Source: Longimicrobiales bacterium
GTDB taxonomy: Bacteria; Gemmatimonadota; Gemmatimonadetes; Longimicrobiales; Gaopeijiaceae
DNA length: 64,000 nucleotides
Assembly (NCBI GenBank): GCA_965115885.1
Contig: OZ220479.1
Span: forward strand, 1,732,334 to 1,796,333
Direction of reading: 5' to 3'
The notes beneath the pieces are model-generated. The model saw only the letters and a program-made list of their open reading frames with translations, had not been told where the DNA came from and did no database searches. Within the stretch, counting starts at the first letter, position 1, and the number at the start of each line of letters is the position of its first letter. The translations under genes were made by a program, and so were the position numbers. Shown here piece after piece: positions 1 through 64,000 of this stretch.

Positions 1-138
1 CCGGTAGACGTTGGTCGCGCCCAGGTTGCCGCTCCCCCGGCGCCGCAGATCCATGCCGGCGAGCGCCTTCGCGACCAGGTAGCCGGTGGGGAGCGATCCC
101 GCCAGGTACGCGGCCAGCGCCCAGATCTGCGGAGTCAT
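1..138 (-). CDS. plsY: Glycerol-3-phosphate acyltransferase PlsY, N-terminal fragment (gene runs off the left edge)
   Basis: Minus-strand translation from the ATG at 136-138 gives MTPQIWALAAYLAGSLPTGYLVAKALAGMDLRRRGSGNLGATNVYR. This carries the PlsY SGNxGATN signature. ATGA overlap with the der stop. Confidence 0.8.
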   Translation of the reverse strand, partial: MTPQIWALAAYLAGSLPTGYLVAKALAGMDLRRRGSGNLGATNVYR

Positions 139-1472
139 CGTCTGCGCGCGTCCCCGTCCGCCTTGAAGCGTATCCGCAACGGAGCGCCCGTCATCGGCCA
201 GCGACTGCGGAACCCGTTCTCGAGATAGCGGGCGTAGGCCGACTGAACTTCTCTCGGCAGGTTGCTGAAGAGCACGAACGCCGGGGGAGCGGTTCCCACC
301 TGGGTGCCGTAGCGGATCTTGACCGCACGTCCGCGCGAGTGGGCCGGCGGATGCCGCGCCACCAGCCGCGCCAGCTCCCGGTTCAGCTCCGGGGTCGGGA
401 TCCGGCGTTCCCGCTCCTCCTGAATCCGGAGCACGAGGTCCAGGGTCCTGCGCACCCGCTGGCCGGTGAGCGCCGAGGCGAAGACGAAAGGCACCCAGCG
501 CAGGAACGGGGTTCGCTCGCGCACGCTCTTCTCGATGCCGGGCGCGGTGGAGCCGTCCCGGTCGACCAAGTCCCATTTGTTGACGACCGCGACGACCCCG
601 CAACCCGCGTCCCACGCCGCTCGAGCGATCTTGACGTCCTGCACGCGGATCCCCGCGGAGGCGTCCGTCAGCACGAGGCACACGTCCGCCTCCCGGATCG
701 CCCGGGTCGCGCGCAACCGCGCGTAGTACTCGATGGAGTCGTGGATGCGGGACTGGCGGCGCAGCCCGGCGGTGTCCACGAAGACCAGGTTTCGTCCGTG
801 ATAGCGCATCGCGGAGTCCACCGAGTCGCGCGTGGTGCCCGCCGTCTCGCCGACCACCATGCGCTCCTCGCCGAAGAGCCGGTTGACGAAGCTGGATTTC
901 CCCACGTTGGGCTTGCCGATCACCGCCACCCGAATCGCGTTCGGATCCGCGGGGTCGGATTCCGGTTCCGGGAACGCGTCCACCACCGCGTCCAACAGAT
1001 CCCCGCTTCCCTTCCCCGAGATCGCGCTCACCGGCACGGGCTCGCCCACGCCGAGCGCCCAGAACTCGTGGTGGCCGGTCCCGCGCGGAAGGTCGTCCGC
1101 CTTGTTCGCGACCAGCAGAACCGGACGCCCGGCGCGCCGGAGCAACGCGGCCAGCCGCTCGTCCAGCGGGTGGACGCCCTCCTTGGCGTCCACCACGAGG
1201 AGGATCAGGTCGGCCTCCGCCGCCGCGGCCAGGGCCTGGGCGCGCACCGCTCGGTCGAGCGGACGGTCGCTTCCCTCGACCACGCCTCCGGTGTCGACCA
1301 GGAAGAACTCCCGTCCCGCCCAGTCGGCGCGAGCGAAGTGCCGGTCCCGGGTCACCCCCGGGGTGTCGTCCACGATCGCCTTGCGTCGTCCCAGAACGCG
1401 GTTGAAGAGGGTGGACTTGCCGACGTTGGGGCGGCCGACCACCGCGACCGCCGGGAGGCGGGAGCGGATCAC
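135..1472 (-). CDS. der: Ribosome-associated GTPase Der/EngA
   Basis: Two tandem GTPase domains (GRPNVGKST..DTGG..NKAD and GKPNVGKSS..DTAG..NKWD) plus a KH-like C-terminus. The GTG start at 1470-1472 overlaps (GTGA) the stop of the upstream gene. The rest of the 786-aa track ORF is an artefactual 5' extension. Confidence 0.93.
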   Translation of the reverse strand: MIRSRLPAVAVVGRPNVGKSTLFNRVLGRRKAIVDDTPGVTRDRHFARADWAGREFFLVDTGGVVEGSDRPLDRAVRAQALAAAAEADLILLVVDAKEGVHPLDERLAALLRRAGRPVLLVANKADDLPRGTGHHEFWALGVGEPVPVSAISGKGSGDLLDAVVDAFPEPESDPADPNAIRVAVIGKPNVGKSSFVNRLFGEERMVVGETAGTTRDSVDSAMRYHGRNLVFVDTAGLRRQSRIHDSIEYYARLRATRAIREADVCLVLTDASAGIRVQDVKIARAAWDAGCGVVAVVNKWDLVDRDGSTAPGIEKSVRERTPFLRWVPFVFASALTGQRVRRTLDLVLRIQEERERRIPTPELNRELARLVARHPPAHSRGRAVKIRYGTQVGTAPPAFVLFSNLPREVQSAYARYLENGFRSRWPMTGAPLRIRFKADGDARRR

Positions 1473-2740
1473 GGCTCCGAGAGCATGCGGGAGATCTCGT
1501 GGCCGACGACGACCCGAGCGGGAGCCAGCTCGCGTCGGAGCCGGGTCAGGGGGTAGTCGTCGACGAAGACGCCGTCGGCGTTCAGGGCTCCGGCGGGAAG
1601 CAGGACGACGTCCTCCCGCCTCCCCTCTCCCAGCGCGGCGCGCACGTCGCGGCCCGCGAGCAACCCCGCCACCGTGACGCCCGACCCGAAGTAGCGGTTG
1701 GTCACCGCCAGCACTTCGACCTCCGCTCGGGTGGCGGCTTCGAGCCGTTCCGCGCGAGCCTCGATCCAGGGCGCCATCGACCGACCCGTCGCCACCCGGA
1801 CGCGGCGTCCGGGGAGAACCGGCAACGCGTCCACCCCGGCGTCCAAGTCGTCCAGGAAGCGGCGCACCGCGCCCACTCCGTTCTCGGCGAGCGACGGATC
1901 GTCGTAGTAGGACGCGTCCGGCACCTCCATCCCGGCGATCAGGAACATCTCGTCGGCGGCGTAGGCCCAGCGCGTCTCCCGCTCCCCGGCGGCGCGGGCG
2001 CGCGCCCGCGCCACCTGCCCGACCGCAGCGGCGGCTTCGGACGGGGCCAGACGGCGAACCGGCCGGTTCTCGTTGTACTTGGTGAGCCCCACCGGAACCA
2101 CCGAGAGGGAACGCACGCCCGGGCCCAGCGACCACAAGTCGTCGACGGTCCGGTCGAGGTGCGCGCCGTCGTTCCACTCCGGACAGAGCACGACCTGGGC
2201 GTGCACTTCCAGGCCCTCCGCCAACAGGAAGGACAGCTGTTCCATGACGAGCCCCGCGCGCCGGTTGGCGAGCATGCGTTCGCGCACCTCCGGCTCGGTG
2301 GCGTGCACGCTCACGTAGAGCGGGGAGATGCGCTGGTCGACCAGCCTCTGGAGCCCTCTCGGGCCCAGGTTGGTCAGGGTGACGTAGCTCCCGTAGGCGA
2401 AGGAGAGCCGAAAATCGTCGTCCCGCAGCCACAAGCTGTCCCGCGCGTCCTTCGGGTTGCCGTCGATGAAGCAGAAGACGCACTTGTTGGCGCATTCGCG
2501 GATCTTGTCGGGCGCGGGAACCAGCCCGAGCGGCGTTTCGGGATCCCGCTCGATCTCGTACACGACGCGCTCGCCCGCCGGAGAGATCGTCTCGACGGCC
2601 AGTTCCGGATCCGCGAGCAGAAAGGCGAGGTCGATGCCGTCGCGCACGCGCTGGCCGTTGACGCGCACGATGCGGGTGCCGATCTCGAGCCGGAGTTCCT
2701 GGGCGACGCTCCCGCTCTCGATGCCGGCGATCCGAACCAT
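1469..2740 (-). CDS. DUF512-family protein (PDZ-like N-terminus, Cys-rich Fe-S-like motif)
   Basis: 423-aa ORF with ECANKCVFCFIDG and a DUF512-type C-terminal region. The DUF512-der-plsY gene order is a commonly conserved arrangement. Confidence 0.75.
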   Translation of the reverse strand: MVRIAGIESGSVAQELRLEIGTRIVRVNGQRVRDGIDLAFLLADPELAVETISPAGERVVYEIERDPETPLGLVPAPDKIRECANKCVFCFIDGNPKDARDSLWLRDDDFRLSFAYGSYVTLTNLGPRGLQRLVDQRISPLYVSVHATEPEVRERMLANRRAGLVMEQLSFLLAEGLEVHAQVVLCPEWNDGAHLDRTVDDLWSLGPGVRSLSVVPVGLTKYNENRPVRRLAPSEAAAAVGQVARARARAAGERETRWAYAADEMFLIAGMEVPDASYYDDPSLAENGVGAVRRFLDDLDAGVDALPVLPGRRVRVATGRSMAPWIEARAERLEAATRAEVEVLAVTNRYFGSGVTVAGLLAGRDVRAALGEGRREDVVLLPAGALNADGVFVDDYPLTRLRRELAPARVVVGHEISRMLSEP

Positions 2741-2770
2741 GGCGAAGCTTCCCGGCGCCCCGGCCGCCGC

Positions 2771-3187
2771 TCAGCGGCTACGGTTCGGGGAGGTTTCCGC
2801 CGCAGGGGCTTTCGCCGCCGGTCCTTTCAGCTGCACGACGATCACCTCCACCGGCTCGGGTCCCTCGTTGACGTCGCCGTACAGCTCGCCCGGCGGGTCG
2901 GCTTCCAGCCAGTAGGCGCGGCCCGTCTCCCAGGTCATGTCGCGCCGCTCGCCGGCGTCGTCGATCACCGTCAGGGTTCCGCCCTTGAGCGCGACGATGG
3001 CGCGCGGGTTGTCGTGACGGTGCATCTCCAACGGCTGGCCGGGCGCGATCACGCTCTTCCAGACCTCCACGTGCTCGTTCTCGAACTGGGGCGTGCGTCC
3101 GGTGGTCCGTCCGGGTTCTCCGGCGCCGGAAGCGCAGGCGGAAACCAGCAACGCGAGGATCGAGGTCGCGGAGCGTCCGGTTTTCAT
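2771..3187 (-). CDS. Cupin-domain lipoprotein
   Basis: The ATG at 3185-3187 gives MKTGRSATSILALLVSAC (signal peptide plus lipobox). The cupin-like core is PLEMHRHDNPRAIVALKGGTL. The longer track ORF start is upstream non-coding sequence. Confidence 0.7.
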   Translation of the reverse strand: MKTGRSATSILALLVSACASGAGEPGRTTGRTPQFENEHVEVWKSVIAPGQPLEMHRHDNPRAIVALKGGTLTVIDDAGERRDMTWETGRAYWLEADPPGELYGDVNEGPEPVEVIVVQLKGPAAKAPAAETSPNRSR

Positions 3188-3464
3188 GAGCTTCTCTCCA
3201 TGGTTTTTTGGGGGGGATCGTCGATTCCCTTGTTCCCGCGCCCGCGCCCGCCGTGGCGCGCCCGCGGTTCGGAGACGCTCGAGTTCGAGAACCCGATCCG
3301 GCGCGGCGAAAGGGTGCGGGGACCGAAAGGCGAAGTCCCGCAACCGATTCCATGCAGGGAGGGTCGGCGACGGTGCGCGGGCCGGCAAACGGAGCCCGCG
3401 GGGGGCGCCGCACCTCCCGATCGGGACGCCCCGGGGCGGGGAATTCCGCCGCCCCGGGCGAAGA

Positions 3465-3537
3465 AGCGGGCGACCGGGCTCGAACCGGCGACCCTCAGCT
3501 TGGGAAGCTGATGCTCTACCAACTGAGCTACGCCCGC
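3465..3537 (-). tRNA. tRNA-Gly (anticodon CCC)
   Basis: The reverse complement is GCGGGCGTAGCTCAGTTGGTAGAGCATCAGCTTCCCAAGCTGAGGGTCGCCGGTTCGAGCCCGGTCGCCCGC. It folds by hand into a 7/4/5/5 cloverleaf with a TTCGAGC T-loop and anticodon loop TTCCCAA. Confidence 0.93.
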
Positions 3538-3608
3538 AAAGCGGACCTGCCCCGGCGAGACGGTCCGGAGGGCGCCGGTCGCACCGCCCGGCCCGCGCGC
3601 GGCGGGTC

Positions 3609-5024
3609 CTAGGATATCACCTCGTACCGGTAGGCGGCCACGTCCTGGTCGGAGTCGAATTCGACGCGGAAGACCTCCCTCATCTCGGCCGCGGGCACGG
3701 ACACCGAGACGTCCTGGGTCCCGATCTCGACTCCGTCCGCACCGTAGAAGAAAACGCGGATGTCGATCGAGCCTCCCTCGTCCAACGAGTTGTTGACGAG
3801 CTCGCCGGTCACCGATCCTCCCCCGCCTCCGTAGGGCTGCAGGACGGTCGCTTCGATCTCGAACTCGAGGGTCGACATCTCCTCTTCCAAGAGCCGCGCC
3901 GCCTCAGCCGTGTCGCCTTGGGCCATCAGCCCTTGGGCGAGAAGGCGGTAGACGTTGTTGTTGTAGGGATCCATCTCCATGAGCGAGGCCGCCGCCGGAT
4001 AGAGCTCGTCCAGCTCGCCGGCGAGGTAGAGCGCCTGGGCGTAGTTGTAGAGCGCGTCCCGGCTCTCGGGGATGAGCTCGTAGGAGCGACCGAAGGCCTG
4101 GGCCGCCATCGAGTAGCGCTCGGCGTTGTAGAGGCCGATGCCGGTCACGTAGTAGTCGCGCGACGTGAGGTCGGTGCGGGCCAGCAACCCTCTGTATATC
4201 TCGGCGGCTTCCTCGTTGCGGTCCATGTTCATGAGGACCACGGCGAGATTGCTGAGCGCGGTTACGTTGTCCGGGCTTCGCTGCAGATAGTCGCGGTAGG
4301 CCGCTTCGGCATCCTCGTTGCGGCCCATGGTCGCCAGAATCTGAGCTAGGTTGAAGGCCGCGATTTCCTCGTTCTCGGCCCACATCCGCTGGACGTCCTC
4401 CGGTTGCGCGTCGCGGTCCGGGCCCCGCAGAAGCTCGAGCGAGGTTCGGTACCAGTCGGTGGCCGCCTCGTCGTTGCCGAGCTGCGCGTGGATCGAGCCC
4501 AGATTGAGCATGGCTTCGGGACGCTTCCGGTAGATGGCGTGGGCCGACTCGAGCAGGGGAATCGCCTCTTCCATGCCCCCCGCCTGAATCCGGTTCACCG
4601 CCTGATTGTACAAGCTCACCCACTGTTGCTCGCGTAGCGGATCCAAGTCGAACGAGTACAGCGGATAGAGGTCCTCGGCCTTGACCCACATCGAGTCGGC
4701 CCCCTCGAGGTCGTTCAAGCCCACGTAGGCCTCTCCGGCCTGGCGGTACGACTGGGGGTTGTTGGGCTGGTTGACGATCCCTTCCAGCGCCGCCTCCAGC
4801 GCATCCCGGTACCGCGCCTCGCGCGCTTCGGGATCGGCGTTCTGCATCGCCTGCGACAAAGCCAACGCGGCGGTGCGCGTGAACATGTTGTCGCGCGGCG
4901 GCACGCCCTGCTCCGCGCCCGGCGTCGGGACGGCGTCGGCCGCACCGCCGCCGGAGCCGGCGGCGCACCCTCCCGCTGCGACCACCGTACCCGCCACCAG
5001 CGCGACTCCAAGCTGGAACTTCAT
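3609..5024 (-). CDS. TPR-repeat lipoprotein
   Basis: The ATG at 5022-5024 is preceded by GAGGAGG. The N-terminus MKFQLGVALVAGTVVAAGGC has a signal peptide and lipobox. Multiple TPR-like A/Y/L repeats follow (e.g. AYRDYLQRSPDNVTALSNLAVV). Confidence 0.8.
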   Translation of the reverse strand: MKFQLGVALVAGTVVAAGGCAAGSGGGAADAVPTPGAEQGVPPRDNMFTRTAALALSQAMQNADPEAREARYRDALEAALEGIVNQPNNPQSYRQAGEAYVGLNDLEGADSMWVKAEDLYPLYSFDLDPLREQQWVSLYNQAVNRIQAGGMEEAIPLLESAHAIYRKRPEAMLNLGSIHAQLGNDEAATDWYRTSLELLRGPDRDAQPEDVQRMWAENEEIAAFNLAQILATMGRNEDAEAAYRDYLQRSPDNVTALSNLAVVLMNMDRNEEAAEIYRGLLARTDLTSRDYYVTGIGLYNAERYSMAAQAFGRSYELIPESRDALYNYAQALYLAGELDELYPAAASLMEMDPYNNNVYRLLAQGLMAQGDTAEAARLLEEEMSTLEFEIEATVLQPYGGGGGSVTGELVNNSLDEGGSIDIRVFFYGADGVEIGTQDVSVSVPAAEMREVFRVEFDSDQDVAAYRYEVIS

Positions 5025-5375
5025 CCGGCATTCCTCCTCGTCGGTTGATGCGGCGCGGCCGCACGCCGCGCGCCTCCATGGCATGGAGGCGCGATCGAAA
5101 CCCCAATGCCCCTCGACGAAGGTAACGGTATCGCACGATAGCCGTTCCGTCAAACCCGAATCCCGGCTCGGAGCGCGACCGCCCGAATCGGCCCGAAACC
5201 TTCGTCGCGCTGTTCCGCGAGCTCGTCCGGTCGCCCGCGGCCTTCGCCTCGCGCAAGCTTTGAGACCAAAACGTCGAACGTGAACTTTCAGTTGTAGTTA
5301 AGACTTTCGATAATACGTCCTTCGGCAACTTCGTGGCTCCCGTCCGCGTCGACGGGAACCGGACGCCGATCCCGC

Positions 5376-5412
5376 GCAAAAGAACCCGGCGCCGTCCCCT
5401 GGGGAGCCGCCG
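5376..5412 (-). terminator. Possible intrinsic terminator downstream of ispE
   Basis: Minus-strand imperfect GC hairpin CGGCGGCTCCCCAGGGGACGGCGCCG, followed by GGGTTCTTTTG, immediately after the ispE stop. Confidence 0.35.
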
Positions 5413-6333
5413 TCATCGAGCCGGATTCGGGGCGTCCGCCGCCCGGACGGAGGGAACGTTCTCGAGGGTGCTCGTCGGGTGGACGCGCCCCGCCCCGCGC
5501 CCCCTCCGGATGCGGTGCAGGGCGCGCGCCGCCGATCCCTCGTCCGGGTACACGGCGAACACCGTGCCGCCGCTGCCCGACATGAGCGCCAGCAGGGGCG
5601 ACGTCCGCCGGAGCGCGGCGGCCGTCTCGCGCAGGTCGGGCCGAACGGCGAACACGGGGAGTTCGAAGTCGTTGTGGGCCGATTCCGCCACCGCCGTCCA
5701 GTCGCGGCAGCGATCCGGAGCGAGGGGCGGCGGCCCGGCGCGCGCGCCCCGTCCTTCCGCTTCCTCGCTCCGAGCGAGCAGGCCGTACGCCCACGCCGTC
5801 TCCACTCCCTGCGGCGACTCCACCAACAGCACCGGCCGCGGGGGAAGCGGGTTCAGGGGCGCGAGACGGTCGCCTCGGCCGCTGCCCAGCGCGAACGGCG
5901 ACCGCGACAGGAAAAAGGGGACGTCCGCACCCAGTCCGCGCGCCATCCGGACGAGCGCGGCGGCGCCCATGGGCGGGGCGAACAGCGCGTCGAGACAGCG
6001 CAGCGTCGCAGCGGCGTCCGAGGAACCGCCTCCCAATCCGCCCCCGACCGGAATGCGCTTTTCCAGCCGGACGGCCACTCCGCCCCGCTCGCCGCGCGCG
6101 TCCAGGTAGGTCCGCGCCGCCCGATGCACCAAGTTGTCGCGCGGATCGCCCAGGTCGGCGCCGACGACCTCCACGGCGATCCCTGCCGCGGCGCGCTCGA
6201 TCCGCAGGCGGTCGCGCAACCCGACTGCCGCGAAGAGAGTGTCGACGTCGTGGTAACCGTCGGCTCGACGCGCGCCCACGCGCAACGCGAGATTGACCTT
6301 GGCCGGAGCGTCGACCGCGACCGCGCGGCTCAC
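5413..6333 (-). CDS. ispE: 4-diphosphocytidyl-2-C-methyl-D-erythritol kinase
   Basis: APAKVNLALRV N-terminus and the GHMP-kinase motif IPVGGGLGGGSSDAAA. The GTG start at 6331-6333 overlaps (GTGA) the upstream stop. Confidence 0.9.
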   Translation of the reverse strand: MSRAVAVDAPAKVNLALRVGARRADGYHDVDTLFAAVGLRDRLRIERAAAGIAVEVVGADLGDPRDNLVHRAARTYLDARGERGGVAVRLEKRIPVGGGLGGGSSDAAATLRCLDALFAPPMGAAALVRMARGLGADVPFFLSRSPFALGSGRGDRLAPLNPLPPRPVLLVESPQGVETAWAYGLLARSEEAEGRGARAGPPPLAPDRCRDWTAVAESAHNDFELPVFAVRPDLRETAAALRRTSPLLALMSGSGGTVFAVYPDEGSAARALHRIRRGRGAGRVHPTSTLENVPSVRAADAPNPAR

Positions 6334-7361
6334 GGTCGGGCGGCTTCCGCTTCCCTGCGCTCGCCGCTTCGAGCCATCTCGCCGAAAGAGAACCCCATGC
6401 GCCAGAAGTACCAGAGCCCGATCGCGGTCACCGGGACGAAAGTCGCGACGTGATATCCCGCGGCGAACGCCAGCGAGGGGTTCTCGGCGATCCCGAGGAC
6501 GTTGACCAGCGCCACTCGCACCGCGGCCTCGAACGGACCGAAGAACCCCGGCGCGGAGGGAAGCGCGACGGCCAACGCGACGACCCCGTTCAAAAAGAGC
6601 GCGTCCGCGTATCCGGCGTCGATGCCGAACGCGCGGAAGCCCAGCCAGAAGGAAGTCGAATTCCAGAGCCACAAGACCAAGCTCCACCCCGCCGCGCGCA
6701 TCATCAGCGCGGGGCTCTTGAGCGCGCTCAGCCCTTGGACGAGACCTTCCGCGACGGAGAGCGTCGCGCGCGCCGCCGCGCTCGGCAGGCGCGCGGCCGC
6801 CGCCCGCGCGGCCGCGTGCGCCCAATCCGGCCGCCGGAGCGCCAGCGCCAGCGTCAGCACGACGACCGCGAGCACGACGAGGAACCCGGCCACCGCGCTT
6901 CCGACCAGCTCGCCCGCCAGCTCCGTGTCCGCCCGGAATCCCGGCAACGACGACGAGACCGCGAGCAGCGCCACGACCGTGACGCCGTCGAAGAGACGTT
7001 CGACGACCAGCGAGGCCAGGCACGCGGAGGTTCGCATCCCTTCCATGCGCGCGAGCGACCAAGCCCGGGCGAACTCGCCGATCCGCGCGGGCAGCAGGTT
7101 CGTGGCCATGAAGCCGATGGCGGTGGCGGCGAAGCGGGCGCGGAGGCCGATCCGGAGACGAAGCGGGACGAGCAACGCCTTCCACCGTACGGCCCGCACC
7201 AGAAAGCCGGAGGTGGCGACGAACACCGAAGCCAGCAGCCATCCCGCATCGGCGGCCGCCACCTCGGCGGCTATGGCGCCCAAATCCTCGCCGCGGAACA
7301 CCCACCACAACAGCAACGCGCTGACGGAGAGCCCGGCGACCGCCTTCCAGGCCGAGGTCAC
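6330..7361 (-). CDS. UPF0104/lysyl-phosphatidylglycerol-synthase-TM-region (flippase-like) membrane protein
   Basis: 343 aa, multi-pass hydrophobic, with an NLLPARIGEFARA motif typical of the TIGR00374-type family. Confidence 0.7.
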   Translation of the reverse strand: MTSAWKAVAGLSVSALLLWWVFRGEDLGAIAAEVAAADAGWLLASVFVATSGFLVRAVRWKALLVPLRLRIGLRARFAATAIGFMATNLLPARIGEFARAWSLARMEGMRTSACLASLVVERLFDGVTVVALLAVSSSLPGFRADTELAGELVGSAVAGFLVVLAVVVLTLALALRRPDWAHAAARAAAARLPSAAARATLSVAEGLVQGLSALKSPALMMRAAGWSLVLWLWNSTSFWLGFRAFGIDAGYADALFLNGVVALAVALPSAPGFFGPFEAAVRVALVNVLGIAENPSLAFAAGYHVATFVPVTAIGLWYFWRMGFSFGEMARSGERREAEAARP

Positions 7362-7371
7362 CGGAGAAGCG

Positions 7372-8136
7372 TCAGTAGCCGATGGGGGGCAGCCATCCTT
7401 CGTCGCTCACGGTCCCGGGGGCGCGCCGAACGATCTCCCCCATCTCCCTCACCGCCCGTTCGAGCCCCACCAGCACCGCGCGCGCGACGACGCTGTGGCC
7501 GATGTTGAGTTCCTCGATCTCGGGCACGGCGGCCACCGGGACGACGTTCTCGTAGGTCAGCCCATGGCCGGCGTGCACCGCCAATCCCGCGGCCCGAGCG
7601 TCTCGCGCCGCCGCCGCGAGGCGGTCGAGCTGCGCCGCGCGCCCGTCCGGCCCCGCGAGCGCGTATTCGCCGGTGTGAAGCTCCACGGCGTGGGCGCCCA
7701 GCCCGGCGCTGGCCTCGACGGACCTCTCGTCCGGGTCGATGAAGAGCGAGGTCCGGATCCCGGCGTCGGCGAGGCGGACGAGCGCGTCCCGCATGGCGGC
7801 GCGCACTTCGGCCGAACCGAGCGCCAGCCCCCCCTCGGTGGTGACTTCCTCGCGGCGCTCGGGCACGAGCGTGGCCTGCATCGGCCCGAGTTCGCACGCC
7901 AGCTCCAGGATGTCGGGGGCGGCGGCCAGCTCGAGGTTGATCCCCGTGCGCGCCGTCTCCATGAGCAACCGCACGTCGCGGTCGTCGATGTGGCGGCGAT
8001 CCTCGCGCAGGTGCACGGTGATCCCGTCGGCGGCGCCCAGTTCGACCAGCACCGCCGCGCGCACGGGGTCGGGTTCGTCCGTCCGGCGCGCCTGCCGGAC
8101 GGTGGCGACGTGGTCGATGTTGACGTAGAAGCGCAT
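7372..8136 (-). CDS. pdxJ: Pyridoxine 5'-phosphate synthase
   Basis: Motifs [42 protein letters not shown] and [14 protein letters not shown] at 8134-8136 is preferred over the TTG at 8148. Confidence 0.9.
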
Positions 8137-8144
8137 GGCGTGTC

Positions 8145-9437
8145 TCAACCGGATGGGGGAACGGCGCCGGCGGGCGACTCCGGGGCGTCGATCTCCACGA
8201 TCTCGACGTCTCCGCGGGCATGGAGTCGGCCGAGCGCCGGAGCGGGAAGCCGGGCGGTGACCGCCATCGCGGAGCCGTCGTGCGTCGTCTTCACAACCTC
8301 ACCCTCCCGATAGAGCTCTGCAAGCGTCCTCCCGTCCGTCGCGTCGAGCACCACCCGCACGCTGCGCAACGCGGTCCGGATGCGGCCCAGAAGCACGTCC
8401 GTCAGCCGTCCGAGCGTCTCCCGCCGCACCGCCGACACGAAGACGGAGGGCGTGTCCTCGCAGCCGCGCACGCGCTCCCGGAGCACTTCCTCTTCGGCGT
8501 GGGTGACGAGGTCGGTCTTGTTGAACACGAGCACGCGGGGAGCGTCCTGGAGTTCCAGCTCCTCGAGCACCTCGTGCACGACCGCGAGCCGGTTCTCCCA
8601 GTCGGGCGACGAAGCGTCCACGACGTGCAGGATGAGATCGGCCTCCCGGGCCTCTTCCAGCGTCGAGCGGAAGGAGGCGACGAGATCGTGCGGGAGTTTG
8701 CGGATGAAGCCCACCGTGTCGGTGAGCAACGCCCGGTGCCCCTCGCCCACGGACACGGTCCGCGTGGCCGGATCGAGGGTGGCGAAGAGTCGGTCCTCCA
8801 CCGCGAGGTCGGCGCCGGAAAGCGCCTTGAGCAGCGACGACTTGCCTGCGTTCGTGTATCCGACCAGCGCCGCTCGGAAGGAGTTCGCGCGCGCCTTGCG
8901 TTGGGTGGCGCGCGATCGCTTGACTCCCTCCAGCTTTCGTTTCAACTCCGTGATCCGGGCGCCGATCAGGCGCCGGTCGGTTTCGAGCTGGGTTTCGCCA
9001 GGCCCCCTCAGACCGATCCCTCCGCGGATGCGCGACAGGTGGCTCCACATGCGCTTCAGGCGCGGCAACAGGTATTCGAGCTGCGCCAATTCCACCTGCA
9101 TGCGGGCCTCGCGGGTGCGCGCGCGGGTGGCGAAGATGTCCAGGATGAGCTCGGCGCGGTCCATCACCCGGATCTCGAGCGCGTCCTCCAGGTGGCGTGC
9201 CTGGTCCGGCTTCAGCTCGTCGTCGAAGACGACCAGGTCGGCTTGTGCGGAGCGCGCCGTCGCACGCAATTCGCGGACCTTGCCCTCGCCGATGTAGAAG
9301 CGCGCGTGAGGGCTGCGGATGCGCTGCCGCACCGTCCCCACCACCTCCGCGCCGGCGGTGTCCGCCAGTCGGGTCAGCTCTTCGAGGTTCTCGCGCGCCG
9401 CGGCCCGGCGCATGCGCGCGCGGGGCGCGGCGACCAA
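8145..9437 (-). CDS. hflX: GTPase HflX (start uncertain)
   Basis: HflX N-domain ([52 protein letters not shown]) and G-domain ([20 protein letters not shown]). The only start-like codons near the conserved RAILV strand are ATT/TTG (9435-9442). The first ATG (9413) would remove that strand. Confidence 0.85.
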
Positions 9438-9481
9438 AATCGCGCGATCGCTGCGGGGACGGTTGTCGACGAGTCGGCCGG

Positions 9482-10918
9482 CTATGGAGCCACCTCCGCG
9501 TTCCGGGACGGGCCGGAACGCGTCCCCGCGCCGCCCCCGTCCCCGTCTTCGTCCCGGAGGGCGCGGGCGCGCAAGGCCTCGAAGCGTTCGAGTCTCGCCG
9601 CGACGTCCCGCTCCTGCCCCGTCGATCCCGGGCGATAGAAGCGCTCGCCTTCGAGTTCTTCGGGAAGATAGCTCTGGGCGGCGACGCCGTCCGGCGCGTC
9701 CGGATCGTACCGGTACCCGGCTCCGTATCCCAGTTGCCGCACGACCTCGGTCGGAGCGTTGCGGAGATGGAGCGGCACCTGGGCGCCGGGCGTCGAGCGC
9801 GCCGCCCGCCGGGCGTCGAGCCACGCCCGGTGGAGGCGGTTCGACTTGGGCGCCGACGCCAGGTACACCGCGACTTGAGCGAGGGCGAGCTCCCCCTCGG
9901 GAGAGCCCAGGAAGCGAAAGGCGTCGCGACCGCCCAGCGCCAGCGCCAGCGCCTGCGGATCGGCCAGCCCGACGTCCTCCGCGGCCATGCGCACCAGCCG
10001 CCGTGCGACGTAGAGGGGATCCTGACCTCCGTCGAGCATGCGCGCCAGCCAGTAGAGGGCGCCGTCCGGGTCGCTGCCGCGGATCGCCTTGTGCAGGGCG
10101 GAGACGGTGTTGTAGTGCTCCTCGCCGCCCTTGTCGAAGTGCGCGAAGCGGTGTTGGGCCGCCTGCCGCGCGTGATCCATGGAGACGACGCGGTCGGGAC
10201 CGGCCAAATCGTCGGCCCGCTCCAGCACCCCGAGGGCGCGCCGCGCGTCTCCGTCGGCGCGGGTGGCGATCCAGTCCAGCACGCCCGCGGCGGCGCCCTC
10301 CGGCGCCCGACCCAGGCCCCGTTCGCCATCCTCCAGCGCGCGCCTCAGAACGGCGACCAATTCGTCCGCCGAGAGCGGCTCCAGGACGAACACCGGGGCG
10401 CGCGAAAGCAGCGGCCGAACGACTTCGAAACTCGGGTTCTCGGTGGTCGCGCCGACCAGGAAGACGACCCCCTCCTCGACGTAGGGAAGAAACGCGTCCT
10501 GCTGCGCCTTGTTGAAGCGGTGGATCTCGTCGCAGAAGAGGATCGTCCCGCGCCCGGTCGCTGCGCGGCGCTCCCGAGCTTCGGCGATGATCGCGCGGAC
10601 GCGCGCCACCCCCTCCGTGACCGCGGAAAACGCGACGAAGGCGGCGTCGCCGCGCTGGGCCATGAGCCGCGCCAGCGTGGTTTTCCCGCTCCCCGGGGGG
10701 CCCCAGAGGATCAGGCTCGAAAGCGCGCCGCCCTCGAGCATCGTCCTGAGCGGGCTGCCGTCCTCCAGCAGCCGACTCTGGCCCGCGAATTCGGCGAGCG
10801 CGCGCGGGCGCATGCGCGCCGCGAGCGGAGCGCCCGCACCGACGGGGAAATCCGTCCCGCGCGCCGCGCCGCGGAAGTCGCTTCCGCTCTCGTCCCCGAA
10901 GAGGCTGAGCTCGCTCAC
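9482..10918 (-). CDS. rarA: Replication-associated recombination protein A (MgsA/RarA AAA+ ATPase)
   Basis: Motifs GPPGSGKTTLARL, ILFCDEIHRFNKAQQD and C-terminal HYNTVSALHKAIRGSDPDGALYWLARML. GTG at 10916-10918 is in a GTGA overlap with the upstream stop. Confidence 0.9.
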   Translation of the reverse strand: MSELSLFGDESGSDFRGAARGTDFPVGAGAPLAARMRPRALAEFAGQSRLLEDGSPLRTMLEGGALSSLILWGPPGSGKTTLARLMAQRGDAAFVAFSAVTEGVARVRAIIAEARERRAATGRGTILFCDEIHRFNKAQQDAFLPYVEEGVVFLVGATTENPSFEVVRPLLSRAPVFVLEPLSADELVAVLRRALEDGERGLGRAPEGAAAGVLDWIATRADGDARRALGVLERADDLAGPDRVVSMDHARQAAQHRFAHFDKGGEEHYNTVSALHKAIRGSDPDGALYWLARMLDGGQDPLYVARRLVRMAAEDVGLADPQALALALGGRDAFRFLGSPEGELALAQVAVYLASAPKSNRLHRAWLDARRAARSTPGAQVPLHLRNAPTEVVRQLGYGAGYRYDPDAPDGVAAQSYLPEELEGERFYRPGSTGQERDVAARLERFEALRARALRDEDGDGGGAGTRSGPSRNAEVAP

Positions 10919-12234
10919 GCGGGCGTTCCCCGCGCCGCCGCCCGCGTGCGGGCCTCGATGTAGCGCCGGGCCCGTCCCGCCAGATCCGAACGGCGGTTTC
11001 GGGAGGGATCTTCCAGGACCAGATCGAGCAGATGGGCGAACACGGCCCCGAATTCGGGACCGGGAGGAAAGCCCATGGCGATCAGGTCCCGTCCGTTCAA
11101 CGCCAAGTCCGACACCGCGAGCGGGGGGTCCTTCGCCAATTCCGCCCGGACCGCGCGCCAACGGGCGAGCACGACGCCCGCGGAGTCCGGCATCCCCCGC
11201 TCGGCCTCGAGGCGCGCGCGCGCGATCCAGATGCGGAACAGGTCGCGGCGGTTCACGTTGCGGGTCCGGCGCAGCCAGCGGCGCACCTGCGCGGGCCCGG
11301 CGCGGAGATCGAGGGGAGCCTGTGCGGCGCGCACCAGCCCGCGCACGCTCTCGACGTCGGATCGGGAATAGCGGAGCCGCTCCATCAACGCGGCCGCGCG
11401 CGGCCCGGTCTCGCCCAGGAGGCACGCCAGGCGGGCGAGCGGATGCCTTCGGGAGACGATGTCCACCGTCAGCAGGGCGGCGCTCCAGCCGTCGAGCGAG
11501 CCCCCCGCCCTGCGATCCGGACGTCGCGCCAGTTCCGGGTAGAGAACGGGAAGAACGCCGGCGGCGGCGTACAGGGAGAGCGCGCGCGACGGGATCGCGG
11601 AGGCGAGGACCCCGTTCAGCTCCTCGCGCACCCGCTCCGGGGACAGATCGGCCAGATGCCGCCTGTGTCGGCGGAGGGCGGACCAAGTGTTCGCCTCTAT
11701 GGAGAAGGCGAAGCGCCCGGCGAAGCGCAGCGCGCGCAGGATGCGCAGAAAATCCTCGGCGAAGCGGGTTCGGGCGTCGCCCACCGTGCGCAGGATCCCC
11801 GCGGCGAGATCGTCCGCTCCTCCGAAGGGATCGCGCAACTCCTCGCGCAGGGGATGCCAGGCGATGGCGTTGACGGTGAAGTCCCGTCGCGCCAAGTCCT
11901 CTTCGACGTCGTCGGCGAACGCGATGGTGGCCCTGCGCCCGAAGGTCTCCACGTCGCGCCGGAAGGTGGTGACCTCGTACATGCCCCGGTGCGTGAGCAC
12001 CCCCACCGTCCCGTGTTCGATCCCGACCGGCACGACCCTCCCGAACACCGCCCGCACCTGGTCGGGTCGGGCGCGCGTGGCCAAGTCCCAGTCGCCGGCT
12101 CCGGCGGGCCGTCCCGCGAGCGCATCGCGCACGACGCCCCCCACCGCCCACGTTTCGAAGCCGGCCCGCTCGAGTTTGCGGATCACCCAGCGGACCGAGT
12201 CGGGAGCGGCCGGCGGTTCTCCCTGCTTCGTCAC
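10915..12234 (-). CDS. CCA-adding enzyme / poly(A) polymerase family tRNA nucleotidyltransferase
   Basis: Head-domain motifs GGVVRD, DWDLAT and RRDFTVNA. GTG at 12232-12234 is in a GTGA overlap. CCA-adding versus poly(A) polymerase cannot be distinguished from sequence alone. Confidence 0.8.
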   Translation of the reverse strand: MTKQGEPPAAPDSVRWVIRKLERAGFETWAVGGVVRDALAGRPAGAGDWDLATRARPDQVRAVFGRVVPVGIEHGTVGVLTHRGMYEVTTFRRDVETFGRRATIAFADDVEEDLARRDFTVNAIAWHPLREELRDPFGGADDLAAGILRTVGDARTRFAEDFLRILRALRFAGRFAFSIEANTWSALRRHRRHLADLSPERVREELNGVLASAIPSRALSLYAAAGVLPVLYPELARRPDRRAGGSLDGWSAALLTVDIVSRRHPLARLACLLGETGPRAAALMERLRYSRSDVESVRGLVRAAQAPLDLRAGPAQVRRWLRRTRNVNRRDLFRIWIARARLEAERGMPDSAGVVLARWRAVRAELAKDPPLAVSDLALNGRDLIAMGFPPGPEFGAVFAHLLDLVLEDPSRNRRSDLAGRARRYIEARTRAAARGTPA

Positions 12235-12524
12235 CGCCAGGCAGCCGCGCAGCGATCCAGGATCAGGCGCAGCCGGGAGGCCGGATCGGCTTCGTCGGCG
12301 GCCGCTTCGCAGGCGTAGGTGAGAAAAGCGTCCGCGGCCAGGAGCTGGAAGGCCGCGCGCCGGTCGAGTCTCCGGGCCACGTCGGCGCGGTCGAGCGCAG
12401 CGACGCCGAGATCGGCCAGTCCCTCGACCGACAGGGGGAGGTCGTCGTCGACCGCGAGCCACTCCTCGAGCGCGGCCGGCGCGGGCGGGCGTCGCGTCTC
12501 CAGCCAAGCGCCCAGCGCCGTCAC
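12231..12524 (-). CDS. Hypothetical 97-aa acidic protein wedged between alaS and the nucleotidyltransferase gene
   Basis: It exactly fills the gap, with GTGA overlaps at both ends (12521-12524 and 12231-12234). Sequence begins VTALGAWLETRRPP and ends DRCAAAWR. No recognisable motif. Confidence 0.5.
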   Translation of the reverse strand: MTALGAWLETRRPPAPAALEEWLAVDDDLPLSVEGLADLGVAALDRADVARRLDRRAAFQLLAADAFLTYACEAAADEADPASRLRLILDRCAAAWR

Positions 12525-15202
12525 CGCGCGCCACCGCCCCGGCCGCGCGAGGAAAGCTCGCGCACGACCGCTTCGCCCGCGGCCAGCGCCTCGTCCAGCC
12601 GGTCGAGATCGGCGACCCCCGCCTGGGCCATGTGCGGCCGACCGCCGCCGCGTCCCCCCACCACGGCCGCCACCCTCCGCACCACTTCGTCCGCCCTGAT
12701 CCCCCGGCGGACGAGCGCGGCGCCGACGAAGCTGAACAGAATCCGTTTGCCGCCGGGAAGTTCGGCGGCGACCACCGCCACCCCGGTCGGCTCGGCGGCC
12801 AGGAAGCCGTCTCCGTAGCTGCGCACCTCGGCCGCTCGGCGCGCCCGCAGCCGCACCGCTCTGTAGGCCGCCCGCGCGGGGGCGTCGCCGTCGAGAGCGA
12901 GCTCGCGGGCCACGACCACGGTCTCTCTCGCCCCCCCTTCCCTGCCCATCTCGTCCAGCAACCGTTCGAGCTCGGCCTTCTCCCGGACGAGCCGGCGCGT
13001 ACGCCGCACGACGTTCCCCACCGGCGTGCGGAGCAGGCCGGACACCTGCTCGAGGCGGGCTTCGATCCCCCGGTAGTGCGCGAGCGCGCCGGGACCCGTC
13101 GCCGCCTCGATGCGACGCACGCCCGCGGCGACTCCGGCCTCGCTCACCACCTTGAAGAGCCCGACCTCCCCCGTATGGCGCAGGTGGGTGCCGCCGCACA
13201 GTTCGACGCTCACGCCGGGAATCGCGATCGTGCGCACGCGGTCGCCGTATTTCTCCCCGAAGAGCGCCGTCGCGCCCGCCGCGACCGCGTCGTCGTAGGA
13301 GGATTCGCCCGCCCGGACCGGGTGATCGCGCCACACCGCCTCGTTGACCAGATCCTCGATCCTCCGGACTTCCCCGGGCGTCGTCGGAGCGGAGTGGGCG
13401 AAGTCGAAACGCAGTCGGTCCGGCGCCACCAGCGACCCCTGCTGAGCGGCGTGCTCGCCCAGCACGCGCCGGAGGGCCGCGTGCAGCAGGTGGGTCGCGG
13501 TGTGGTTCCGCTCCGTGTTGTGGCGCGCGGCCTCCGAGACTTGGGCGCGCGCCGGAACCGGACCCGAGTCCAGCGGCGGAGGATCGCCTTCCAGCGGCCC
13601 GACCAGCGCGGTTCGGCCCTCGACCCGCTCGACCCGATCGACGACGAGCCGCCACCCGTCTCCGGAAACCGTGCCCCGGTCGGAGACTTGGCCGCCGGCC
13701 TCCGCGTAGAAGGGGTTTTCGCGCAGCTGAACGCCCCATTCGGCGCCCCCCTCGCGCACGGCCAGGAGTACGGTCGACGCTCCGCGTCGATCGTATCCCA
13801 CGAAGGTCTGCGCGCCGTCCGGATCCAGCCGCCGCCACGCGGCCGCCGATCCGGGCGGGTCCGTCGCGCCCGGGACGCTTCCGACCGACGGGACGCTCCG
13901 GCTCCGCTCCCGTTGCCGTTCGAGCGCCTTCTCGAACCCCTCCACGTCCACGGAGAGCCCTCGCTCCCGCGCCATCGCCTGGGTGAGGTCCAGCGGAAAG
14001 CCGAAGGTGTCGTACAGACGGAAAGCCTCCTCTCCGTCGATCGCGCCGTTGCGGGCTTCCCGCAACGCCTCGCCGAAGCGTTGCATTCCCCCCTCGACGG
14101 TGGTCAGGAACCGCTCCTCCTCGCGGCGCGCGACCGACAGGATGCGCCGGGCCCCCTCGGTCAGCTCCGGGTAGGCTCCGCCCATGGTCGCGACGACCGC
14201 GTCCGCCACCTCCACCAAGGCGGGTTCGCGGCACCCGAGCAGCCATGCGTGCCGCACCCCGCGGCGCAGAATCCTCCGCAACACGTAGCCCCGCCCCTCG
14301 GCGGACGGATGGACTCCGTCGGCCAGGAGGAAGGCCACGGCGCGGCCGTGGTCGGCGAGCACCCGGTAGCCCACTCCCTCGGGCGCGTCCGCGGCGTACG
14401 GCCGTCCGACGACCTCGGCGGCGCGCTCCAGCAATGGCCGGAACAGGTCGGTGTGGTAATTGGAGTCCACGCCCTGAAGCACCGCGGCCAGACGCTCCAG
14501 CCCCGCCCCGGTGTCGATGGAGGGCGCCGGCAGAGGGTGCCGAATCCCGGCCTCGTCCCGGTTGAACTGCATGAACACCAAGTTCCACAGCTCGAGGAAC
14601 TCGCCGCGCTCGCCCTTCTCCTCGAACTCCGCGGCCGACAGTTCGGCGCCCCGTTCTCCCTCGGGCCGCAGGTCGTAGTGCACCTCCGAGCACGGGCCGC
14701 AGGGCCCGGTGTCGGCCATCTGCCAGAAGTTGTCCTTGTCGCCCAGCCGGTGGATGCGTTCGGGCGCGAGCCCCGCCACCTCGCGCCACAGCTCGGCCGC
14801 CTCGTCGTCGGTGCGGTGCACCGTCGCGTACAGCCGATCCGGATCGATGGCCAGCTCGTCGGTCAGGAAGTCCCAAGCGTAGCGGATGGCCTCGCGCTTG
14901 AAGTAGTCTCCGAACGAGAAGTTGCCGAGCATCTCGAAGAACGTGTGGTGGCGCGCGGTGCGCCCCACCTCCTCGAGATCGTTGTGCTTTCCGCCGGCGC
15001 GCAGGCACTTCTGGGAGGTGACCGCGGTCCGGTGCGGCGCGGCTTCTTCGCCCAGGAACACGCTCTTGAACTGAACCATGCCCGCGTTGGTGAACAGCAG
15101 GCTGGGATCGTTCCCGGGAACCAGCGGCGAGCTGGGCACCACGCCGTGTCCGCGCTCCGCGAAGAACCCCAGAAAGCGCCGGCGGATTTCAGCAGTGTCC
15201 AT
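12521..15202 (-). CDS. alaS: Alanine--tRNA ligase
   Basis: Motifs MDTAEIRRRFLGFFAERGH, FTNAGMVQFK and WNLVFMQF, plus an editing domain and a C-terminal DHHA1-like region. ATG at 15200-15202. Confidence 0.95.
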   Translation of the reverse strand: MDTAEIRRRFLGFFAERGHGVVPSSPLVPGNDPSLLFTNAGMVQFKSVFLGEEAAPHRTAVTSQKCLRAGGKHNDLEEVGRTARHHTFFEMLGNFSFGDYFKREAIRYAWDFLTDELAIDPDRLYATVHRTDDEAAELWREVAGLAPERIHRLGDKDNFWQMADTGPCGPCSEVHYDLRPEGERGAELSAAEFEEKGERGEFLELWNLVFMQFNRDEAGIRHPLPAPSIDTGAGLERLAAVLQGVDSNYHTDLFRPLLERAAEVVGRPYAADAPEGVGYRVLADHGRAVAFLLADGVHPSAEGRGYVLRRILRRGVRHAWLLGCREPALVEVADAVVATMGGAYPELTEGARRILSVARREEERFLTTVEGGMQRFGEALREARNGAIDGEEAFRLYDTFGFPLDLTQAMARERGLSVDVEGFEKALERQRERSRSVPSVGSVPGATDPPGSAAAWRRLDPDGAQTFVGYDRRGASTVLLAVREGGAEWGVQLRENPFYAEAGGQVSDRGTVSGDGWRLVVDRVERVEGRTALVGPLEGDPPPLDSGPVPARAQVSEAARHNTERNHTATHLLHAALRRVLGEHAAQQGSLVAPDRLRFDFAHSAPTTPGEVRRIEDLVNEAVWRDHPVRAGESSYDDAVAAGATALFGEKYGDRVRTIAIPGVSVELCGGTHLRHTGEVGLFKVVSEAGVAAGVRRIEAATGPGALAHYRGIEARLEQVSGLLRTPVGNVVRRTRRLVREKAELERLLDEMGREGGARETVVVARELALDGDAPARAAYRAVRLRARRAAEVRSYGDGFLAAEPTGVAVVAAELPGGKRILFSFVGAALVRRGIRADEVVRRVAAVVGGRGGGRPHMAQAGVADLDRLDEALAAGEAVVRELSSRGRGGGAR

Positions 15203-15255
15203 CGAGCGGTGGCCGAGTGCGGGGAGACGCCGCCGCACGGTGCGGGACGTCGACC

Positions 15256-15287
15256 CCGAAAGAATAACCGCGCCCCGCGACGGGGCT
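15256..15287 (-). terminator. Possible intrinsic terminator after recA
   Basis: Minus-strand hairpin GCCCCGTCGCGGGGC followed by GCGGTTATTCTTTCGG, about 75 nt downstream of the recA stop. Confidence 0.4.
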
Positions 15288-15361
15288 CAACACGCGCCCG
15301 GTCCGCCGGCCCCCGATCCGCGCCGGTGCGGGAGAGTCGCGGGGCCGCGACGCAATTTCCC

Positions 15362-16495
15362 CTACCGGCCGGAGGCGGCCGCGCGCGCTCCGCCGCTCTC
15401 GTTGGCCGTCGCACCCGCGCGGCGGCCCGGGACGCGAGGCGCCGCCGCGCCGTTCTTCCCGTTCTTCGCCGCGGCCTCCTCCGGGCGATCCAGGCCGATC
15501 GCGACCCGCACCTTCGCCTCGATCTCCCGGGCGACGTCGGCGTTTTCCTCCAGGAATTTGCGGGAGTTGTCCTTGCCCTGCCCCAGGCGCAGATCCCCGA
15601 AGGAGAACCAGGAACCGGAACGGGAAACGATTCCGTGGGCCACGCCCAAATCGACGAGGAGCGAGGAGTGGCTGATGCCCATGTCGTAGAGGATGTCGAA
15701 TTCGGCCTGCCGGAACGGCGGCGCGCACTTGTTTTTCACCACCTTGACGCGCACCCGGTTGCCTTGGAATTCCTGGCCGTCCTTGATGGCTCCGATGCGC
15801 CGGATGTCGAGTCGGAGCGAGGCGTAGAACTTGAGGGCGCGACCGCCCGAGGTGGTTTCCGGGCTCCCGAACATGACCCCCACCTTCTCGCGGATCTGGT
15901 TGGTGAAGATCACCGAGGTGTGCGAGCGATTCACCGCGCCCGTCAGCTTGCGCAACGCTTGGCTCATCAGCCGGGCCTGCAACCCCACGTGCGAGTCGCC
16001 CATCTCGCCTTCGATCTCCGCGCGCGGGACCAGCGCCGCCACCGAGTCGATCACGATCGCGTCGATGGCGTTGGAGCGGATCAGGACCTCGGCGATCTCG
16101 AGCGCCTGCTCCCCCGTGTCCGGCTGCGCCACCAGCAGCTCGTCGACGTCGACCCCGAGCTTGCGCGCGTAGCCGATGTCCAGCGCGTGCTCGGCGTCGA
16201 TGAACGCCGCGATGCCTCCCGCGCGCTGCGCGTTCGCGATCACGTGAAGGCACAGGGTGGTCTTGCCGCTCGACTCCGGTCCGTAGACCTCGCTGATGCG
16301 TCCGCGGGGAACGCCGCCGACGCCGGTCGCGGCGTCCAGGTTCAGGGAGCCCGTGGAGATGGCCTCGATCCGAACCCGTGCGGAGTCCGAGCCCATTTTC
16401 ATGATCGCGCCCCTTCCGTGGGCTCTCTCGATTTGCGTGAGCGCGTTCTTCAGCGCCCTGTTCCGGGAATCGGCCGCTTGGGGCTTGCGAGCCAT
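15362..16495 (-). CDS. recA: Recombinase RecA
   Basis: The ATG at 16493-16495 is preceded by AAGGAG. Motifs: GPESSGKTT Walker [17 protein letters not shown], and an L2 loop followed by [15 protein letters not shown]. Confidence 0.97.
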
Positions 16496-16998
16496 CGCCG
16501 TGCTTCTCCTTGTGATCGGTCGCGCGATGCGGAAGAACGTCGAAGGTAAGGGTACCGAAGAGAAAGCGAAAGGGCGGCGCGGAAGACCCCGTCCCCGCGA
16601 GAAGGTGCCGAATCCGGGGAACCGGACCATATTGACCGCGTTGATCGCATCGGCATCGACGAGGAAACCATCCGCATGAGCCCTCCGGACAGCACGGTTC
16701 GCCCGCCGCGCACGCTTGGCGTGCGGGAATTTTTCGGAAGCCGGGACCTCGGTCGGCGAGGTCGTGCGCTTGGCGAATCGAGGATGAGCCGCAGTCGATC
16801 GCGGTCCGCGGCGAGGACGGGGTCGCCGTCGTGGCGGCCGGGGATTTCGACCGGCTGCCGCACGCGATCCTCCGCGAGTTCTTCTTGCGGGTTCCGCTCA
16901 ACCGGCACGCGGGTGGGGAAAGGAGCTCCGCACGCAAGACCGGGTTCCGACTTGAACGGGCGGTCGCCCCGATCCCGACCCGCAGGGCGGGAGGCGCC

Positions 16999-19900
16999 GT
17001 GACGGAGCGGAGCGGAGCCGCCTTCGGAGCGGCCGCCGCCGATCCGTTCGGACACGGCGCCTCCGGCCGGGACGGCGGCGGAACGGACCCGGGGGGCGCG
17101 GATGGATCCCGCCGCACGACCGACGGCCGCTCCATCGGGCGGGAGCTCGGGAAATCCCGCCGCGAGGTCCTCGATCTCTCCCTGCGCAACCCGCTCTTGA
17201 ACTTCCGTCCCTCGAAGCGGCGGGGTGTCGAGGTCGTGGACGAGCGGTCGCGCGAGTTGTTCGGGATCCTCGTGGGTCGGCCCGCAGGCGGCGCATCGTC
17301 GTCCAAGCCTCGATTCATGCGCTTCCTCCCCGTCCCCGAGGGGACGGAGGCGGCCGAAGATTCGGCTCCGGGAGACCTCGAGGACGTCTCCCCCGAACTC
17401 CTCGCCCTGCTGGACGAAGAGGCCGCCGCCCCCGGCGAGGCCGCCGCGCGCCACACCGACGACAAGCTCCAGACCGCGCTTCCCTACGCGGGGCTCGGCC
17501 TGCGCCTGCGCGAGACCTACCGCCACGCCCGCCGCTCCCTGGAGGAACAGGGGGTCAACATCCTCTATCTGGCTCTCGGGACGCTCAAGTGGCGCGAGTC
17601 CGAGAGCAGCGGCGCCGAACGCCGCGCGCCGCTGATCCTGGTCCCGGTCAAGCTCGAGAAATCCGGCGTGCGCGAGAGCTTCAAGCTCGCGTGGACCGGA
17701 GACGAAATCGAGGCGAACCTCTCGCTCGAAACCAAGCTCAGGCAGGACTTCGACGTCCGCCTGCCGCAGATGCCTTCCGAGGAGGACCTCGACGTGGAGG
17801 ACTATCTGTCCCGGGTCGAGGAGGCGGTCGCGCAACGGCCGCGCTGGGCGGTGGCGCGCGACGAAGTCCACCTGAACTTCTTCTCCTTCAGCAAGCTGCT
17901 CATCTACAAGGACCTGGACGCGGAGGTCTGGCCGGAGGGAAGCGGGCCGGACGATCATCCGCTGGTGCGACAGCTCTTCGGCGGCGACGGATTCGCCGAA
18001 GAGCCGCCCGCCATCGGCGAGAACGAGCACATCGACGACGCTCGGGGGGTGGCGGACCTCCATCCGGTGATGGATGCGGACTCTTCGCAGACGCTCGCGG
18101 TTCTGGACGCGATCCAGGGCCGAAATCTGGTGATCCAGGGACCGCCGGGCACCGGGAAATCGCAGACCATCGCGAACCTGATCGGCGAAGCGCTGGCCCA
18201 TGGCCGCACGGTCCTCTTCGTGGCGGAGAAGAGGGCCGCGCTGGAGGTGGTGAAGCGGCGCCTGGACTCGATCCACCTGGGCGACGCCTGCCTGGAGCTG
18301 CACAGCCACAAGACCAACAAACGCGCCGTGCTGGACGAGTTGAAGCGTACGCTGGCGATGGGCCGACCGCGGGTCGCGCGCGCGACCGAGGACGAGGTGC
18401 TGCTCGAGGAGGCCCGGGACCGCCTGAACGACTACGCCCGGGCGATCAACGCTCCGGTCGGCCGGAGCGGACTGAGCCCGCACGAGCTGGTCGGCCGCTT
18501 GGCGAAGCTCGAGCAGGACGGACTGACGGTCGACGGGCCGGGGCTCGCGCTCCGGGATTCGGCGTCGTGGAGCCGCGAGGACTTCGTGCGCCGACGCGAG
18601 GCGGTCCGCGAGCTCCAGGTTCTGGTGGGCATGATCGGCGTCCCCTCCGAACACGTGTGGTGGCCGTGCGGCCGACTTCGCTTCGTTCCCACCGACGAGC
18701 ATTCCGTGCGCCGCGCCTTGGAGGAGGCGTGCGACGCGGTGCGGCGGCTGGAGCGGGAGGCGGGCGAACTGATCGGCCGGGTCGGTCGCGCGCGGGCGTT
18801 CCGGGAAGTCGCGCCCCGGGAGATGGAGCGGACGATCCGCACCGCGCGCACGGCCCTGGAGGCTCCGCCGCTCGCGGGCGCCGATCACCGCAGTCCGGAT
18901 TGGGTGGTCCAGGCGGAGCGCGTCGAGGAACTGGCCGCCGCGGCGCATGCCTTCGCCGAAATCCGCGCGCGGCACGACGCCGCTCTGATCCCCGAGGCCT
19001 GGGATCGGAACGTCTTGGAGGAGCGTCGGGTCCTGCGCGCCTACGAGCGCAAGTGGTGGCGCGCCCTGTCCGGGACGTTTCGCGGAGCGCGCAGGGAAAT
19101 CGCGGGGCTCTGCCGCGGGGACGCGCCTCGGAGCGTCCGGGAACGCATCGAGCTGGCGGACGCCATCCTGGAGGCGGGGCGCCTGCGGCGCGAGATCGAA
19201 GAGGCGGACGATCTGACCGGCCGGTTGTTCCCGGGGTCGAGTCCGGGGGGTCGGGCGGAGCGGCACCGCGCCTTCGCGGAAGCCGCGGCATGGCTGGTGC
19301 AGCTCGGCCGCGACGAGGCCGCGGGGCTCGTGGACGAGGAGGTGCACGATCTGTTGGACCGCTTGCGCGGGCGTTCCGGCGGATCCCCGGGCACGGTCTC
19401 TTCCGACCCTTTCGACTCCGCGGGCCTGCGCGCCGCCGCCGACGCCTGCGAACGGACGACGGGGGAGCTCGAGGAGGCGCTGGAAGCGTTGCAGCTGCGG
19501 GCGGACCGGACGGAGCCCGGAGAATCTCCGCAAAGGCGCGCCTACGGCGCTCTGGACCGTTGGCTTCGGGCCGCCCTCGGCCAAGTGTCCTCCGTGCACG
19601 ACGTGGTTCGTTTCAACCTGTTGGAGAAGAACGCCGCCTACCTGGGCATCCCCGAGGTGGCCGAAGCGGCGGCGACGCGCTCGAACGCGGCGGATCACCT
19701 GACCCGCCTCTTCGAGCACTCCTGCTACACCGCCTGGCTGGACGCGGCCTTCGGCGAGCGCGAGGCGCTGGCCCAGTTCGACGGAGCGACCCACGCGGGC
19801 ATCGTCGACCGTTTCCGAGAGCTGGACATGGCGCAGTTCCACCGCAACCGGGCGCGGATCGCCGAGCGGCACTGGGAACGGCTTCCGCGCCACCGCGGCG

Positions 19901-22014
19901 GCGGCCAACTGGGCGTCCTCCTGCGGGAGTTCCAGAAGAAATCCCGTCACATGGCCGTCCGCGAGCTCGTGCTGAAAGCGGGCCGGGCGATCCAAGGCGT
20001 CAAGCCGGTCTTCATGATGAGCCCGCTGTCGATCGCCAAATACCTCCCGCCGGGATCCATCGACTTCGACATGGTGGTGTTCGACGAGGCGAGCCAAGTC
20101 CGTCCGGTCGAGGCCCTCGGAGCCATCATGCGCGGCAAGCAGGCGGTCGTGGTCGGGGACAGCAAGCAGCTGCCTCCGACCAACTTCTTCGACCAGACGG
20201 CCGAAGAGGAGGAGGGGGAGGACGCGAGCCGGACCGCCGATCTGGAGAGCGTTCTGGGCCTGTTCTGCGCCCAGGGGGCTCCCGAGAGGATGCTGCGCTG
20301 GCACTACCGCAGCCGCCACGAGTCGCTGATCGCGGTGTCGAACCACGAGTTCTACGACGGCCGCCTGGTGGTCTTCCCGAGTCCCGACGCCGGCAAGATC
20401 GACACCGGCCTCGTCTTCCGCCACAACCCCGACGCCGCCTACAAGCGAAAGGGCGTCAACGTCGACGAGGCGAAGACGGTCGCGGCGGCCGCGATGGAAC
20501 ACGCCCGCGAAAATCCGGAGTTGACCCTGGGCGTCGCGGCCTTCGGCAACGCTCAGGCGCGCCGCATCGAGGACGAGGTCGACATCCTGCGCCGCCGCGA
20601 CCCCTCGCTCGAGGAGTTTTTCGCCGGCCACCCCGAGGAACCGTTCTTCGTCAAGAACCTGGAGAGCGTCCAGGGAGACGAGCGGGACGTGATCCTGATC
20701 AGCGTCGGCTACGGCAAGATCGACGGCGGACATCTGCCGATGAACTTCGGACCGCTCAATCAGGACGGCGGCGAGCGGCGTCTGAACGTGCTCATCACGC
20801 GGGCCCGCCGCCGTTGCGTCGTGCACTGCAATTTCGTCGGGGCGGATCTGGACCTGAGGCGCTCGGGATCCAGGGGCGTCCAAGCGTTCAAGACCTTCCT
20901 GGAGTACGCGCAGCACGGAACGATCGACGTTCCGACGGCCAGCGGCCGGGGCGCCGACTCCCCCTTCGAGGAAGCGGTCGCCGCCAAGCTGCGGGACATG
21001 GGACACGACGTCGAGCACCAGGTGGGATCGGCGGGGTTCTTCGTCGACTTGGCGGTGGTGGATCCCGAGCGGCCCGGACGATATCTCCTCGGCATCGAGT
21101 GCGACGGCGCCACCTACCACAGCTCCCGGTCCGCCCGGGACCGCGACCGCCTGAGGCAGCAGGTGCTGGAGGGGCTGGGCTGGAGGATCCACCGCATCTG
21201 GAGCACCGACTGGTTCCGCCACCCGCTGCGGGAACTCGCGCAGGTCGCGATGGCGATTCGCTCCGCCGAGTTGGGAAGGGCGCCGCGGTCCGCGCCGAAG
21301 CCCGCGCCTCCCGAGCCCCTCGACCGGGTGTCCGAACCCGAGCCGGAGATCGCCGTCTCCACAGCTCCGCACTACAGGATGGCCCGGCTCGAGATCGGCC
21401 GTCTCGACGCGCCGCTGCACCAAGTGCCGACCCGTCGGATCGCGAAGTGGATCGCCCGGGTGGTGGAGGTGGAGAGCCCGGTCCATTTCCAAGAGGTGGT
21501 CGCGCGGATCCGGCAGGCTGCGAAGGTGCGCCGCGTCGGCGAGCGGATCCGCACGCGGATTCGGCAGGGTGCGCGGCAGGGCGCGCGCACGAGACGCTAC
21601 GGGATCGACGAATCCGACTTCTTCTGGCGGCTCGATCGGGAGGGCGCCGAGGTGCGGCGCCGGGACGGCGACGTCCCGGGGTCCCTGCGCGATCCCGAAC
21701 GCATCGCCTCCGAAGAAATCGAGACCGCCCTGATCCGCGTCGTCCAAGCGAGCTACGGCATCGAGCCCGCGGACGCGACGAAGGAGGCGATCCGCCTCTT
21801 CGGCTTCAAGAGATCCGGGTCGAAGATCCACAAGCGCTTCCGGGAGGTGTTGGACGACCTCGTGGCTCGGAACGTGCTTCTGCGCGAAGGTCCCCTGTTG
21901 CAGGCGGCGAGCCGGGCGGAGGACGCCCGGGGCGGAGCCGTGGCGAGAGGGGACGGGCCGGGATCCCGACGCGCCGGAAGAATCGGCGAAGCGAGCGGCG
22001 GCGGCGGGGCGTAG
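16999..22014 (+). CDS. DUF4011 / SF1 (Upf1-like) helicase with endonuclease-like (DUF559/MTES_1575-type) and DUF3320-like C-terminal domains
   Basis: - DUF4011-like N-terminus: LDLSLRNPLLNFRPSK.
- Helicase motifs: GPPGTGKSQTIANLI, VVFDEASQ, LRWHYRSRHESLI, VQGDERDVILIS, LNVLITRAR.
- Nuclease-like domain: FFVDLAVVD..IECDG..YHS.
- Start: GTG at 16999 is preceded by GGGAGG-N4. An alternative GTG lies at 16831. Confidence 0.85.
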   Translation: MTERSGAAFGAAAADPFGHGASGRDGGGTDPGGADGSRRTTDGRSIGRELGKSRREVLDLSLRNPLLNFRPSKRRGVEVVDERSRELFGILVGRPAGGASSSKPRFMRFLPVPEGTEAAEDSAPGDLEDVSPELLALLDEEAAAPGEAAARHTDDKLQTALPYAGLGLRLRETYRHARRSLEEQGVNILYLALGTLKWRESESSGAERRAPLILVPVKLEKSGVRESFKLAWTGDEIEANLSLETKLRQDFDVRLPQMPSEEDLDVEDYLSRVEEAVAQRPRWAVARDEVHLNFFSFSKLLIYKDLDAEVWPEGSGPDDHPLVRQLFGGDGFAEEPPAIGENEHIDDARGVADLHPVMDADSSQTLAVLDAIQGRNLVIQGPPGTGKSQTIANLIGEALAHGRTVLFVAEKRAALEVVKRRLDSIHLGDACLELHSHKTNKRAVLDELKRTLAMGRPRVARATEDEVLLEEARDRLNDYARAINAPVGRSGLSPHELVGRLAKLEQDGLTVDGPGLALRDSASWSREDFVRRREAVRELQVLVGMIGVPSEHVWWPCGRLRFVPTDEHSVRRALEEACDAVRRLEREAGELIGRVGRARAFREVAPREMERTIRTARTALEAPPLAGADHRSPDWVVQAERVEELAAAAHAFAEIRARHDAALIPEAWDRNVLEERRVLRAYERKWWRALSGTFRGARREIAGLCRGDAPRSVRERIELADAILEAGRLRREIEEADDLTGRLFPGSSPGGRAERHRAFAEAAAWLVQLGRDEAAGLVDEEVHDLLDRLRGRSGGSPGTVSSDPFDSAGLRAAADACERTTGELEEALEALQLRADRTEPGESPQRRAYGALDRWLRAALGQVSSVHDVVRFNLLEKNAAYLGIPEVAEAAATRSNAADHLTRLFEHSCYTAWLDAAFGEREALAQFDGATHAGIVDRFRELDMAQFHRNRARIAERHWERLPRHRGGGQLGVLLREFQKKSRHMAVRELVLKAGRAIQGVKPVFMMSPLSIAKYLPPGSIDFDMVVFDEASQVRPVEALGAIMRGKQAVVVGDSKQLPPTNFFDQTAEEEEGEDASRTADLESVLGLFCAQGAPERMLRWHYRSRHESLIAVSNHEFYDGRLVVFPSPDAGKIDTGLVFRHNPDAAYKRKGVNVDEAKTVAAAAMEHARENPELTLGVAAFGNAQARRIEDEVDILRRRDPSLEEFFAGHPEEPFFVKNLESVQGDERDVILISVGYGKIDGGHLPMNFGPLNQDGGERRLNVLITRARRRCVVHCNFVGADLDLRRSGSRGVQAFKTFLEYAQHGTIDVPTASGRGADSPFEEAVAAKLRDMGHDVEHQVGSAGFFVDLAVVDPERPGRYLLGIECDGATYHSSRSARDRDRLRQQVLEGLGWRIHRIWSTDWFRHPLRELAQVAMAIRSAELGRAPRSAPKPAPPEPLDRVSEPEPEIAVSTAPHYRMARLEIGRLDAPLHQVPTRRIAKWIARVVEVESPVHFQEVVARIRQAAKVRRVGERIRTRIRQGARQGARTRRYGIDESDFFWRLDREGAEVRRRDGDVPGSLRDPERIASEEIETALIRVVQASYGIEPADATKEAIRLFGFKRSGSKIHKRFREVLDDLVARNVLLREGPLLQAASRAEDARGGAVARGDGPGSRRAGRIGEASGGGGA

Positions 22015-22105
22015 GCTCGACCGCGCCGCGCCGACGGCGCTCCACCGTGCGGCGAGCGGCCCCCATCCGGCGCAACGGACGACGAACGGCTGGCGGATGC
22101 GCCGG

Positions 22106-22147
22106 GACGCCCCGTTGCGGGGCCCCGGCGTCGACTGTTCTTTTTTT
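22106..22147 (+). terminator. Intrinsic terminator after the helicase gene
   Basis: GC hairpin (GCCCCG-TTG-CGGGGC, with an alternative outer GACGCC/GGCGTC pairing) followed by TTCTTTTTTT. Confidence 0.5.
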
Positions 22148-22209
22148 CGTAGACGGTCCCGGCCGTCCACCCTACGAGACCGGGCGACACTTCGCTGGAG
22201 CTGCCGACA

Positions 22210-23019
22210 ATGAAGACAGGAAAAACGCTCCTCCCGTCCCTGCTCCTCTTTCTGTTCGCGGCCACCCCGACCGCCGCGCAGGAGGTTCCCGACCACGTCG
22301 GCTTCACCCGCGTTCTCGCGGACGTCGTTCGCACGCCCCGAGTGGACTACGCCGCCCTCGAGCGCCGCCGCGCGGATCTGGCCGCCTACCTGGACCGGCT
22401 CGAAGGCACCGACGAGGCCGCGCTCGCGTCGGCTCCGCTCGAGGTCCAGCTCGCCTTCTGGATCAACGCCTACAACGCCTGCATGCTGCACCGGGTGTCG
22501 AACCACTACCCGATCCGCAAGGACGCCGGCTTGGTGGGCTCGGTCCGCAACGCGCTCGCCGGACGTCCCGACAACTCCGTCTGGCAGATCCGGGACGTGT
22601 TCACCGGATCCTTCTGCGGCGTGGCCGGGAAATCGCGCTCCCTGGACGAGATCGAGCACGAGATCGTCCGGCCCATGGGAGAGCCGCGCATCCACTTCGC
22701 GGTCAACTGCGCGGCCGTCAGTTGTCCGCCCCTGGCGGCGGAAGCCTACGACCCCGCGCGGATCGAGGAGCAGCTCGACCGCGCGGTGCGGGGCTTCGTC
22801 GCCAACCCCGAGCACTTCCTCATCGACCGCTCGGGCGACGGGTCGCTCACCCTGAACCGGGTGCTGGACTGGTTCGGCGACGACTTCGGCGGCAAGGAGG
22901 GATTGCTCGGCTTCTTCGCCGCGTACGTGCCCGACGCCGACGCCGAGTTCCTAGCGCGTCCGGGCGTCGAGGTGCGCTTCTTCGAATACGACTGGACGCT
23001 GAACGACCTCGATCCGTGA
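22210..23019 (+). CDS. DUF547-domain secreted protein
   Basis: Signal peptide MKTGKTLLPSLLLFLFAATPTAAQ. DUF547 core motifs: AFWINAYNA, IHFAVNCAAVSCPPL and YDWTLND. Confidence 0.8.
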   Translation: MKTGKTLLPSLLLFLFAATPTAAQEVPDHVGFTRVLADVVRTPRVDYAALERRRADLAAYLDRLEGTDEAALASAPLEVQLAFWINAYNACMLHRVSNHYPIRKDAGLVGSVRNALAGRPDNSVWQIRDVFTGSFCGVAGKSRSLDEIEHEIVRPMGEPRIHFAVNCAAVSCPPLAAEAYDPARIEEQLDRAVRGFVANPEHFLIDRSGDGSLTLNRVLDWFGDDFGGKEGLLGFFAAYVPDADAEFLARPGVEVRFFEYDWTLNDLDP

Positions 23020-23735
23020 CCGGCGCCACCCTGGGGGTGGTGATCCCGACCGTCGACGAAGCGGCTCGCCTGCCCGGGCTGCTGGACGATCTCGCCCGGA
23101 TTCCCCTTCCGCTTCGCATCGCGGTCTCCGACGGAGGCTCGGTCGACGGGACCCTCGACGTGGCGCGCGCGCACGGCGCCCTCTGCCTGTCCGGTCCCCG
23201 GGGGCGCGCCGTCCAGATGAACGCGGGCGCCCGCGTCCTGGACACCCCTTGGCTGCTCTTCCTGCACGCCGACTCGAGGCTTTCGAGCGCGTCCCGCGCC
23301 GCGCTCGTCTCCGCGCTCGACTCCGGCGTCGGTCCGGCGGCGGCGTACTTTCCGTTTCGCCTGCGCGGGCGCGGCTGGTTCTGGCGCATGGTCGAGACCA
23401 CGCAGCGCCTGCGCGAGCGCCTGACCGGGCTCGTGTACGGCGACCAAGGCCTGCTGGTGCGGCGCGAGCTCTTCGAAGCGGTCGGCGGCTACCCCGAGCT
23501 GCCGCTCATGGAGGACGTGGAGATGGTGCGCCGGCTGCGCCGCTCGGGCGGGATCGAACGGCTGGGCGGTCCCTTGGCGACCAGCTCGAGGACCTACCGG
23601 CGGTTCGGAAGATGGAGGATCTGGCTGCGCAACGGGGCGGCCGTCTCCCTGTATCTGGCCGGAGTTCCTCCCCGACGCCTGTTGCGCTGGTACCCCGAAC
23701 GCCTTCCGGTTTCGGAAAACGGTCGGAACCGGTGA
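23016..23735 (+). CDS. GT2-type glycosyltransferase, TIGR04283-like (rSAM/selenodomain-associated transferase 2 family)
   Basis: Motifs GVVIPTVDEA, SDGGSVDGT, GRAVQMNAGA, LFLHADS, YGDQGLLVRR, LMEDVEMVRRLR and TSSRTYRR. GTG at 23016 is in a GTGA overlap. Confidence 0.75.
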   Translation: MTGATLGVVIPTVDEAARLPGLLDDLARIPLPLRIAVSDGGSVDGTLDVARAHGALCLSGPRGRAVQMNAGARVLDTPWLLFLHADSRLSSASRAALVSALDSGVGPAAAYFPFRLRGRGWFWRMVETTQRLRERLTGLVYGDQGLLVRRELFEAVGGYPELPLMEDVEMVRRLRRSGGIERLGGPLATSSRTYRRFGRWRIWLRNGAAVSLYLAGVPPRRLLRWYPERLPVSENGRNR

Positions 23736-24346
23736 ACCGGGACGGCGGCCGCACCCTGATCGCCTTCGCCAAGATGCCCCGGCCGAGGCGGGTCAAGACG
23801 CGCTTGGCGGCCGCCATCGGCGACGTCCGGGCCGCGTCGCTGTACCGCGTCTTGGGCCGCCGGGTGCTGGACGGCGTCCGCGGCGGAGACTACCGCCTGG
23901 TCGCCTACGTCGATCCCGCGAACGAGCTGGCCGGGGCGCGCGCGTGGCTGGGAGCGGAGGGCCTCGATTTCGAGCCCCAGAGAGGCGACGGTCTGGGCGA
24001 GCGCTTGGCCGACGCCTTCCGGCGGGAGTTCGGCGCCGCCGCGCGCGTCTGCGCCATCGGAACCGACGCTCCGGCGGTCGACCGCTCCGTCGTCGAACGG
24101 GCCTTCGCCGAGCTCGAGACTAGGGATCTGGTGCTGGGCCCCGCGCTGGACGGGGGGTACTACCTGATCGGCTCGGACGCGCACCGACCCGAACTCTTCC
24201 GCGACGTGCCCTGGAGCACGGAGGAGGTCATGGCGGCGACGCTGGCCCGGGCGCGAGCTCTAGGTCTTTCCACGGCCGTCCTGGAGCCGTTGTCGGACAT
24301 CGACACCGTCGAAGACCTGGAGCGGTTCGGCGTTTCGGCGACGTGA
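23732..24346 (+). CDS. DUF2064 / TIGR04282-like glycosyltransferase-like protein
   Basis: Motifs LIAFAKMPRPRRVKTRL, QRGDGLGERL, IGTDAP and GPALDGGYYLIG, then WSTEEV and DIDTVEDL. GTG at 23732 is in a GTGA overlap. Confidence 0.75.
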   Translation: MNRDGGRTLIAFAKMPRPRRVKTRLAAAIGDVRAASLYRVLGRRVLDGVRGGDYRLVAYVDPANELAGARAWLGAEGLDFEPQRGDGLGERLADAFRREFGAAARVCAIGTDAPAVDRSVVERAFAELETRDLVLGPALDGGYYLIGSDAHRPELFRDVPWSTEEVMAATLARARALGLSTAVLEPLSDIDTVEDLERFGVSAT

Positions 24347-24400
24347 CGGGACCGTCCCCGGCGTCTACGGCGTCGGAGACGGCCCTCCCGGGCGCGAACG

Positions 24401-24441
24401 CGAAAACGTCCGCCCCGGCGATCGGCGCCGGGGCGGACGTT
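24401..24441 (-). terminator. Strong (probably bidirectional) intrinsic terminator between convergent genes
   Basis: Perfect 16-bp stem AACGTCCGCCCCGGCG / CGCCGGGGCGGACGTT with a 5-nt loop. A T-run follows on the minus strand (TTTTCG). Confidence 0.7.
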
Positions 24442-24462
24442 CCGTTCCGGGCGAGGGCGTCT

Positions 24463-25866
24463 TCAGCCGCGCACCCGCGCCGGCGGCTCGTACGGCTGCC
24501 ACCGCCCGGGGGTCACGGGAACGTAGATCGTCGGAACCGGATCCTCTCCCGTCGAGGCGGACTCGGCGAAGACCGGAACGCCCATCCACTCGCCGACGCG
24601 CGTGATGGTGGCGCAGTCCAAGCTCGTCTCTCCGCCCACCTTCTCGTACGGGTTTTCCGCGTATTCGATCTCGCTGCCGTCGTTGAACCATTCGGCGTCC
24701 CCCGCGTACGCGCCGCCCAGCGCCTCCAGAGAAATCACTTCCGCGCCGTCCGGGGTGAGCATCACCGTGCCGCTCTCGCCCGTCGCCAGGCACAGGGTCC
24801 GCGCCACGCCGAGGTCGACCGGGACCTCGGTGGTGCGCTCGACGACGACCGTGTCCGGCGGCGGCGCCGGAAGCTGGACGGGCTCCGGACGCTCCAGCAA
24901 TTCGGGTCGACACAGCGGACCGTCGGCGGGACAGAGCGCCAGCGAGGCCATCAGCCCGAAGCGGGAGCTGCGGTACGTGGTGGAGTTCTCGGCGTTCTGG
25001 ATCCCGAGCACGTAGGCGCCGACCCGAATCCCGCCGACGTCCAGTTGCAACCCGGTGTTGACGTCCCACCCGTCGTACTCGCCCATGAGGTTCAGCAACA
25101 CGCTCCGGGAAAGCTGGACGTGCAGGGCGGTCGCGGCGAGCCATCCGCCCGAATAGCGCCTGCCGTACCAGCCGAGCTCGCTTCCGCCTCCGCCGAACAT
25201 CCCCATTCCGTATCCCAGCCCGAAGGTCAGGTCGTGCTCGGGCAGGGCGTCGCTGTCGACGCCGGCCATCTGGAAGGTCGCCATCGCGTAGGGAGAGAAA
25301 TTCGTCGACAGATCGTCGACCAAGCCTCCTTCGTACTCGCCGTAGAGCCGGATGTCGGGGAATCCCAGGCGGGACGGCATGTAGTCGCGGGTCTCGTCGG
25401 CGAAGGAAGGTCCGGTCACGAAGCGCGCGCCCACCGCCAATCCGAATCCGGCCGCCTCCGGGTCGATCAGCGAGACCCGGCCGAACGCGCCGACCATGTT
25501 CCCGCCCTGTTCGGCGTCGGAAAAGTTCTGGAAGGAGGCGCCGAGCTCGACGCGGTCGAAGAGACCGATCGCGACGGACGCGTCCTGAAGCCACTGGCTC
25601 CACTCGCCCGAGAGACGGCCCTTCTCGATTCCCCTGCGGGAAATGAGCACCCGGTCGTCCACGCTGATTCCGAACCCCGAGTAGGTGCCCGTGATCGCCA
25701 GGTGCGGGAGCGTCGACGCGGCGGGGACGTTGAAGAACCCGGAACCGTACCGCAACGTGCTGGGCATTTTGGTGCCTTGGCCGCGAAGCGGTTGCGCCTG
25801 AACGAGGCCGATCAGCGCCACGGCGGACAAAGCCATCCACGATCGCGAAGCGGTGCGTCCTCTCAT
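24463..25866 (-). CDS. Secreted hypothetical protein (Gly/aromatic-rich, possibly beta-barrel-like N-terminal half)
   Basis: The ATG at 25864-25866 gives MRGRTASRSWMALSAVALIGLVQAQP (signal peptide). There are alternating Gly/aromatic segments. No catalytic motif recognised. Confidence 0.6.
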   Translation of the reverse strand: MRGRTASRSWMALSAVALIGLVQAQPLRGQGTKMPSTLRYGSGFFNVPAASTLPHLAITGTYSGFGISVDDRVLISRRGIEKGRLSGEWSQWLQDASVAIGLFDRVELGASFQNFSDAEQGGNMVGAFGRVSLIDPEAAGFGLAVGARFVTGPSFADETRDYMPSRLGFPDIRLYGEYEGGLVDDLSTNFSPYAMATFQMAGVDSDALPEHDLTFGLGYGMGMFGGGGSELGWYGRRYSGGWLAATALHVQLSRSVLLNLMGEYDGWDVNTGLQLDVGGIRVGAYVLGIQNAENSTTYRSSRFGLMASLALCPADGPLCRPELLERPEPVQLPAPPPDTVVVERTTEVPVDLGVARTLCLATGESGTVMLTPDGAEVISLEALGGAYAGDAEWFNDGSEIEYAENPYEKVGGETSLDCATITRVGEWMGVPVFAESASTGEDPVPTIYVPVTPGRWQPYEPPARVRG

Positions 25867-26033
25867 CGTGCGTACTCTCCAAAGCGGTTGTCGAAGGCGC
25901 GCCCGGCGCGTGCCGGATGACCGCCCGGAAGCGCACCGGCGCGAAAACGTCAGCTGTACCAACTATAGCCTCCGCAGGTTCGGAAAGCCAGCGAACGGCC
26001 GCCCGACAACGCTCGGCGAGCCTTGCGCTTCGT

Positions 26034-26255
26034 TCACTCCCCTTCCCGCCCGTTCTCCAGCTTCCGGATCCGCCGACCGATGGAGACGATCCAACCCATG
26101 ATCAGGAGCCATGCCAGCGCGTAGGCGACGAAGACGAGCCGGTACGGCCGGAGCGACTGCTGGGCGAGCGCTTCCGCGCCCGCCTGGGCGAGAGCGGGCG
26201 CCGCCGGGATCAGCAACGCGGCCAGAAGGGCGATTCCGAATCGGAGGCGGAGCAT
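26034..26255 (-). CDS. Small membrane protein, CcmD-like (tentative)
   Basis: 73 aa: signal-like MLRLRFGIALLAALLIPAAPALAQ, then one TM helix and RRIRKLE. This pattern resembles the alternative CcmD family. An alternative ATG lies at 26267. Confidence 0.4.
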   Translation of the reverse strand: MLRLRFGIALLAALLIPAAPALAQAGAEALAQQSLRPYRLVFVAYALAWLLIMGWIVSIGRRIRKLENGREGE

Positions 26256-26404
26256 GTGCGTGTACATGTGCGATCTCTTCTGGAAGTTTCGGGAGCATGC
26301 CCGGCCCGGTGGACGGTGCCCGGCCGCGCCGCATCGCGGCGGACCTGCCAGCGGAGCGTCGAATCGAGGTGCCGCTGGAAGCGCGGATCGTTCCGGGCGC
26401 CGGA

Positions 26405-29400
26405 TCATTTTCTCGCGAGCTTGAGTCCCGGCGCCACCTCGCCGAGGATCCCGTCGGCCCGTTCGCCGCGTTCGTCCGCCAGCTCGCCGCGCGCGCTCAC
26501 CCGCACATCGAACCTCAACTCGGCCGAGCCGACCGCGCGCAGAAGCTCGGGCACGCGATCGAGCAGATCCTGCATCTGCGCGTGATCGAGGGCGACGGAA
26601 TCGGGGGGAACCGGAGCGCCTGGCGGCCGGATGGGAGGATCCGAGCCGGGCGGGATGGCGGTGGCGGCTTCCGGTTTCTCCAGGATCACCTTGGGGGCTT
26701 GGTCGTAGGTGCACTCGACCGGTCCGCTGCCCTGCGGCCGGACAAGCCATCGGGCGTCGACCGCAGCGGAGATTCCCTCGCGCACCGCGCCCCACGGGAC
26801 CGCGGCGGAGCGTTTCCGGCAGAGCGCTTGGGTCAGAGCGAGACCGTTGGTCCGGTTCTCGGACCAGGCATCCGGCAGAGCCTCTCGGGCGAGGTCCTGG
26901 GGGGCCACCCGTTCCGGAGGGGCGCGCAACTCGGCGCCCGGCTGGAGGGTCCCGACGGGAACCGGCTCCTTCCACGCCGTCGCGGGCGGGTTCGTGACCC
27001 AGAGCGTCCCGTCCTCGACCGCCTCGGTCACCGCCTGCAACACCGCGTCGCGGGGGCAGGCCGGGATCGGCAAGCGGTCTTCGTAGCCTTCTCTCGCGAC
27101 GGTCGCGACATGTCCGCCGGCGAAGTACTCGATCAGCTTCTCGACGGCCAGGGGCTCGAAATCCTCCTCGCTTCCGGAAACCCACAGTCCGGGCAGCTCT
27201 CCGGGCTCGAGGAGAGAGGGATTCAGACGGGCGAGCCGCGCCTTGGCGGGCAGGACGATCTCGAGCTGGTCGTCGTCCGCCGCCACGGACTCGACGTCTT
27301 CCCGCCACCAGGTCCGGGCGCTTCCGTCGGGACGTTTCAACCGAGCCGCGAACAGCCCGCCGCGCACGCCGCCGAGAACGGTGCCGGTCACCAACTCGGG
27401 TCTGAGCACTTTCGGCAACCGGGGATAGCGGGCGAAGGATTCGCTCAGCTGGCTGGCGAGACGGGCTTCGTCGTCCCGTTCCCAGAGGTCGTACGGTCCG
27501 CCCGGCAGGAGCGCCTCGGGGTTGAGGGGCGTGTCCACGATCCGGGCCTTCCTGTGGTTCTTGATCTCCTCGAAGAGGGGTCGGTCGCTCCCGGGAAGCT
27601 TGAAGGCGCGCACTCGATTGCGCTCGTCGACCGTCACGGCGATTCCGTAGGCTTGCCGGACCACTCCGGAAAGCTCCGCCGCCGCCGCCCGGACGTGTCT
27701 GCGCAGGCGCTCGCGGCGGACGGGGTCGATCCGGCGCGCGGCGAGGTGCGTCTGCACGACCTCCCAGCCCAGAAGGCTCCGCGCCTTGCTGCGGGCGGCG
27801 TCCGCTCCCTCGGGGGACGGTACCGCCAGCACCACGGCGTTGCGGTAGGCGCGCGGCCTGTCGGAGCCGGCGGCGCGGTCGAGAAAGCTGCGGGCCGCCT
27901 TGCTGGGCTTGCCGGAGGACGATGTCGCATCCAGCCCGAGGACGGCGAAGCGGAAGCGAACCGTGTCTTCCACGTCGCCGGGCGAACGGGGCAGTTTGTG
28001 CACCTGGGCGCCGGCGGCGGCGGCGGCGGCGCCGCTCCAAAGGCTGGCGGTCTTGCGGATTTCCGCTCCGAGGCGTTCGTCCACCGCTTCCGCGGCGACT
28101 TGGTCTTTGCACGCCTCGTCGTGCATTTGGCGCAAATTGGGCGCGTTGCCGAGACGCCACGTCCCGGGCAGACCGTGGGCGTCCCCGGATCGGGCGTCCT
28201 CGTCCTCGTCGTCCAGAAACCAGGACGTGTCGCGCCACCGTCGGAGCCCCTTTCGCAGCTCGATGAGGTCGGGCCCGGCGCTTCCCACGAGTCGGAGCAA
28301 CTGGTTGGTTCTCGCCTTCCACCCCGGCGGCTGGGAGTGGAGGAAGACGGCGGCAACCGCCTGTTCCAGCTCCCGGAAGGCGCCCAGGGAAGGAAATTCC
28401 TCCTGGGCCTCGCGGGCTTTCTCCATCTCCTTCTCGAGCAGCGGGACCCAGTCCGTCGTCTTTCCCCTCACCGTCTCCTTGGTCGCGATCCCGGCGAGCT
28501 CCCGGATCGCCTCGGAAACGGTACCCGTCCCGGGCTCGTTCAGCAGAACGGCCGGTCCGACCAGCGGGTTGGGATCTTTCCACGCCTCCGCGTCCCGGAG
28601 CGCGATGGCCAGCGTCCTCAGGATGCCGCGCGTCCGCTGGAACCCCTCGATCCCCGTCCATCGGGTGTAGAACACGTCCGTCAGGTCGGGGTGGAAGGGG
28701 AAGTTCGCCAGAAAGCGCTTTTCCGCACGACCTCGTTCGCGCTTCGTGGTCTCGTCGATCCCGGCGATTCCCTTCACGACGCCGATCGCGTGCGGGCGGA
28801 GCGACGTCGGATTCTCGATGCTGCCGGGCTCGAAGAACCGGCGCCGCAGCACCTCCGCCACATCGCCCTTCCCCACCGGCTGAATCCCTTCCTCGCGCTG
28901 ACGCTGAAAGACGTTGGCCAGATCGCGCAGCACCCTTTTTCCCGCTTCGTCGCCCGTCTTCTCGGGTTCGGTTGCGAGCAACGAGGCCACGATGGCGGTC
29001 CGGTCCACCTTGGCGACCGCCTGCGCGAGGGCCTGAAAGAAGTACTGCAACCTGTCCACCCACGCCTGGTCCAGGGCGTTCTTCGCGCGGGCGTACATCA
29101 TCACCTCGTCGAGCAGGATCAGCGTCGCGCGACCGTCGGCCTTCTGCTGACGTTCGATCACCTCGACCAGAAGCGGCTCGGCGGGCGGCGTGTCGCGTTC
29201 GTTGGCGGCGTCGCCGTCTCGCAGAACCCGGAGCCCTTCGACTCCCGCAAGCTGGAAGGCGAGGACGCTCCACGGATGCCGCAGCGTACGGGTCTCGCCG
29301 CCCGGGCCGCGCACATCCTTGACCCCTTTCTCCACGTCGATCTTGTCGAAGCAAAGCGCCGCGGTCGCGGCTTGGGGGAGGGCCCCGTCCGCGTGCCCGC

Positions 29401-29752
29401 GGAATTCGCGGACCGCCTCGAGGTCGGGAAGCCGATCCGGGTCCTGGAAGAGGTGGTGCAGGGCGATGAGCGTGTGCGTCTTGCCGCCGCCATAGGTCAG
29501 CTCCAACTGGCGGACGGCCTTGTCGCTCCTGCCCGCCAGCCGCGTCGCCACGTCCCGGACCAAGTCGCGGAGCGCCAAGGTCGGATACGTCAGAGCGAAG
29601 AATTTCTCGGGATCTTCGTACAGCGGACGCCGACCGGCCCGGCTCGCGACTTCGTGGAGATCCGCGGCGAACTGGGAGAGCGACAGCTCTCCGGTGCGCA
29701 ACTCGGCCTTGAGCGCTACGGCGTGGTGCCAGGGAGCGGGAGCGGAGGGCAT
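26405..29752 (-). CDS. DUF499-family ATPase (defence-associated, partner of DUF1156 methylases)
   Basis: 1115 aa. N-terminus: PWHHAVALKAELRTGELSLSQFAADLHEV..YEDPEKFFALTYPT. P-loop-like motif: TYGGGKTHTLIALHHLF. Also LLDEVMMY. Confidence 0.8.
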   Translation of the reverse strand: MPSAPAPWHHAVALKAELRTGELSLSQFAADLHEVASRAGRRPLYEDPEKFFALTYPTLALRDLVRDVATRLAGRSDKAVRQLELTYGGGKTHTLIALHHLFQDPDRLPDLEAVREFRGHADGALPQAATAALCFDKIDVEKGVKDVRGPGGETRTLRHPWSVLAFQLAGVEGLRVLRDGDAANERDTPPAEPLLVEVIERQQKADGRATLILLDEVMMYARAKNALDQAWVDRLQYFFQALAQAVAKVDRTAIVASLLATEPEKTGDEAGKRVLRDLANVFQRQREEGIQPVGKGDVAEVLRRRFFEPGSIENPTSLRPHAIGVVKGIAGIDETTKRERGRAEKRFLANFPFHPDLTDVFYTRWTGIEGFQRTRGILRTLAIALRDAEAWKDPNPLVGPAVLLNEPGTGTVSEAIRELAGIATKETVRGKTTDWVPLLEKEMEKAREAQEEFPSLGAFRELEQAVAAVFLHSQPPGWKARTNQLLRLVGSAGPDLIELRKGLRRWRDTSWFLDDEDEDARSGDAHGLPGTWRLGNAPNLRQMHDEACKDQVAAEAVDERLGAEIRKTASLWSGAAAAAAGAQVHKLPRSPGDVEDTVRFRFAVLGLDATSSSGKPSKAARSFLDRAAGSDRPRAYRNAVVLAVPSPEGADAARSKARSLLGWEVVQTHLAARRIDPVRRERLRRHVRAAAAELSGVVRQAYGIAVTVDERNRVRAFKLPGSDRPLFEEIKNHRKARIVDTPLNPEALLPGGPYDLWERDDEARLASQLSESFARYPRLPKVLRPELVTGTVLGGVRGGLFAARLKRPDGSARTWWREDVESVAADDDQLEIVLPAKARLARLNPSLLEPGELPGLWVSGSEEDFEPLAVEKLIEYFAGGHVATVAREGYEDRLPIPACPRDAVLQAVTEAVEDGTLWVTNPPATAWKEPVPVGTLQPGAELRAPPERVAPQDLAREALPDAWSENRTNGLALTQALCRKRSAAVPWGAVREGISAAVDARWLVRPQGSGPVECTYDQAPKVILEKPEAATAIPPGSDPPIRPPGAPVPPDSVALDHAQMQDLLDRVPELLRAVGSAELRFDVRVSARGELADERGERADGILGEVAPGLKLARK

Positions 29753-29892
29753 GGCGGGTGCTGGACTCGGTTGGGATCGGGAGAGGGCGCTCTCGGGATG
29801 GCGTGGACGGCGACGAACCCGGCCTAGAGCGGACGGGCGGCTTGGACCCGACCCTGCCGCTCCGGCAATCTACCGGGTGCGGTCGGCGCCTC

Positions 29893-32637
29893 TCAAGGTT
29901 GGGAATCCCACAGCGTCGCCTCCCGGACCGGAGCCCGAGGCCCGCTCCGGCCGAGGTGGTTCTGGAGTTTTTCGAGCATGGATCTCTCTTCGGATCCCGG
30001 CGCCGCCATTTCCAGCACGGCCTGCACGACGCCGGCGAACGTTTCGCTCTTGCGGAGTCCGCGCACGTCCAGGAACTCGTCGATCCGGGCCGGATCCCCC
30101 TTCTTCCAGATCCGCATGGCCCGATGGAGGCTGTCGATGAGCGGAGCCGCTCCGCCCTCCGCCCCGGACGATCCGATCTTGCGTCGGCTCCAGCGCTTCA
30201 GCCGGAGTTCGCTGCCCGATCCTCCCGACGCATCGTCGTCGGTCGATTTCGCCTTCCCGCGCACCAGCAGATCGTGACGGCCCAACAGGTCGGCGTCCCT
30301 GAAGTTGCAGGAGAGCGCGTAGAGGATGACCGCGCCCGCCGACGCCCCGGCCATGCCGAAGTCGTGTCGGTGCAGGAGATAGTAGGTCGTGAGCTCGTCG
30401 AGATCGCCCGCGGCGCCGTCCCCCTGCGAGAGAAGCCGACCCACGACGAAGCCGACGACGATGCGGCGGACGCCCGCCAGGAACTCGCCGACGTGCATGG
30501 GGCGTCCGCCGACGCCGCGTTTGACCACCGGGTACCGGCTGAACGCCTCGAGCGCCGGGCCGGTCGCCGACCACACGAAGTCGGGCCCGCGGATGCCCGC
30601 GTCCCAGAAGTCGCGGAGCTTCCCCGCGATCCGTTCCCGCATCTCCTCCAGCACGGTGGACTCCCACCCGGGTCGGGTCGCGGCGCGCTTCCGGCAGACG
30701 AGCCAGATGGAGGAGGCGAGCGCGGCGGATTCCATGGCCCGTTGCCGGTTCTGCATTTCGGTCTGGATGGGCCATGACCCGGTGGCCGCGAACCCGGAGC
30801 GGATCAACGCGGAGACGAGCGTTTCCCAAGCGTCCGGGTTCTTGTTGGCGAAGACGACGACCATGCGCCCATCGTCCCGGAGCGCCTCGTGGCACCGCGC
30901 GAAAGCGCGGGCCATTCCGTCCTCGTAGTTCTTCTTGGAAGCCTGCCTGTCGCCTTCGAAGCGGCTGGCGTCGTCGATCAGTTCGCCGTCGCCTTCTTCC
31001 GCCCGCCACTTCGGACCGAGCGGCTCGGCGAAAACCTCGCCGATCTCCGGCGAGACGCCGTCGAGCGCGCGCCGCAGCCACACCTGAAAGAAATCCATCA
31101 GGTCGGAATAGGGGATCGCGTCGTAGTAGGGCGGGTCGGTGCACACGAGATCGATGCTGCCGGGCGGCGGAGCCAGGGCGCTGCGCGCGGTGACCTGCGG
31201 AGCGGGGCTCCCGGAAACGGCGGGAAGCGCGTGGTCCAGGTAGCGGGCGACCCAGTCGAGTATCGCCATGAATCCGCCCGTGGTCTCCGAGAGCGGGTCG
31301 ACCTCGCAGAAGTCCCAGACCATGGGGAGGGCGAAGCGGGCGTAGGTTTGTCTTAGGTTCTCCCTACCGTTGTCCCAAGTGCAGATCGAGCTGCTGTAGT
31401 CGGCGAGTTTGCTCAGTGCGCATGCCAGATACGCCGTCAGCGCCTCCCGCCACTCCTCCCGATAGCCGTGCCCGGCGATTTCCTCCCGCACCGCGCGGAT
31501 CTCGCGCAGCAACGTGCCGAGGGCGAGGAGCTGACGGTCGGTGAAAAGGCTTCCCCAAGTGTCGAAGCCGTAGCGTTGGACCCTGGTTCCAAGGCTGCCT
31601 TCCTCGGGCATGGGTTCGTTGGGCAGCCCGAACGGAACGGCATCGTAAAGCGCTTCGATTTCCTCCGCATCCACCTCCGCCGCAGCCAAGTCGAGGTCGG
31701 TCGGAAGTCGGTATTCCTTGCCTTTCTGGCCATCGATCACCACGGCGACCATGCGGGCGCCCAACCGACCGGATCGACCCTGTGCGCGCAGTTCCCTCAT
31801 TCCGGCGACGGCCCCGCAACGGGGACAGGTGGCCCCGCTGCGACTCATGATTCCCTTGCCCAGCCGCTGGTCGTGCGCGCGTTTGCGGGCTACGGAACCG
31901 GTTGGCGACGGAACGTCCCGCTCGATTCCGAAGTCGACGCGGCGCGACTCCGGGTCGGGCTTCATGGTCAGCCGGACCCGCTTGACCGGGCTGCTTTTCT
32001 TGCACAACCAGCGGGTTTTCAGCAGAGGCACTTCGGAGCGGCACCCGCCGCATTCGGCCGTGCGCGTCCACAGATAGGCGACCACCGGCTTCTCCACCCA
32101 GCGGGGTCGACCGTCGTCGTCCAGATGCCGTTTGTCGAATTCGGCGTTCAGGGCGGCCGCGGACACCCGTCCGTCGTCGTCGGGCTTCAGGTACCGAGGC
32201 GGTCGTGATGCGAACTGCGGTTGGGCGTCCGGGGCGGACTTCTTCTTGCGTCCCTTGCGACGGCGCGGCTCGAAATGCGCGTACGCGGGATATCCGTCGG
32301 CCAGCTTCGCGCGCACCCGGTCGCGTACGCGCAGGCCCCAGGCCCGCACGTGCCAAGCGAAGTTCGCGCCCGTGGGCGCTTCTGCAACATGAGCGGTGGC
32401 AAGCTGCACGTCGTTCCCGTAGCTGTGGCCCAGCTCGGCGAGCGCGCGCCGCCTCCGCGTCGGGGTGTTCGCGCCCCGCGATTTGACCAGAGCGGTGGCG
32501 AACTCCCGGTCGGCGATGGCGAAGCCCGGAAGCGGTCTTTCACCCCGACCGACTCGATGCGGGTAGTGGAGCGCGCAACGAAGCACGAACCACGCGACGG
32601 GATTCAGATGGGAATTATACGCCTGCCTTGACAGCAC
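29893..32637 (-). pseudogene. DUF1156-family putative DNA methylase, 5'-truncated
   Basis: - The ORF opens at ..AYNSHLNPVAWFVL.
- It contains the Zn-ribbon-like CGGC..CPRC and the catalytic CTDPPYYDAIPYSDL.
- It lacks the N-terminal DUF1156 module and the motif I (DPFxGGG) segment expected upstream of the NPVA segment.
- Upstream DNA (32638 onward) is unrelated, lower-GC sequence. Confidence 0.7.
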
Positions 32638-32765
32638 GGCAAGATCATGCCACCTTCAATCTACGCTAAGAGCAATGCAATGAAGGGGTTGCATGGTAGC
32701 GAAGGGACCGGAAAAGCACCACCGGAAAGGCATCACGATGTTGCAGGTTGCGGCGATGTTCGCAA

Positions 32766-32795
32766 CTGAGGAAATCGGGTTCCTCGCTTTTTTTT
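32766..32795 (+). terminator. Orphan intrinsic terminator at the methylase truncation junction
   Basis: GAGGAA-ATCGGG-TTCCTC hairpin followed by GCTTTTTTTTG. There is no plus-strand CDS upstream. Confidence 0.5.
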
Positions 32796-32959
32796 GTGGA
32801 TTGCTGTAGGTTTGGGGCCGCCGTGCTGGATGCGTGCCGGTGGTGGAATCCGGCCGTCGGCAGGCAAGCGTTTCGCGTCTCCGCCAGGGTCGGTTGACCG
32901 CCCCTCGGCGACATGTGCCAACGGACGGGATGGACGTCGAGATTTCGGGCATCGAAGAT

Positions 32960-33150
32960 AGTCTATTCCAACGCGGTGATGAGCCCGAACGCGGGGGTGT
33001 TGCGGGGGTAGGATGAGCGGCCCGAGATCCGAGGCGTCGTGGGCGTGAAACGGACGTATCAACATCCCCTCCGGAGCCGAGCCGTGCAACCGGATCGGGG
33101 GTTCATGGACGCACGCGAGCCGTTGGGCGGCACCCCTTCACGAGCGGCTG
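32960..33150 (+). repeat. Repeat R1, copy a (191 bp direct repeat)
   Basis: Near-identical to 39322-39512. It begins AGTCTATTCCAACGCGGTGATGAGCCCGAACGCGG and ends CGAGCGGCTG. Confidence 0.9.
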
Positions 33151-33832
33151 CGGCGATGACGTGCACGCGGCGGACTGGGTGGGTGATCCGATCTTGGATG
33201 TCTTCCCCGCCCGTCACCCCCCCTGACAAGTGCAGTTGGGGTTGGTTTTGGGGTTGCCGTCGGCCTGGGGCGGGCGCGGCCGGTGCGTGGACTTCCGCGT
33301 GGAAGGTGTTGACCTTCAGGCGCATAGAGCGCCTGTCCATTCTCGCCGAAAGGTCGGCGTCCACGGCGATGCGTCGGGATCGCCGGAAGTTGCCCAAAGG
33401 AACGCCGTTAGGCGGTCGGGGGAAGCGAGCGTTTCGGATCCGAAGTCGAGTGTCAGCGTGACAGCGCGGTAGCGGTGCGACCCGGGTCAACGCTCGAACG
33501 GGCTTCGGCCCGTGCGATCCGCAGCATGCGAAGCTTCCCCCCCGAACTGTGGGCCGCCACAGTTCGCCAGCCTCGCGCCGACACGTGGACAGGAGGGCCA
33601 GCGCGCGGGTCGACCTGCGTCACGGGTCGGCGGGTCGGCCCGTCCCTTTGAAGGGAGACGTCAGCGCGTCGAACCTCGCGCGATCCCGTCTAGGTGAAAG
33701 GTGTTGATGTTCAGGCGCATAGAGCGCCTGTCCATTCCCGCTGCAAGGTCGGCGTCCATCGCGATCAATCAGGATCGCCAGAGTCCATCGGACTCCCCGA
33801 GGAAGCCGCAGCGATCCGCCCCTCGGACGCAC

Positions 33833-34160
33833 GGCCGGTGGTTCGCATCACGGTAAGGAATCGTCTAACGTCAACTAGGACTGCACGATCTGCCGCCTTA
33901 CCGTCCACCAACTGGTCGGAGTCCGTCTTGTCGAAATGGCTGGAATGCCAGCCCGAAAAGCGGGAGTCGCAGTGGTGCGAGCCTCAACCCGGGTGGCTCA
34001 GCAGAAGGCGGTGGCGGTGATCGAGGGTGCGAGTCGGCGTCCGAAGGGGGGCAAAAGCGGGACGGGGCCGCAAGCGGAGGTTGTCGAGAACTTGGTGGAC
34101 CGTGACTCCCCGGCTGCGGGTCTCGACAAACATCACGTACGTGCCCACCGGCGATGACAG
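33833..34160 (+). mobile_element. IS3-family transposase (OrfB) remnant, copy 1
   Basis: Degenerate frames give ..STRVAQQKAVAVIEGASRR.. and AEVVENLVDRDSPAAGLDK. These are comparable to the IS3 OrfB RVARLMR..G..G.SRR and NLxxRDFxAxxPN segments. Stops and frameshifts are present. Confidence 0.6.
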
Positions 34161-34237
34161 CACCGTTTGGGGCAGGGACGCCTCGGCGTTAGCGTCAGGC
34201 AGAAGGCCGGGGGGAACCGGTTGAGACGGCGCTCGAG

Positions 34238-34378
34238 TTGGCGTTTCTGCACACTTGGAGTCTGACGCGTTTTCGGGGCCTGCAGCTGGCGGCCGGCGTC
34301 GGCGCTGGGACCTCGAGGGGGTGTCTTGGAGCGAACTCGTTGGTTACGCGTTCCTGGTCCACTTCAACCGGGGAGGCG
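34238..34378 (+). mobile_element. Solo fragment of the IS21-family left end / istA leader
   Basis: About 140 bp closely matching 40186-40326 of the complete element (TTGGCGTTTxTGCACAC...AACCGGGGAGGCG), truncated before the istA ATG. Confidence 0.8.
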
Positions 34379-34381
34379 GAC

Positions 34382-34528
34382 GGCCAGTGGTTCGCATCAC
34401 GGTAGGGAATCGTCTAACGTCAATCAGGACTGCATGATCTGCCGCCCTACCACTACCAATTGTCCAATTGCGTCTTGTCAAAATGGCTGGAAGGTCGGCC
34501 CGAAAAGCGGGAATTCGGGTGGTGCGGG
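34382..34528 (+). mobile_element. IS3-family remnant, copy 2 (short)
   Basis: Matches the first ~150 bp of copies 1 and 3 (GGTTCGCATCACGGTAGGGAATCGTCTAACGTCAA...) and then diverges. Confidence 0.6.
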
Positions 34529-34610
34529 TGCTTGGAGCCAGAGGCGGCAACCTCTGACGGGCGATCTCGGTGACCGGGTGCGGGAAAATCGCACGCCCGG
34601 GTTGATGGGC

Positions 34611-34699
34611 GGGGGCTGGAAACGCGGCCATGGGAGTCGGCCTTGGAGGACCGGAGCGAAAGCTAACCGGGGCAGACCTACCGGACCGTAAAGCTGGCG
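34611..34699 (+). repeat. Inverted repeat, left arm (IR-A)
   Basis: The reverse complement aligns by hand with 39232-39320. The core 57 nt has about 52 matches, and the next 33 nt has 24 matches. Confidence 0.85.
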
Positions 34700-35071
34700 C
34701 GCCAGCCCCCCGACCTGACCGCACTCGCGTTGGAGGGCGAACGCCTGGGGAAGCGTTGGGCGTGGGCCTGGAATGAGAGGGTCCGGCGCGTTGAGATGGA
34801 CGTGATCGGAACCGGCGAACCGGCGGCAGTGCTCGCCCGAGGCGACGCGGCGCCGGTTGCCTCGGTTGTTCCATCGGGCGGGGCTTGCCGGAAAAGCCGA
34901 GGTTGCCCCCGACCTGTCCAACGAATTAGGACCACCTCACTTGGGGTGCGAATGCGGAAGGTTGCACATCGTCGGCAGAAGTCGTATCGTGGTATCGGAG
35001 TTTCCGTTGACGTCCATACACGACAGGTTCAAGATGTCATGATTCACTTTGCCGCGCGTACTTGCACAATA

Positions 35072-38000
35072 ATGCGGAAACGCAGACGGGAGATCACGTC
35101 GAGCAAATCGCACGACCTTGAATCTCAACCGCTAGCGTCGTTTCGGGGCGAGGCGGTGTATGTGTTGCTTGGCCCACCGGGGTCGGGGAAGACGGAGGCG
35201 TTCAGGCGCGAGGCCGAACGAGAACATGGACTCTACATCACTGCGCGCAACTTTATTACATTCAATTTTGATCCCGAGTGGGAACGCAAGACACTCTTCA
35301 TCGATGGCCTCGACGAGATGCGGGCCGGAGCCACTGATAGACGTACGCCATTCGACGCAATCCGAAGGAAACTCCATTGTATGAGCTGTCCCCGGTTACG
35401 GCTTTCGTGTAGGGAGGCAGACTGGTTCGGTGCTACCGACAGGGAGCGACTAGAGGAGGCTATGCCCCATCGTAACGTACAGGTGTTGCGGCTTGATCCA
35501 CTGTCGGATCAAGGAGTCCTCGAGATCCTCGAACGGAATCATGGGGTCGAAGATCCGGCGGCTTTCGTGGCGGTTGCCCGTGAAAGGGGCGTCGCAAGCC
35601 TGCTCTCGAATCCACAGAACCTGCGAATGCTCACGGAAGCAGTGGACGATGCGGGTGATTGGCCACGAACAAAGACAGAGACCTTCGACATGGCCTGTCG
35701 AAAGCTGGTCTCCGAAAAGAACCACGACCACCGGATTGCGTTGCCCAGCAGCGCCAGTACGCAAGCGTTGATGGACGGTGCCGGCCACCTGTGCGCCCTG
35801 TTGCTACTGGCCGGCAAAGATGGCGTCACTCTTCCCGGAACTGCATCAGACGGGAACTACCCAGATATTAGTGGAATATCCATTGTTGATCGTTCTTGTC
35901 GCGTGGTGGCCACCAACCTGTTCGCTTCGCAGTCCGAAGGCCGCATGGTCCCCGTGCACAGGCATGTGGCCGAGTTCGTAGCAGCACGATATCTTGCCAA
36001 TCTGATCGCCGGTGGGCTACCGGTTTGCAGAATCCTCTCGCTCATGACGGGATTCGACGGCGGCGTCATCTCGGAATTTCGCGGCCTTGCCGCTTGGCTG
36101 GCAGTCTGCAGCAAACCCGCCCGTGAGGCACTCATCAGACGCGACCCGATTGGCGTGGTCCGCTACGGCGACGCGGAGACCTTTAGCGTTTACGATAAAG
36201 CGCAAGTCTTCCGCGCTTTGCGAGCGGAAACGGTGCGGAATCCGTGGCTGGCCAGCCAGATTCCTCTGGACTCACTATGGGGACGCCTCGTCGATCCTTG
36301 CCTAGAGCCGGAGCTCAATCGCGCTCTCGCTGATCCCGCACGGGATGAGGCACATCAGTCATTTGTTTTGCTGATCCTTGCTGCAATCAGCTCCCGGCCA
36401 GTTGTTCCCGGAGTTGGTGACACCCTGATGGCCATTGTTCGGGACACCTCTTGGCCAACGATGCACCGGTGCGCCGCAGTGGAGGCATATGCGCAAAACC
36501 GCCGGCGCGACCACCAGGGACTTTCCGCTCTCCAGAGCCTTATCAACGACGTCTACTCAAGCAAGGTGCCGACCCTAGACGATGATCTGCTGGGTACCTT
36601 GCTGACGGAACTCTATCCCGATGAACTGACACCATGTGATCTCGTTGGCTTTCTGAGAAAGCCGGCGCAATCTGGACATTTTACACGTTACGTTGCGTTC
36701 TGGCTGGATGGATTGATCAAGAGCTCCACGGTCGCGCAAATGGCCCAACTGCTCGATCTGCTCAGGACGCCGATGAAAAAGGCGCGAACGGAAGCGGGGA
36801 ATGCACGACCGCACGTCAATGTCGTTGGTTTCCCGGCGCAAGTGCCACTGGCATTGTTGCGACACCTCCTCGAGAATGCACCCGAAAGCGTTTCTCGGAA
36901 ACAAGTACTGCACTGGCTGGATTTCGCGGGCTGGATCAGGGAAGGGCAGAGTGTCTCCTTCGTAAACAGGGTCACCAACGCGGAGTTTTTTAGCAACTGG
37001 CTCGGTGCTCATCCGGAAATACAGAAAGCCATCATCGAGAAAGGAGCAAACAGATGCCCGGAGGCACACGATCCGTTCCGTTGGATGCACAGAGTCAAGC
37101 AGAGTCTATTCGAGGCAACACTACCGCCCGACTATGCTGTCTGGTGCGCGGATCAAGCACTAATTGCCGGCAATGGCAATATAGCAAGATGGTTTGTCGG
37201 AGAGGCGGCGGCGTTTATCCATTACCAATTCACATCTGATGCTCCAGAGAAGAAGAAAGTCGCCTGCAAATTACAGAGCGATGCCCGTTTATTGATGATG
37301 TTCGAGAAGATACTACTAGTACACATGGAGAGCCAGGATCAACTCATGCAACAAGATGGGAGCTCACATTCCCATCCACTAACGAACGATGGGCGTTTCG
37401 ACGAGCTACGTAAATACACAAGAGCCAACGTGAGCACGCTACGCGCCAACCAGTGTCTGCCAGCACTGCTCAATCACCTTGCGATGGCCTACCTTGACAA
37501 CTTCCTTGATGTGCGCGGCGAAACGCCTGAGGACCGACTTCGATGCCTGCTCGGCCCGGATGATACGCTACTGTGTGCCGCGCGTACCGGCCTGCGAGGT
37601 GCAATACACCGGACAGATCTTCCCACATGGATCAAGATCCTAGAACTGGCTGACAATAAGCAGACGCATCTCTTGGCGTACCCGTTCATGATTGGACTCG
37701 ACGAGTGCTCTCGGACTGAGAACGAAGAAATCCAACTGACTGAACACCAGATTCGCTTGGGCCTTTCCATTCATCTTGCGGTTCCACGACTTTCTCACAT
37801 GCACAGCACGGAGCACCCACCGCGTTGGCTGTGCACCGCCGTGGCGAAACGGGCAGACGTTGTCGCTACGACATGGAGCTACTGCGTCCGCCGACAACTT
37901 CGAAAAGGTGTGGAAATCCTCCCGGACACCTACCCATTGTCCCATGCGGCCGCATATGCGCCCTTGGCATCCAAGGTTTCTCTTCCAATCCTGAGTACCT

Positions 38001-39175
38001 TTCCAGTCCGGTGCAGGGCGAGACAGTTGTCGATTTTGAAAGATCTGCTTCATGCCGCCTTACGTCATGCCGACAAAGCACAACTCCTGAAATTGATCGA
38101 AGAAAAGCTCGCTTGCAAGAGCATGAACTCTGGCCAGAAGGTGTACTGGCTTGCGGCCGGACTGTTTGCGAGGTCTGAAATCTACGGCGAGCGGCTGGTA
38201 TCGTATGTATCCGGAAAGCGTCGGGCGCTCCGGATATGCCGATTGATGGAAATGACATTGGATCCACGCTCCGCGCCGTTGGCGATGAGCGCGACAACCC
38301 TTAAATGGCTTGTTCACCTGATTGGGCCACATTCTTCCGCGCCGCCGAGGAGCGGAGAAATCTATTCGGTGACGTTGCCGATACAAGCGCATCACCGTCT
38401 TTGCGGCTTCATCGACCGGCTTGCGGAGGATGCTTCACTCGAGGCCATGCATGCACTCGAGTCACTGGCTTCGGACGACCGGCTCGTCAACTGGCGGCCG
38501 ATGCTTCTTGATCGCCTCCATAAACAGATGAGTATTCTCCGGAAAACCACCTACCAGCACCCGACTCTTGAACAGGTGGCCGAGGTCTTAGACAACGGCC
38601 CACCTGCCAACGCGGCGGATCTCTGGGCCCTCACCGTCGATGTGCTACACCAGATTTCCGAGGATATCCGAAATGGGGCGACATCGGATTGGCATCAGTA
38701 CTGGAACGTCGACCGATACGACCGGCCAGAAGTACCGAAACCGGAAAACGCCTGTAGGAATGCCTTGTTGTCCAAATTGGAGCAAGCGTTGGCCCCCTTC
38801 AAGGTTGACAGCACAGGAGAAGGTTCGTATGCGGACAGTAGACGCTCTGACATTCGCATCTCCATCCCAGGATACAACATCCCGATCGAGATCAAGCGGA
38901 GCTGTCACGCCAAATTGTGGAGCTCTGTAAACACCCAGCTCATCGACATGTACACCCGCGACCCCGACACCGACGGATACGGAATATATCTAGTTTTCTG
39001 GTTCGGAGAGGCCATCCATTGCAAACCTAAACTTGAACCGGCGTCGAAAAGAAAGCCGCAGTCACCGGAAGAACTTCGAGAAGCACTGGTAGACCGGCTG
39101 AATTGGCAGGAGCGCCGAAAGATCGCGGTCTGCGTGATCGATGTGTCGAACCCGAGAGATCAGACGGAGGTTTGA
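35072..39175 (+). CDS. Giant NACHT/STAND-like P-loop NTPase with C-terminal PD-(D/E)xK-type nuclease-like domain
   Basis: - Walker A: LLGPPGSGKT.
- Walker B: TLFIDGLDEM.
- NACHT-like segment: LLSNPQNLRML.
- About 1000 aa of helical repeat-like sequence.
- C-terminal E..RRSDIRISIPGYNIPIEIKRS..GIYLVFWFG (D-x13-ExK).
- In-frame alternative ATGs at 34952 and 35039.
- The 34730-34950 part of the track ORF is repeat-derived. Confidence 0.8.
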   Translation: MRKRRREITSSKSHDLESQPLASFRGEAVYVLLGPPGSGKTEAFRREAEREHGLYITARNFITFNFDPEWERKTLFIDGLDEMRAGATDRRTPFDAIRRKLHCMSCPRLRLSCREADWFGATDRERLEEAMPHRNVQVLRLDPLSDQGVLEILERNHGVEDPAAFVAVARERGVASLLSNPQNLRMLTEAVDDAGDWPRTKTETFDMACRKLVSEKNHDHRIALPSSASTQALMDGAGHLCALLLLAGKDGVTLPGTASDGNYPDISGISIVDRSCRVVATNLFASQSEGRMVPVHRHVAEFVAARYLANLIAGGLPVCRILSLMTGFDGGVISEFRGLAAWLAVCSKPAREALIRRDPIGVVRYGDAETFSVYDKAQVFRALRAETVRNPWLASQIPLDSLWGRLVDPCLEPELNRALADPARDEAHQSFVLLILAAISSRPVVPGVGDTLMAIVRDTSWPTMHRCAAVEAYAQNRRRDHQGLSALQSLINDVYSSKVPTLDDDLLGTLLTELYPDELTPCDLVGFLRKPAQSGHFTRYVAFWLDGLIKSSTVAQMAQLLDLLRTPMKKARTEAGNARPHVNVVGFPAQVPLALLRHLLENAPESVSRKQVLHWLDFAGWIREGQSVSFVNRVTNAEFFSNWLGAHPEIQKAIIEKGANRCPEAHDPFRWMHRVKQSLFEATLPPDYAVWCADQALIAGNGNIARWFVGEAAAFIHYQFTSDAPEKKKVACKLQSDARLLMMFEKILLVHMESQDQLMQQDGSSHSHPLTNDGRFDELRKYTRANVSTLRANQCLPALLNHLAMAYLDNFLDVRGETPEDRLRCLLGPDDTLLCAARTGLRGAIHRTDLPTWIKILELADNKQTHLLAYPFMIGLDECSRTENEEIQLTEHQIRLGLSIHLAVPRLSHMHSTEHPPRWLCTAVAKRADVVATTWSYCVRRQLRKGVEILPDTYPLSHAAAYAPLASKVSLPILSTFPVRCRARQLSILKDLLHAALRHADKAQLLKLIEEKLACKSMNSGQKVYWLAAGLFARSEIYGERLVSYVSGKRRALRICRLMEMTLDPRSAPLAMSATTLKWLVHLIGPHSSAPPRSGEIYSVTLPIQAHHRLCGFIDRLAEDASLEAMHALESLASDDRLVNWRPMLLDRLHKQMSILRKTTYQHPTLEQVAEVLDNGPPANAADLWALTVDVLHQISEDIRNGATSDWHQYWNVDRYDRPEVPKPENACRNALLSKLEQALAPFKVDSTGEGSYADSRRSDIRISIPGYNIPIEIKRSCHAKLWSSVNTQLIDMYTRDPDTDGYGIYLVFWFGEAIHCKPKLEPASKRKPQSPEELREALVDRLNWQERRKIAVCVIDVSNPRDQTEV

Positions 39176-39231
39176 AAATGAGACGGAATCCATCACTTTG
39201 CTCGTTTCGCGCGTCTGGAACGCAAGACTCG

Positions 39232-39320
39232 GGATGCGGTTTAGGGTTCGGTGGGGTTGCGTCGGCTAGCTTTCGCTCCGGTCCTCCAAGGCCCGACTCC
39301 CGTGGCCGCATTTCCAGCTC
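39232..39320 (-). repeat. Inverted repeat, right arm (IR-B)
   Basis: Inverted copy of 34611-34699, starting 57 nt after the NTPase stop codon and abutting R1 copy b. Confidence 0.85.
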
Positions 39321-39321
39321 C

Positions 39322-39512
39322 AGTCTATTCCAACGCGGTGATGAGCCCGAACGCGGAGGTGCTGCGGGGGTAGGGTGAGCGGCCCGAGATCCGAGGCGTC
39401 GTGGGCGTGAAACAGACGTATCAACATCCCCTCCGGAGCCGAGTCGTGCAACCGGATCGGGGGTTCATGGATGCGCGAGGGCCGTTGGGCGGCACCCCTT
39501 CGCGAGCGGCTG
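39322..39512 (+). repeat. Repeat R1, copy b
   Basis: 191-bp direct repeat of 32960-33150. A further shared 36-bp block (39946-39981 versus 33824-33859) lies downstream in both copies. Confidence 0.9.
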
Positions 39513-40328
39513 GGGAGCATACCAGGTCGCTGGGCGGGCCGAGGACTCGGGCGAGTCTCGTCCAACGGCGAATGAGGCCGAATTCGGGGGTCGTGGCACC
39601 TTTGGAGCATGGTCATGATTCTCCACCTCTCTCAGATCCGCATTCTCGTCCCCCTTCGAGCACCACCGGGGCCCGTGCCAACCGACTCCGACGGGTATCG
39701 GGCGATGCTCGCCTTCGATCTCACGGCGAGCTACTGCGCGTGGGTGTCGATGCACGGGGACGTGCGGCGCAGGCGTGAGCCGCTGCTTGGCGGCGGCTGG
39801 GCGTGCCGGTGCTCGAGGTGGCCGGGCCGGATCGCGTGCCCCCAAAGGGCGCAGAGGAGGACGACGCGCTGGACGCGGTCGCGGCGGCGCAGGCCGGTCG
39901 CGGCGGATACGGAGTCCGCGTGGCCAAGGACCGCACCGGCGCCGTCGAACGCACGGCCGGTGGTTCGTATCACGGTAAGGACTGGGGTTGCGTATTCCAC
40001 GGATGTGGTCCAGCTGTTCCAGGGGATGTGATCCAGCCAGTCCAAGCGATGTGATCCACTCGCCGGCGGCTCGTAGTGGACGGTTGGGGCGGGGATCCTG
40101 AAGGGGTGCTGGATACGATCTGGTCGAGATTGTTACCGGGCGTCAGAGATTACACACAAATTGGCGCGTGAAAGTGCACACTTTTTGGCGTTTGTGCACA
40201 CCTGGCGTCTGACGCGTTTTCGGGGCCTGCGGCTGGCGGCGGGCGTCGGCGCCGGGACCTCGAGGGGGGTGTCTTGGAGCGAACTCGTCGGTTACGCGTT
40301 CCCGGTCCACTTCAACCGGGGAGGCGCA

Positions 40329-41342
40329 ATGATCGACGAAGGCAGGAAGGTTCGAGCGAAGAGGCTCTTGGCGAACGGGGTGTCCAAGAGGGCGACGGCG
40401 GCTGCAGTGGGGGTCGCGCGGCGGACGCTGTACAACTGGATCGCCCGCGACTGGGCGGGGGTGAAGCGCGCGCCGGCGCGGAAGTCGCGGCTGGACGACT
40501 ACAAGCCGTTCATCGACGCGCGCTTGGCGGCGTATCCGAAGTTGAGCGCGGCGCGGCTGTACGAGTCGGTGCGGAGGTCGGGGTTCGAGGGCAGCTACAG
40601 CGTGGTCGTGCGGTACGTGCGGGGAGTGCGTCCCTGTCCGGAGCCGGAGCCGGTGCAGCGGTTCGAGACGGAGCCTGGGCGGCAGGGGCAGGTGGACTTC
40701 GCCGAGTTCAAGTTCCCGTGGGGCAAGCGCTACGCGCTGGCGGTGGTTCTGGGCTACTCGCGGTGGCTGTGGGTTGGCTTCTACGAGCGCGAGACGATGG
40801 CGGCGCTGGCGGACGGGCTCGAGCGGGCGTTCGCGGCGATGGGCGGCGTGCCTGGGGAGCTGCTGTTCGACCAGATGAAGGCGGTGGTGAACTCGGACGA
40901 GCGTCCGGCGGGCGGGAAGCTGATCGAGAACGCGTCGTTCCGGGGGTTCGCCGATCACTGGGGGTTCAGGATCCGGGCGTGTCGTCCGTACCGCGCGCAG
41001 ACGAAGGGGAAGGTCGAGCGGCCGATCCGGTACCTGCGGGAGAACTTCTTCTACGGTCGGGAGTTCGCGAACGACGAAGAGGTGAACGAGCGGTTGCGCG
41101 GCTGGTTGAGCGGGGTGGCGAACGTCCGGGTGCACGGAACGCTGAAGGAGAGGGTGTCGGATCGGTTCGAGCGCGAGCGGCCGCTGTTGCTGCCGCTGGC
41201 GCCGCGTGGCTACCGGTTCGTGACGCCGAGGCCGATGCCGGGGGAGAGCGGGGATGCGGACGTGGCGCCAGCGGAGGCGCCTGCCGTGGACGTCGAGAAG
41301 CGTCCGCTGGCGTACTACGCGGATCGGCGGAGGGGTTCGTGA
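40329..41342 (+). CDS. istA: IS21-family transposase IstA
   Basis: The ATG is preceded by GGGGAGG. N-terminal HTH, then a DDE core (QVDFAEF..LAVVLGYSRW..LFDQMKAVV..RPYRAQTKGKVER). Confidence 0.92.
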   Translation: MIDEGRKVRAKRLLANGVSKRATAAAVGVARRTLYNWIARDWAGVKRAPARKSRLDDYKPFIDARLAAYPKLSAARLYESVRRSGFEGSYSVVVRYVRGVRPCPEPEPVQRFETEPGRQGQVDFAEFKFPWGKRYALAVVLGYSRWLWVGFYERETMAALADGLERAFAAMGGVPGELLFDQMKAVVNSDERPAGGKLIENASFRGFADHWGFRIRACRPYRAQTKGKVERPIRYLRENFFYGREFANDEEVNERLRGWLSGVANVRVHGTLKERVSDRFERERPLLLPLAPRGYRFVTPRPMPGESGDADVAPAEAPAVDVEKRPLAYYADRRRGS

Positions 41343-42175
41343 AGGGGGCGAGCCTGAGGGATCGGATCGCCGCGCAGCTGGCCGACTTGAAGATGCCGGG
41401 CGCGCTCGAGGCGCTGGACGAGGTGTTCAGGAGCGTGGACGGCGGGGGCTGCACGGCGGGCGAAGCGATCGAGCGGCTGCTCGGGGCGCAGATCGAGCTG
41501 CGCAACGGCCGGCGGCTGTCGGCGGCGATGCGGTCGAGTCGGTTGCCCGGACTGAAGACGCTGGCGGAGTTCGACTTCGCGTTTCAGCCGTCGATCGATC
41601 GTCAGCAGGTCGAGTCGTTGCACGAGCTGCACTTCCTCGAGCGCAAGGAGAACGTGGTGATCCTGGGTCCGCCGGGAGTCGGGAAGACGCACATCGCGAT
41701 CAGCCTGGCGGTGGCGGCGGCTGAAGCGGGGCGGCGGATCTACTTCGGGACGCTGGCGGCGCTGATCGAGTCGCTCGAGGAGGCGCACGCGGCGGGGCGG
41801 CTGAAGCGGCGGTTGAAGACGTTGATGCACCCGGCGCTGCTGGTGGTGGACGAGATCGGGTACCTGCCGGTGACGTCGAACGGGGCGCGGCTGTTCTTCC
41901 AGCTGATCAACGGGCGCTACGGTCGGGCGTCGACGGTGTTGACGTCGAACAAGCCGTACCAGCAGTGGGGCGAGGTGTTGCACGACGAGGTGATGGCGGC
42001 GGCGCTGCTGGATCGGCTGCTGCACCGGAGCCACACGATCAACATCCGGGGCAACTCGTACAGGATGCGACGCCACAAGGAGATCTCGAGGGCGATTCAC
42101 CCGTCGGCCGCGGCGGTGCGGGACGCTCGAGACGAGGCGCACACGGACGCGCGGAGAGGAGGAGGCGGGTCATGA
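41339..42175 (+). CDS. istB: IS21-family helper ATPase IstB
   Basis: GTG in a GTGA overlap with the istA stop. Motifs: GPPGVGKTHIA (Walker A), LLVVDEIGY (Walker B) and LLDRLLHRSHTINIRGNSYR. Confidence 0.92.
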   Translation: MKGASLRDRIAAQLADLKMPGALEALDEVFRSVDGGGCTAGEAIERLLGAQIELRNGRRLSAAMRSSRLPGLKTLAEFDFAFQPSIDRQQVESLHELHFLERKENVVILGPPGVGKTHIAISLAVAAAEAGRRIYFGTLAALIESLEEAHAAGRLKRRLKTLMHPALLVVDEIGYLPVTSNGARLFFQLINGRYGRASTVLTSNKPYQQWGEVLHDEVMAAALLDRLLHRSHTINIRGNSYRMRRHKEISRAIHPSAAAVRDARDEAHTDARRGGGGS

Positions 42176-42355
42176 CGAACGTTGGAGAGAAGGAGAAGGG
42201 CGCGGGCCGGAGGGAGGGCGGGCTCGAGAGTCGGAGGCGCAGCGCGCTGCGCCGGCGGGTCGCCCGGTTCGCGACGGCCTTTGGCCGCTCGGTGGCGGGT
42301 GTCCTCCGTCCGTTGATCGAGAGGAGCCCCGTCTGGGACGGTTCGAGGAGTGTCC

Positions 42356-42464
42356 GGCCGGCTGGGACGGGGATGGGCGGCGACGCCCTCCCCCAGGGCC
42401 CCGTTCCGGTCGCTGCGCTCCCTGCACGGGTCCCTGGGGGAGCGGACTCGGGAGAGTCGAAGGC
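42356..42464 (+). repeat. Internal ~105-bp direct repeat within the IS21 3' non-coding region, copy 1
   Basis: About 80% identical by hand alignment to 42705-42808 (core GCCCTCCCCCxGGGCCCCGTxCCGGTCGCT). Confidence 0.75.
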
Positions 42465-42704
42465 GACGGCCAAGCGGTCGCCGCGGAAGACACTCTTCGA
42501 TGAGCGGCGAGCGGTGAACTGCGCTTCGCACCCGGTCGGTCGCGACGCGCCGAGGGACGGGCTCGCCCTCGACGTTGGCCTGTGGGCGGCGCTTCGCCGG
42601 GGGGCGGACGGCCTGCTGATGGCAGCGCTGGGGAGCGGGACCGCCGGCGCCTTCGGCCAGGGGATCCAAGGGGACTACGCTTCGGGCCATCGGAGGGGTG
42701 TGCG

Positions 42705-42808
42705 GATGGCCGGGACCGGGGTCGGCGGCGGCGCCCTCCCCCGGGGCCCCGTGCCGGTCGCTACGCTCCCGTCACGGGCCCCCGGGGGCTCGCGGGAGAG
42801 GCGAAAAG
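42705..42808 (+). repeat. Internal ~105-bp direct repeat within the IS21 3' non-coding region, copy 2
   Basis: See copy 1. A third partial core lies at about 42985-43030, outside the element. Confidence 0.75.
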
Positions 42809-43299
42809 TGTGCACTTTTGCGCTCGCCGGGATCGTCCGAAAAAGTGTGCAATTTGAAACGCCAAATGACAGAGATGGTCGTGAGTTGGTCTACAGCTCC
42901 CGTAGTCGAGGGTCGGAGCGTCTTCAGGCCATCGTCGCGGCGATGGCCGCATTGTAGTGCGACAGCGCATCGATGTCAGCTGCACCGGCCGACGCACCGG
43001 GGCCCCGTTCCGGTCGCGTCCGTCCGTCCCGAGCGGTTGGGTGCCGCCATCGTCGGGCCGAGGGGCCGGGCGATTCCTGCGGACAGCCCGATCAGTTCTC
43101 GCCGAGGCGCCGTTTTGGGAGCGATTTCCGGACGGCCTTTACCCTTCCGAACGTCGGGATCGCCCGTTAGGGGCCGTTCTACGGCTTCCGTTTCCCGGTC
43201 TCGGTCCCAGGATCGCGCGAAGCGCCGCAGGTAGGCCAGAACTCGCCGCCACGCGCCTTCGTCCGGCGTTCGCGCGATCATCGCGTCGCCGATCCCGCG

Positions 43300-43392
43300 C
43301 CGCTGGCCGCCTGGGTCGAGTCGTAGAGCCTTCTCATCGATCCGCCCGCCAGCTCGATCCGGTGCGCGTTGTGGACCAGTCGATCCAGCGGC
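43300..43392 (-). pseudogene. IstB C-terminal remnant
   Basis: The minus-strand translation LDRLVHNAHRIELAGGSMRRL parallels the intact IstB LLDRLLHRSHTINIRGNSYRMR. It is truncated upstream by the IS3 remnant. Confidence 0.5.
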
Positions 43393-43400
43393 GCCGAACT

Positions 43401-43960
43401 GGTTTAGATCACGGCAAGGAATCGTCTAACGTCAACTAGGACTGCACGATCTGCCGCCTTGCCGCCCACCAGCTAGTCTGATTCCGTCTTGTCGAAATGG
43501 CTGAAATACAGGTTCGAAAAGCGGGAATCCCCAGTGATGCGAGCCTCAACCGGGTGGCTCGGCCAATGGTGTGGCGGCAATCGAGGGTGTGAGTCGGCGT
43601 CGGAAGACGGCGAAAGCGCGACGGGGGCCGCAGGCGGAGGTTGCCGAAGACTTGGTGGACCCTGACTTATCGGCTACGGGTCTCGACAAGCTCTGATGGC
43701 GGACATCACGTTTGTGCCCGCACGGGACGGTCCCCGTATCTGGTGGTGGTGCTGGATGTGTGAAGGGACTTCGCCAGACGCGGACTTGACTTGCGACGGT
43801 GCCTAGGCACGGGGCTGTGCTGGTGACTGCTGGAAGAGGGCCGAGAGACTCGCGGCGCTTGAAGCCAGGCGGGATCTGGACTCGGCCGCCAAGCACCGCT
43901 GGATGGATGCGATCTTGGCGCGTCTCGGTGCGTAGAGGGGTGCTGGACACGATTGGATCG
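43401..43960 (+). mobile_element. IS3-family transposase (OrfB) remnant, copy 3 (longest)
   Basis: Spread over three reading frames: NRVARPM.., AEDLVDPDLSATGLDKL, ADITFVPARDG, YLVVVLDV and DFARR. This matches the IS3 OrfB order NLxxRDF-PNxxW-DITY-YLxxVLD-FSRR. It is truncated where the AT-rich DNA begins. Confidence 0.7.
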
Positions 43961-44032
43961 GGGTCGGTCGTGGCGGTGATGGACGGGACGCACGGTGTTC
44001 GATGTCGTCATAATACGCAACCATCCGAAATC

Positions 44033-44800
44033 TCAACCGAGCAGAGTTTTGCCAACGCTTTCGACGAATGGGCGGTCGATATCTCGAACATCAATCTTCC
44101 ATGCATCAATATATTCTCTTATCGGGTCCTCCGAGACAGGAAGGTGTCGAACGGCATTCCATCCATGTCTATTCTTTTCGAACAACGGAAGTAGCATGAG
44201 AGCGACGACACCGTTTTTTATTCGAATATAGGGGTCCATTCGTAGTTCGCGTTCGTTTTTCGATACCCAAGAACTAAAAGGAATTGTTGGCACGGCCTTT
44301 TGCCATTTAGATATTTTGCACTCCACATATCTATTCAATGATCCAGAATAAGAACTAGGGAATTCATCAGGCGGGTCAATCTTCCAGATTTTTGCCATCC
44401 GACGGAGGACAAACAACGACGCAAGTTCGCAGAGCGATTCATGGAACCACCCGTTCGGGTTGTCTTTCAATCGATCATGCCCCGACAGGACATGGCAAAA
44501 TTCATGAGCAAACTGATATGTAAATTGACTCCAACTTTGATCTTTCGCCGAAAGACCTATCTTGTGTATTGTAGTGTTCGGAGGTCTATGATAAGCTATA
44601 GGATCTTCCTCCTCGGGTAGACTCATGACGTGAATTATGCCCACGAGCGGTTCGCGCAATTCCCGCTCAATGTGGGACGCCACATCGCACAACAGCCTCT
44701 TGATTTCGGCACGGGACACTGCGCCCCAATCGCCGTCCAGCACCTCTATTTGCATATCATCTCCCGTGAAGTGAAGTGAACCACTGATTTCATATGACAT
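44033..44800 (-). CDS. HExxH-x18-E (gluzincin-like) putative metallopeptidase
   Basis: FAHEFCHVLSGHDRLKDNPNGWFHESLCE: the E lies exactly 18 residues after the second His, in a WxxE context. An alternative start is MQIEV at 44755, preceded by GGGAG. Hand-counted 60-nt samples give 37-48% G+C. Confidence 0.7.
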   Translation of the reverse strand: MSYEISGSLHFTGDDMQIEVLDGDWGAVSRAEIKRLLCDVASHIERELREPLVGIIHVMSLPEEEDPIAYHRPPNTTIHKIGLSAKDQSWSQFTYQFAHEFCHVLSGHDRLKDNPNGWFHESLCELASLFVLRRMAKIWKIDPPDEFPSSYSGSLNRYVECKISKWQKAVPTIPFSSWVSKNERELRMDPYIRIKNGVVALMLLPLFEKNRHGWNAVRHLPVSEDPIREYIDAWKIDVRDIDRPFVESVGKTLLG

Positions 44801-44894
44801 GACGGATACCGGTGCACTTTCTTCTGCCAGCCCACCAGCCTGTGAGTAAATCCTCGCGTGGTCGGCGCATCCGCCCCGATCCGGGGCGTTGCGG

Positions 44895-44999
44895 TCATTT
44901 CTTCACCCAGCGGATGATTCCGCCGACGATGCTGAATCCGTAGAACCACAGCATCACCAAGAATACGATGACTTCGCCCGGCTCGTCCAAGGGTCCCAT
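44895..44999 (-). CDS. 34-aa single-pass membrane peptide (below the track's 60-aa cut-off)
   Basis: The ATG at 44997-44999 is preceded by GAGAGGA-N5. Sequence MGPLDEPGEVIVFLVMLWFYGFSIVGGIIRWVKK, with stop TGA at 44895-44897. Confidence 0.5.
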   Translation of the reverse strand: MGPLDEPGEVIVFLVMLWFYGFSIVGGIIRWVKK

Positions 45000-45124
45000 G
45001 CTGTTCCTCTCAATCGGTGTGACGTTGCGCCGCTCGACACAAAGTAGAAATAGTAATGTCCGGATTCGACCAGCGCAACGGTTGGCGAAGTCGGATGCGG
45101 TCGCCTCCGAAGAGGACGCGCTTG
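44985..45124 (-). repeat. Repeat R2, copy 1 (140-bp upstream/regulatory module)
   Basis: About 85% identical by hand alignment to 50384-50523. It spans a hairpin, a promoter-like region, the SD, the ATG and the first few codons. Confidence 0.85.
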
Positions 45125-45181
45125 AGTTGAGGCGAAGAACGAGCGGATCGACGCGCAGCCGGCTCGCTTACGGCTGAGCGA

Positions 45182-48100
45182 CTATGCCGCTGGCGTGACG
45201 AAGTCGTCGCGCATCCGAAACGCGGCAGAAGACCCGACCTCGACAAGGCAGTCGAGGATGAAAAGCACCGCGTCACGGATACGGTTGTCGCGCTTGAGTT
45301 CGAGTGGCCGTCCATAAACGTACCGTTGCAGCAGCACCTCAAGCATAAAGACCGTGTCCGACTTGGCGAACATCTTCTGCGTGTTGCCGCGCTGTAGCGC
45401 GTCGCCTACGCGCACGAACGCATCGGGTAGCGAGCGTTCCCCGACGTGATAGAGAAACCGGGCGTAGTTATCGAGAACGACGGCTGTGGTCGGGAGGGCT
45501 TCGAAGAGGGCGTGCACAAGATGCGCGTGGCCATCGAGAAACCGCCAGTGCCGGACATCGTCCTTCCAACCCAACGTCAGAAAAACCGCCGACAACAGGT
45601 GAGTGCCATCTGGGTGCCTGTCCGTGTCCAGACCGGCAAGCCACTTCGCGCGTTTGACCGCGTCGGCGATGAGTTTCCACAGGAACCAATACTGGCACGT
45701 GTTCGGGTTTCCATCCTGCAGACGTGTCAATCCCTTCATGACGGATCCAAGCTCATAAGAGTGGCGGTCAACGGTCGCGAGCAGAGGGGCCAATACCCGC
45801 TGTGCAGCTTCTGGACACGTCCGCAACGAGAATTCTTGAATGCGGCCGGACACCTCGGATTCAGTATGTAAGTCCCTGTGGCCCCCGTTGCTGCGGTCGT
45901 CATTGGACGTCCACCAGCTGGCGAGCGTAAGGCTCGCACGGGCGAACGCGGTGATTGCGATCGGGTCTTGCGGCACGTGCCCCAGGATCACGAGCATGCG
46001 CTTGACCGCACGTGCACCGAAGCCGTCGGAGATGTCGAGCGTGACGTGTGCATCCTCAGCAATCCCGCCGTCCTTCCAGAACCGCGCCCGGATCTCCCCA
46101 GTGGTTTCCAGCTTGATCTGGTCCAGACTGCGGCGCTCATCATGAGGACGCGCGCGCTCGGCGTCTTGCGCCCTATCGATAGTGGCAGCTTCGACCGCAA
46201 TCGCGTTGACGCAGCGCAGGGCGAGCGCCCGCTTGGCGGCCCAGACGGTTTCGTCGATGCTCCATGTCGCGTATGACCGCACCTGCTCCACCGGATGTGT
46301 CAGGGCGGCGGCAAAAGCGGTCTTCACCCGTTCAGTGCGCGTTGGGTCGAGCGGCTTGCGGAGCAACTTCGCCAGCACGGAGGCGCCGACCCTGTCGGCG
46401 GCCATGGGATTGTTCTGGACGCGCTCCGTGCGATCGGTGGCGTCGGCGTGTCGCATGACTTCCGTGCAGACCCTATCGACGCACCAGTCTCTTTGCGCCG
46501 ACATCATGTCGTCCCAGCGGTCACGGATACAAACGGCGGCAACAACGCCAGGCGCGTGCCGACTGTCGTCCTCGTCTTCGACTTGGCCGTCCATGGCCTG
46601 CGCTTCGGACAGCTTCGCCGCCCATTGTGCGGGGTCGTACTTGCCCGTTTCGCCGCGGAAGGCCTGCCTACCCCACATGAGCAAGCCGAATCGTGCGTTC
46701 ATTGTCGCCAGATGAGCGGCGCTTTCATCGACGATTGCCTGCAGGTCCGCCTCAGGCGGCGTCGGATCGAGGCGAACGTAGTGCCGCGGCGAATCACCTG
46801 CCCTCGATTGTGAGTCAGGGATTTCGGGGCCAGGTGTATCCGAAGCGGAGTATTGGCGGAGATCCATGCGATGGATAGCGAGGCGCCACAAGCGGTCGCC
46901 TTCGTCCTGTTGCTCCCTCGGCGGCAACGCCGCCAGATGGTTGTCGAGGAGAGCGTGGACACGGGGCTTGAGCGGCCCGAGCTGGAGATTTGCAACCGCC
47001 GTCTCCAGGTCCTTCTGCCGATGCGGCAAGGCGTCCGCCTGCTTGCGTTCCATCCCGTAGATCTGGTGGTCAGCGAGCATCGTCGGAATCATGGCCGCCA
47101 TCCGCGTCATCTGGAGCTCGCCCGCGAGACGGCTACGGTCCATTGCAACGTAGTCGCGGACGCCGAGGAGCACCAGCAGAGCTTCGCCGGACGCGTGCGG
47201 GTAGGCGGTAGCCACGCTCGCGACGACAGCGGCGAGCGCTGAGTTGTCGGTGCGGCGCAGGATGTCGACGAGAATGGCATCCAGCCGTTTCGGTTCTTGC
47301 TGCCCGACCTCGAGCAGCCAACTCTCTAGCGCCATCAGCATCGACTGGAGCCGATAGGGTGCGACCTCCATACCGCGGTAGGAGCCCCACAAGCGGGTAT
47401 TCGTCCACTGTTTGCGCGTCGTACCGTCCGCGAACGTGAGTTCGACTTCCCAAGCTTTCTCGAGAGGGTAGTGCAAACGGGGATGCGCGTACCAGTCGGC
47501 GCTATGGTTGAAGACCTTGATGTAGAAGTCGAGAGCCTTCTCCGAGTGATGCCGCAACAAGTTGGTCCATGGGCCGCGCACTGCGCTCGCCGGGAACGTG
47601 TCGCGGCGTAGATCTTCCTTGATCCCGAAGTACAGCTCGATATCGAGAGGACAGCGCCTGTAGCGGCGCTCGTCGTCGATGTCTTCCTCCGAAGCGAGCA
47701 GATAGTCCGCACCGACTGAGATGACGACGTCCGGCAGATCGCGCGCTGCGGGCATGCCATCGGTACCCGTGTAGATGAGCCCTTGGAAGTCCTCCGCTAT
47801 AGCGCTGCGGTGTTCTTCCACCTCAATATTGCTGCGCAACGTCGCCTCGAAGCGCGCGGCGTCGCCCTTGGGGAGCTTGGCGATGACCTTGAGCACGCGC
47901 TTGCGCGGCTCGTCGCCTCCGTAGCCGCGCAGGCCGTCGAGGAGCCAATGGGCGATACCGATGACATCGTCGGCGCCATCGAGATCGGACACCGACCCGG
48001 TCACACCGCACACCGCGTCCTCTACAAGCCTGAGCAGGAGCGCTCGCTCGTTGGCCGTGAAGGCTGCGAGATTGCGATGTACGAGCCGCAACACTGCGGG

Positions 48101-50350
48101 CCAAGCAGCGCCATCTGGCACGTTGAGGAGCGAGCTCCGTCCGCCAAGGCGGGAGAGCCGGTCGGGCGTCTTCACGCAGGCCACGCGCAACAGATGAATG
48201 ACGCGCTGCAGAAGTGTGCGGTCGTTTGCGAGCAGTTGCGACTCGTGGCGCGCGAGAAAGCCGAGCGCTGACGGTGCCTTTAGCAGCGACACCAGGGTAT
48301 CGTCGCGGAACTGCTCGCTGATTTCGGTTTCCGACACGGCCGCCAGAAACAGCTGATCCGCAACCGCCGCATCACGATCGATCAATTCGGCCACCCACTT
48401 GCGATACGAGCGGCGCACGGCAGGGTGCGTTCCGATGGCGTGGGAGAGCGTCTCGAACGATGCTTCGGAAAGATGCTGCTCCTCGAGCCATTGCAGGATG
48501 GCCCAGTCCTCGAGCACGTCGTGGGCCGTCGCCACTAGCAACGGATTGTCGTCGGGGGACGTGATGAGAGAGTCGCCGCGCAGAGACTCGACCACGGCAG
48601 CATCGAGGCCGGTCGCAGAAATGTAGGCAGAAAGCGCCTGCGCGCGCCGTACGGCAATGCTCTGCAGCACCTCTTCGCGCGGCCGTCCCATGGCGGGCAC
48701 CACACGGTCGCCGCCGCGCACGATCTCGCGCCAGAAGAGCGCACGGAATGCACGTTCGGTCTGCGGAAGCGATTTTTCGGAGGTCCATGGGATGTCGATC
48801 GCTTTGTCGAGAACAAAGGGGTTGCGCAGGAGGTCGCGCAAACCCGGGCTCTTGAGAGGAATGGCGAGCCCTGGATATGCGACCTCCGCTTCCGTGAGTT
48901 CGGAATCATCGAGCGGCGGAACGCGGACGACCTTGTGGTTGATGCCGTGCGGCTGCAGAAAGCTCGCGCGCACCTGTTCGACCGAGTAGTCGCGGCAAGT
49001 GAGCAAAATGCGAAGGCCGCTGTCGTCCGCCGCCAGCGTAATGAGGTCGGTAAATGCGTCACGCGTTGTATTCTCGAGCAGGCGCTCGACGCTCTCCACA
49101 AGGACGACCTTGCGTTCCTGCGCACCGAGAATGGCGCGCAGTTTGGCCCAGTTCGCAGGAACCTGCGCGGCGGCCAGCGTGGCGTCCAGATGCGCCTGCG
49201 CGAATTCCTCAACGCGAAAGCCAAACAAGAAATGATCGGAGGCGAGCACGCGGACAGCGTCCTTGCCCACGGCTGACTTGCCGCAGCCGGCCGGTCCAGT
49301 CACGAGCACGATCTGAGCGCTCTCGAGCGAGTCGAGTAACTCCTGCACGAGTGCCGCGCGTGGCAGATGAAGATCGTCCCCGAGCCTCGAGCGTATTGCG
49401 CGTAGGACGGGTTCGGTGTGATCGCCAACCGCCTGGAGCACGCGCCGTTCATTCGTCCCGATGACGCCGTGGCGCGCCAGCGTGGCGGCGGGGAGGTCAT
49501 CGCGGCGCAGGCTGCAACTGGCAACCATCGCCCTGCTTGCCGCTACGATCAACTCGTTCCAGGAAGCGCTGGCGCTCGCCTCGGCGTCTCCGTCCGTCGC
49601 CGTGAAGGCGAGCATGCTCTTAACGTGCGCTTCCGTCTGTCCCGTCGAGCTGTGGAGGTCGAGGCTCAGCACGTGGAGAGTGCACAGGAACGGCCAGATG
49701 TCGGCTGCCGTGACGGGTTTTCCCTCGACATCGCCGATGATATTTTTCAGCACGGCGCAGTAGCGCACGGCCTCTTTTGAGATGAAGCCTTCGGTGGCGA
49801 GGCGCTCGTCGAACTCGATGCCGCCACGTGCGGCCCGCGCGCAATCTAGGAGCCCGACGAAGTGCTCGAGAAGCGTGTTCGTACCGCGCAGCGTGACAAG
49901 CGCGAGGCGGTCGTGTTCCTTTGAAAAGTGCGAGCCGTTGAAGTCATTCCAGAAATCGGTCACGGTCTGCACGCACGCCTGGTCCGACGCGCTGACTGTG
50001 AAGCTGCGTTTCACTTGGCCGGGGAGATGGCGTAACACGCCACCGGCCGTGCAACCCACCAAGAAGTCGTCGGTATGCCAGCCCAGACGCCCGGTCTGGA
50101 AGCCCACCTCCGCGACTGTGGTGTCGATCGCGATTGGCGGAATCGCGCCGACCAGAAGCTGCGCTAGCCAGTAGGCGCCGACATGCTGCTCAAACGTGGG
50201 CCCGGCACCGCCGGTGGAGGCGGGACTAGACACGCGCGCCGTAGTCCCGTCGACCGGCGGCGCGGTGCCGCCCGTGGCTGAATCAGCGTCACTGGTCGTG
50301 GCGTTCATGCTCGGAGTACGGGGTGAATCTCTGACGAAGATGTTGCTCAA
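45182..50350 (-). CDS. Avs-like giant STAND NTPase with N-terminal Cap4/DUF4297-like nuclease-like domain
   Basis: - N-terminal GGAGPTFEQHVGAYWLAQLLVG..EVGFQ..HTDDFLVGC-x11-GQVKRS (E..D..QxK).
- Walker A: VTGPAGCGKS.
- Walker B-like: KVVLVESVERL.
- LLRNPFVL.
- More than 1100 aa of helical C-terminal region.
- Start is TTG at 50350 or ATG at 50308; neither has an SD. Confidence 0.8.
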   Translation of the reverse strand: MSNIFVRDSPRTPSMNATTSDADSATGGTAPPVDGTTARVSSPASTGGAGPTFEQHVGAYWLAQLLVGAIPPIAIDTTVAEVGFQTGRLGWHTDDFLVGCTAGGVLRHLPGQVKRSFTVSASDQACVQTVTDFWNDFNGSHFSKEHDRLALVTLRGTNTLLEHFVGLLDCARAARGGIEFDERLATEGFISKEAVRYCAVLKNIIGDVEGKPVTAADIWPFLCTLHVLSLDLHSSTGQTEAHVKSMLAFTATDGDAEASASASWNELIVAASRAMVASCSLRRDDLPAATLARHGVIGTNERRVLQAVGDHTEPVLRAIRSRLGDDLHLPRAALVQELLDSLESAQIVLVTGPAGCGKSAVGKDAVRVLASDHFLFGFRVEEFAQAHLDATLAAAQVPANWAKLRAILGAQERKVVLVESVERLLENTTRDAFTDLITLAADDSGLRILLTCRDYSVEQVRASFLQPHGINHKVVRVPPLDDSELTEAEVAYPGLAIPLKSPGLRDLLRNPFVLDKAIDIPWTSEKSLPQTERAFRALFWREIVRGGDRVVPAMGRPREEVLQSIAVRRAQALSAYISATGLDAAVVESLRGDSLITSPDDNPLLVATAHDVLEDWAILQWLEEQHLSEASFETLSHAIGTHPAVRRSYRKWVAELIDRDAAVADQLFLAAVSETEISEQFRDDTLVSLLKAPSALGFLARHESQLLANDRTLLQRVIHLLRVACVKTPDRLSRLGGRSSLLNVPDGAAWPAVLRLVHRNLAAFTANERALLLRLVEDAVCGVTGSVSDLDGADDVIGIAHWLLDGLRGYGGDEPRKRVLKVIAKLPKGDAARFEATLRSNIEVEEHRSAIAEDFQGLIYTGTDGMPAARDLPDVVISVGADYLLASEEDIDDERRYRRCPLDIELYFGIKEDLRRDTFPASAVRGPWTNLLRHHSEKALDFYIKVFNHSADWYAHPRLHYPLEKAWEVELTFADGTTRKQWTNTRLWGSYRGMEVAPYRLQSMLMALESWLLEVGQQEPKRLDAILVDILRRTDNSALAAVVASVATAYPHASGEALLVLLGVRDYVAMDRSRLAGELQMTRMAAMIPTMLADHQIYGMERKQADALPHRQKDLETAVANLQLGPLKPRVHALLDNHLAALPPREQQDEGDRLWRLAIHRMDLRQYSASDTPGPEIPDSQSRAGDSPRHYVRLDPTPPEADLQAIVDESAAHLATMNARFGLLMWGRQAFRGETGKYDPAQWAAKLSEAQAMDGQVEDEDDSRHAPGVVAAVCIRDRWDDMMSAQRDWCVDRVCTEVMRHADATDRTERVQNNPMAADRVGASVLAKLLRKPLDPTRTERVKTAFAAALTHPVEQVRSYATWSIDETVWAAKRALALRCVNAIAVEAATIDRAQDAERARPHDERRSLDQIKLETTGEIRARFWKDGGIAEDAHVTLDISDGFGARAVKRMLVILGHVPQDPIAITAFARASLTLASWWTSNDDRSNGGHRDLHTESEVSGRIQEFSLRTCPEAAQRVLAPLLATVDRHSYELGSVMKGLTRLQDGNPNTCQYWFLWKLIADAVKRAKWLAGLDTDRHPDGTHLLSAVFLTLGWKDDVRHWRFLDGHAHLVHALFEALPTTAVVLDNYARFLYHVGERSLPDAFVRVGDALQRGNTQKMFAKSDTVFMLEVLLQRYVYGRPLELKRDNRIRDAVLFILDCLVEVGSSAAFRMRDDFVTPAA

Positions 50351-50383
50351 ACATAGCGACCCGACCGTAGCGGGCTCTAGCTT

Positions 50384-50523
50384 GTCCAGGGGTCATGCCG
50401 TCCCTCCCAATCGGCGTGGCGTTGCGCCTCTCGACACAGAATAAAAACAGTAATGTCCGGGTGCAACCAGCGCAACGGTTGGCGACGTCGGATGCGGTCG
50501 CCTCCGAGAAGAGGACGCTCTTG
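50384..50523 (-). repeat. Repeat R2, copy 2
   Basis: See copy 1. It lies between the hsdR stop and the Avs-like gene. Confidence 0.85.
50438..50466 (-). promoter_or_regulatory. Sigma70-like promoter inside R2 copy 2
   Basis: Minus strand TTGCAC-N17-TATTCT, about 40 nt upstream of the GGGAGGG-ATG at 50396. The equivalent positions in R2 copy 1 are degenerate. Confidence 0.35.
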
Positions 50524-50719
50524 CGGGGCCACCGTAGTAATCAGCCCACCAGCGATTCGAAGGCCGCTACACCAATCGTGACGTCATCCTGCTCGCCGAC
50601 ATCTCCAACAGCCATTTCACAACACCCGCAAGGTGCCGTGCCTACCGCACCGGTCACCTGCCGCAGGACCAAAGCCACACTCGTCACGCCGACAACCAAG
50701 CTCCTCGTGAGGGCGGATG

Positions 50720-53855
<3,136 letters not shown>

Positions 53856-53859
<4 letters not shown>

Positions 53860-55463
53860 AGGGCGGACTCCAGGAGAGCCTTGGCGTCCGGGACTTGGAT
53901 CTCGCCGGAGACGAGCTTCGGGAGGAGGGTGTCGCGGAGTGCGACGAGGGTGCGAATGCTCATTTCACTAGCGACTTGCCGCGTCAGCATCCCTGAAAAC
54001 GTGCCGGATAGCGCCGCTATCACACGTTTCGGGGGGACAGCGCAAAGAGCTTCGGTCAGGTGATGCCTTCGGATATGGCCCATGGTTGTCGCCTTGTCCT
54101 GGGCGATTCTCTGAAAACGACGAAGATGCGATAACAGCAAGTGAAGATACAGCCACTTCGGATATTGACCAGATGTAACCTTGAAGAGGTGCTGGTTGAG
54201 AGCCGCTTGCCCACCGCACCACACTCGTACAAGCAAGCTGCCCGACCATGAAAAAAGAACATCGCCGTCCTCGATGACGCACTCCGGCTTGATCGCGCTA
54301 CTCGCCCATTCACCGCTATTCGCTTCACCTGCTCGCAACTGGGCAATCTTGACCACCGGCAATCGTGACTCCCCCTCCTGGGGGCGGTATTTCTGAAGAG
54401 CCAATCCATTCTGAAATCGTGCGATCACATCCAATGGAGTCACTTCCCAGCCTTCTGGAATCTCCCCCATCTCAGAATCCACCAGCCGGTTGGGGAACAG
54501 GTCGGCGACGTCCTGCGGCAACCCCGGGTCGCGACCCTCCATCTTCGCCCGGACCGGATCGAAGTCCACGAACCACGACTTGAACAACGCCCGCGCCATC
54601 CCCTCCAACGTCTCGTTCATCCGACGGTTCAACTCGATCTTGTCGTCCAGCGCGCCCAGCACGTGCGCGATGGCGCGCTGCTCGGGGAGGGGCGGGAGGT
54701 TAAGTCGAATCTGCTTGAGCGCGGACCCTGAAAGTTCCCGAAATGTCGACCCCGAAGCATGACGCTCAAGCTCCGACGTGTTCAGTTTTAGCCAGTAATA
54801 GAGAAATTCTGGAAACACGCCGTCTCGAACAACGAGGTTGCGAAATCCCTGGTTGGTGGAAATGGCATTTTTTGCGAGCGCAACATATCCGATTGGAGCG
54901 CGCGTAGAGAGCAATACGGCTCCTGCAGAAAGCAACTTTGCGGACGAGCTATCGAGTCCTTGCTGGGACAAGTTGCGCTCTCCACGTTCTATGTAGCGGT
55001 TATGGGGACCCGAGAGATCTCGAGGCGTCAACCAGGGTACTACCCCACCGAAGTTACGGGCGTTCTTGGTTGAAGGCGTGCCACCACCGACAATGTCCGC
55101 GATGTCTCCGATGGAAACATCCCGCCAGCCAGTACTAGGCGGAGCGTCCAACACCACGTACTCCCGCTCGATCTCCCGTTGGAACTTCTCCGGCAACCGC
55201 GCCCAGTCCCGCGCTTCGACCAGAATCGGGATCGCCGACTCGCGAATAGCGGCCTCGAATTCGATCAGCCGCTCCCAAGGGAGCTCCTGGAGCCCCGGAC
55301 CCCGGAGGACGAGATTCAGATCGCTGCCTTCATGACCCCGGCCATTCACGCGACTGCCGTAGGCCCACATCTCGACTTCGGGCAGGTGCTCGCGCAGTAG
55401 ATCCTCGAGGATGCGCCGGTGTTGCGGAGCAAGGTGCAGTCGGTCAGCCATCGTTGGTCCCAT
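53856..55463 (-). CDS. hsdS: Type I specificity subunit HsdS with an N-terminal MNT-type nucleotidyltransferase domain (in-frame fusion)
   Basis: - Residues ~1-105: NTase fold ([30 protein letters not shown]).
- TRD1: [21 protein letters not shown].
- Central conserved helix: [32 protein letters not shown].
- TRD2, then the C-terminal helix.
- Alternative ATG at 55451. Confidence 0.85.
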
Positions 55464-55573
55464 CGATCATGTCGGCCAAGGCCAAGGCCTTGGCGTCGTC
55501 GACAAACGACGGCAACAGCTCCATCGCCGCGTCCGCAAAACCGTCGCTGAAGCCGGTGGCTTCGAGATCGCGT

Positions 55574-57115
55574 TCACCGCGCCGGACCGAACCCGAGCGC
55601 TCGAAGATTCTCGTTGATCGCCGCGTCCAGCCGAGCGCCCTCGGCCTGCTGATCGCGGAGTTCGACCGCCAATCGCTCCATCTTCTCCTCGAACGGTTCT
55701 CCGTCTTCCGCCCGGGGCTCGACGCCCACGTAGCGACCGGGCGTCAGCACGTGGTCGTGCCGACCCACCTCCTCCACGGACACGCTCCTGCAGAACCCCG
55801 CCGCGTCCGCGTAGTCGTCGTCCCCCAGCCTCCATGCGTGGTAGGTCCCGGCGATCCGGGCGACATCCTCGTCGGTCAGCTCGCGATGCGTGCGATCCGC
55901 CATCCGACCGAGCTTCCTCGCGTCGACGAACAGGATCTTGCCTCGCCGCTCCCGACCCCGCGCCACGAACCACAGGCACACCGGGATCGGCGTCGAGTAG
56001 AACAGCTGACCAGGCAACGCGACCATGCAGTCGACCAGGTCGGCCTCGATCAGGTTCCGTCGGATCTCGCCCTCCCCGGACTGCATCGACGACATCGAGC
56101 CGTTGGCCAGCACGAACCCCGCCACGCCCTTCGGCGCGAGGTGGTGCACCATGTGCTGCACCCAGGCGAAGTTCGCGTTGCCCTTCGGTGGGACGCCGTA
56201 GCGCCACCGCTTGTCCTCGACCAGCCGCTCGCCGTCCCAGTCCTTGTCGTTGAAGAATGGATTCGCGAGGATGAAGTCCGCTTTCAAGTCCGGGTGGCGG
56301 TCGTCGTGGAAGCTGTCGCCGTGCTCGATTCGTCCCCCGATGCCCCGGATAGCGAGGTTCATCCGGGCCAGCCGCCAGGTCGTGTGGTTCGACTCCTGTC
56401 CGTAGATCGAGATGTCGAGCGCCTTCCCGCCGTTGCCGTTGCTCGTCGCGTGGGCGCGGATGAACTCGGCCGACTGCACGAACATGCCCGCCGAGCCGCA
56501 GCACGGGTCGTAGACCCGCCCCCGGTACGGCTCGATCATCGCGACAAGCAACTTGACGACGCTGCGCGGCGTGTAGAACTCGCCTGCCCTCTTGCCCTCG
56601 GCGCTGGCGAACCGCGAGAGGAAGTACTCGTACACGCGTCCGAGCACGTCCTTCGATCGCGACTCCGCGTCCCCGACCCGGATGTTGCCGACCATGTCGA
56701 TCAGCTGGCCCAAGCGCTGCTTGTCGAGACCCGGGCGAGCGTAGTCCTTGGGCAGGACCCCCTTGAGCGCCCGGTTCTCGTGCTCGATCGCCGCCATGGC
56801 GCTGTCCACGGCTTGGCCGACGTCGGGCTGCCGCGCCCGATCCCTCAGGCGCGTCCAGCGTGCGTCCTCCGGCACCCAGAAGACGTTCTCCGCAATGTAC
56901 GCGTCGCGGTCCTCGACCCATTCCGGACCCCACTCGGCCAGCACGGCCGCGCGGCGCTCCTCGAACGCGTCGGAGACGTACTTGAGGAAGATCAGGCCCA
57001 GCACGACGTGCTTGTACGACGAAGCGTCCATCGAGCCGCGCAGCTTGTCGGCCATCGCCCACAGCTCGGCCTCGTAGCCGGTCGTGGCCCCGCCGTCGGT
57101 TCGTTTGGCAGGCAT
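55574..57115 (-). CDS. hsdM: Type I N6-adenine DNA methyltransferase subunit HsdM (atypical motifs I and IV)
   Basis: HsdM N-domain ([29 protein letters not shown]), then GEFYTPRSV, motif [12 protein letters not shown] and motif IV LANPFFN. SD GGAGGGGA precedes the ATG. Confidence 0.9.
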
Positions 57116-57175
57116 CTCCCCTCCGCTCCGTAGCTAGTCCCGGGCTCCGGCTTGACACTCTCGAGTCCGTCCGAT

Positions 57176-59791
57176 TTATGAAGGACCCAAAAAGCGCTCA
57201 CCGTCGAAATGGATGAGATGGCTCGGAGCATCGGCGCACCACACCTCGGTTTCCCAAGAGATCTCGCTCAGATGACGCCCCATTACAGTTCGGTTCGGAA
57301 AAGCGGTGACATAAACGATACCAGCTTGTGCGACACCGAACAACTGAGCCAGTTCGTTGTGACGTTTGGCATTCACTGGCCCATGGCTCGTGACCGCTTC
57401 GACGAGGATGAGCCAGTTCTTTTTGCGGAAATACAGAACGACATCCGGCATTTTTCCGTGCTTGTCGACGACAACGCCGAGCTCCACAAGGATCTTCTCT
57501 TCGAAGAGCTCGCCCCCAGCATCGCCCACATAGACGACTTCGGCGCCAGGCGCGAACCGAGGAGCGAACGAAGTAAGAATTTCTCCGATGAGTTCGCTGT
57601 GTTTGCCTGGCGTGAGCGCCAAATAATGGTCCTTTGCCACTTTGACGGGGATCATCTGCATAGCGCGATTTCGTGCCCGCCTCGCCTCGAGCGAGGGCCG
57701 TCGACCGATCCACTTCTCAACGGCCGCCTCCCATTCCGAAGTGCCGAAGGTCACCGCGACATCCAAGGCCTCTTCGCTGATCCGATAACAGGCTTTTGGG
57801 CTGTTTACGGGGCGGGCAGGATTGTCGGGGTTGTACAGAGCGATTCCGGCTTCCACAAACTGGTGCATCGTCTGCCTTCGAAAAGTCTCACGGGTATTCG
57901 GAGCGTAGGCCCTTCCGTAGTGCTTTCGGGCGTAGTCCATGATCGGCGTGATGCCCATGAGGGGCCGATCAAGCCGATTCCATGACCCGGCAGGCCGGAG
58001 GTCGACCAAGGCAAGCAACGTCAGTGCCGAGCGGTCGTTCTGTTGGCCGCGGGGCATCCCGAGGGCCTTCAGGACCGCTGTCGCTTCGTCCATCTTGCGC
58101 CTTGCCGCCAGCGGGTTCTCGTCATGCGTCATGTGTGCGACCTCCCCTTCGATGATCGTGTCGACCGCCTCCTGCGAAAGCTCGGCAACATCGTATTTTC
58201 TTCCAAGCCGTTCGAGGGTTGCGTGGTCCGGATAGCGCAAACGCCGCAGATCGGTCGCGTTGACTTGAGTGTGTCCGTTGTATTGTCTGAAATAGCGGTC
58301 TACCAAGCTGGCATTCAGAAAAAGAGCGAGCCCCCGGGCGAGCTCTTCCGGCATGCCGGCACGACGCAAGTGAAAAACGTTGAGATGATTCTCGAAACCG
58401 ATCAATTTGCCGGGGAGATTCGAAGCGTAGACCGAGGCGACGATGCGCCGCCGTTCTTCCTTGGAGGTGAACCGCCGCACGACGACGTAGCTACCCTCGT
58501 TCGGCCACAGCCGCCTGACACTAGCGTCGGATACGCGAATCGCATTCGGTTTCCGCGACGCCTTCGGCCATGAGGTCCGCCCGCCTTCGAAATGGGCTGG
58601 GTAAAGAAGCGGTACCGCTCCATTTTCCGGCATCGTGCGCAAGTCGTCCTTGAGACGGAAATCCACCACGGGTCCTGTAGAAACCTCGACGCCGAGAGTT
58701 GCCAAGCTCGTGGTGAAACAGGCCATTCGGTCCACAATGCTCTGTTCAATGCCGTCGGCGGCGATGTGTACGAAACAGTCTGGATCGTTGTCGCAGATTA
58801 CCGAATTAAGTGGGACCGTTCGCTGAGTCAGATCTTCAGCGGTGCAGACGCCCCGCACTGGATCGAATTCCAATGCGTTTCCGCCGCTTGTCGTGATCGT
58901 CACATCTCCCGACGTTTCTCCCTTGACCGCGTGCACGATGACGTTCTCTTGAAGGACGTCGTCGTCTTTAAAAGCGTGATCGCGCTTCTCGAACACATGT
59001 ATCTGGCGCAGACGCATCATCGAGAAGAACTGTTGTCGGAAAGGCCGGAAGTAAGGGCCATTGCAAAACGAGCGAGGTACGATGGCAACCATCTCGCCAC
59101 CATGGCACAACTGCTTCGCGGCCAGAAACATGAAGCCGGTATACAAATTAGAAGTTTCGAGACCCGCTCGGCGAAGTGCACCACGATGCGCCGAGTCCGC
59201 TCTGATCTTCCGATAGGGTGGATTGAGAATAACGTGGGTGAAGCCAACTCCACCGACGGCGCTGTCGCCGAAAGAGCCCGGCACGCGTGCGTCGCTGTGT
59301 TCGAGGATGAAATCCGCGCTGAGGAGTTGGCTAGTCGCCTCGATCCGCGCCTGCTCACACCGTGTCTCCACACGCAGAAGAGTGTCGGAGAGATGGTCTG
59401 ACAGTAGCGAATCGACCTCGTAGCAGACGAATTCAACGGAGCGTGGAGGAGTCGATTCTCTGCAAAACCGCTCGGCGAGTGCGACCGTGAGGGATCCAAC
59501 TCCCGCCCCGGGATCCAAGACTCGGAGGTTTCCGAGTCTTTCCGAGAACAGATTTGCCATGAACCGGCTAACGCGGATCGGAGTCATGTACTGGCCCAGC
59601 ACGGCACGCCTGCTGGGTTCGAGTTTTTGCGAGACAACGATACGGGAGAAGTCGACCGCTTCAGCAAGTGCGTCGACGGCCCCTACACCCGATTCCGCCC
59701 ACAAAGACCTTTCGGGGAGCAAAAAAGCCGGAAGGCTGACGGAGGGCAAGTCGCTCTGGAGGGAGCCACGGACGGAACCTCTTGGGGTCAT
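57176..59791 (-). CDS. Fusion protein: Eco57I/PstI-type gamma N6-adenine MTase (N-terminal) + BsuBI/PstI-family restriction endonuclease (C-terminal)
   Basis: - MTase module: VLDPGAGVGSL (motif I), VILNPPYRKI (motif IV), NATDLRRLRYP.
- REase module, from about residue 567 (nt 58093): LKALGMPRGQQNDRSALTLLAL, YAPNTRETFRRQT, LILVEAVTSHGPV, ISWETEVW..HLIHFDGERFLGP.
- SD GAGGAG precedes the ATG at 59791. Confidence 0.8.
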   Translation of the reverse strand: MTPRGSVRGSLQSDLPSVSLPAFLLPERSLWAESGVGAVDALAEAVDFSRIVVSQKLEPSRRAVLGQYMTPIRVSRFMANLFSERLGNLRVLDPGAGVGSLTVALAERFCRESTPPRSVEFVCYEVDSLLSDHLSDTLLRVETRCEQARIEATSQLLSADFILEHSDARVPGSFGDSAVGGVGFTHVILNPPYRKIRADSAHRGALRRAGLETSNLYTGFMFLAAKQLCHGGEMVAIVPRSFCNGPYFRPFRQQFFSMMRLRQIHVFEKRDHAFKDDDVLQENVIVHAVKGETSGDVTITTSGGNALEFDPVRGVCTAEDLTQRTVPLNSVICDNDPDCFVHIAADGIEQSIVDRMACFTTSLATLGVEVSTGPVVDFRLKDDLRTMPENGAVPLLYPAHFEGGRTSWPKASRKPNAIRVSDASVRRLWPNEGSYVVVRRFTSKEERRRIVASVYASNLPGKLIGFENHLNVFHLRRAGMPEELARGLALFLNASLVDRYFRQYNGHTQVNATDLRRLRYPDHATLERLGRKYDVAELSQEAVDTIIEGEVAHMTHDENPLAARRKMDEATAVLKALGMPRGQQNDRSALTLLALVDLRPAGSWNRLDRPLMGITPIMDYARKHYGRAYAPNTRETFRRQTMHQFVEAGIALYNPDNPARPVNSPKACYRISEEALDVAVTFGTSEWEAAVEKWIGRRPSLEARRARNRAMQMIPVKVAKDHYLALTPGKHSELIGEILTSFAPRFAPGAEVVYVGDAGGELFEEKILVELGVVVDKHGKMPDVVLYFRKKNWLILVEAVTSHGPVNAKRHNELAQLFGVAQAGIVYVTAFPNRTVMGRHLSEISWETEVWCADAPSHLIHFDGERFLGPS

Positions 59792-60118
59792 CTGTTGTTC
59801 TCCTCATTAAGTCCCGGATCCGCCGAAAGCAACGCAACCTCTCACTGATGTTGTTCGATCAGCCCCTCGTATGGGTTAGAACCCACGTCCCTGTGGTAGC
59901 CGATCCAACCGGAGGATCCGACACCCGGTATAGTATAGCCACTCACGGCCTACTGCAAGCTCCAGCTCGGCAACTTACACGCTGACCTGACACCGTGCAC
60001 CACGGTAACCGCGGGAGCAAGCGCCTTTGGGCTTGAGCGAAGAGGAGCGCGAGGGGGTTCCAAGTGTGGTGTTGGGATATCACCGGCTGCGATTCCACCA
60101 TGCGCTCCGAATCCATCT

Positions 60119-60823
60119 CTACATCCTCCTCGATGCCCAGACGACGCGGCCGATGACGCGGATCTCGTCGACGAGGCGCTCGTAGCTCTCGTACTCCGGG
60201 TTGAGCGACTTGATCAGGACTCGGGGCGGGTCGGAGTTCGGCACGTGCTCGACGCGCTTCGCGACGCACCCCATGCCGTCCCAGATCGCGAACACGCCCG
60301 GCGGCGTCGGCGCCGTACGGCTCACGTCGACCAGCACGCGGTCGCCGGCCGACAGCAGCGGCTCCATCGAGTCGCCCTCGACGGCGAGCATCCGCAGGTC
60401 CTCCGCCCGCGCGCGGAACTCGTGGCGCACGACGGGATCCGCGAACAGCCACCGCGCCACCGCCCTGGGCTCGTCGTCCCACATGCCGATCCCCGCCGCG
60501 GCGCGCACGTCGATCTCGGGAACCGCCGCGTAACCCCTCGGCACGACGCGCGAGGCGGTCGGCGCCTTCAAGTGCGCCCCCATTTCTCGCGGGTGCCGCA
60601 ACAGGTCGGGACTGCACCCGACGTGCTCGGCGAGCGCCTCGCGGTCGTGTTCGCCGAGCACCCGGGGCGTGCCCCGATGGATGAACTGGTGCATGTACGC
60701 GCCGTTTCGGCCCATCGCGAGCGACGCCATCCGCAGGCTCGAGCGGCTATCCGCCAGCAGCGCGACGATCCGTCGGCGCACCGGGTCCAGTTCCGAGTCG
60801 TCCCTTCTCGTGCGTCTCATCAT
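60119..60823 (-). CDS. CI/LexA/SetR-like repressor (HTH + S24 peptidase)
   Basis: 234 aa with an Ala-Gly cleavage-site-like AAAGIG, the catalytic Ser context VEGDSMEP, and a Lys in CVAKRV. Confidence 0.8.
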   Translation of the reverse strand: MMRRTRRDDSELDPVRRRIVALLADSRSSLRMASLAMGRNGAYMHQFIHRGTPRVLGEHDREALAEHVGCSPDLLRHPREMGAHLKAPTASRVVPRGYAAVPEIDVRAAAGIGMWDDEPRAVARWLFADPVVRHEFRARAEDLRMLAVEGDSMEPLLSAGDRVLVDVSRTAPTPPGVFAIWDGMGCVAKRVEHVPNSDPPRVLIKSLNPEYESYERLVDEIRVIGRVVWASRRM

Positions 60824-61103
60824 GTAGAGGACACTACCTACGCGACCCGGTCCGCGCAAGTCCCGCCGACCTGCGCGCCCGATTCGACGGCTCCTGCCCC
60901 TGACGTTCCGCCGCAATCTCGAAAGGGCTGATGTCCACTGGTTTCGCGCCCTCGGACCAGGAGTTCCGAGGCTCCGGCACGCGACTGGCGGAGCCGGTCG
61001 ACGACCCGAATCGCGCATCTCGTTGCGATCGAACGACGTGGGAAAAAGACCATATCCCATACACTTGCGTTATTTGCCAACATGGTGTTCGGATTCCCGC
61101 ACG

Positions 61104-61391
61104 ATGGAGAACCTGACGAACGAGTTCGAGCGGCGCGTGGAGGCGTTCCTGCGGCGGTCGCGGCTCTCGCCTTCGGAGTTCGGCGAGCGGGCGGTCGGCG
61201 ACCGGAAGTTCGTGGGCGACGTGCGGCGGGGCCGTTCGCCGCGGTTGGCGACGGCGGACCGGGTGCTGGCGTTCATGGCGGAGTGGGAGCGCGCGCACGG
61301 ACACGAGTCGTCGTCGGGGGATCGGTCGGTCGCGTCCGGGCCGGGGACGTCCGGGCGGAAACACACCATTAATAAGGAGTCGAGGAGATGA
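61104..61391 (+). CDS. Hypothetical 95-aa protein heading the T4SS operon
   Basis: ATG at 61104. ATGA overlap with the pilin gene. Basic and helical, with no recognised motif. Confidence 0.5.
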   Translation: MENLTNEFERRVEAFLRRSRLSPSEFGERAVGDRKFVGDVRRGRSPRLATADRVLAFMAEWERAHGHESSSGDRSVASGPGTSGRKHTINKESRR

Positions 61392-61663
61392 GGGGATCGC
61401 TGCGGGCCGCGCTGGCCGCGCTGTGGGCGCTGGCGCCGAGCGCGGTGCGGGCGCAGGGCACGAGCCCGTGGGTGGAGGCGGTGAACGAGCTGCAGGCTCA
61501 GTTCACGGGTCCGATCGCTCGGGGGCTGTCGCTGGTCGCCATCGTGGTGGGCGGGCTGATGTTCGCGTTCGGGGAGGGCGGGAGCAAGCGCACGCTGGCC
61601 GGGATCATCTTCGGGATCGGGATGGCGATGGGCGCGGTGAACTTCCTGGCGTGGCTGTTCTGA
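61388..61663 (+). CDS. virB2: TrbC/VirB2-family T4SS pilin
   Basis: 91 aa: signal peptide, then two hydrophobic helices (LSLVAIVVGGLMFAFG.., LAGIIFGIGMAMGAVNFLAWLF), as in VirB2/TrbC. Confidence 0.75.
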   Translation: MRGSLRAALAALWALAPSAVRAQGTSPWVEAVNELQAQFTGPIARGLSLVAIVVGGLMFAFGEGGSKRTLAGIIFGIGMAMGAVNFLAWLF

Positions 61664-61965
61664 TGCGGGGTTCGAGGCGCTGGATGGGCTACGCGGCGCT
61701 GAACCGTCCGCTGACGGTGCTGGGCGTCGAGCGGCGTCTGTTCCTCTTGGGCTCGACGCTGGCGGCTGCGGTGTGGAACGCGACGGCGTCGCTGGCGGCG
61801 GGCGGAGCGGTGTTCGCGGCCTGCCACGGCGCCGGCTGGCTGGCGGGCCGCCGGGATCCGGCGTTGCTCGCGACGCTGCGGGCGGCGATGCGCCACCCGT
61901 CGAGATACGACCCGGGCAAATGGGTGGCCGAGCCGTGGCGTCTCCGCATCCGGGCGGACTCGTGA
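61663..61965 (+). CDS. virB3: TrbD/VirB3-family T4SS protein
   Basis: 100 aa with LNRPLTVLGVERRLF and a hydrophobic segment, positioned between the pilin and VirB4. TGATG junction. Confidence 0.7.
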   Translation: MRGSRRWMGYAALNRPLTVLGVERRLFLLGSTLAAAVWNATASLAAGGAVFAACHGAGWLAGRRDPALLATLRAAMRHPSRYDPGKWVAEPWRLRIRADS

Positions 61966-64000
61966 GGGTCGCCGGGGAACGCGCGGCCTACGGGGCGGCG
62001 GGCTCGCTGGCCGAGGAGCTGCCCTACTGGGGTTGGCTGGCCGACGGTCGGGCCTGCCTGACCCGTTCGGGCGAACTGATCGCGGTGGGCCGGATCCGGG
62101 CGGCGACGACGGACGGGCGCACGCCCGAACAGATGGACGGCGTGCTGGGCCGCTGGCAACGACTGCTCTCGGGGCTGGGCCCCGAGACGCGCCTCCAGTT
62201 CCACCTGCTGCGCCGCCCCGTTCCGGAGACCGATGCGGAAGAGGGGAACGGCTCCGGGATCGCCAAGATCTCGGGTCGGAAGCGTCGCGCGTTCCTGGCC
62301 GGGCGCGTGCAACGCCTCGACGCCTACGCGATCTGGTCTCAGGACCCCGGTCTTCGCGCGTCCGCTCGCGGCTCGAAGGCGGGACCGGCGGCGCGGCTCT
62401 CGCGATTGCGGAGGCGGCGCGGCAAGGCGGCGACGACCCATCTCGCGTCGGAGATCGAAGCGGCGGCCGAGCGGTTCCACGCGACGGTCGAGGCGGGCCG
62501 CTCGCTGGTGGCCGAGCACACGCCGGTCGAGATGCTGGGTGCGGTCGAGGCGTCCCGCCTGCTGTGCGAGCTGATCAACCGTCCCGGCACGGCGTGGGAC
62601 GGCGCGACGGGCAGCGGCATGAACTGGCGGCTCGCGATCTCGGAGCTCGAGGCGGAGCGTTCGCACCTGCGGCTGGACGGCGAGCCGACGATCCTGTATT
62701 CGCTGGTCTCGCCGCCGGGCCGTGCGCGCGCCAACCTGCTCGAGGACCTGTACTGCCTGGACGCGACGCTGACGGTGTCGCTCGAGTGGCGGCCGTGGAC
62801 GGTCGAGGCGGCGCGCCGACGGATCCGAAGCGCGCAGCGGCACTACTTCGCGCGTCGCTACTCGATGATGGCGCACGCGCAGGAGACGCAAGGCACGGCG
62901 GCGGCGATGGTCGATTCGGCGGCGGCGGCCGAGTCGGACCGGCTGGGCGGCGCGTTGGTCGAACTCGAGGCCGACGGCGTGGCGTACGGCGAGGCGTCGC
63001 TGACGGTCGCGCTGCACGGCGACTTGGCCGAGATCGAGCGCCTGGACGGCGACGTGCGCCGGATCTTCGCCGCGCACGACGCTAAAGTGGTCCGCGAGAG
63101 CTATGGCCAGCTGCCCGCATGGTTCGCGCGCCTTCCGGCCCAGCCGAGGCGCCGACAGGTGCGCGGGGTGTTCGCGTCGGCGGGCCTGACGGCGTGCATG
63201 GCGCCGGTGTTCGGTCCGCCGAGGGGAACGGCGTGGAGCGGTCATCTCGGCCGCGAGTCGCTCGCGACGTTCGAGACGCGGTGGCGCACGGCGTACGGTC
63301 ACGACCTGTTCGCGGGCGACGTCGGCCACACGCTGGTGCTCGGCGCGACGGGCTCGGGCAAGAGCTTCGCGCTGAACTTCCTCTTGGTCGAGGCGCTCAA
63401 GTACGACCCCCGGGTGCTGATCCTGGACCTGGGCGGCTCGTACCGCTGGCTGACGCGGTTCGTCGGAGGTCGGCATCTCGAGCTCGCGCCGGGCGAGGCG
63501 GAGGCTTCGCTCCGGTTGCAGCCGTTCGGGCTGCCCGCGACGACGCGCACGTTCCAGTTCCTGACGGGCTGGGTTCTGAGACTGCTGCGGCTCGGGGGAT
63601 ACGAGCCCGGCGGCGCGGACACGAGCGAGGTCCGGACGCGGATCGAGGACTTGTACGCGCTCGATCTCCGGCGGCGCACGCTGAGCGTCCTGGCGGGTTC
63701 GTTGCCGGCGGCGACGTGGCCGGCGCTCGGCCGCTGGACGGAGGGCGGCGCGTGGGGCGCGTTCTTCGACAACTCGCCGGCGGGCGCGGCGGACATCGAG
63801 TTCCGCGACTGGCAGGTGATCGACCTGGCGGGCGCGGCGGAGCACGCCGACCTGTGCGAGGCGGCGCTGTCGTACCTGCTCGAGCGGACGCGACTCGAGA
63901 TCGAGGATCCGGCCGAGACGACGCGGCTGAAGCTGACGGTCGTGGACGAGGCGTGGCGGTACCTGGCGGACCCTGCGGCGCTGGCCTACCTGGCGGAGGC
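61962..64000 (+). CDS. virB4: TrbE/VirB4-family T4SS ATPase (3' end beyond window)
   Basis: GTG at 61962 in a GTGA overlap. The frame is open to the window edge. Motifs: LGATGSGKSF (Walker A) and LTVVDEAWRYL (Walker B). It is not in the track because no stop is reached. Confidence 0.85.
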   Translation, partial: MRVAGERAAYGAAGSLAEELPYWGWLADGRACLTRSGELIAVGRIRAATTDGRTPEQMDGVLGRWQRLLSGLGPETRLQFHLLRRPVPETDAEEGNGSGIAKISGRKRRAFLAGRVQRLDAYAIWSQDPGLRASARGSKAGPAARLSRLRRRRGKAATTHLASEIEAAAERFHATVEAGRSLVAEHTPVEMLGAVEASRLLCELINRPGTAWDGATGSGMNWRLAISELEAERSHLRLDGEPTILYSLVSPPGRARANLLEDLYCLDATLTVSLEWRPWTVEAARRRIRSAQRHYFARRYSMMAHAQETQGTAAAMVDSAAAAESDRLGGALVELEADGVAYGEASLTVALHGDLAEIERLDGDVRRIFAAHDAKVVRESYGQLPAWFARLPAQPRRRQVRGVFASAGLTACMAPVFGPPRGTAWSGHLGRESLATFETRWRTAYGHDLFAGDVGHTLVLGATGSGKSFALNFLLVEALKYDPRVLILDLGGSYRWLTRFVGGRHLELAPGEAEASLRLQPFGLPATTRTFQFLTGWVLRLLRLGGYEPGGADTSEVRTRIEDLYALDLRRRTLSVLAGSLPAATWPALGRWTEGGAWGAFFDNSPAGAADIEFRDWQVIDLAGAAEHADLCEAALSYLLERTRLEIEDPAETTRLKLTVVDEAWRYLADPAALAYLAE

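Follow-up and report, generated by a model that had tools for sequence, protein, structure and literature searches.

A long open reading frame in a Longimicrobiales genome of 3.7 Mb raises the question of whether a giant NACHT protein that ends in a nuclease can act as a defence system on its own, and whether such an arrangement has been described before. The analysis covers a 64-kb stretch of DNA around the gene (64,000 nucleotides, the window) together with homologous loci from other bacteria. The initial annotation, made from the letters of the window, proposed a candidate single-gene defence system of undescribed architecture. Our analysis retains most of its domain-level reading and leads to a different view of the gene's native context.

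Domain organisation of the encoded protein

One frame is open on the + strand from 34730 to 39175. The single frame of the initial annotation stands, but its start at 35072 does not: the true start codon is most likely the ATG at 35039, 11 codons upstream, giving a protein of 1378 aa. This start is favoured because the additional N-terminal sequence, MIHFAARTCT, fits the family consensus MxHFVxRTCT in a 16-sequence alignment, in which T8 and C9 are invariant. A public protein of 1378 aa (P0001) matches the window protein at 100%. The motifs listed initially (GPPGSGKT, LFIDGLDEM, LLSNPQNLRML, PENACRNALL, RRSDIRISIPGYNIPIEIKRS and GIYLVFWFG) were all located in the frame, and motif positions are conserved in at least 97% of 115 homologues. 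The 1378 codons are undamaged and every predicted catalytic and nucleotide-binding residue is retained; at highly conserved sites the protein deviates at 9–10 of 233 positions, a mildly raised count (median 4, 90th percentile 8). The gene and its parts are as follows.

35039..39175, + strand, stop included: intact gene for an EruA-like bacterial NACHT protein, 1378 aa
35144..36061, + strand, ~aa 36–341: predicted NACHT NTPase module with nucleotide-binding, helical and winged-helix domains (alignment, AlphaFold/Foldseek)
35171–35194, + strand, aa 45–52: Walker A, GPPGSGKT (16-sequence alignment)
35294–35317, + strand: Walker B, LFIDGLDE (16-sequence alignment)
36062..38551, + strand, aa 342–1171: L/A-rich middle region, ~830 aa (column entropy)
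38552..39172, + strand, aa 1172–1378: predicted PD-(D/E)xK nuclease-fold domain (structure model, Foldseek, invariant residues)
38744–38896, + strand: putative catalytic residues E1236, D1271 and E1284-x-K1286 (alignment)

The N-terminal module is unusually compact, with ~40 residues separating Walker A from Walker B. Across the same 16 sequences, G45, P47, G48, G50 and K51 of Walker A are invariant and T52 is at least 90% conserved. All six residues of the Walker B stretch I88-D89-G90-L91-D92-E93 are likewise invariant, and the resulting DGLDE conforms to the NACHT-specific signature D[GAS]hDE defined by Kibby et al. (bioRxiv 10.1101/2022.07.19.500537); standalone homologues carry DGLDE or DALDE. 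A sensor-1-like motif, LSCR (R125), and the winged-helix residues H307 and R308, in the motif PVHRHVAEF, are also invariant, and the motif suggests that H307 may be the equivalent of NLRC4 H443. An AlphaFold model of residues 1–511 (pLDDT 74) was compared with the PDB using Foldseek: the top 11 matches are all NLRC4 (E 5.6e-8 to 7.6e-5), and Avs4 (8dgf) ranks next. The Pfam NACHT model (PF05729) does not match the protein, and Pfam returned just weak AAA_16/AAA_22 hits (E 0.16). The DGLDE signature and the NLRC4 matches support the assignment, already proposed initially, of the protein as a giant predicted NACHT-type STAND NTPase.

At the other end of the chain, the C-terminal domain was modelled with a pLDDT of 82 and a pTM of 0.83, and the model contains the core alpha-beta-beta-beta-alpha-beta restriction-endonuclease-like fold. 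Its best Foldseek match in the PDB is Can1 (6sce; E 5.6e-4, probability 0.99), followed by PspGI, Hjc, SfsA, Cdn1, Can2, McrC, EcoRV and HindIII; nearly all of the best matches are PD-(D/E)xK enzymes, with modest TM-scores of 0.28–0.42. PDB searches with the protein sequence gave no significant match. None of the residues E1236, D1271, E1284 and K1286 varies among the 16 aligned sequences, and all four are retained in homologues at 27% identity, including standalone EruA homologues; Q1300, Y1305 and then the GIYLVFWFG strand lie C-terminal to them. In the best 150 of 2842 clusters the domain invariably occupies the extreme C terminus. The initial annotation had placed an effector-like nuclease there and called for its fold to be modelled, and both the model and the invariant E, D and ExK residues support a PD-(D/E)xK nuclease fold with predicted activity.

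Variability is greatest in the middle region, where column entropies are 1.4–2.1 bits with a maximum at aa 660–810; conservation is highest in the NACHT module, which has the lowest entropy (1.11 bits), and in the nuclease. This is the pattern expected of a switch (the NACHT module), an effector (the nuclease) and a sensor (the middle region), and the middle region may accordingly be read as a sensor or scaffold. The description of this region as repeat-like was not borne out at the sequence level: self-BLAST found no internal sequence repeats, and Pfam gave no match there to TPR, HEAT, LRR or any other repeat family. The portion of it that was modelled, within residues 308–506, is all-helical. 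Many homologues also carry a Pfam DUF8371 (PF28130) annotation at some point along their length.

Relationship to EruA, bNACHT and Avs proteins

The protein matches the NCBIfam model NF058535.1, "NACHT domain-containing antiphage protein EruA", with an E value of 4.6e-273, and its residues 19–1370 align colinearly with profile positions 5–1318 of 1318. Its score of 909.6 bits falls below the curated cut-off of this equivalog model, 1000 bits, as do those of the four other scanned members of its clade (884–933 bits). A Bradyrhizobium plasmid protein, WP_247777624.1, scores 1189.6 bits, over the cut-off, and so qualifies as an antiphage protein EruA. The window protein has the same order of parts, from NACHT through a long helical region to a C-terminal PD-(D/E)xK domain, and shares with WP_247777624.1 the nuclease motifs E...D...ExK...Q...Y...GxYxxFWF, but it is only ~27% identical to this bona fide member. 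The claim of an undescribed architecture therefore falls: the homologues belong to a named family, in which the C-terminal nuclease is shared by the member that passes the cut-off, and Kibby et al. had already noted effectors at the extreme C terminus of some bNACHTs.

More distant family members, at 25–33% identity, are standalone genes on plasmids of Bradyrhizobium, Pantoea, Vibrio, Ralstonia, Rhizobium and Burkholderia. The AAA_14/DUF4143 ATPase gene that accompanies the window's clade (see below) is absent from 7/7 sampled plasmid loci of such members, the one passing the EruA cut-off included. The fold is thus presumably able to work as a single gene.

Characterised bNACHTs offer a mechanistic comparison. 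With proteins such as bNACHT25, which has an Mrr-like restriction-endonuclease effector, the window protein shares the D[GAS]hDE Walker B, the conserved winged-helix His and an effector predicted to be of restriction-endonuclease fold, and the expected logic would be NTP-dependent DNase activation. bNACHT25 becomes auto-active when the residue corresponding to NLRC4 H443 is mutated, and the toxicity that results is rescued by the nuclease mutation D48A (Kibby et al., bioRxiv 10.1101/2022.07.19.500537). The usual bNACHT effector is N-terminal, whereas that of the window protein is at the extreme C terminus, a placement that is infrequent but existing in bNACHTs; a DUF4143-ATPase partner was reported for none of the tested bNACHTs (Kibby et al.). 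Avs (AVAST) proteins are also found in defence islands and likewise combine a STAND NTPase, a big sensor and a nuclease effector in one large chain. Structural likeness to them is confined to the NTPase (Avs4, 8dgf); the Avs effector is N-terminal, the Avs sensor is C-terminal and TPR-like, and the STAND clade is a different one. A PADLOC search, which had been suggested initially, returned no match to the protein from the v2 NACHT and Avs models, nor did the Avs models of NCBIfam match it. Given the C-terminal effector and the lack of an Avs model match, we reject membership of Avs/AVAST.

A conserved partner gene and its deletion in the window

The native setting of the NACHT gene in the window's clade is a two-gene operon in which it comes second, and the single-gene reading of the initial annotation does not apply there. 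An AAA_14/DUF4143 ATPase gene lies directly upstream in 85/85 related loci from >12 phyla. These loci comprise the best 80 of 552 pattern-selected hits and five from exact-protein look-ups of three homologues, a way of selection that biases the sample towards the window's clade. The overlap between the two genes is 4 nt in the called loci L001–L005, and in most others the partner ends at, or no more than ~25 nt from, the NACHT gene start. The partner is the better conserved of the two (58–95% identity, against 32–60% for the NACHT protein). It is the PADLOC candidate PDC-S01, matched end to end by model PDLC04791 at 539–550 bits, and no NCBIfam model matches it. PDC-S01 is described as a fusion of an ATPase and a PD-(D/E)xK-superfamily domain, and most such PADLOC candidates still await validation (PMC12988326). 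It is catalogued as a single-gene candidate, whereas here one subfamily pairs strictly with EruA-like NACHT genes.

Within the window no intact AAA_14/DUF4143 gene stands upstream; just a stub is left, preceded by a mosaic of mobile-element fragments.

34962..35042, + strand: partner-gene stub, the last ~26 codons and stop, ~80 nt (tblastn, nucleotide alignment)
32960..34961, no strand: upstream non-coding mosaic of repeated mobile-element fragments, in place of the partner (blastn repeats)
34238–34378: IS21 istA 5′ fragment within the upstream mosaic
34570–34686: weak group II intron domain V/VI-like element (Rfam Intron_gpII, 26.7 bits, below the gathering score of 40)

Partner residues 401–425 map by tblastn exactly onto the stub, which is the best-scoring six-frame piece. 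Compared with the 3′ ends of the partner genes in close relatives, the stub is identical at 50–58/81 nt; just upstream the count drops to 20–26/82, which places the deletion breakpoint near 34960. The stub's TGA shares an ATGA overlap with the ATG at 35039. No other copy of the partner occurs within the 64-kb window, although the 3.7-Mb genome may carry one elsewhere. The loss is secondary, since the window protein falls within the partner-coupled clade in a neighbour-joining tree. With its partner reduced to a stub, the NACHT gene is an orphan whose activity is uncertain. Its intact frame, its only mildly raised deviations and the existence of standalone distant relatives speak against impairment.

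Genomic surroundings and proposed function

The low G+C noted initially is confirmed: per kilobase the gene has 54–58% against 65–73% in its flanks, and its GC3 is 0.62 against 0.83–0.91 in neighbouring genes. It looks horizontally acquired, a recent import. The proposed setting, a defence island between IS debris, also holds. The island contains a ProA/PDC-S37-like helicase, HmaB/HmaC-like genes, an Avs4-like gene, a type I R-M system and an MTase-REase fusion, and copies of the mobile-element repeats lie on both sides of the gene, bracketing it.

39240..39515, no strand: downstream repeat copies (blastn, alignment of the inverted pair)
40161..41342, + strand: IS21-family transposase gene istA, immediately downstream (NCBIfam transpos_IS21, 268.5 bits, cut-off 160; Pfam rve and HTH_23)
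45182–50350: genuine Avs4-like gene, 6 kb away

By blastn, 39322–39515 is a direct copy of 32960–33153 (94%), and 34238–34378 recurs at 40185–40326 (93.7%) and 33839–34129 at 43400–43689 (84%); 39240–39338 is an inverted copy of 34597–34692, and the upstream mosaic also contains internal direct repeats.

Considered together, we favour, with a probability of about 0.62, a reading in which the gene encodes an EruA-like NACHT-nuclease defence protein, natively part of a two-gene system, acquired horizontally and here an orphan, for which silence or impairment seems likelier than full activity. If it works as bNACHT and Avs proteins do, the protein at rest would be closed, in an ADP-bound state that involves Walker A K51 and winged-helix H307. 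A trigger, probably phage-derived, would bind the middle region and open the NACHT module; NTP-dependent oligomerisation could then gather the C-terminal nuclease domains, which would cut DNA, so that the phage is stopped or the infected cell killed. The first gene of the native operon encodes an AAA_14/DUF4143 ATPase with its own PD-(D/E)xK-like domain. The module probably arrived by horizontal transfer, and a rearrangement among mobile-element fragments would then have removed the partner and left the ~80-nt stub.

It is possible, if doubtful, that the protein senses and kills alone, the partner being a dispensable accessory (a second effector or range extender) and the orphan fully functional. 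The frame is intact with all predicted catalytic motifs in place, plasmid homologues at 25–33% identity stand alone, one of them an EruA by score (1189.6 bits), and the want of an NCBIfam model matching the partner hints at a one-gene definition of Eru. Against this, the pairing in 85/85 loci, with its 4-nt overlap in L001–L005, and the higher conservation of the partner argue for obligate co-function in the window's clade. Deviations at conserved sites are slightly raised in the orphan, the deletion also took the operon's promoter, and a scan upstream found no sigma-70-like promoter, which is weak evidence for this host phylum.

We consider it improbable that the module is a mobile-element weapon or addiction device, carried as cargo between repeated elements for inter-element conflict or plasmid exclusion and not for host antiviral immunity. 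Direct and inverted repeats and IS21 fragments do bracket it, distant homologues reside on conjugative plasmids, and the family is patchily spread over many phyla; ordinary defence systems, however, are typically on mobile elements too. The neighbours are classical antiphage systems, the curated NCBIfam family name says "antiphage", and the loci examined show no consistent linkage of the NACHT gene with a transposase or conjugation gene.

That the motifs are chance resemblances in a non-enzymatic structural or regulatory STAND-like protein, as the weak AAA_16/AAA_22 matches (E 0.16) and the PDB sequence searches could suggest, is scarcely credible and effectively refuted by two independent structure models that match NLRC4 and PD-(D/E)xK nucleases, respectively, by predicted catalytic residues invariant in homologues down to 27% identity, and by the full-length alignment with a curated antiphage family of NACHT proteins.

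Domain organization and family membership

The NACHT gene lies in a single uninterrupted open frame, 34730–39175 (+), and contains every motif quoted in the initial annotation, each at a position at least 97% conserved among 115 full-length homologues. The start codon, first placed at 35072, is corrected to the ATG at 35039, giving a protein of 1378 amino acids. This assignment is based on three features: the eleven added residues, MIHFAARTCTI, include T8 and C9, both invariant in the alignment, and agree with the consensus of the family (MxHFVxRTCT); an identical public protein is 1378 amino acids long; and the ATG shares an ATGA with the stop codon of a gene remnant upstream. The gene is also low in G+C, as had been claimed (54–58% per kb, versus 65–73% in its surroundings), with a GC3 of 0.62 versus 0.83–0.91 in neighboring genes, a sign of recent acquisition by horizontal transfer.

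An AlphaFold model of residues 1–511, built from a 17-sequence alignment (mean pLDDT 74), places the N-terminal region among NACHT/STAND folds, as first proposed. Its 11 best PDB matches are all NLRC4 (E 5.6e-8 to 7.6e-5), followed by Avs4 and then generic AAA+ proteins. The Walker B motif, DGLDE, fits the NACHT-specific signature D[GAS]hDE (Kibby et al., 10.1101/2022.07.19.500537) and is invariant in a 16-sequence alignment, as are a sensor-1-like LSCR and the winged-helix histidine H307. This NACHT module is unusually compact. The Pfam NACHT model does not match the protein, and Pfam and PADLOC v2 return weak P-loop matches only, the Pfam copy searched being one without PF28130/DUF8371, a family recorded on homologues. 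PDB sequence searches with the full protein and with profiles of both end domains gave no significant match, and fold comparison alone succeeded.

The model of the last 203 residues (pLDDT 82, pTM 0.83) has best matches that are nearly all PD-(D/E)xK nucleases, including Can1 (E 5.6e-4, prob 0.99); others are PspGI, Hjc, SfsA, Cdn1, Can2, McrC, EcoRV, and HindIII. The putative catalytic residues E1236, D1271, and E1284-x-K1286 are invariant in the alignments, and these predictions support the C-terminal nuclease proposed at the outset. A profile search with this domain retrieved 2842 clusters (50% identity level), with E ≤ 1e-30 for 1001. The domain forms the extreme C terminus in all of the best 150 of the 2842 clusters, among which full-length proteins span ∼1330–1410 amino acids.

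The intervening region, previously described as repeat-like, has neither internal sequence repeats nor matches to repeat families in Pfam, and its modeled portion (residues 308–506) is all-helical. Column entropy is minimal in the two end domains (NACHT module, 1.11 bits; nuclease, 1.12 bits) and maximal in the middle region, reaching 2.0–2.1 bits around residues 660–810. Such a profile is expected where a switch and an effector flank a sensor, the middle region being the presumptive sensor. By analogy with Avs and the bacterial NLR-related bNACHT proteins, a phage-derived trigger would engage the variable region, the NACHT module would then exchange nucleotide and oligomerize, and the clustered C-terminal domains would in turn cut DNA.

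This organization was initially considered undescribed. However, the protein aligns end to end with NF058535.1, an equivalog model in NCBIfam release 20 named “NACHT domain-containing antiphage protein EruA” (residues 19–1370 onto profile positions 5–1318 of 1318; E 4.6e-273). Its score of 909.6 bits falls under the curated cut-off of 1000, and four further members of its clade score 884–933 bits. Among plasmid homologues with 25–33% identity to the window protein, WP_247777624.1 from Bradyrhizobium sp. CW1 qualifies as EruA, with 1189.6 bits; those from Pantoea and Vibrio score ∼775 bits. All of the plasmid homologues scored, from these three genera, keep the C-terminal nuclease motifs, so the apparent reversal of polarity belongs to the named antiphage family itself. 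Kibby et al. likewise describe bNACHT effectors at the extreme C terminus as infrequent but existing. The window protein is a sub-threshold, clade-distinct relative of this NACHT-nuclease family. A literature search on the names Eru/EruA, Hyo/HyoA, and Pro found no antiphage paper introducing them.

A conserved ATPase gene upstream of related NACHT genes

In the first homologue loci (59%, 53%, and 41% identity), the NACHT gene is preceded by a gene for a 401–425 amino acid ATPase with AAA_14 and DUF4143 domains, and the two genes share a 4-nt overlap. A scan of GTDB species representatives, from which the best 80 of 552 matches were taken, brought the total to 85 loci, a sample biased toward the clade of the window protein. 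Groups represented among the 80 loci include Gemmatimonadota/Longimicrobiales, Gamma- and Alphaproteobacteria, Latescibacterota, Acidobacteriota, Binatia, Nitrospirales, Chloroflexota, and Spirochaetia. By tblastn, the partner lies directly upstream in 85/85 loci, from more than 12 phyla, and is seen in part only where truncated by the end of a contig (e.g., L006 and L048). A single-gene system, as the initial annotation had it, is therefore not what this clade encodes. Across the 85 loci the partner is 58–95% identical, above the NACHT protein at 32–60%. By comparison, all seven sampled plasmid homologues, the bona fide EruA included, are without the partner; an “ATP-binding protein” preceding a distant homologue on a Burkholderia plasmid was considered and proved unrelated to it.

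No NCBIfam model matches the partner. It does match PADLOC candidate PDC-S01 (model PDLC04791) over the full length, at 539–550 bits. PDC-S01, from the candidate set of Payne et al. (preprint 10.1101/2024.01.29.577857), is described as an ATPase with a fused PD-(D/E)xK-superfamily domain; in one survey it is the fourth commonest defense type across all prokaryotes, and most such candidates await validation (PMC12988326). A 2026 survey of STAND proteins in Nature (PMC13581612) mentions neither Eru nor the DUF4143 partner.

These data tentatively suggest that a PDC-S01-type ATPase-nuclease and an EruA-like NACHT-nuclease make up an undescribed, obligate two-component defense system, a reading we hold somewhat less probable than its negation. 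In such a system the conserved ATPase-nuclease might cooperate with, or be guarded by, a fast-evolving NLR-like sensor bearing its own nuclease. One PDC-S01 subfamily is not a stand-alone gene: it makes up the conserved leading half of a module whose second gene encodes an NLR-like nuclease, and the pairing provides a concrete, testable hypothesis for its role. The use of accessory proteins by bacterial NLR-like proteins can be compared across three cases: EruA on its own, the paired clade, and the orphan of the window. If the two-component reading is true, the window holds a natural partner-less allele, informative on the NLR-like half standing alone.

Many genomes with the two-gene module among the 80 scanned loci are MAGs that, to judge by isolate names (RHO, APA, CAR, and the jk18x series), come from sponge or marine host-associated microbiomes; this implies extensive horizontal spread of the module in that habitat. 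Genes of defense type or mobile character lie near homologues in L003 (14475–15761), L004 (7972–9258), and L005 (11556–12053 and 14307–15485), three loci retrieved through exact-protein look-ups. They comprise SLFN/AlbA_2 with HATPase_c_4, Peptidase_M78 with HTH, SocA_Panacea, an MmeI-like R-M gene, and an IS605/Cas12f-like TnpB, and support defense-island residence for the family.

Partner loss and functional state of the window gene

Of the partner, the window keeps only the last ∼26 codons, at 34962–35042. The translation of this stub ends in HIVGRSRIVVSEFPLTSIHDRFKMS before the stop, and partner C termini end in IVGRGGIPVSEFLLTPAPEWFEGS. A profile search against 32000–35200 translated in all six frames recovered the terminal stub only. 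The stub matches close relatives at 50–58 of 81 nucleotides and the adjoining 82 nt upstream at 20–26 of 82, which is chance level; this drop places the breakpoint near 34960. A crude neighbor-joining distance tree nests the window protein within the partner-coupled clade, on its Longimicrobiales/Gemmatimonadota branch, which makes the loss a secondary one. The gene is best annotated as an EruA-like bNACHT nuclease minus its operon partner, an incomplete system whose architecture is not new. The observation behind the initial annotation is thus borne out, and its interpretation is supported in part only: the fold assignments and the island stand, whereas the undescribed architecture and the single-gene reading are not supported.

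We consider it probable, at roughly 60%, that the window gene is an orphan that is silent or impaired. That it is instead autonomous and functional appears unlikely, although the ORF is intact, every catalytic residue is in place, and standalone relatives exist. Against activity, pairing is universal and tight within the clade, the partner is better conserved than the NACHT protein, and the operon has lost its upstream region. In a test for relaxed selection, deviations at conserved sites are in mild, indecisive surplus, 9–10 of 233 against a median of 4. A promoter and terminator scan found no sigma-70-like promoter and terminator-like sites at chance level, the scan being uninformative for this phylum.

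Repeated fragments form a mosaic over the 2 kb that precede the breakpoint and the 1 kb that follow the gene.

Repeats flanking the stub and NACHT gene
32960–33153 = 39322–39515: direct repeat, 94%
33299–33387/33694–33782: direct repeat, non-coding upstream stretch
33828–33979/34377–34526: direct repeat, non-coding upstream stretch
33839–34129 = 43400–43689: direct repeat, 84%, the second copy lying beyond the IS21 element
34238–34378: copy of the istA 5′ end from the downstream IS21 element, 93.7%
34597–34692 (+)/39240–39338 (−): inverted repeat of ∼99 nt, 82%, bracketing the stub and NACHT gene

Repeats on both sides thus bracket the gene plus stub, and an IS21 element adjoins them, in agreement with the IS debris first noted; the arrangement fits truncation of the operon by rearrangement or mobilization. 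The direct repeats upstream of the gene (90–290 nt, 79–91% identity) are explained by no ORF or Rfam family. The upstream copy of the inverted repeat overlaps an Rfam match to group II intron domain V/VI (34570–34686; 26.7 bits versus a gathering score of 40), and the downstream copy, 39240–39338, has no Rfam match. A group II intron was rejected as the cause of the deletion, since this sole match is sub-threshold, ends ∼270 nt before the breakpoint, and is lacking from the inverted copy. The ∼99-nt element may be an intron fragment, a MITE, or a structured RNA.

Neighboring defense genes

The defense island reported around the gene is confirmed: it extends over ∼16.8–59.8 kb and holds several defense systems.

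Genes of the defense island
16831–22014 (+): ProA/PDC-S37-like, Hhe-like helicase, 1727 aa (NCBIfam, PADLOC)
24463–25962 (−): 499-aa ORF, no Pfam, NCBIfam, or PADLOC match
26405–29752 (−): HmaC-like AAA+ ATPase, 227 bits
29893–32637 (−): HmaB-like DNA methylase, 271 bits
Between the HmaB-like and Avs4-like genes: EruA-like gene, then IS21 element
45182–50350 (−): Avs4-like STAND gene, 1722 aa, NCBIfam 468 bits (cut-off 1500), PADLOC 440 bits
51229–57115 (−): type I R-M, complete set (hsdR 51229–53859, hsdS 53856–55463, hsdM 55574–57115)
57176–59791 (−): type II MTase-REase fusion, next to the type I R-M set

The helicase scores 1458.5 bits against the 1500 cut-off of “anti-phage protein ProA” and matches PDC-S37 end to end (1808.9 bits). 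With the ProA-like and EruA-like genes both just under their cut-offs, the window holds near-threshold relatives of two systems. The NCBIfam models for ProA, HyoA, and EruA carry consecutive accessions, NF058533–NF058535, and the ProA and EruA systems were probably named in one study. The HmaC-like and HmaB-like genes sit directly upstream of the mobile-element debris. A 144-nt direct repeat (44981–45124/50380–50523, 85.6% identity) flanks the Avs4-like gene, which suggests that it too is a mobile cassette. Like the NACHT gene, hsdS and the MTase-REase fusion are G+C-poor (GC3 0.66–0.68).

Follow-up and report, generated by a model that had tools for sequence, protein, structure and literature searches.

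The closest described relatives of the protein analysed here are the Avs proteins, which combine an effector, a STAND NTPase and a sensor. EcAvs4 (8DGF) is a single-gene system in which an Mrr-type nuclease of about 180 residues precedes the NTPase and a portal-binding sensor. SeAvs3 (8DGC) and SeAvs7 carry an N-terminal Cap4-type PD-(D/E)xK nuclease fused to the STAND NTPase, and their TPR sensors bind the large terminase (Avs3) or the major capsid protein (Avs7); tetramerisation is what switches on the Cap4 and Mrr domains of Avs3, Avs4 and Avs7. The same nuclease fold occurs in Cap4 of CBASS, LmuA of Lamassu, HamA of Hachiman and DUF4297 of HerA-DUF4297, partnered by SAVED, SMC-like, helicase or HerA components, and all four are activated by oligomerisation. 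For DUF4297 the catalytic triad D41/E59/K61 has been defined experimentally and validated by mutation, and LmuA uses K68 as its catalytic lysine. Within Avs4 itself, effectors are exchangeable: SsAvs4 and AtAvs4 are two-gene systems with protease-activated effectors (a trypsin-like protease with Pepco or MBL effectors), and portal sensing is kept in distant phyla, where Avs4 homologues whose effectors have been exchanged go on responding to portals (PMC12642450).

Set against these systems, the gene product described here is a member of the Avs4 (AVAST type 4) family, a previously known one. It has in common with EcAvs4 the STAND NTPase, in which both Walker motifs align, the colinear body, the sensor fold and the single-gene organisation, but in place of the Mrr-type nuclease it has a domain of about 290 residues predicted to be of Cap4 type. 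The N-terminal fusion of a Cap4-type nuclease to a STAND NTPase is shared with SeAvs3 and SeAvs7, whereas the sensor is Avs4-type rather than TPR, and the nuclease domains of those proteins have no detectable sequence similarity to the one found here. The fold is likewise shared with Cap4, LmuA, HamA and DUF4297, although the partner here is a STAND NTPase; with DUF4297/Cap4-type nucleases the domain further shares the D...(E/Q)xK arrangement, at a spacing identical to that of BsDUF4297, yet it falls outside the DUF4297 Pfam model. SsAvs4 and AtAvs4 offer the precedent of an Avs4 sensor with a swapped effector, from which the present case differs in that a single gene encodes sensor and nuclease as one protein and has no neighbour that is conserved. 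Taken as a whole, the locus likely encodes a single-protein Avs4-family antiphage system in which a Cap4-like nuclease replaces the Mrr-type one, a portal protein is the trigger and DNA cutting leads to abortive infection. It adds to the effectors known for Avs4 and introduces no new principle, because effector swapping in Avs proteins and the use of Cap4 nucleases as Avs effectors are already established.

The gene and its defence island

The window (the whole 64,000-nucleotide stretch that was analysed, in whose coordinates all positions are given) contains an uninterrupted open reading frame at 45182..50350 on the minus strand, which comprises 1722 codons when counted from a TTG in the list of reading frames and translations. 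The start is probably the ATG at 50308 (MNATTSD...), giving 1708 residues, because one orthologue begins exactly there and because nucleotide homology to the closest relatives ends 20-35 bp upstream; residue numbers throughout refer to this 1708-aa protein. The first 32 residues form a poorly conserved and probably disordered leader, judging by alignment and model confidence. The parts of the gene are as follows:

45182..50308, minus strand: Avs4-family gene, 1708 aa plus stop from the probable start; the maximal reading frame reaches the TTG at 50350
50213..50308, minus strand: N-terminal leader, aa 1-32, with pLDDT <50 and variable in alignment A1
49439..50212, minus strand: predicted Cap4-like PD-(D/E)xK effector domain, aa 33-~290, from AlphaFold and Foldseek
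48209..49438, minus strand: STAND NTPase module, aa ~291-700, from the nSTAND1 match and the EcAvs4 alignment, with an approximate C-terminal boundary
45185..48208, minus strand: Avs4-type sensor, aa ~701-1708, mostly helical solenoid with small beta elements

A scan for promoters and terminators around the gene returned nothing better than shuffled sequence. Around the gene lies a defence island, the GC content of which is lower than that of its flanks. Head-to-tail with it and on the same strand lies a type I R-M operon, and further neighbours are an MTase-REase fusion, an EruA-like NACHT protein and an HmaB/DUF1156-type methylase. The neighbours closest to the argument are:

55574-57115, minus strand: hsdM of the type I R-M operon
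53856-55463, minus strand: hsdS of the same operon
51229-53859, minus strand: hsdR of the same operon
44033-44800: HExxH reading frame of 255 aa, 380 bp downstream of the Avs4-family gene

An earlier sequence-only reading of this DNA had listed a series of N-terminal and P-loop motifs, every one of which is present in the reading frame (GGAGPTFEQHVGAYWLAQLL at aa 33-52, AEVGFQTGRLGWHTDDFLVGC at aa 66-86, GQVKRS at aa 97-102 and, further on, LLRNPFVL at aa 493-500). Its placement of the gene head-to-tail with a type I R-M locus is borne out by hsdM, hsdS and hsdR; the link that it implied to a small-peptide/metallopeptidase cassette is not, there being no homologue of the HExxH reading frame in 80 related loci. 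We rejected that reading frame as a functional partner for this reason and because homology stops at the gene borders. On plasmids, the only matches to it were weak ones, to Mesorhizobium hypothetical proteins. Exact-sequence look-ups of its product and of the Avs4-family protein returned no record for either. Nor was any conserved partner gene of the Avs4-family gene found in the related loci.

An Avs4-type NTPase and sensor

Assignment to Avs4 follows from profile, sequence and structure matches, which agree in covering the protein from residue ~288 through the C-terminus, colinear with EcAvs4 183 to 1585. The PADLOC Avs4 model matches with an E-value of 4.7e-132 (protein residues 288-1703, model positions 163-1569 of 1570), while no PADLOC Avs model other than Avs4 gives a match at E<=1, Avs1, Avs2, Avs3 and Avs5 included. 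The NCBIfam Avs4 model NF041815 matches with an E-value of 6.3e-140 over model positions 157-1577 of 1579, at a score of 467.8 bits that does not reach the equivalog cut-off of 1500. That model includes the Mrr-type N-terminus and was evidently built on close kin of the enterobacterial proteins; the missed cut-off marks the protein as a non-equivalog of Mrr-type Avs4 but does not place it outside the Avs4 family. In phmmer the solved EcAvs4 (8DGF) is matched at 1.1e-68, the C-terminus aligning with EcAvs4 1406-1585 of 1587 residues. The Mrr-type N-terminus of EcAvs4 has no counterpart here, as both the profile alignments and those to PDB sequences begin only at ~288; since other effectors occur in Avs4 homologues (PMC12642450), such an N-terminus is not defining for Avs4.

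Within the NTPase module, Pfam nSTAND1 matches aa 316-474 (E 1.1e-9), and the module aligns with residues 183-573 of EcAvs4 (8dgf_A) at 3.9e-21. Both Walker motifs are intact and aligned to those of EcAvs4, and LLRNPFVL is a downstream motif that corresponds residue for residue to EcAvs4 LIKNPFYL:

49274..49303, minus strand: Walker A / P-loop VTGPAGCGKS, aa 336-345, aligned with EcAvs4 VSGEGGVGKT; its G, G, K and S are near-invariant in alignment A2
49079..49108, minus strand: Walker B region VVLVESVERL, aa 401-410, aligned with EcAvs4 VIVVDSAEKL; ERLLE is near-invariant in alignment A2

The sensor is matched by the PADLOC and NCBIfam Avs4 models through their final positions. An AlphaFold model of aa 637-1708 (pLDDT 90.6, pTM 0.88) is mainly helical over the C-terminal ~1000 residues, and in Foldseek it matches 8dgf_B, described as 'Avs4 bound to phage PhiV-1 portal', at an E-value of 5.9e-32 and a TMq of 0.76 over 1120 columns. 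The remaining matches are generic solenoids with TM <=0.25, and 8dgc (Avs3) is absent among the top matches of this C-terminal model.

The sequence-only reading had proposed an Avs-like STAND NTPase with the effector-NTPase-sensor logic of Avs proteins, and the profile and structural comparisons that it suggested (PADLOC models, Avs sensor domains) now uphold both; it had also described a helical C-terminal region of more than 1100 residues, where the AlphaFold model is mainly helical over ~1000. Where it had stopped short of choosing among Avs1-5, the choice is now made in favour of an Avs4-type NTPase and sensor. By the same token, the outcome that it had named as fatal to novelty, membership of a described Avs clade, has come about: the protein was correctly typed and is not novel.

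The portal protein is the most likely trigger by analogy with EcAvs4, but with sensor identity to EcAvs4 at ~20% and the NF041815 cut-off not reached, portal specificity is an extrapolation. On the same two grounds one may ask whether this divergent Avs4-like clade responds not to portal but to some different phage protein, or to several, with downstream activation unchanged. Some Avs sensors do recognise several unrelated proteins, as PMC11564622 reports for KpAvs2, and Avs11, of an unrelated fold, also senses portal, so that a trigger is not strictly tied to one fold. Against this, the whole sensor superposes on portal-bound EcAvs4 (the TM of 0.76 over 1120 columns given above), and portals still activated the Avs4 homologues of Streptomyces and Acinetobacter, far removed from E. 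coli in phylogeny (PMC12642450). We therefore regard a different trigger as unlikely, though not negligible, and retain portal sensing in what follows.

The predicted N-terminal nuclease

The N-terminal domain is predicted to be a Cap4-type PD-(D/E)xK nuclease, a conclusion supported by its AlphaFold model (pLDDT 83.5, pTM 0.80), in which an alpha-beta-beta-beta-alpha-beta core is followed by a helical subdomain. The only significant Foldseek matches of this model are the Cap4-type nucleases of the LmuA, Cap4, SeAvs3 and HamA systems: LmuA 9hr5_A (E 8.6e-5), AbCap4 6wan/6vm6 (about 3e-4), SeAvs3 8dgc_A (6.7e-4; its TMq of 0.49, across 265 columns, is the highest) and HamA 8zue_A (4.7e-3). Probability is 1.00 for LmuA, AbCap4, MoCap4, SeAvs3 and HamA, with TMq values of 0.40-0.49; the next matches are unrelated, at a TM of about 0.1, and 8dgf is missing from the top 50. 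Sequence models, for their part, are silent. Pfam gives no family, DUF4297 included, for the domain alone at E<=0.1, nor for 32 members of the domain family at E<=10, and family profiles built from A1 and from the deliberately diverse A3 retrieve no Cap4, LmuA or Avs3 among PDB sequences, so that it is predicted structure, and only that, which ties the domain to Cap4.

Conservation falls on the residues of a putative active site, the D...(D/E/Q)xK residues being conserved on beta-2 and beta-3:

50189..50191, minus strand: E40, invariant Glu of motif TGGxGxxFE, on helix alpha-1; present in all 73 full-length representatives aligned, and in A3
50066..50071, minus strand: D80-D81, invariant Asp pair that opens strand beta-2 and would provide the metal-binding D of PD-(D/E)xK; 75 of 75, and A3
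50009..50017, minus strand: Q98-V99-K100, '(D/E/Q)xK', closing strand beta-3; of 75 representatives, 71 have the Q and 73 the K

In the model, strand 82-88 directly follows D80-D81, and strand 91-100 ends at K100, the putative catalytic lysine. Q71 is invariant alongside E40, D80 and D81 across 76 full-length representatives, and in alignment A3 E40, Q71, D80, D81 and K100 are invariant also in relatives at 25-28% identity. The D-x17-Q-x-K spacing (D80 to Q98) equals that from D41 to E59 in the D41/E59/K61 triad of BsDUF4297; Q takes the place of D/E as the middle one of the putative catalytic residues. The Cap4/DUF4297-like nuclease that the sequence-only reading had proposed is thus matched by a Cap4-type fold in the model and by a conserved E...DD...QxK. 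We also considered G73, an E in close relatives, as an inactivating substitution and dismissed it: the position is variable among the 76 full-length representatives (E in 22, G in 14, R in 14, K in 11).

Alternatively, the domain might be no DNase at all: a degenerate PD-(D/E)xK fold retained for oligomerisation or regulation, or an enzyme acting on RNA or another substrate, with killing by another route. The missing DUF4297/Cap4 sequence-model match, the replacement of the acidic residue of (D/E)xK by Q and the moderate TM-scores (0.43-0.49) would all fit. What makes this improbable is the invariance of E40, D80, D81 and K100, and the near-invariance of Q98, down to 25% identity, a pattern that marks a conserved active site and not a degenerate scaffold; in addition, the D...QxK spacing is that of the validated DUF4297 triad, and there is neither an alternative effector domain in the protein nor a conserved partner gene to supply one.

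With a predicted nuclease as effector, a course of events can be proposed from the characterised relatives EcAvs4, SeAvs3 and SeAvs7. In the uninfected cell the protein would be an autoinhibited monomer. On infection, the sensor would wrap a newly made monomer of the phage portal protein, the binding of which would release autoinhibition and allow ATP-dependent tetramerisation through the NTPase. Tetramerisation would in turn pair the N-terminal nuclease domains into active dimers, and their indiscriminate cutting of dsDNA would abort the infection.

Distribution, mobility and modularity

The combination of an Avs4 body with a Cap4-like domain is common and ordinary. Colinear orthologues of ~1700 aa occur in about 60 genomes, and colinear relatives of ~1,700 aa come from many phyla of bacteria and, in the archaea, from one metagenome bin. 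The N-terminal domain is found in 2,491 representative clusters (50% identity) and relatives are encoded in 114 species genomes, numbers that place the feature far beyond chance. The distribution of the gene is patchy and crosses phyla; nucleotide identity between Gemmatimonadota and Acidobacteriota genomes is 87-88% and is limited to the gene itself, at the borders of which nucleotide homology to relatives stops. Judged from these sequence comparisons, the gene moves as a single-gene cassette.

This distribution also bears on whether the STAND NTPase might instead do housekeeping or regulatory work outside phage defence, an idea to which the uninformative public names of its full-length relatives ('hypothetical protein', 'AAA family ATPase') leave some room. 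We consider it most improbable, given full-length homology to a defence protein characterised both structurally and functionally, the nuclease effector domain in the predicted structure, the location in a defence island and the patchy, cross-phylum spread at such high identity of the gene only. The ~1,700-aa proteins that annotation pipelines now label 'hypothetical' or 'AAA ATPase', a very widespread set, are on this evidence Avs4-type sensors that carry a Cap4-like nuclease domain. Annotation would profit from an HMM of that domain, which existing sequence models miss.

The N-terminal domain is itself modular. Outside Avs4, fusions join it to NACHT+FGE-sulfatase proteins, to nSTAND1+HEAT proteins and to a NACHT protein on a plasmid, and its clade is apparently also used by the type VIII retron accessory protein (PADLOC 'DUF626_VIII'). 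The clade carries the signature TGGxGxxFE ... Q ... TDD ... QxK ... W.D and has no Pfam coverage. There is an outside chance that the domain founds a large group of Cap4-like nucleases unseen by sequence models, in which the QxK site and the extra invariant Q71, W120, D122 and D133 could give a substrate or an activation mode unlike those of canonical Cap4.

The Avs4 scaffold

The gene is an uninterrupted minus-strand ORF (45182..50350) within a lower-GC stretch (55-68%, about 32 to 60 kb) of a window that otherwise runs at ~70-73% GC, and its translation contains every motif quoted in the sequence-only reading. The maximal ORF begins at TTG; the likely start is the ATG at 50308, giving the 1708-aa form used here for residue numbering, because the orthologue at locus L004 starts exactly there and because nucleotide homology to the closest relatives stops 20-35 bp upstream of it.

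Within this protein Pfam recognises only a STAND P-loop (nSTAND1, aa 316-474). The sequence-only reading had typed it as an Avs-like STAND NTPase and left the family unassigned; full-length profile matches bear out the typing and supply the family. The PADLOC Avs4 model aligns residues 288-1703, in a single stretch, to model positions 163-1569 of 1570 (E 4.7e-132), with no other PADLOC Avs model matching at E<=1, and NCBIfam NF041815 ('AVAST type 4 anti-phage nuclease Avs4') is covered from 157 to 1577 of 1579 (E 6.3e-140), scoring 468 bits, below its equivalog cut-off of 1500. Among all PDB sequences the sole match is E. coli Avs4 (EcAvs4, 8DGF; E 1.1e-68), aligned from EcAvs4 residue 183, equivalent to residue 291 here, to residue 1585 of 1587. 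The alignment pairs Walker A (VTGPAGCGKS with VSGEGGVGKT in EcAvs4), Walker B (VVLVESVE with VIVVDSAE) and LLRNPFVL with the LIKNPFYL motif. Comparison of the C-terminal region with known Avs sensors agrees: a model of residues 637-1708, built on an alignment of 70 family members (pLDDT 90.6, pTM 0.88), was compared with the PDB by Foldseek, and both chains of 8DGF (entry title 'Avs4 bound to phage PhiV-1 portal') came out first (E 6e-32; TMq 0.76; 20% identity over 1120 aligned columns). What follows is a set of generic solenoids such as exportins and importins (E about 2e-5, TM<=0.25), and Avs3 (8DGC) is absent among the top matches. This combined sequence and structural evidence places the protein in Avs4.

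A Cap4-like N-terminal domain

Residues 1 to ~290 (the N-domain) fall outside all Avs4-body alignments (PADLOC, NCBIfam, PDB) and have no Pfam family. A Pfam scan of 32 N-domain family members at E<=10 returned no Cap4-type nuclease family, and neither the family profile nor a deliberately diverse one, including relatives at 25-28% identity, had a relevant match among PDB sequences. AlphaFold, given 32 homologues, models residues 1-32 as disordered and the remainder as an alpha-beta-beta-beta-alpha-beta fold followed by a helical subdomain (pLDDT 83.5, pTM 0.80). Only Cap4-type PD-(D/E)xK nucleases are among the significant Foldseek matches of this model, and they represent four defence systems; below them the list consists of unrelated proteins at TM about 0.1.

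Significant Foldseek matches of the N-domain model
LmuA (9hr5_A), Lamassu: E 8.6e-5
Cap4 (6wan, 6vm6, 6wam, 6vm5), CBASS: E 2.6e-4 to 3.8e-3
Cap4 domain of SeAvs3 (8dgc_A), Avs3: E 6.7e-4; highest TMq, 0.49
HamA (8zue_A), Hachiman: E 4.7e-3

EcAvs4 is not among these matches; its own N-terminus is Mrr-type, whereas the model of the N-domain matches the Cap4 type and supports its reading as a putative Cap4-type PD-(D/E)xK nuclease.

Across 76 full-length representatives clustered at 50% identity, E40, Q71, T79, D80, D81, D122 and D133 are invariant and Q98 (71/75), K100 (73/75) and W120 (73/76) nearly so; E40, Q71, D80, D81 and K100 stay invariant when relatives of other architectures, at 25-28% identity, are added. 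In the model E40 lies within helix alpha-1, D80/D81 directly precede strand 82-88, and Q98-x-K100 ends strand 91-100, a predicted placement that is canonical for PD-(D/E)xK enzymes. The spacing D80-x17-Q98-x-K100 equals D41-x17-E59-x-K61 of DUF4297, residues required by mutagenesis in the nuclease of HerA-DUF4297 (bioRxiv 10.1101/2024.10.24.620088), and the catalytic lysine of LmuA, K68 (bioRxiv 10.1101/2025.03.14.643221), corresponds to K100 after subtraction of the 32-residue leader. A nuclease fold and putative catalytic residues are both present in the model, and the E...D...QxK arrangement first proposed from sequence is supported by conservation, modelled strand placement and DUF4297-like spacing, the link to Cap4 being purely structural. 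Close relatives carry glutamate at position 73 and this protein a glycine; the difference was considered as a possible defect and dropped, the position being freely variable on wider alignment.

The same domain occurs on other scaffolds: fused to NACHT with an FGE-sulfatase sensor and to nSTAND1 with HEAT repeats (proteins P0174, P0231 and P0242 from the exhaustive profile search), in a NACHT protein of Polaromonas plasmid pPNAP05 (locus L081, 6004-11433), and in a Shewanella plasmid protein adjoining Abi and Sie genes. Its behaviour is that of an exchangeable effector module, shuffled across STAND families. The first 245 positions of PADLOC 'DUF626_VIII' (PDLC02918) also match the family (L081 protein, E 5e-20). 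In type VIII retrons DUF626_VIII is the accessory protein (PMC7736814), for which the literature offers no description beyond putative serine esterase; judged by this profile match, Retron-VIII effectors may carry an unrecognised Cap4-like nuclease domain.

Predicted mechanism and standing

The analysis establishes a three-part architecture, the homology and fold of each part, and conserved NTPase and nuclease motifs. Avs4 recognises the portal protein, and Streptomyces and Acinetobacter homologues with different effectors retain portal activation (PMC12642450). In Avs3, Avs4 and Avs7, ligand binding lifts autoinhibition and drives ATP-dependent tetramerisation, by which the nuclease domains, of Cap4 or Mrr type, come together as active DNA-degrading dimers (PMC13581612; bioRxiv 10.64898/2026.08.25.746987). 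By analogy with these characterised relatives, the Avs4-type sensor would recognise portal protein, binding would relieve autoinhibition and promote ATP-dependent tetramerisation, and the tetramer would assemble the N-terminal nuclease domains as active dimers that degrade DNA. Membership of the Avs4 family with a nuclease effector is highly probable; the portal as specific trigger is favoured with moderate trust, because identity to EcAvs4 is only 20%.

Effector swapping on Avs scaffolds and Cap4 nucleases as Avs effectors are established, and PADLOC would call this protein Avs4. It proves to be a member of a described clade, an outcome the sequence-only reading had named as its alternative, so that the typing is correct and the kind already known. 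What is modestly new is the N-domain's Cap4-like clade, which lacks a sequence model and whose proteins carry the annotation 'hypothetical'; in the literature covered, none of those with an Avs4 sensor seems to have been studied.

Distribution, mobility and the defence island

When 1.84 billion representatives were searched exhaustively with the N-domain profile, 2,491 clusters matched at E<=1e-3 and 443 passed E<=1e-30. Among the best 150 matches, 101 of 104 long proteins have the same Avs4 body, and all 81 Avs4-body proteins of >=1500 aa align past residue 1650. A word-indexed protein search with the N-domain returned only fragments of <=511 aa, while most relatives in the exhaustive search have ~1,700 aa; many of the short entries appear to be gene calls broken by a frameshift or by the end of a contig, and their C-termini are garbled in the family alignment. 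Scanning one genome per species yielded 114 relatives, nearly all colinear ORFs of 1690-1730 aa, in hosts including Gemmatimonadota, Acidobacteriota, Planctomycetota, Chloroflexota, Bacillota, Actinomycetota, Pseudomonadota (Pseudomonas, Paraburkholderia, Halomonas, Marinobacter, Methylomonas) and a Methanothrix bin. The closest are encoded by a Longimicrobiales genome, at 84.5% identity in protein and 88.6% in nucleotide sequence, and by a Vicinamibacterales genome, at 87.4% in nucleotide sequence. Because these represent two different phyla and nucleotide homology to them is limited to 45166-50342, the gene alone, the pattern is the hallmark of a one-gene cassette that moves horizontally; single-gene mobility and a defence-island location are both established here.

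Neighbouring features of the island
57176-59791, minus: methyltransferase-BsuBI/PstI fusion, 871 aa (N6-adenine methyltransferase and restriction endonuclease), immediately upstream of the type I R-M operon; PADLOC REase_II E 9e-130, MTase_II with a reported E-value of 0
44033-44800, minus: HExxH ORF, 255 aa; motif FAHEFCHVLSG, weak Peptidase_M78 match (E 0.028)
40161-42175, plus: IS21-family element; istA transposase E 8e-80, IstB ATPase E 6.5e-77
34730-39175, plus: EruA-like NACHT protein, 1481 aa; NCBIfam NF058535 'NACHT domain-containing antiphage protein EruA', whole model, E 6e-273
26405-32637, minus: HmaB/DUF1156-type DNA methylase, 914 aa (PADLOC HmaB E 4e-81), and adjoining 1115-aa ORF

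These surroundings are a defence island. Towards lower coordinates lie the HExxH ORF, the IS21 element, inserted between the EruA-like gene and the Avs4 cassette where GC skew is strongly positive (40-44 kb), the EruA-like gene, in the island's lowest-GC part (56-61%), and the methylase with its neighbour. The EruA-like ORF has no match in Pfam or PADLOC and scores 909 bits against the NF058535 cut-off of 1000; from this profile match it is a predicted second STAND-type defence protein of the island. The 1115-aa ORF has a weak 'anti-phage-associated DUF499' match, and with the methylase it may form an Hma-like or DUF499/DUF1156 defence system. The HExxH ORF, in a locally low-GC segment (55%), had been placed beside the gene as part of a small-peptide/metallopeptidase cassette; it was rejected as a part or partner of the Avs4 system, having no homologue in any of 80 loci of Avs4 relatives, and the only distant relatives found are hypothetical proteins of Mesorhizobium plasmids (22-25% identity). 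The type I R-M neighbour named at the outset is present: a complete operon (hsdM, hsdS, hsdR) lies upstream on the same strand. Its hsdS ORF (53856-55463, minus) has an in-frame N-terminal ~100 aa ahead of the specificity domains with weak nucleotidyltransferase matches (NTP_transf_2 / Polbeta / MNT-like); one possibility is an MNT-type toxin-antitoxin component, either fused or mis-started, within the operon.
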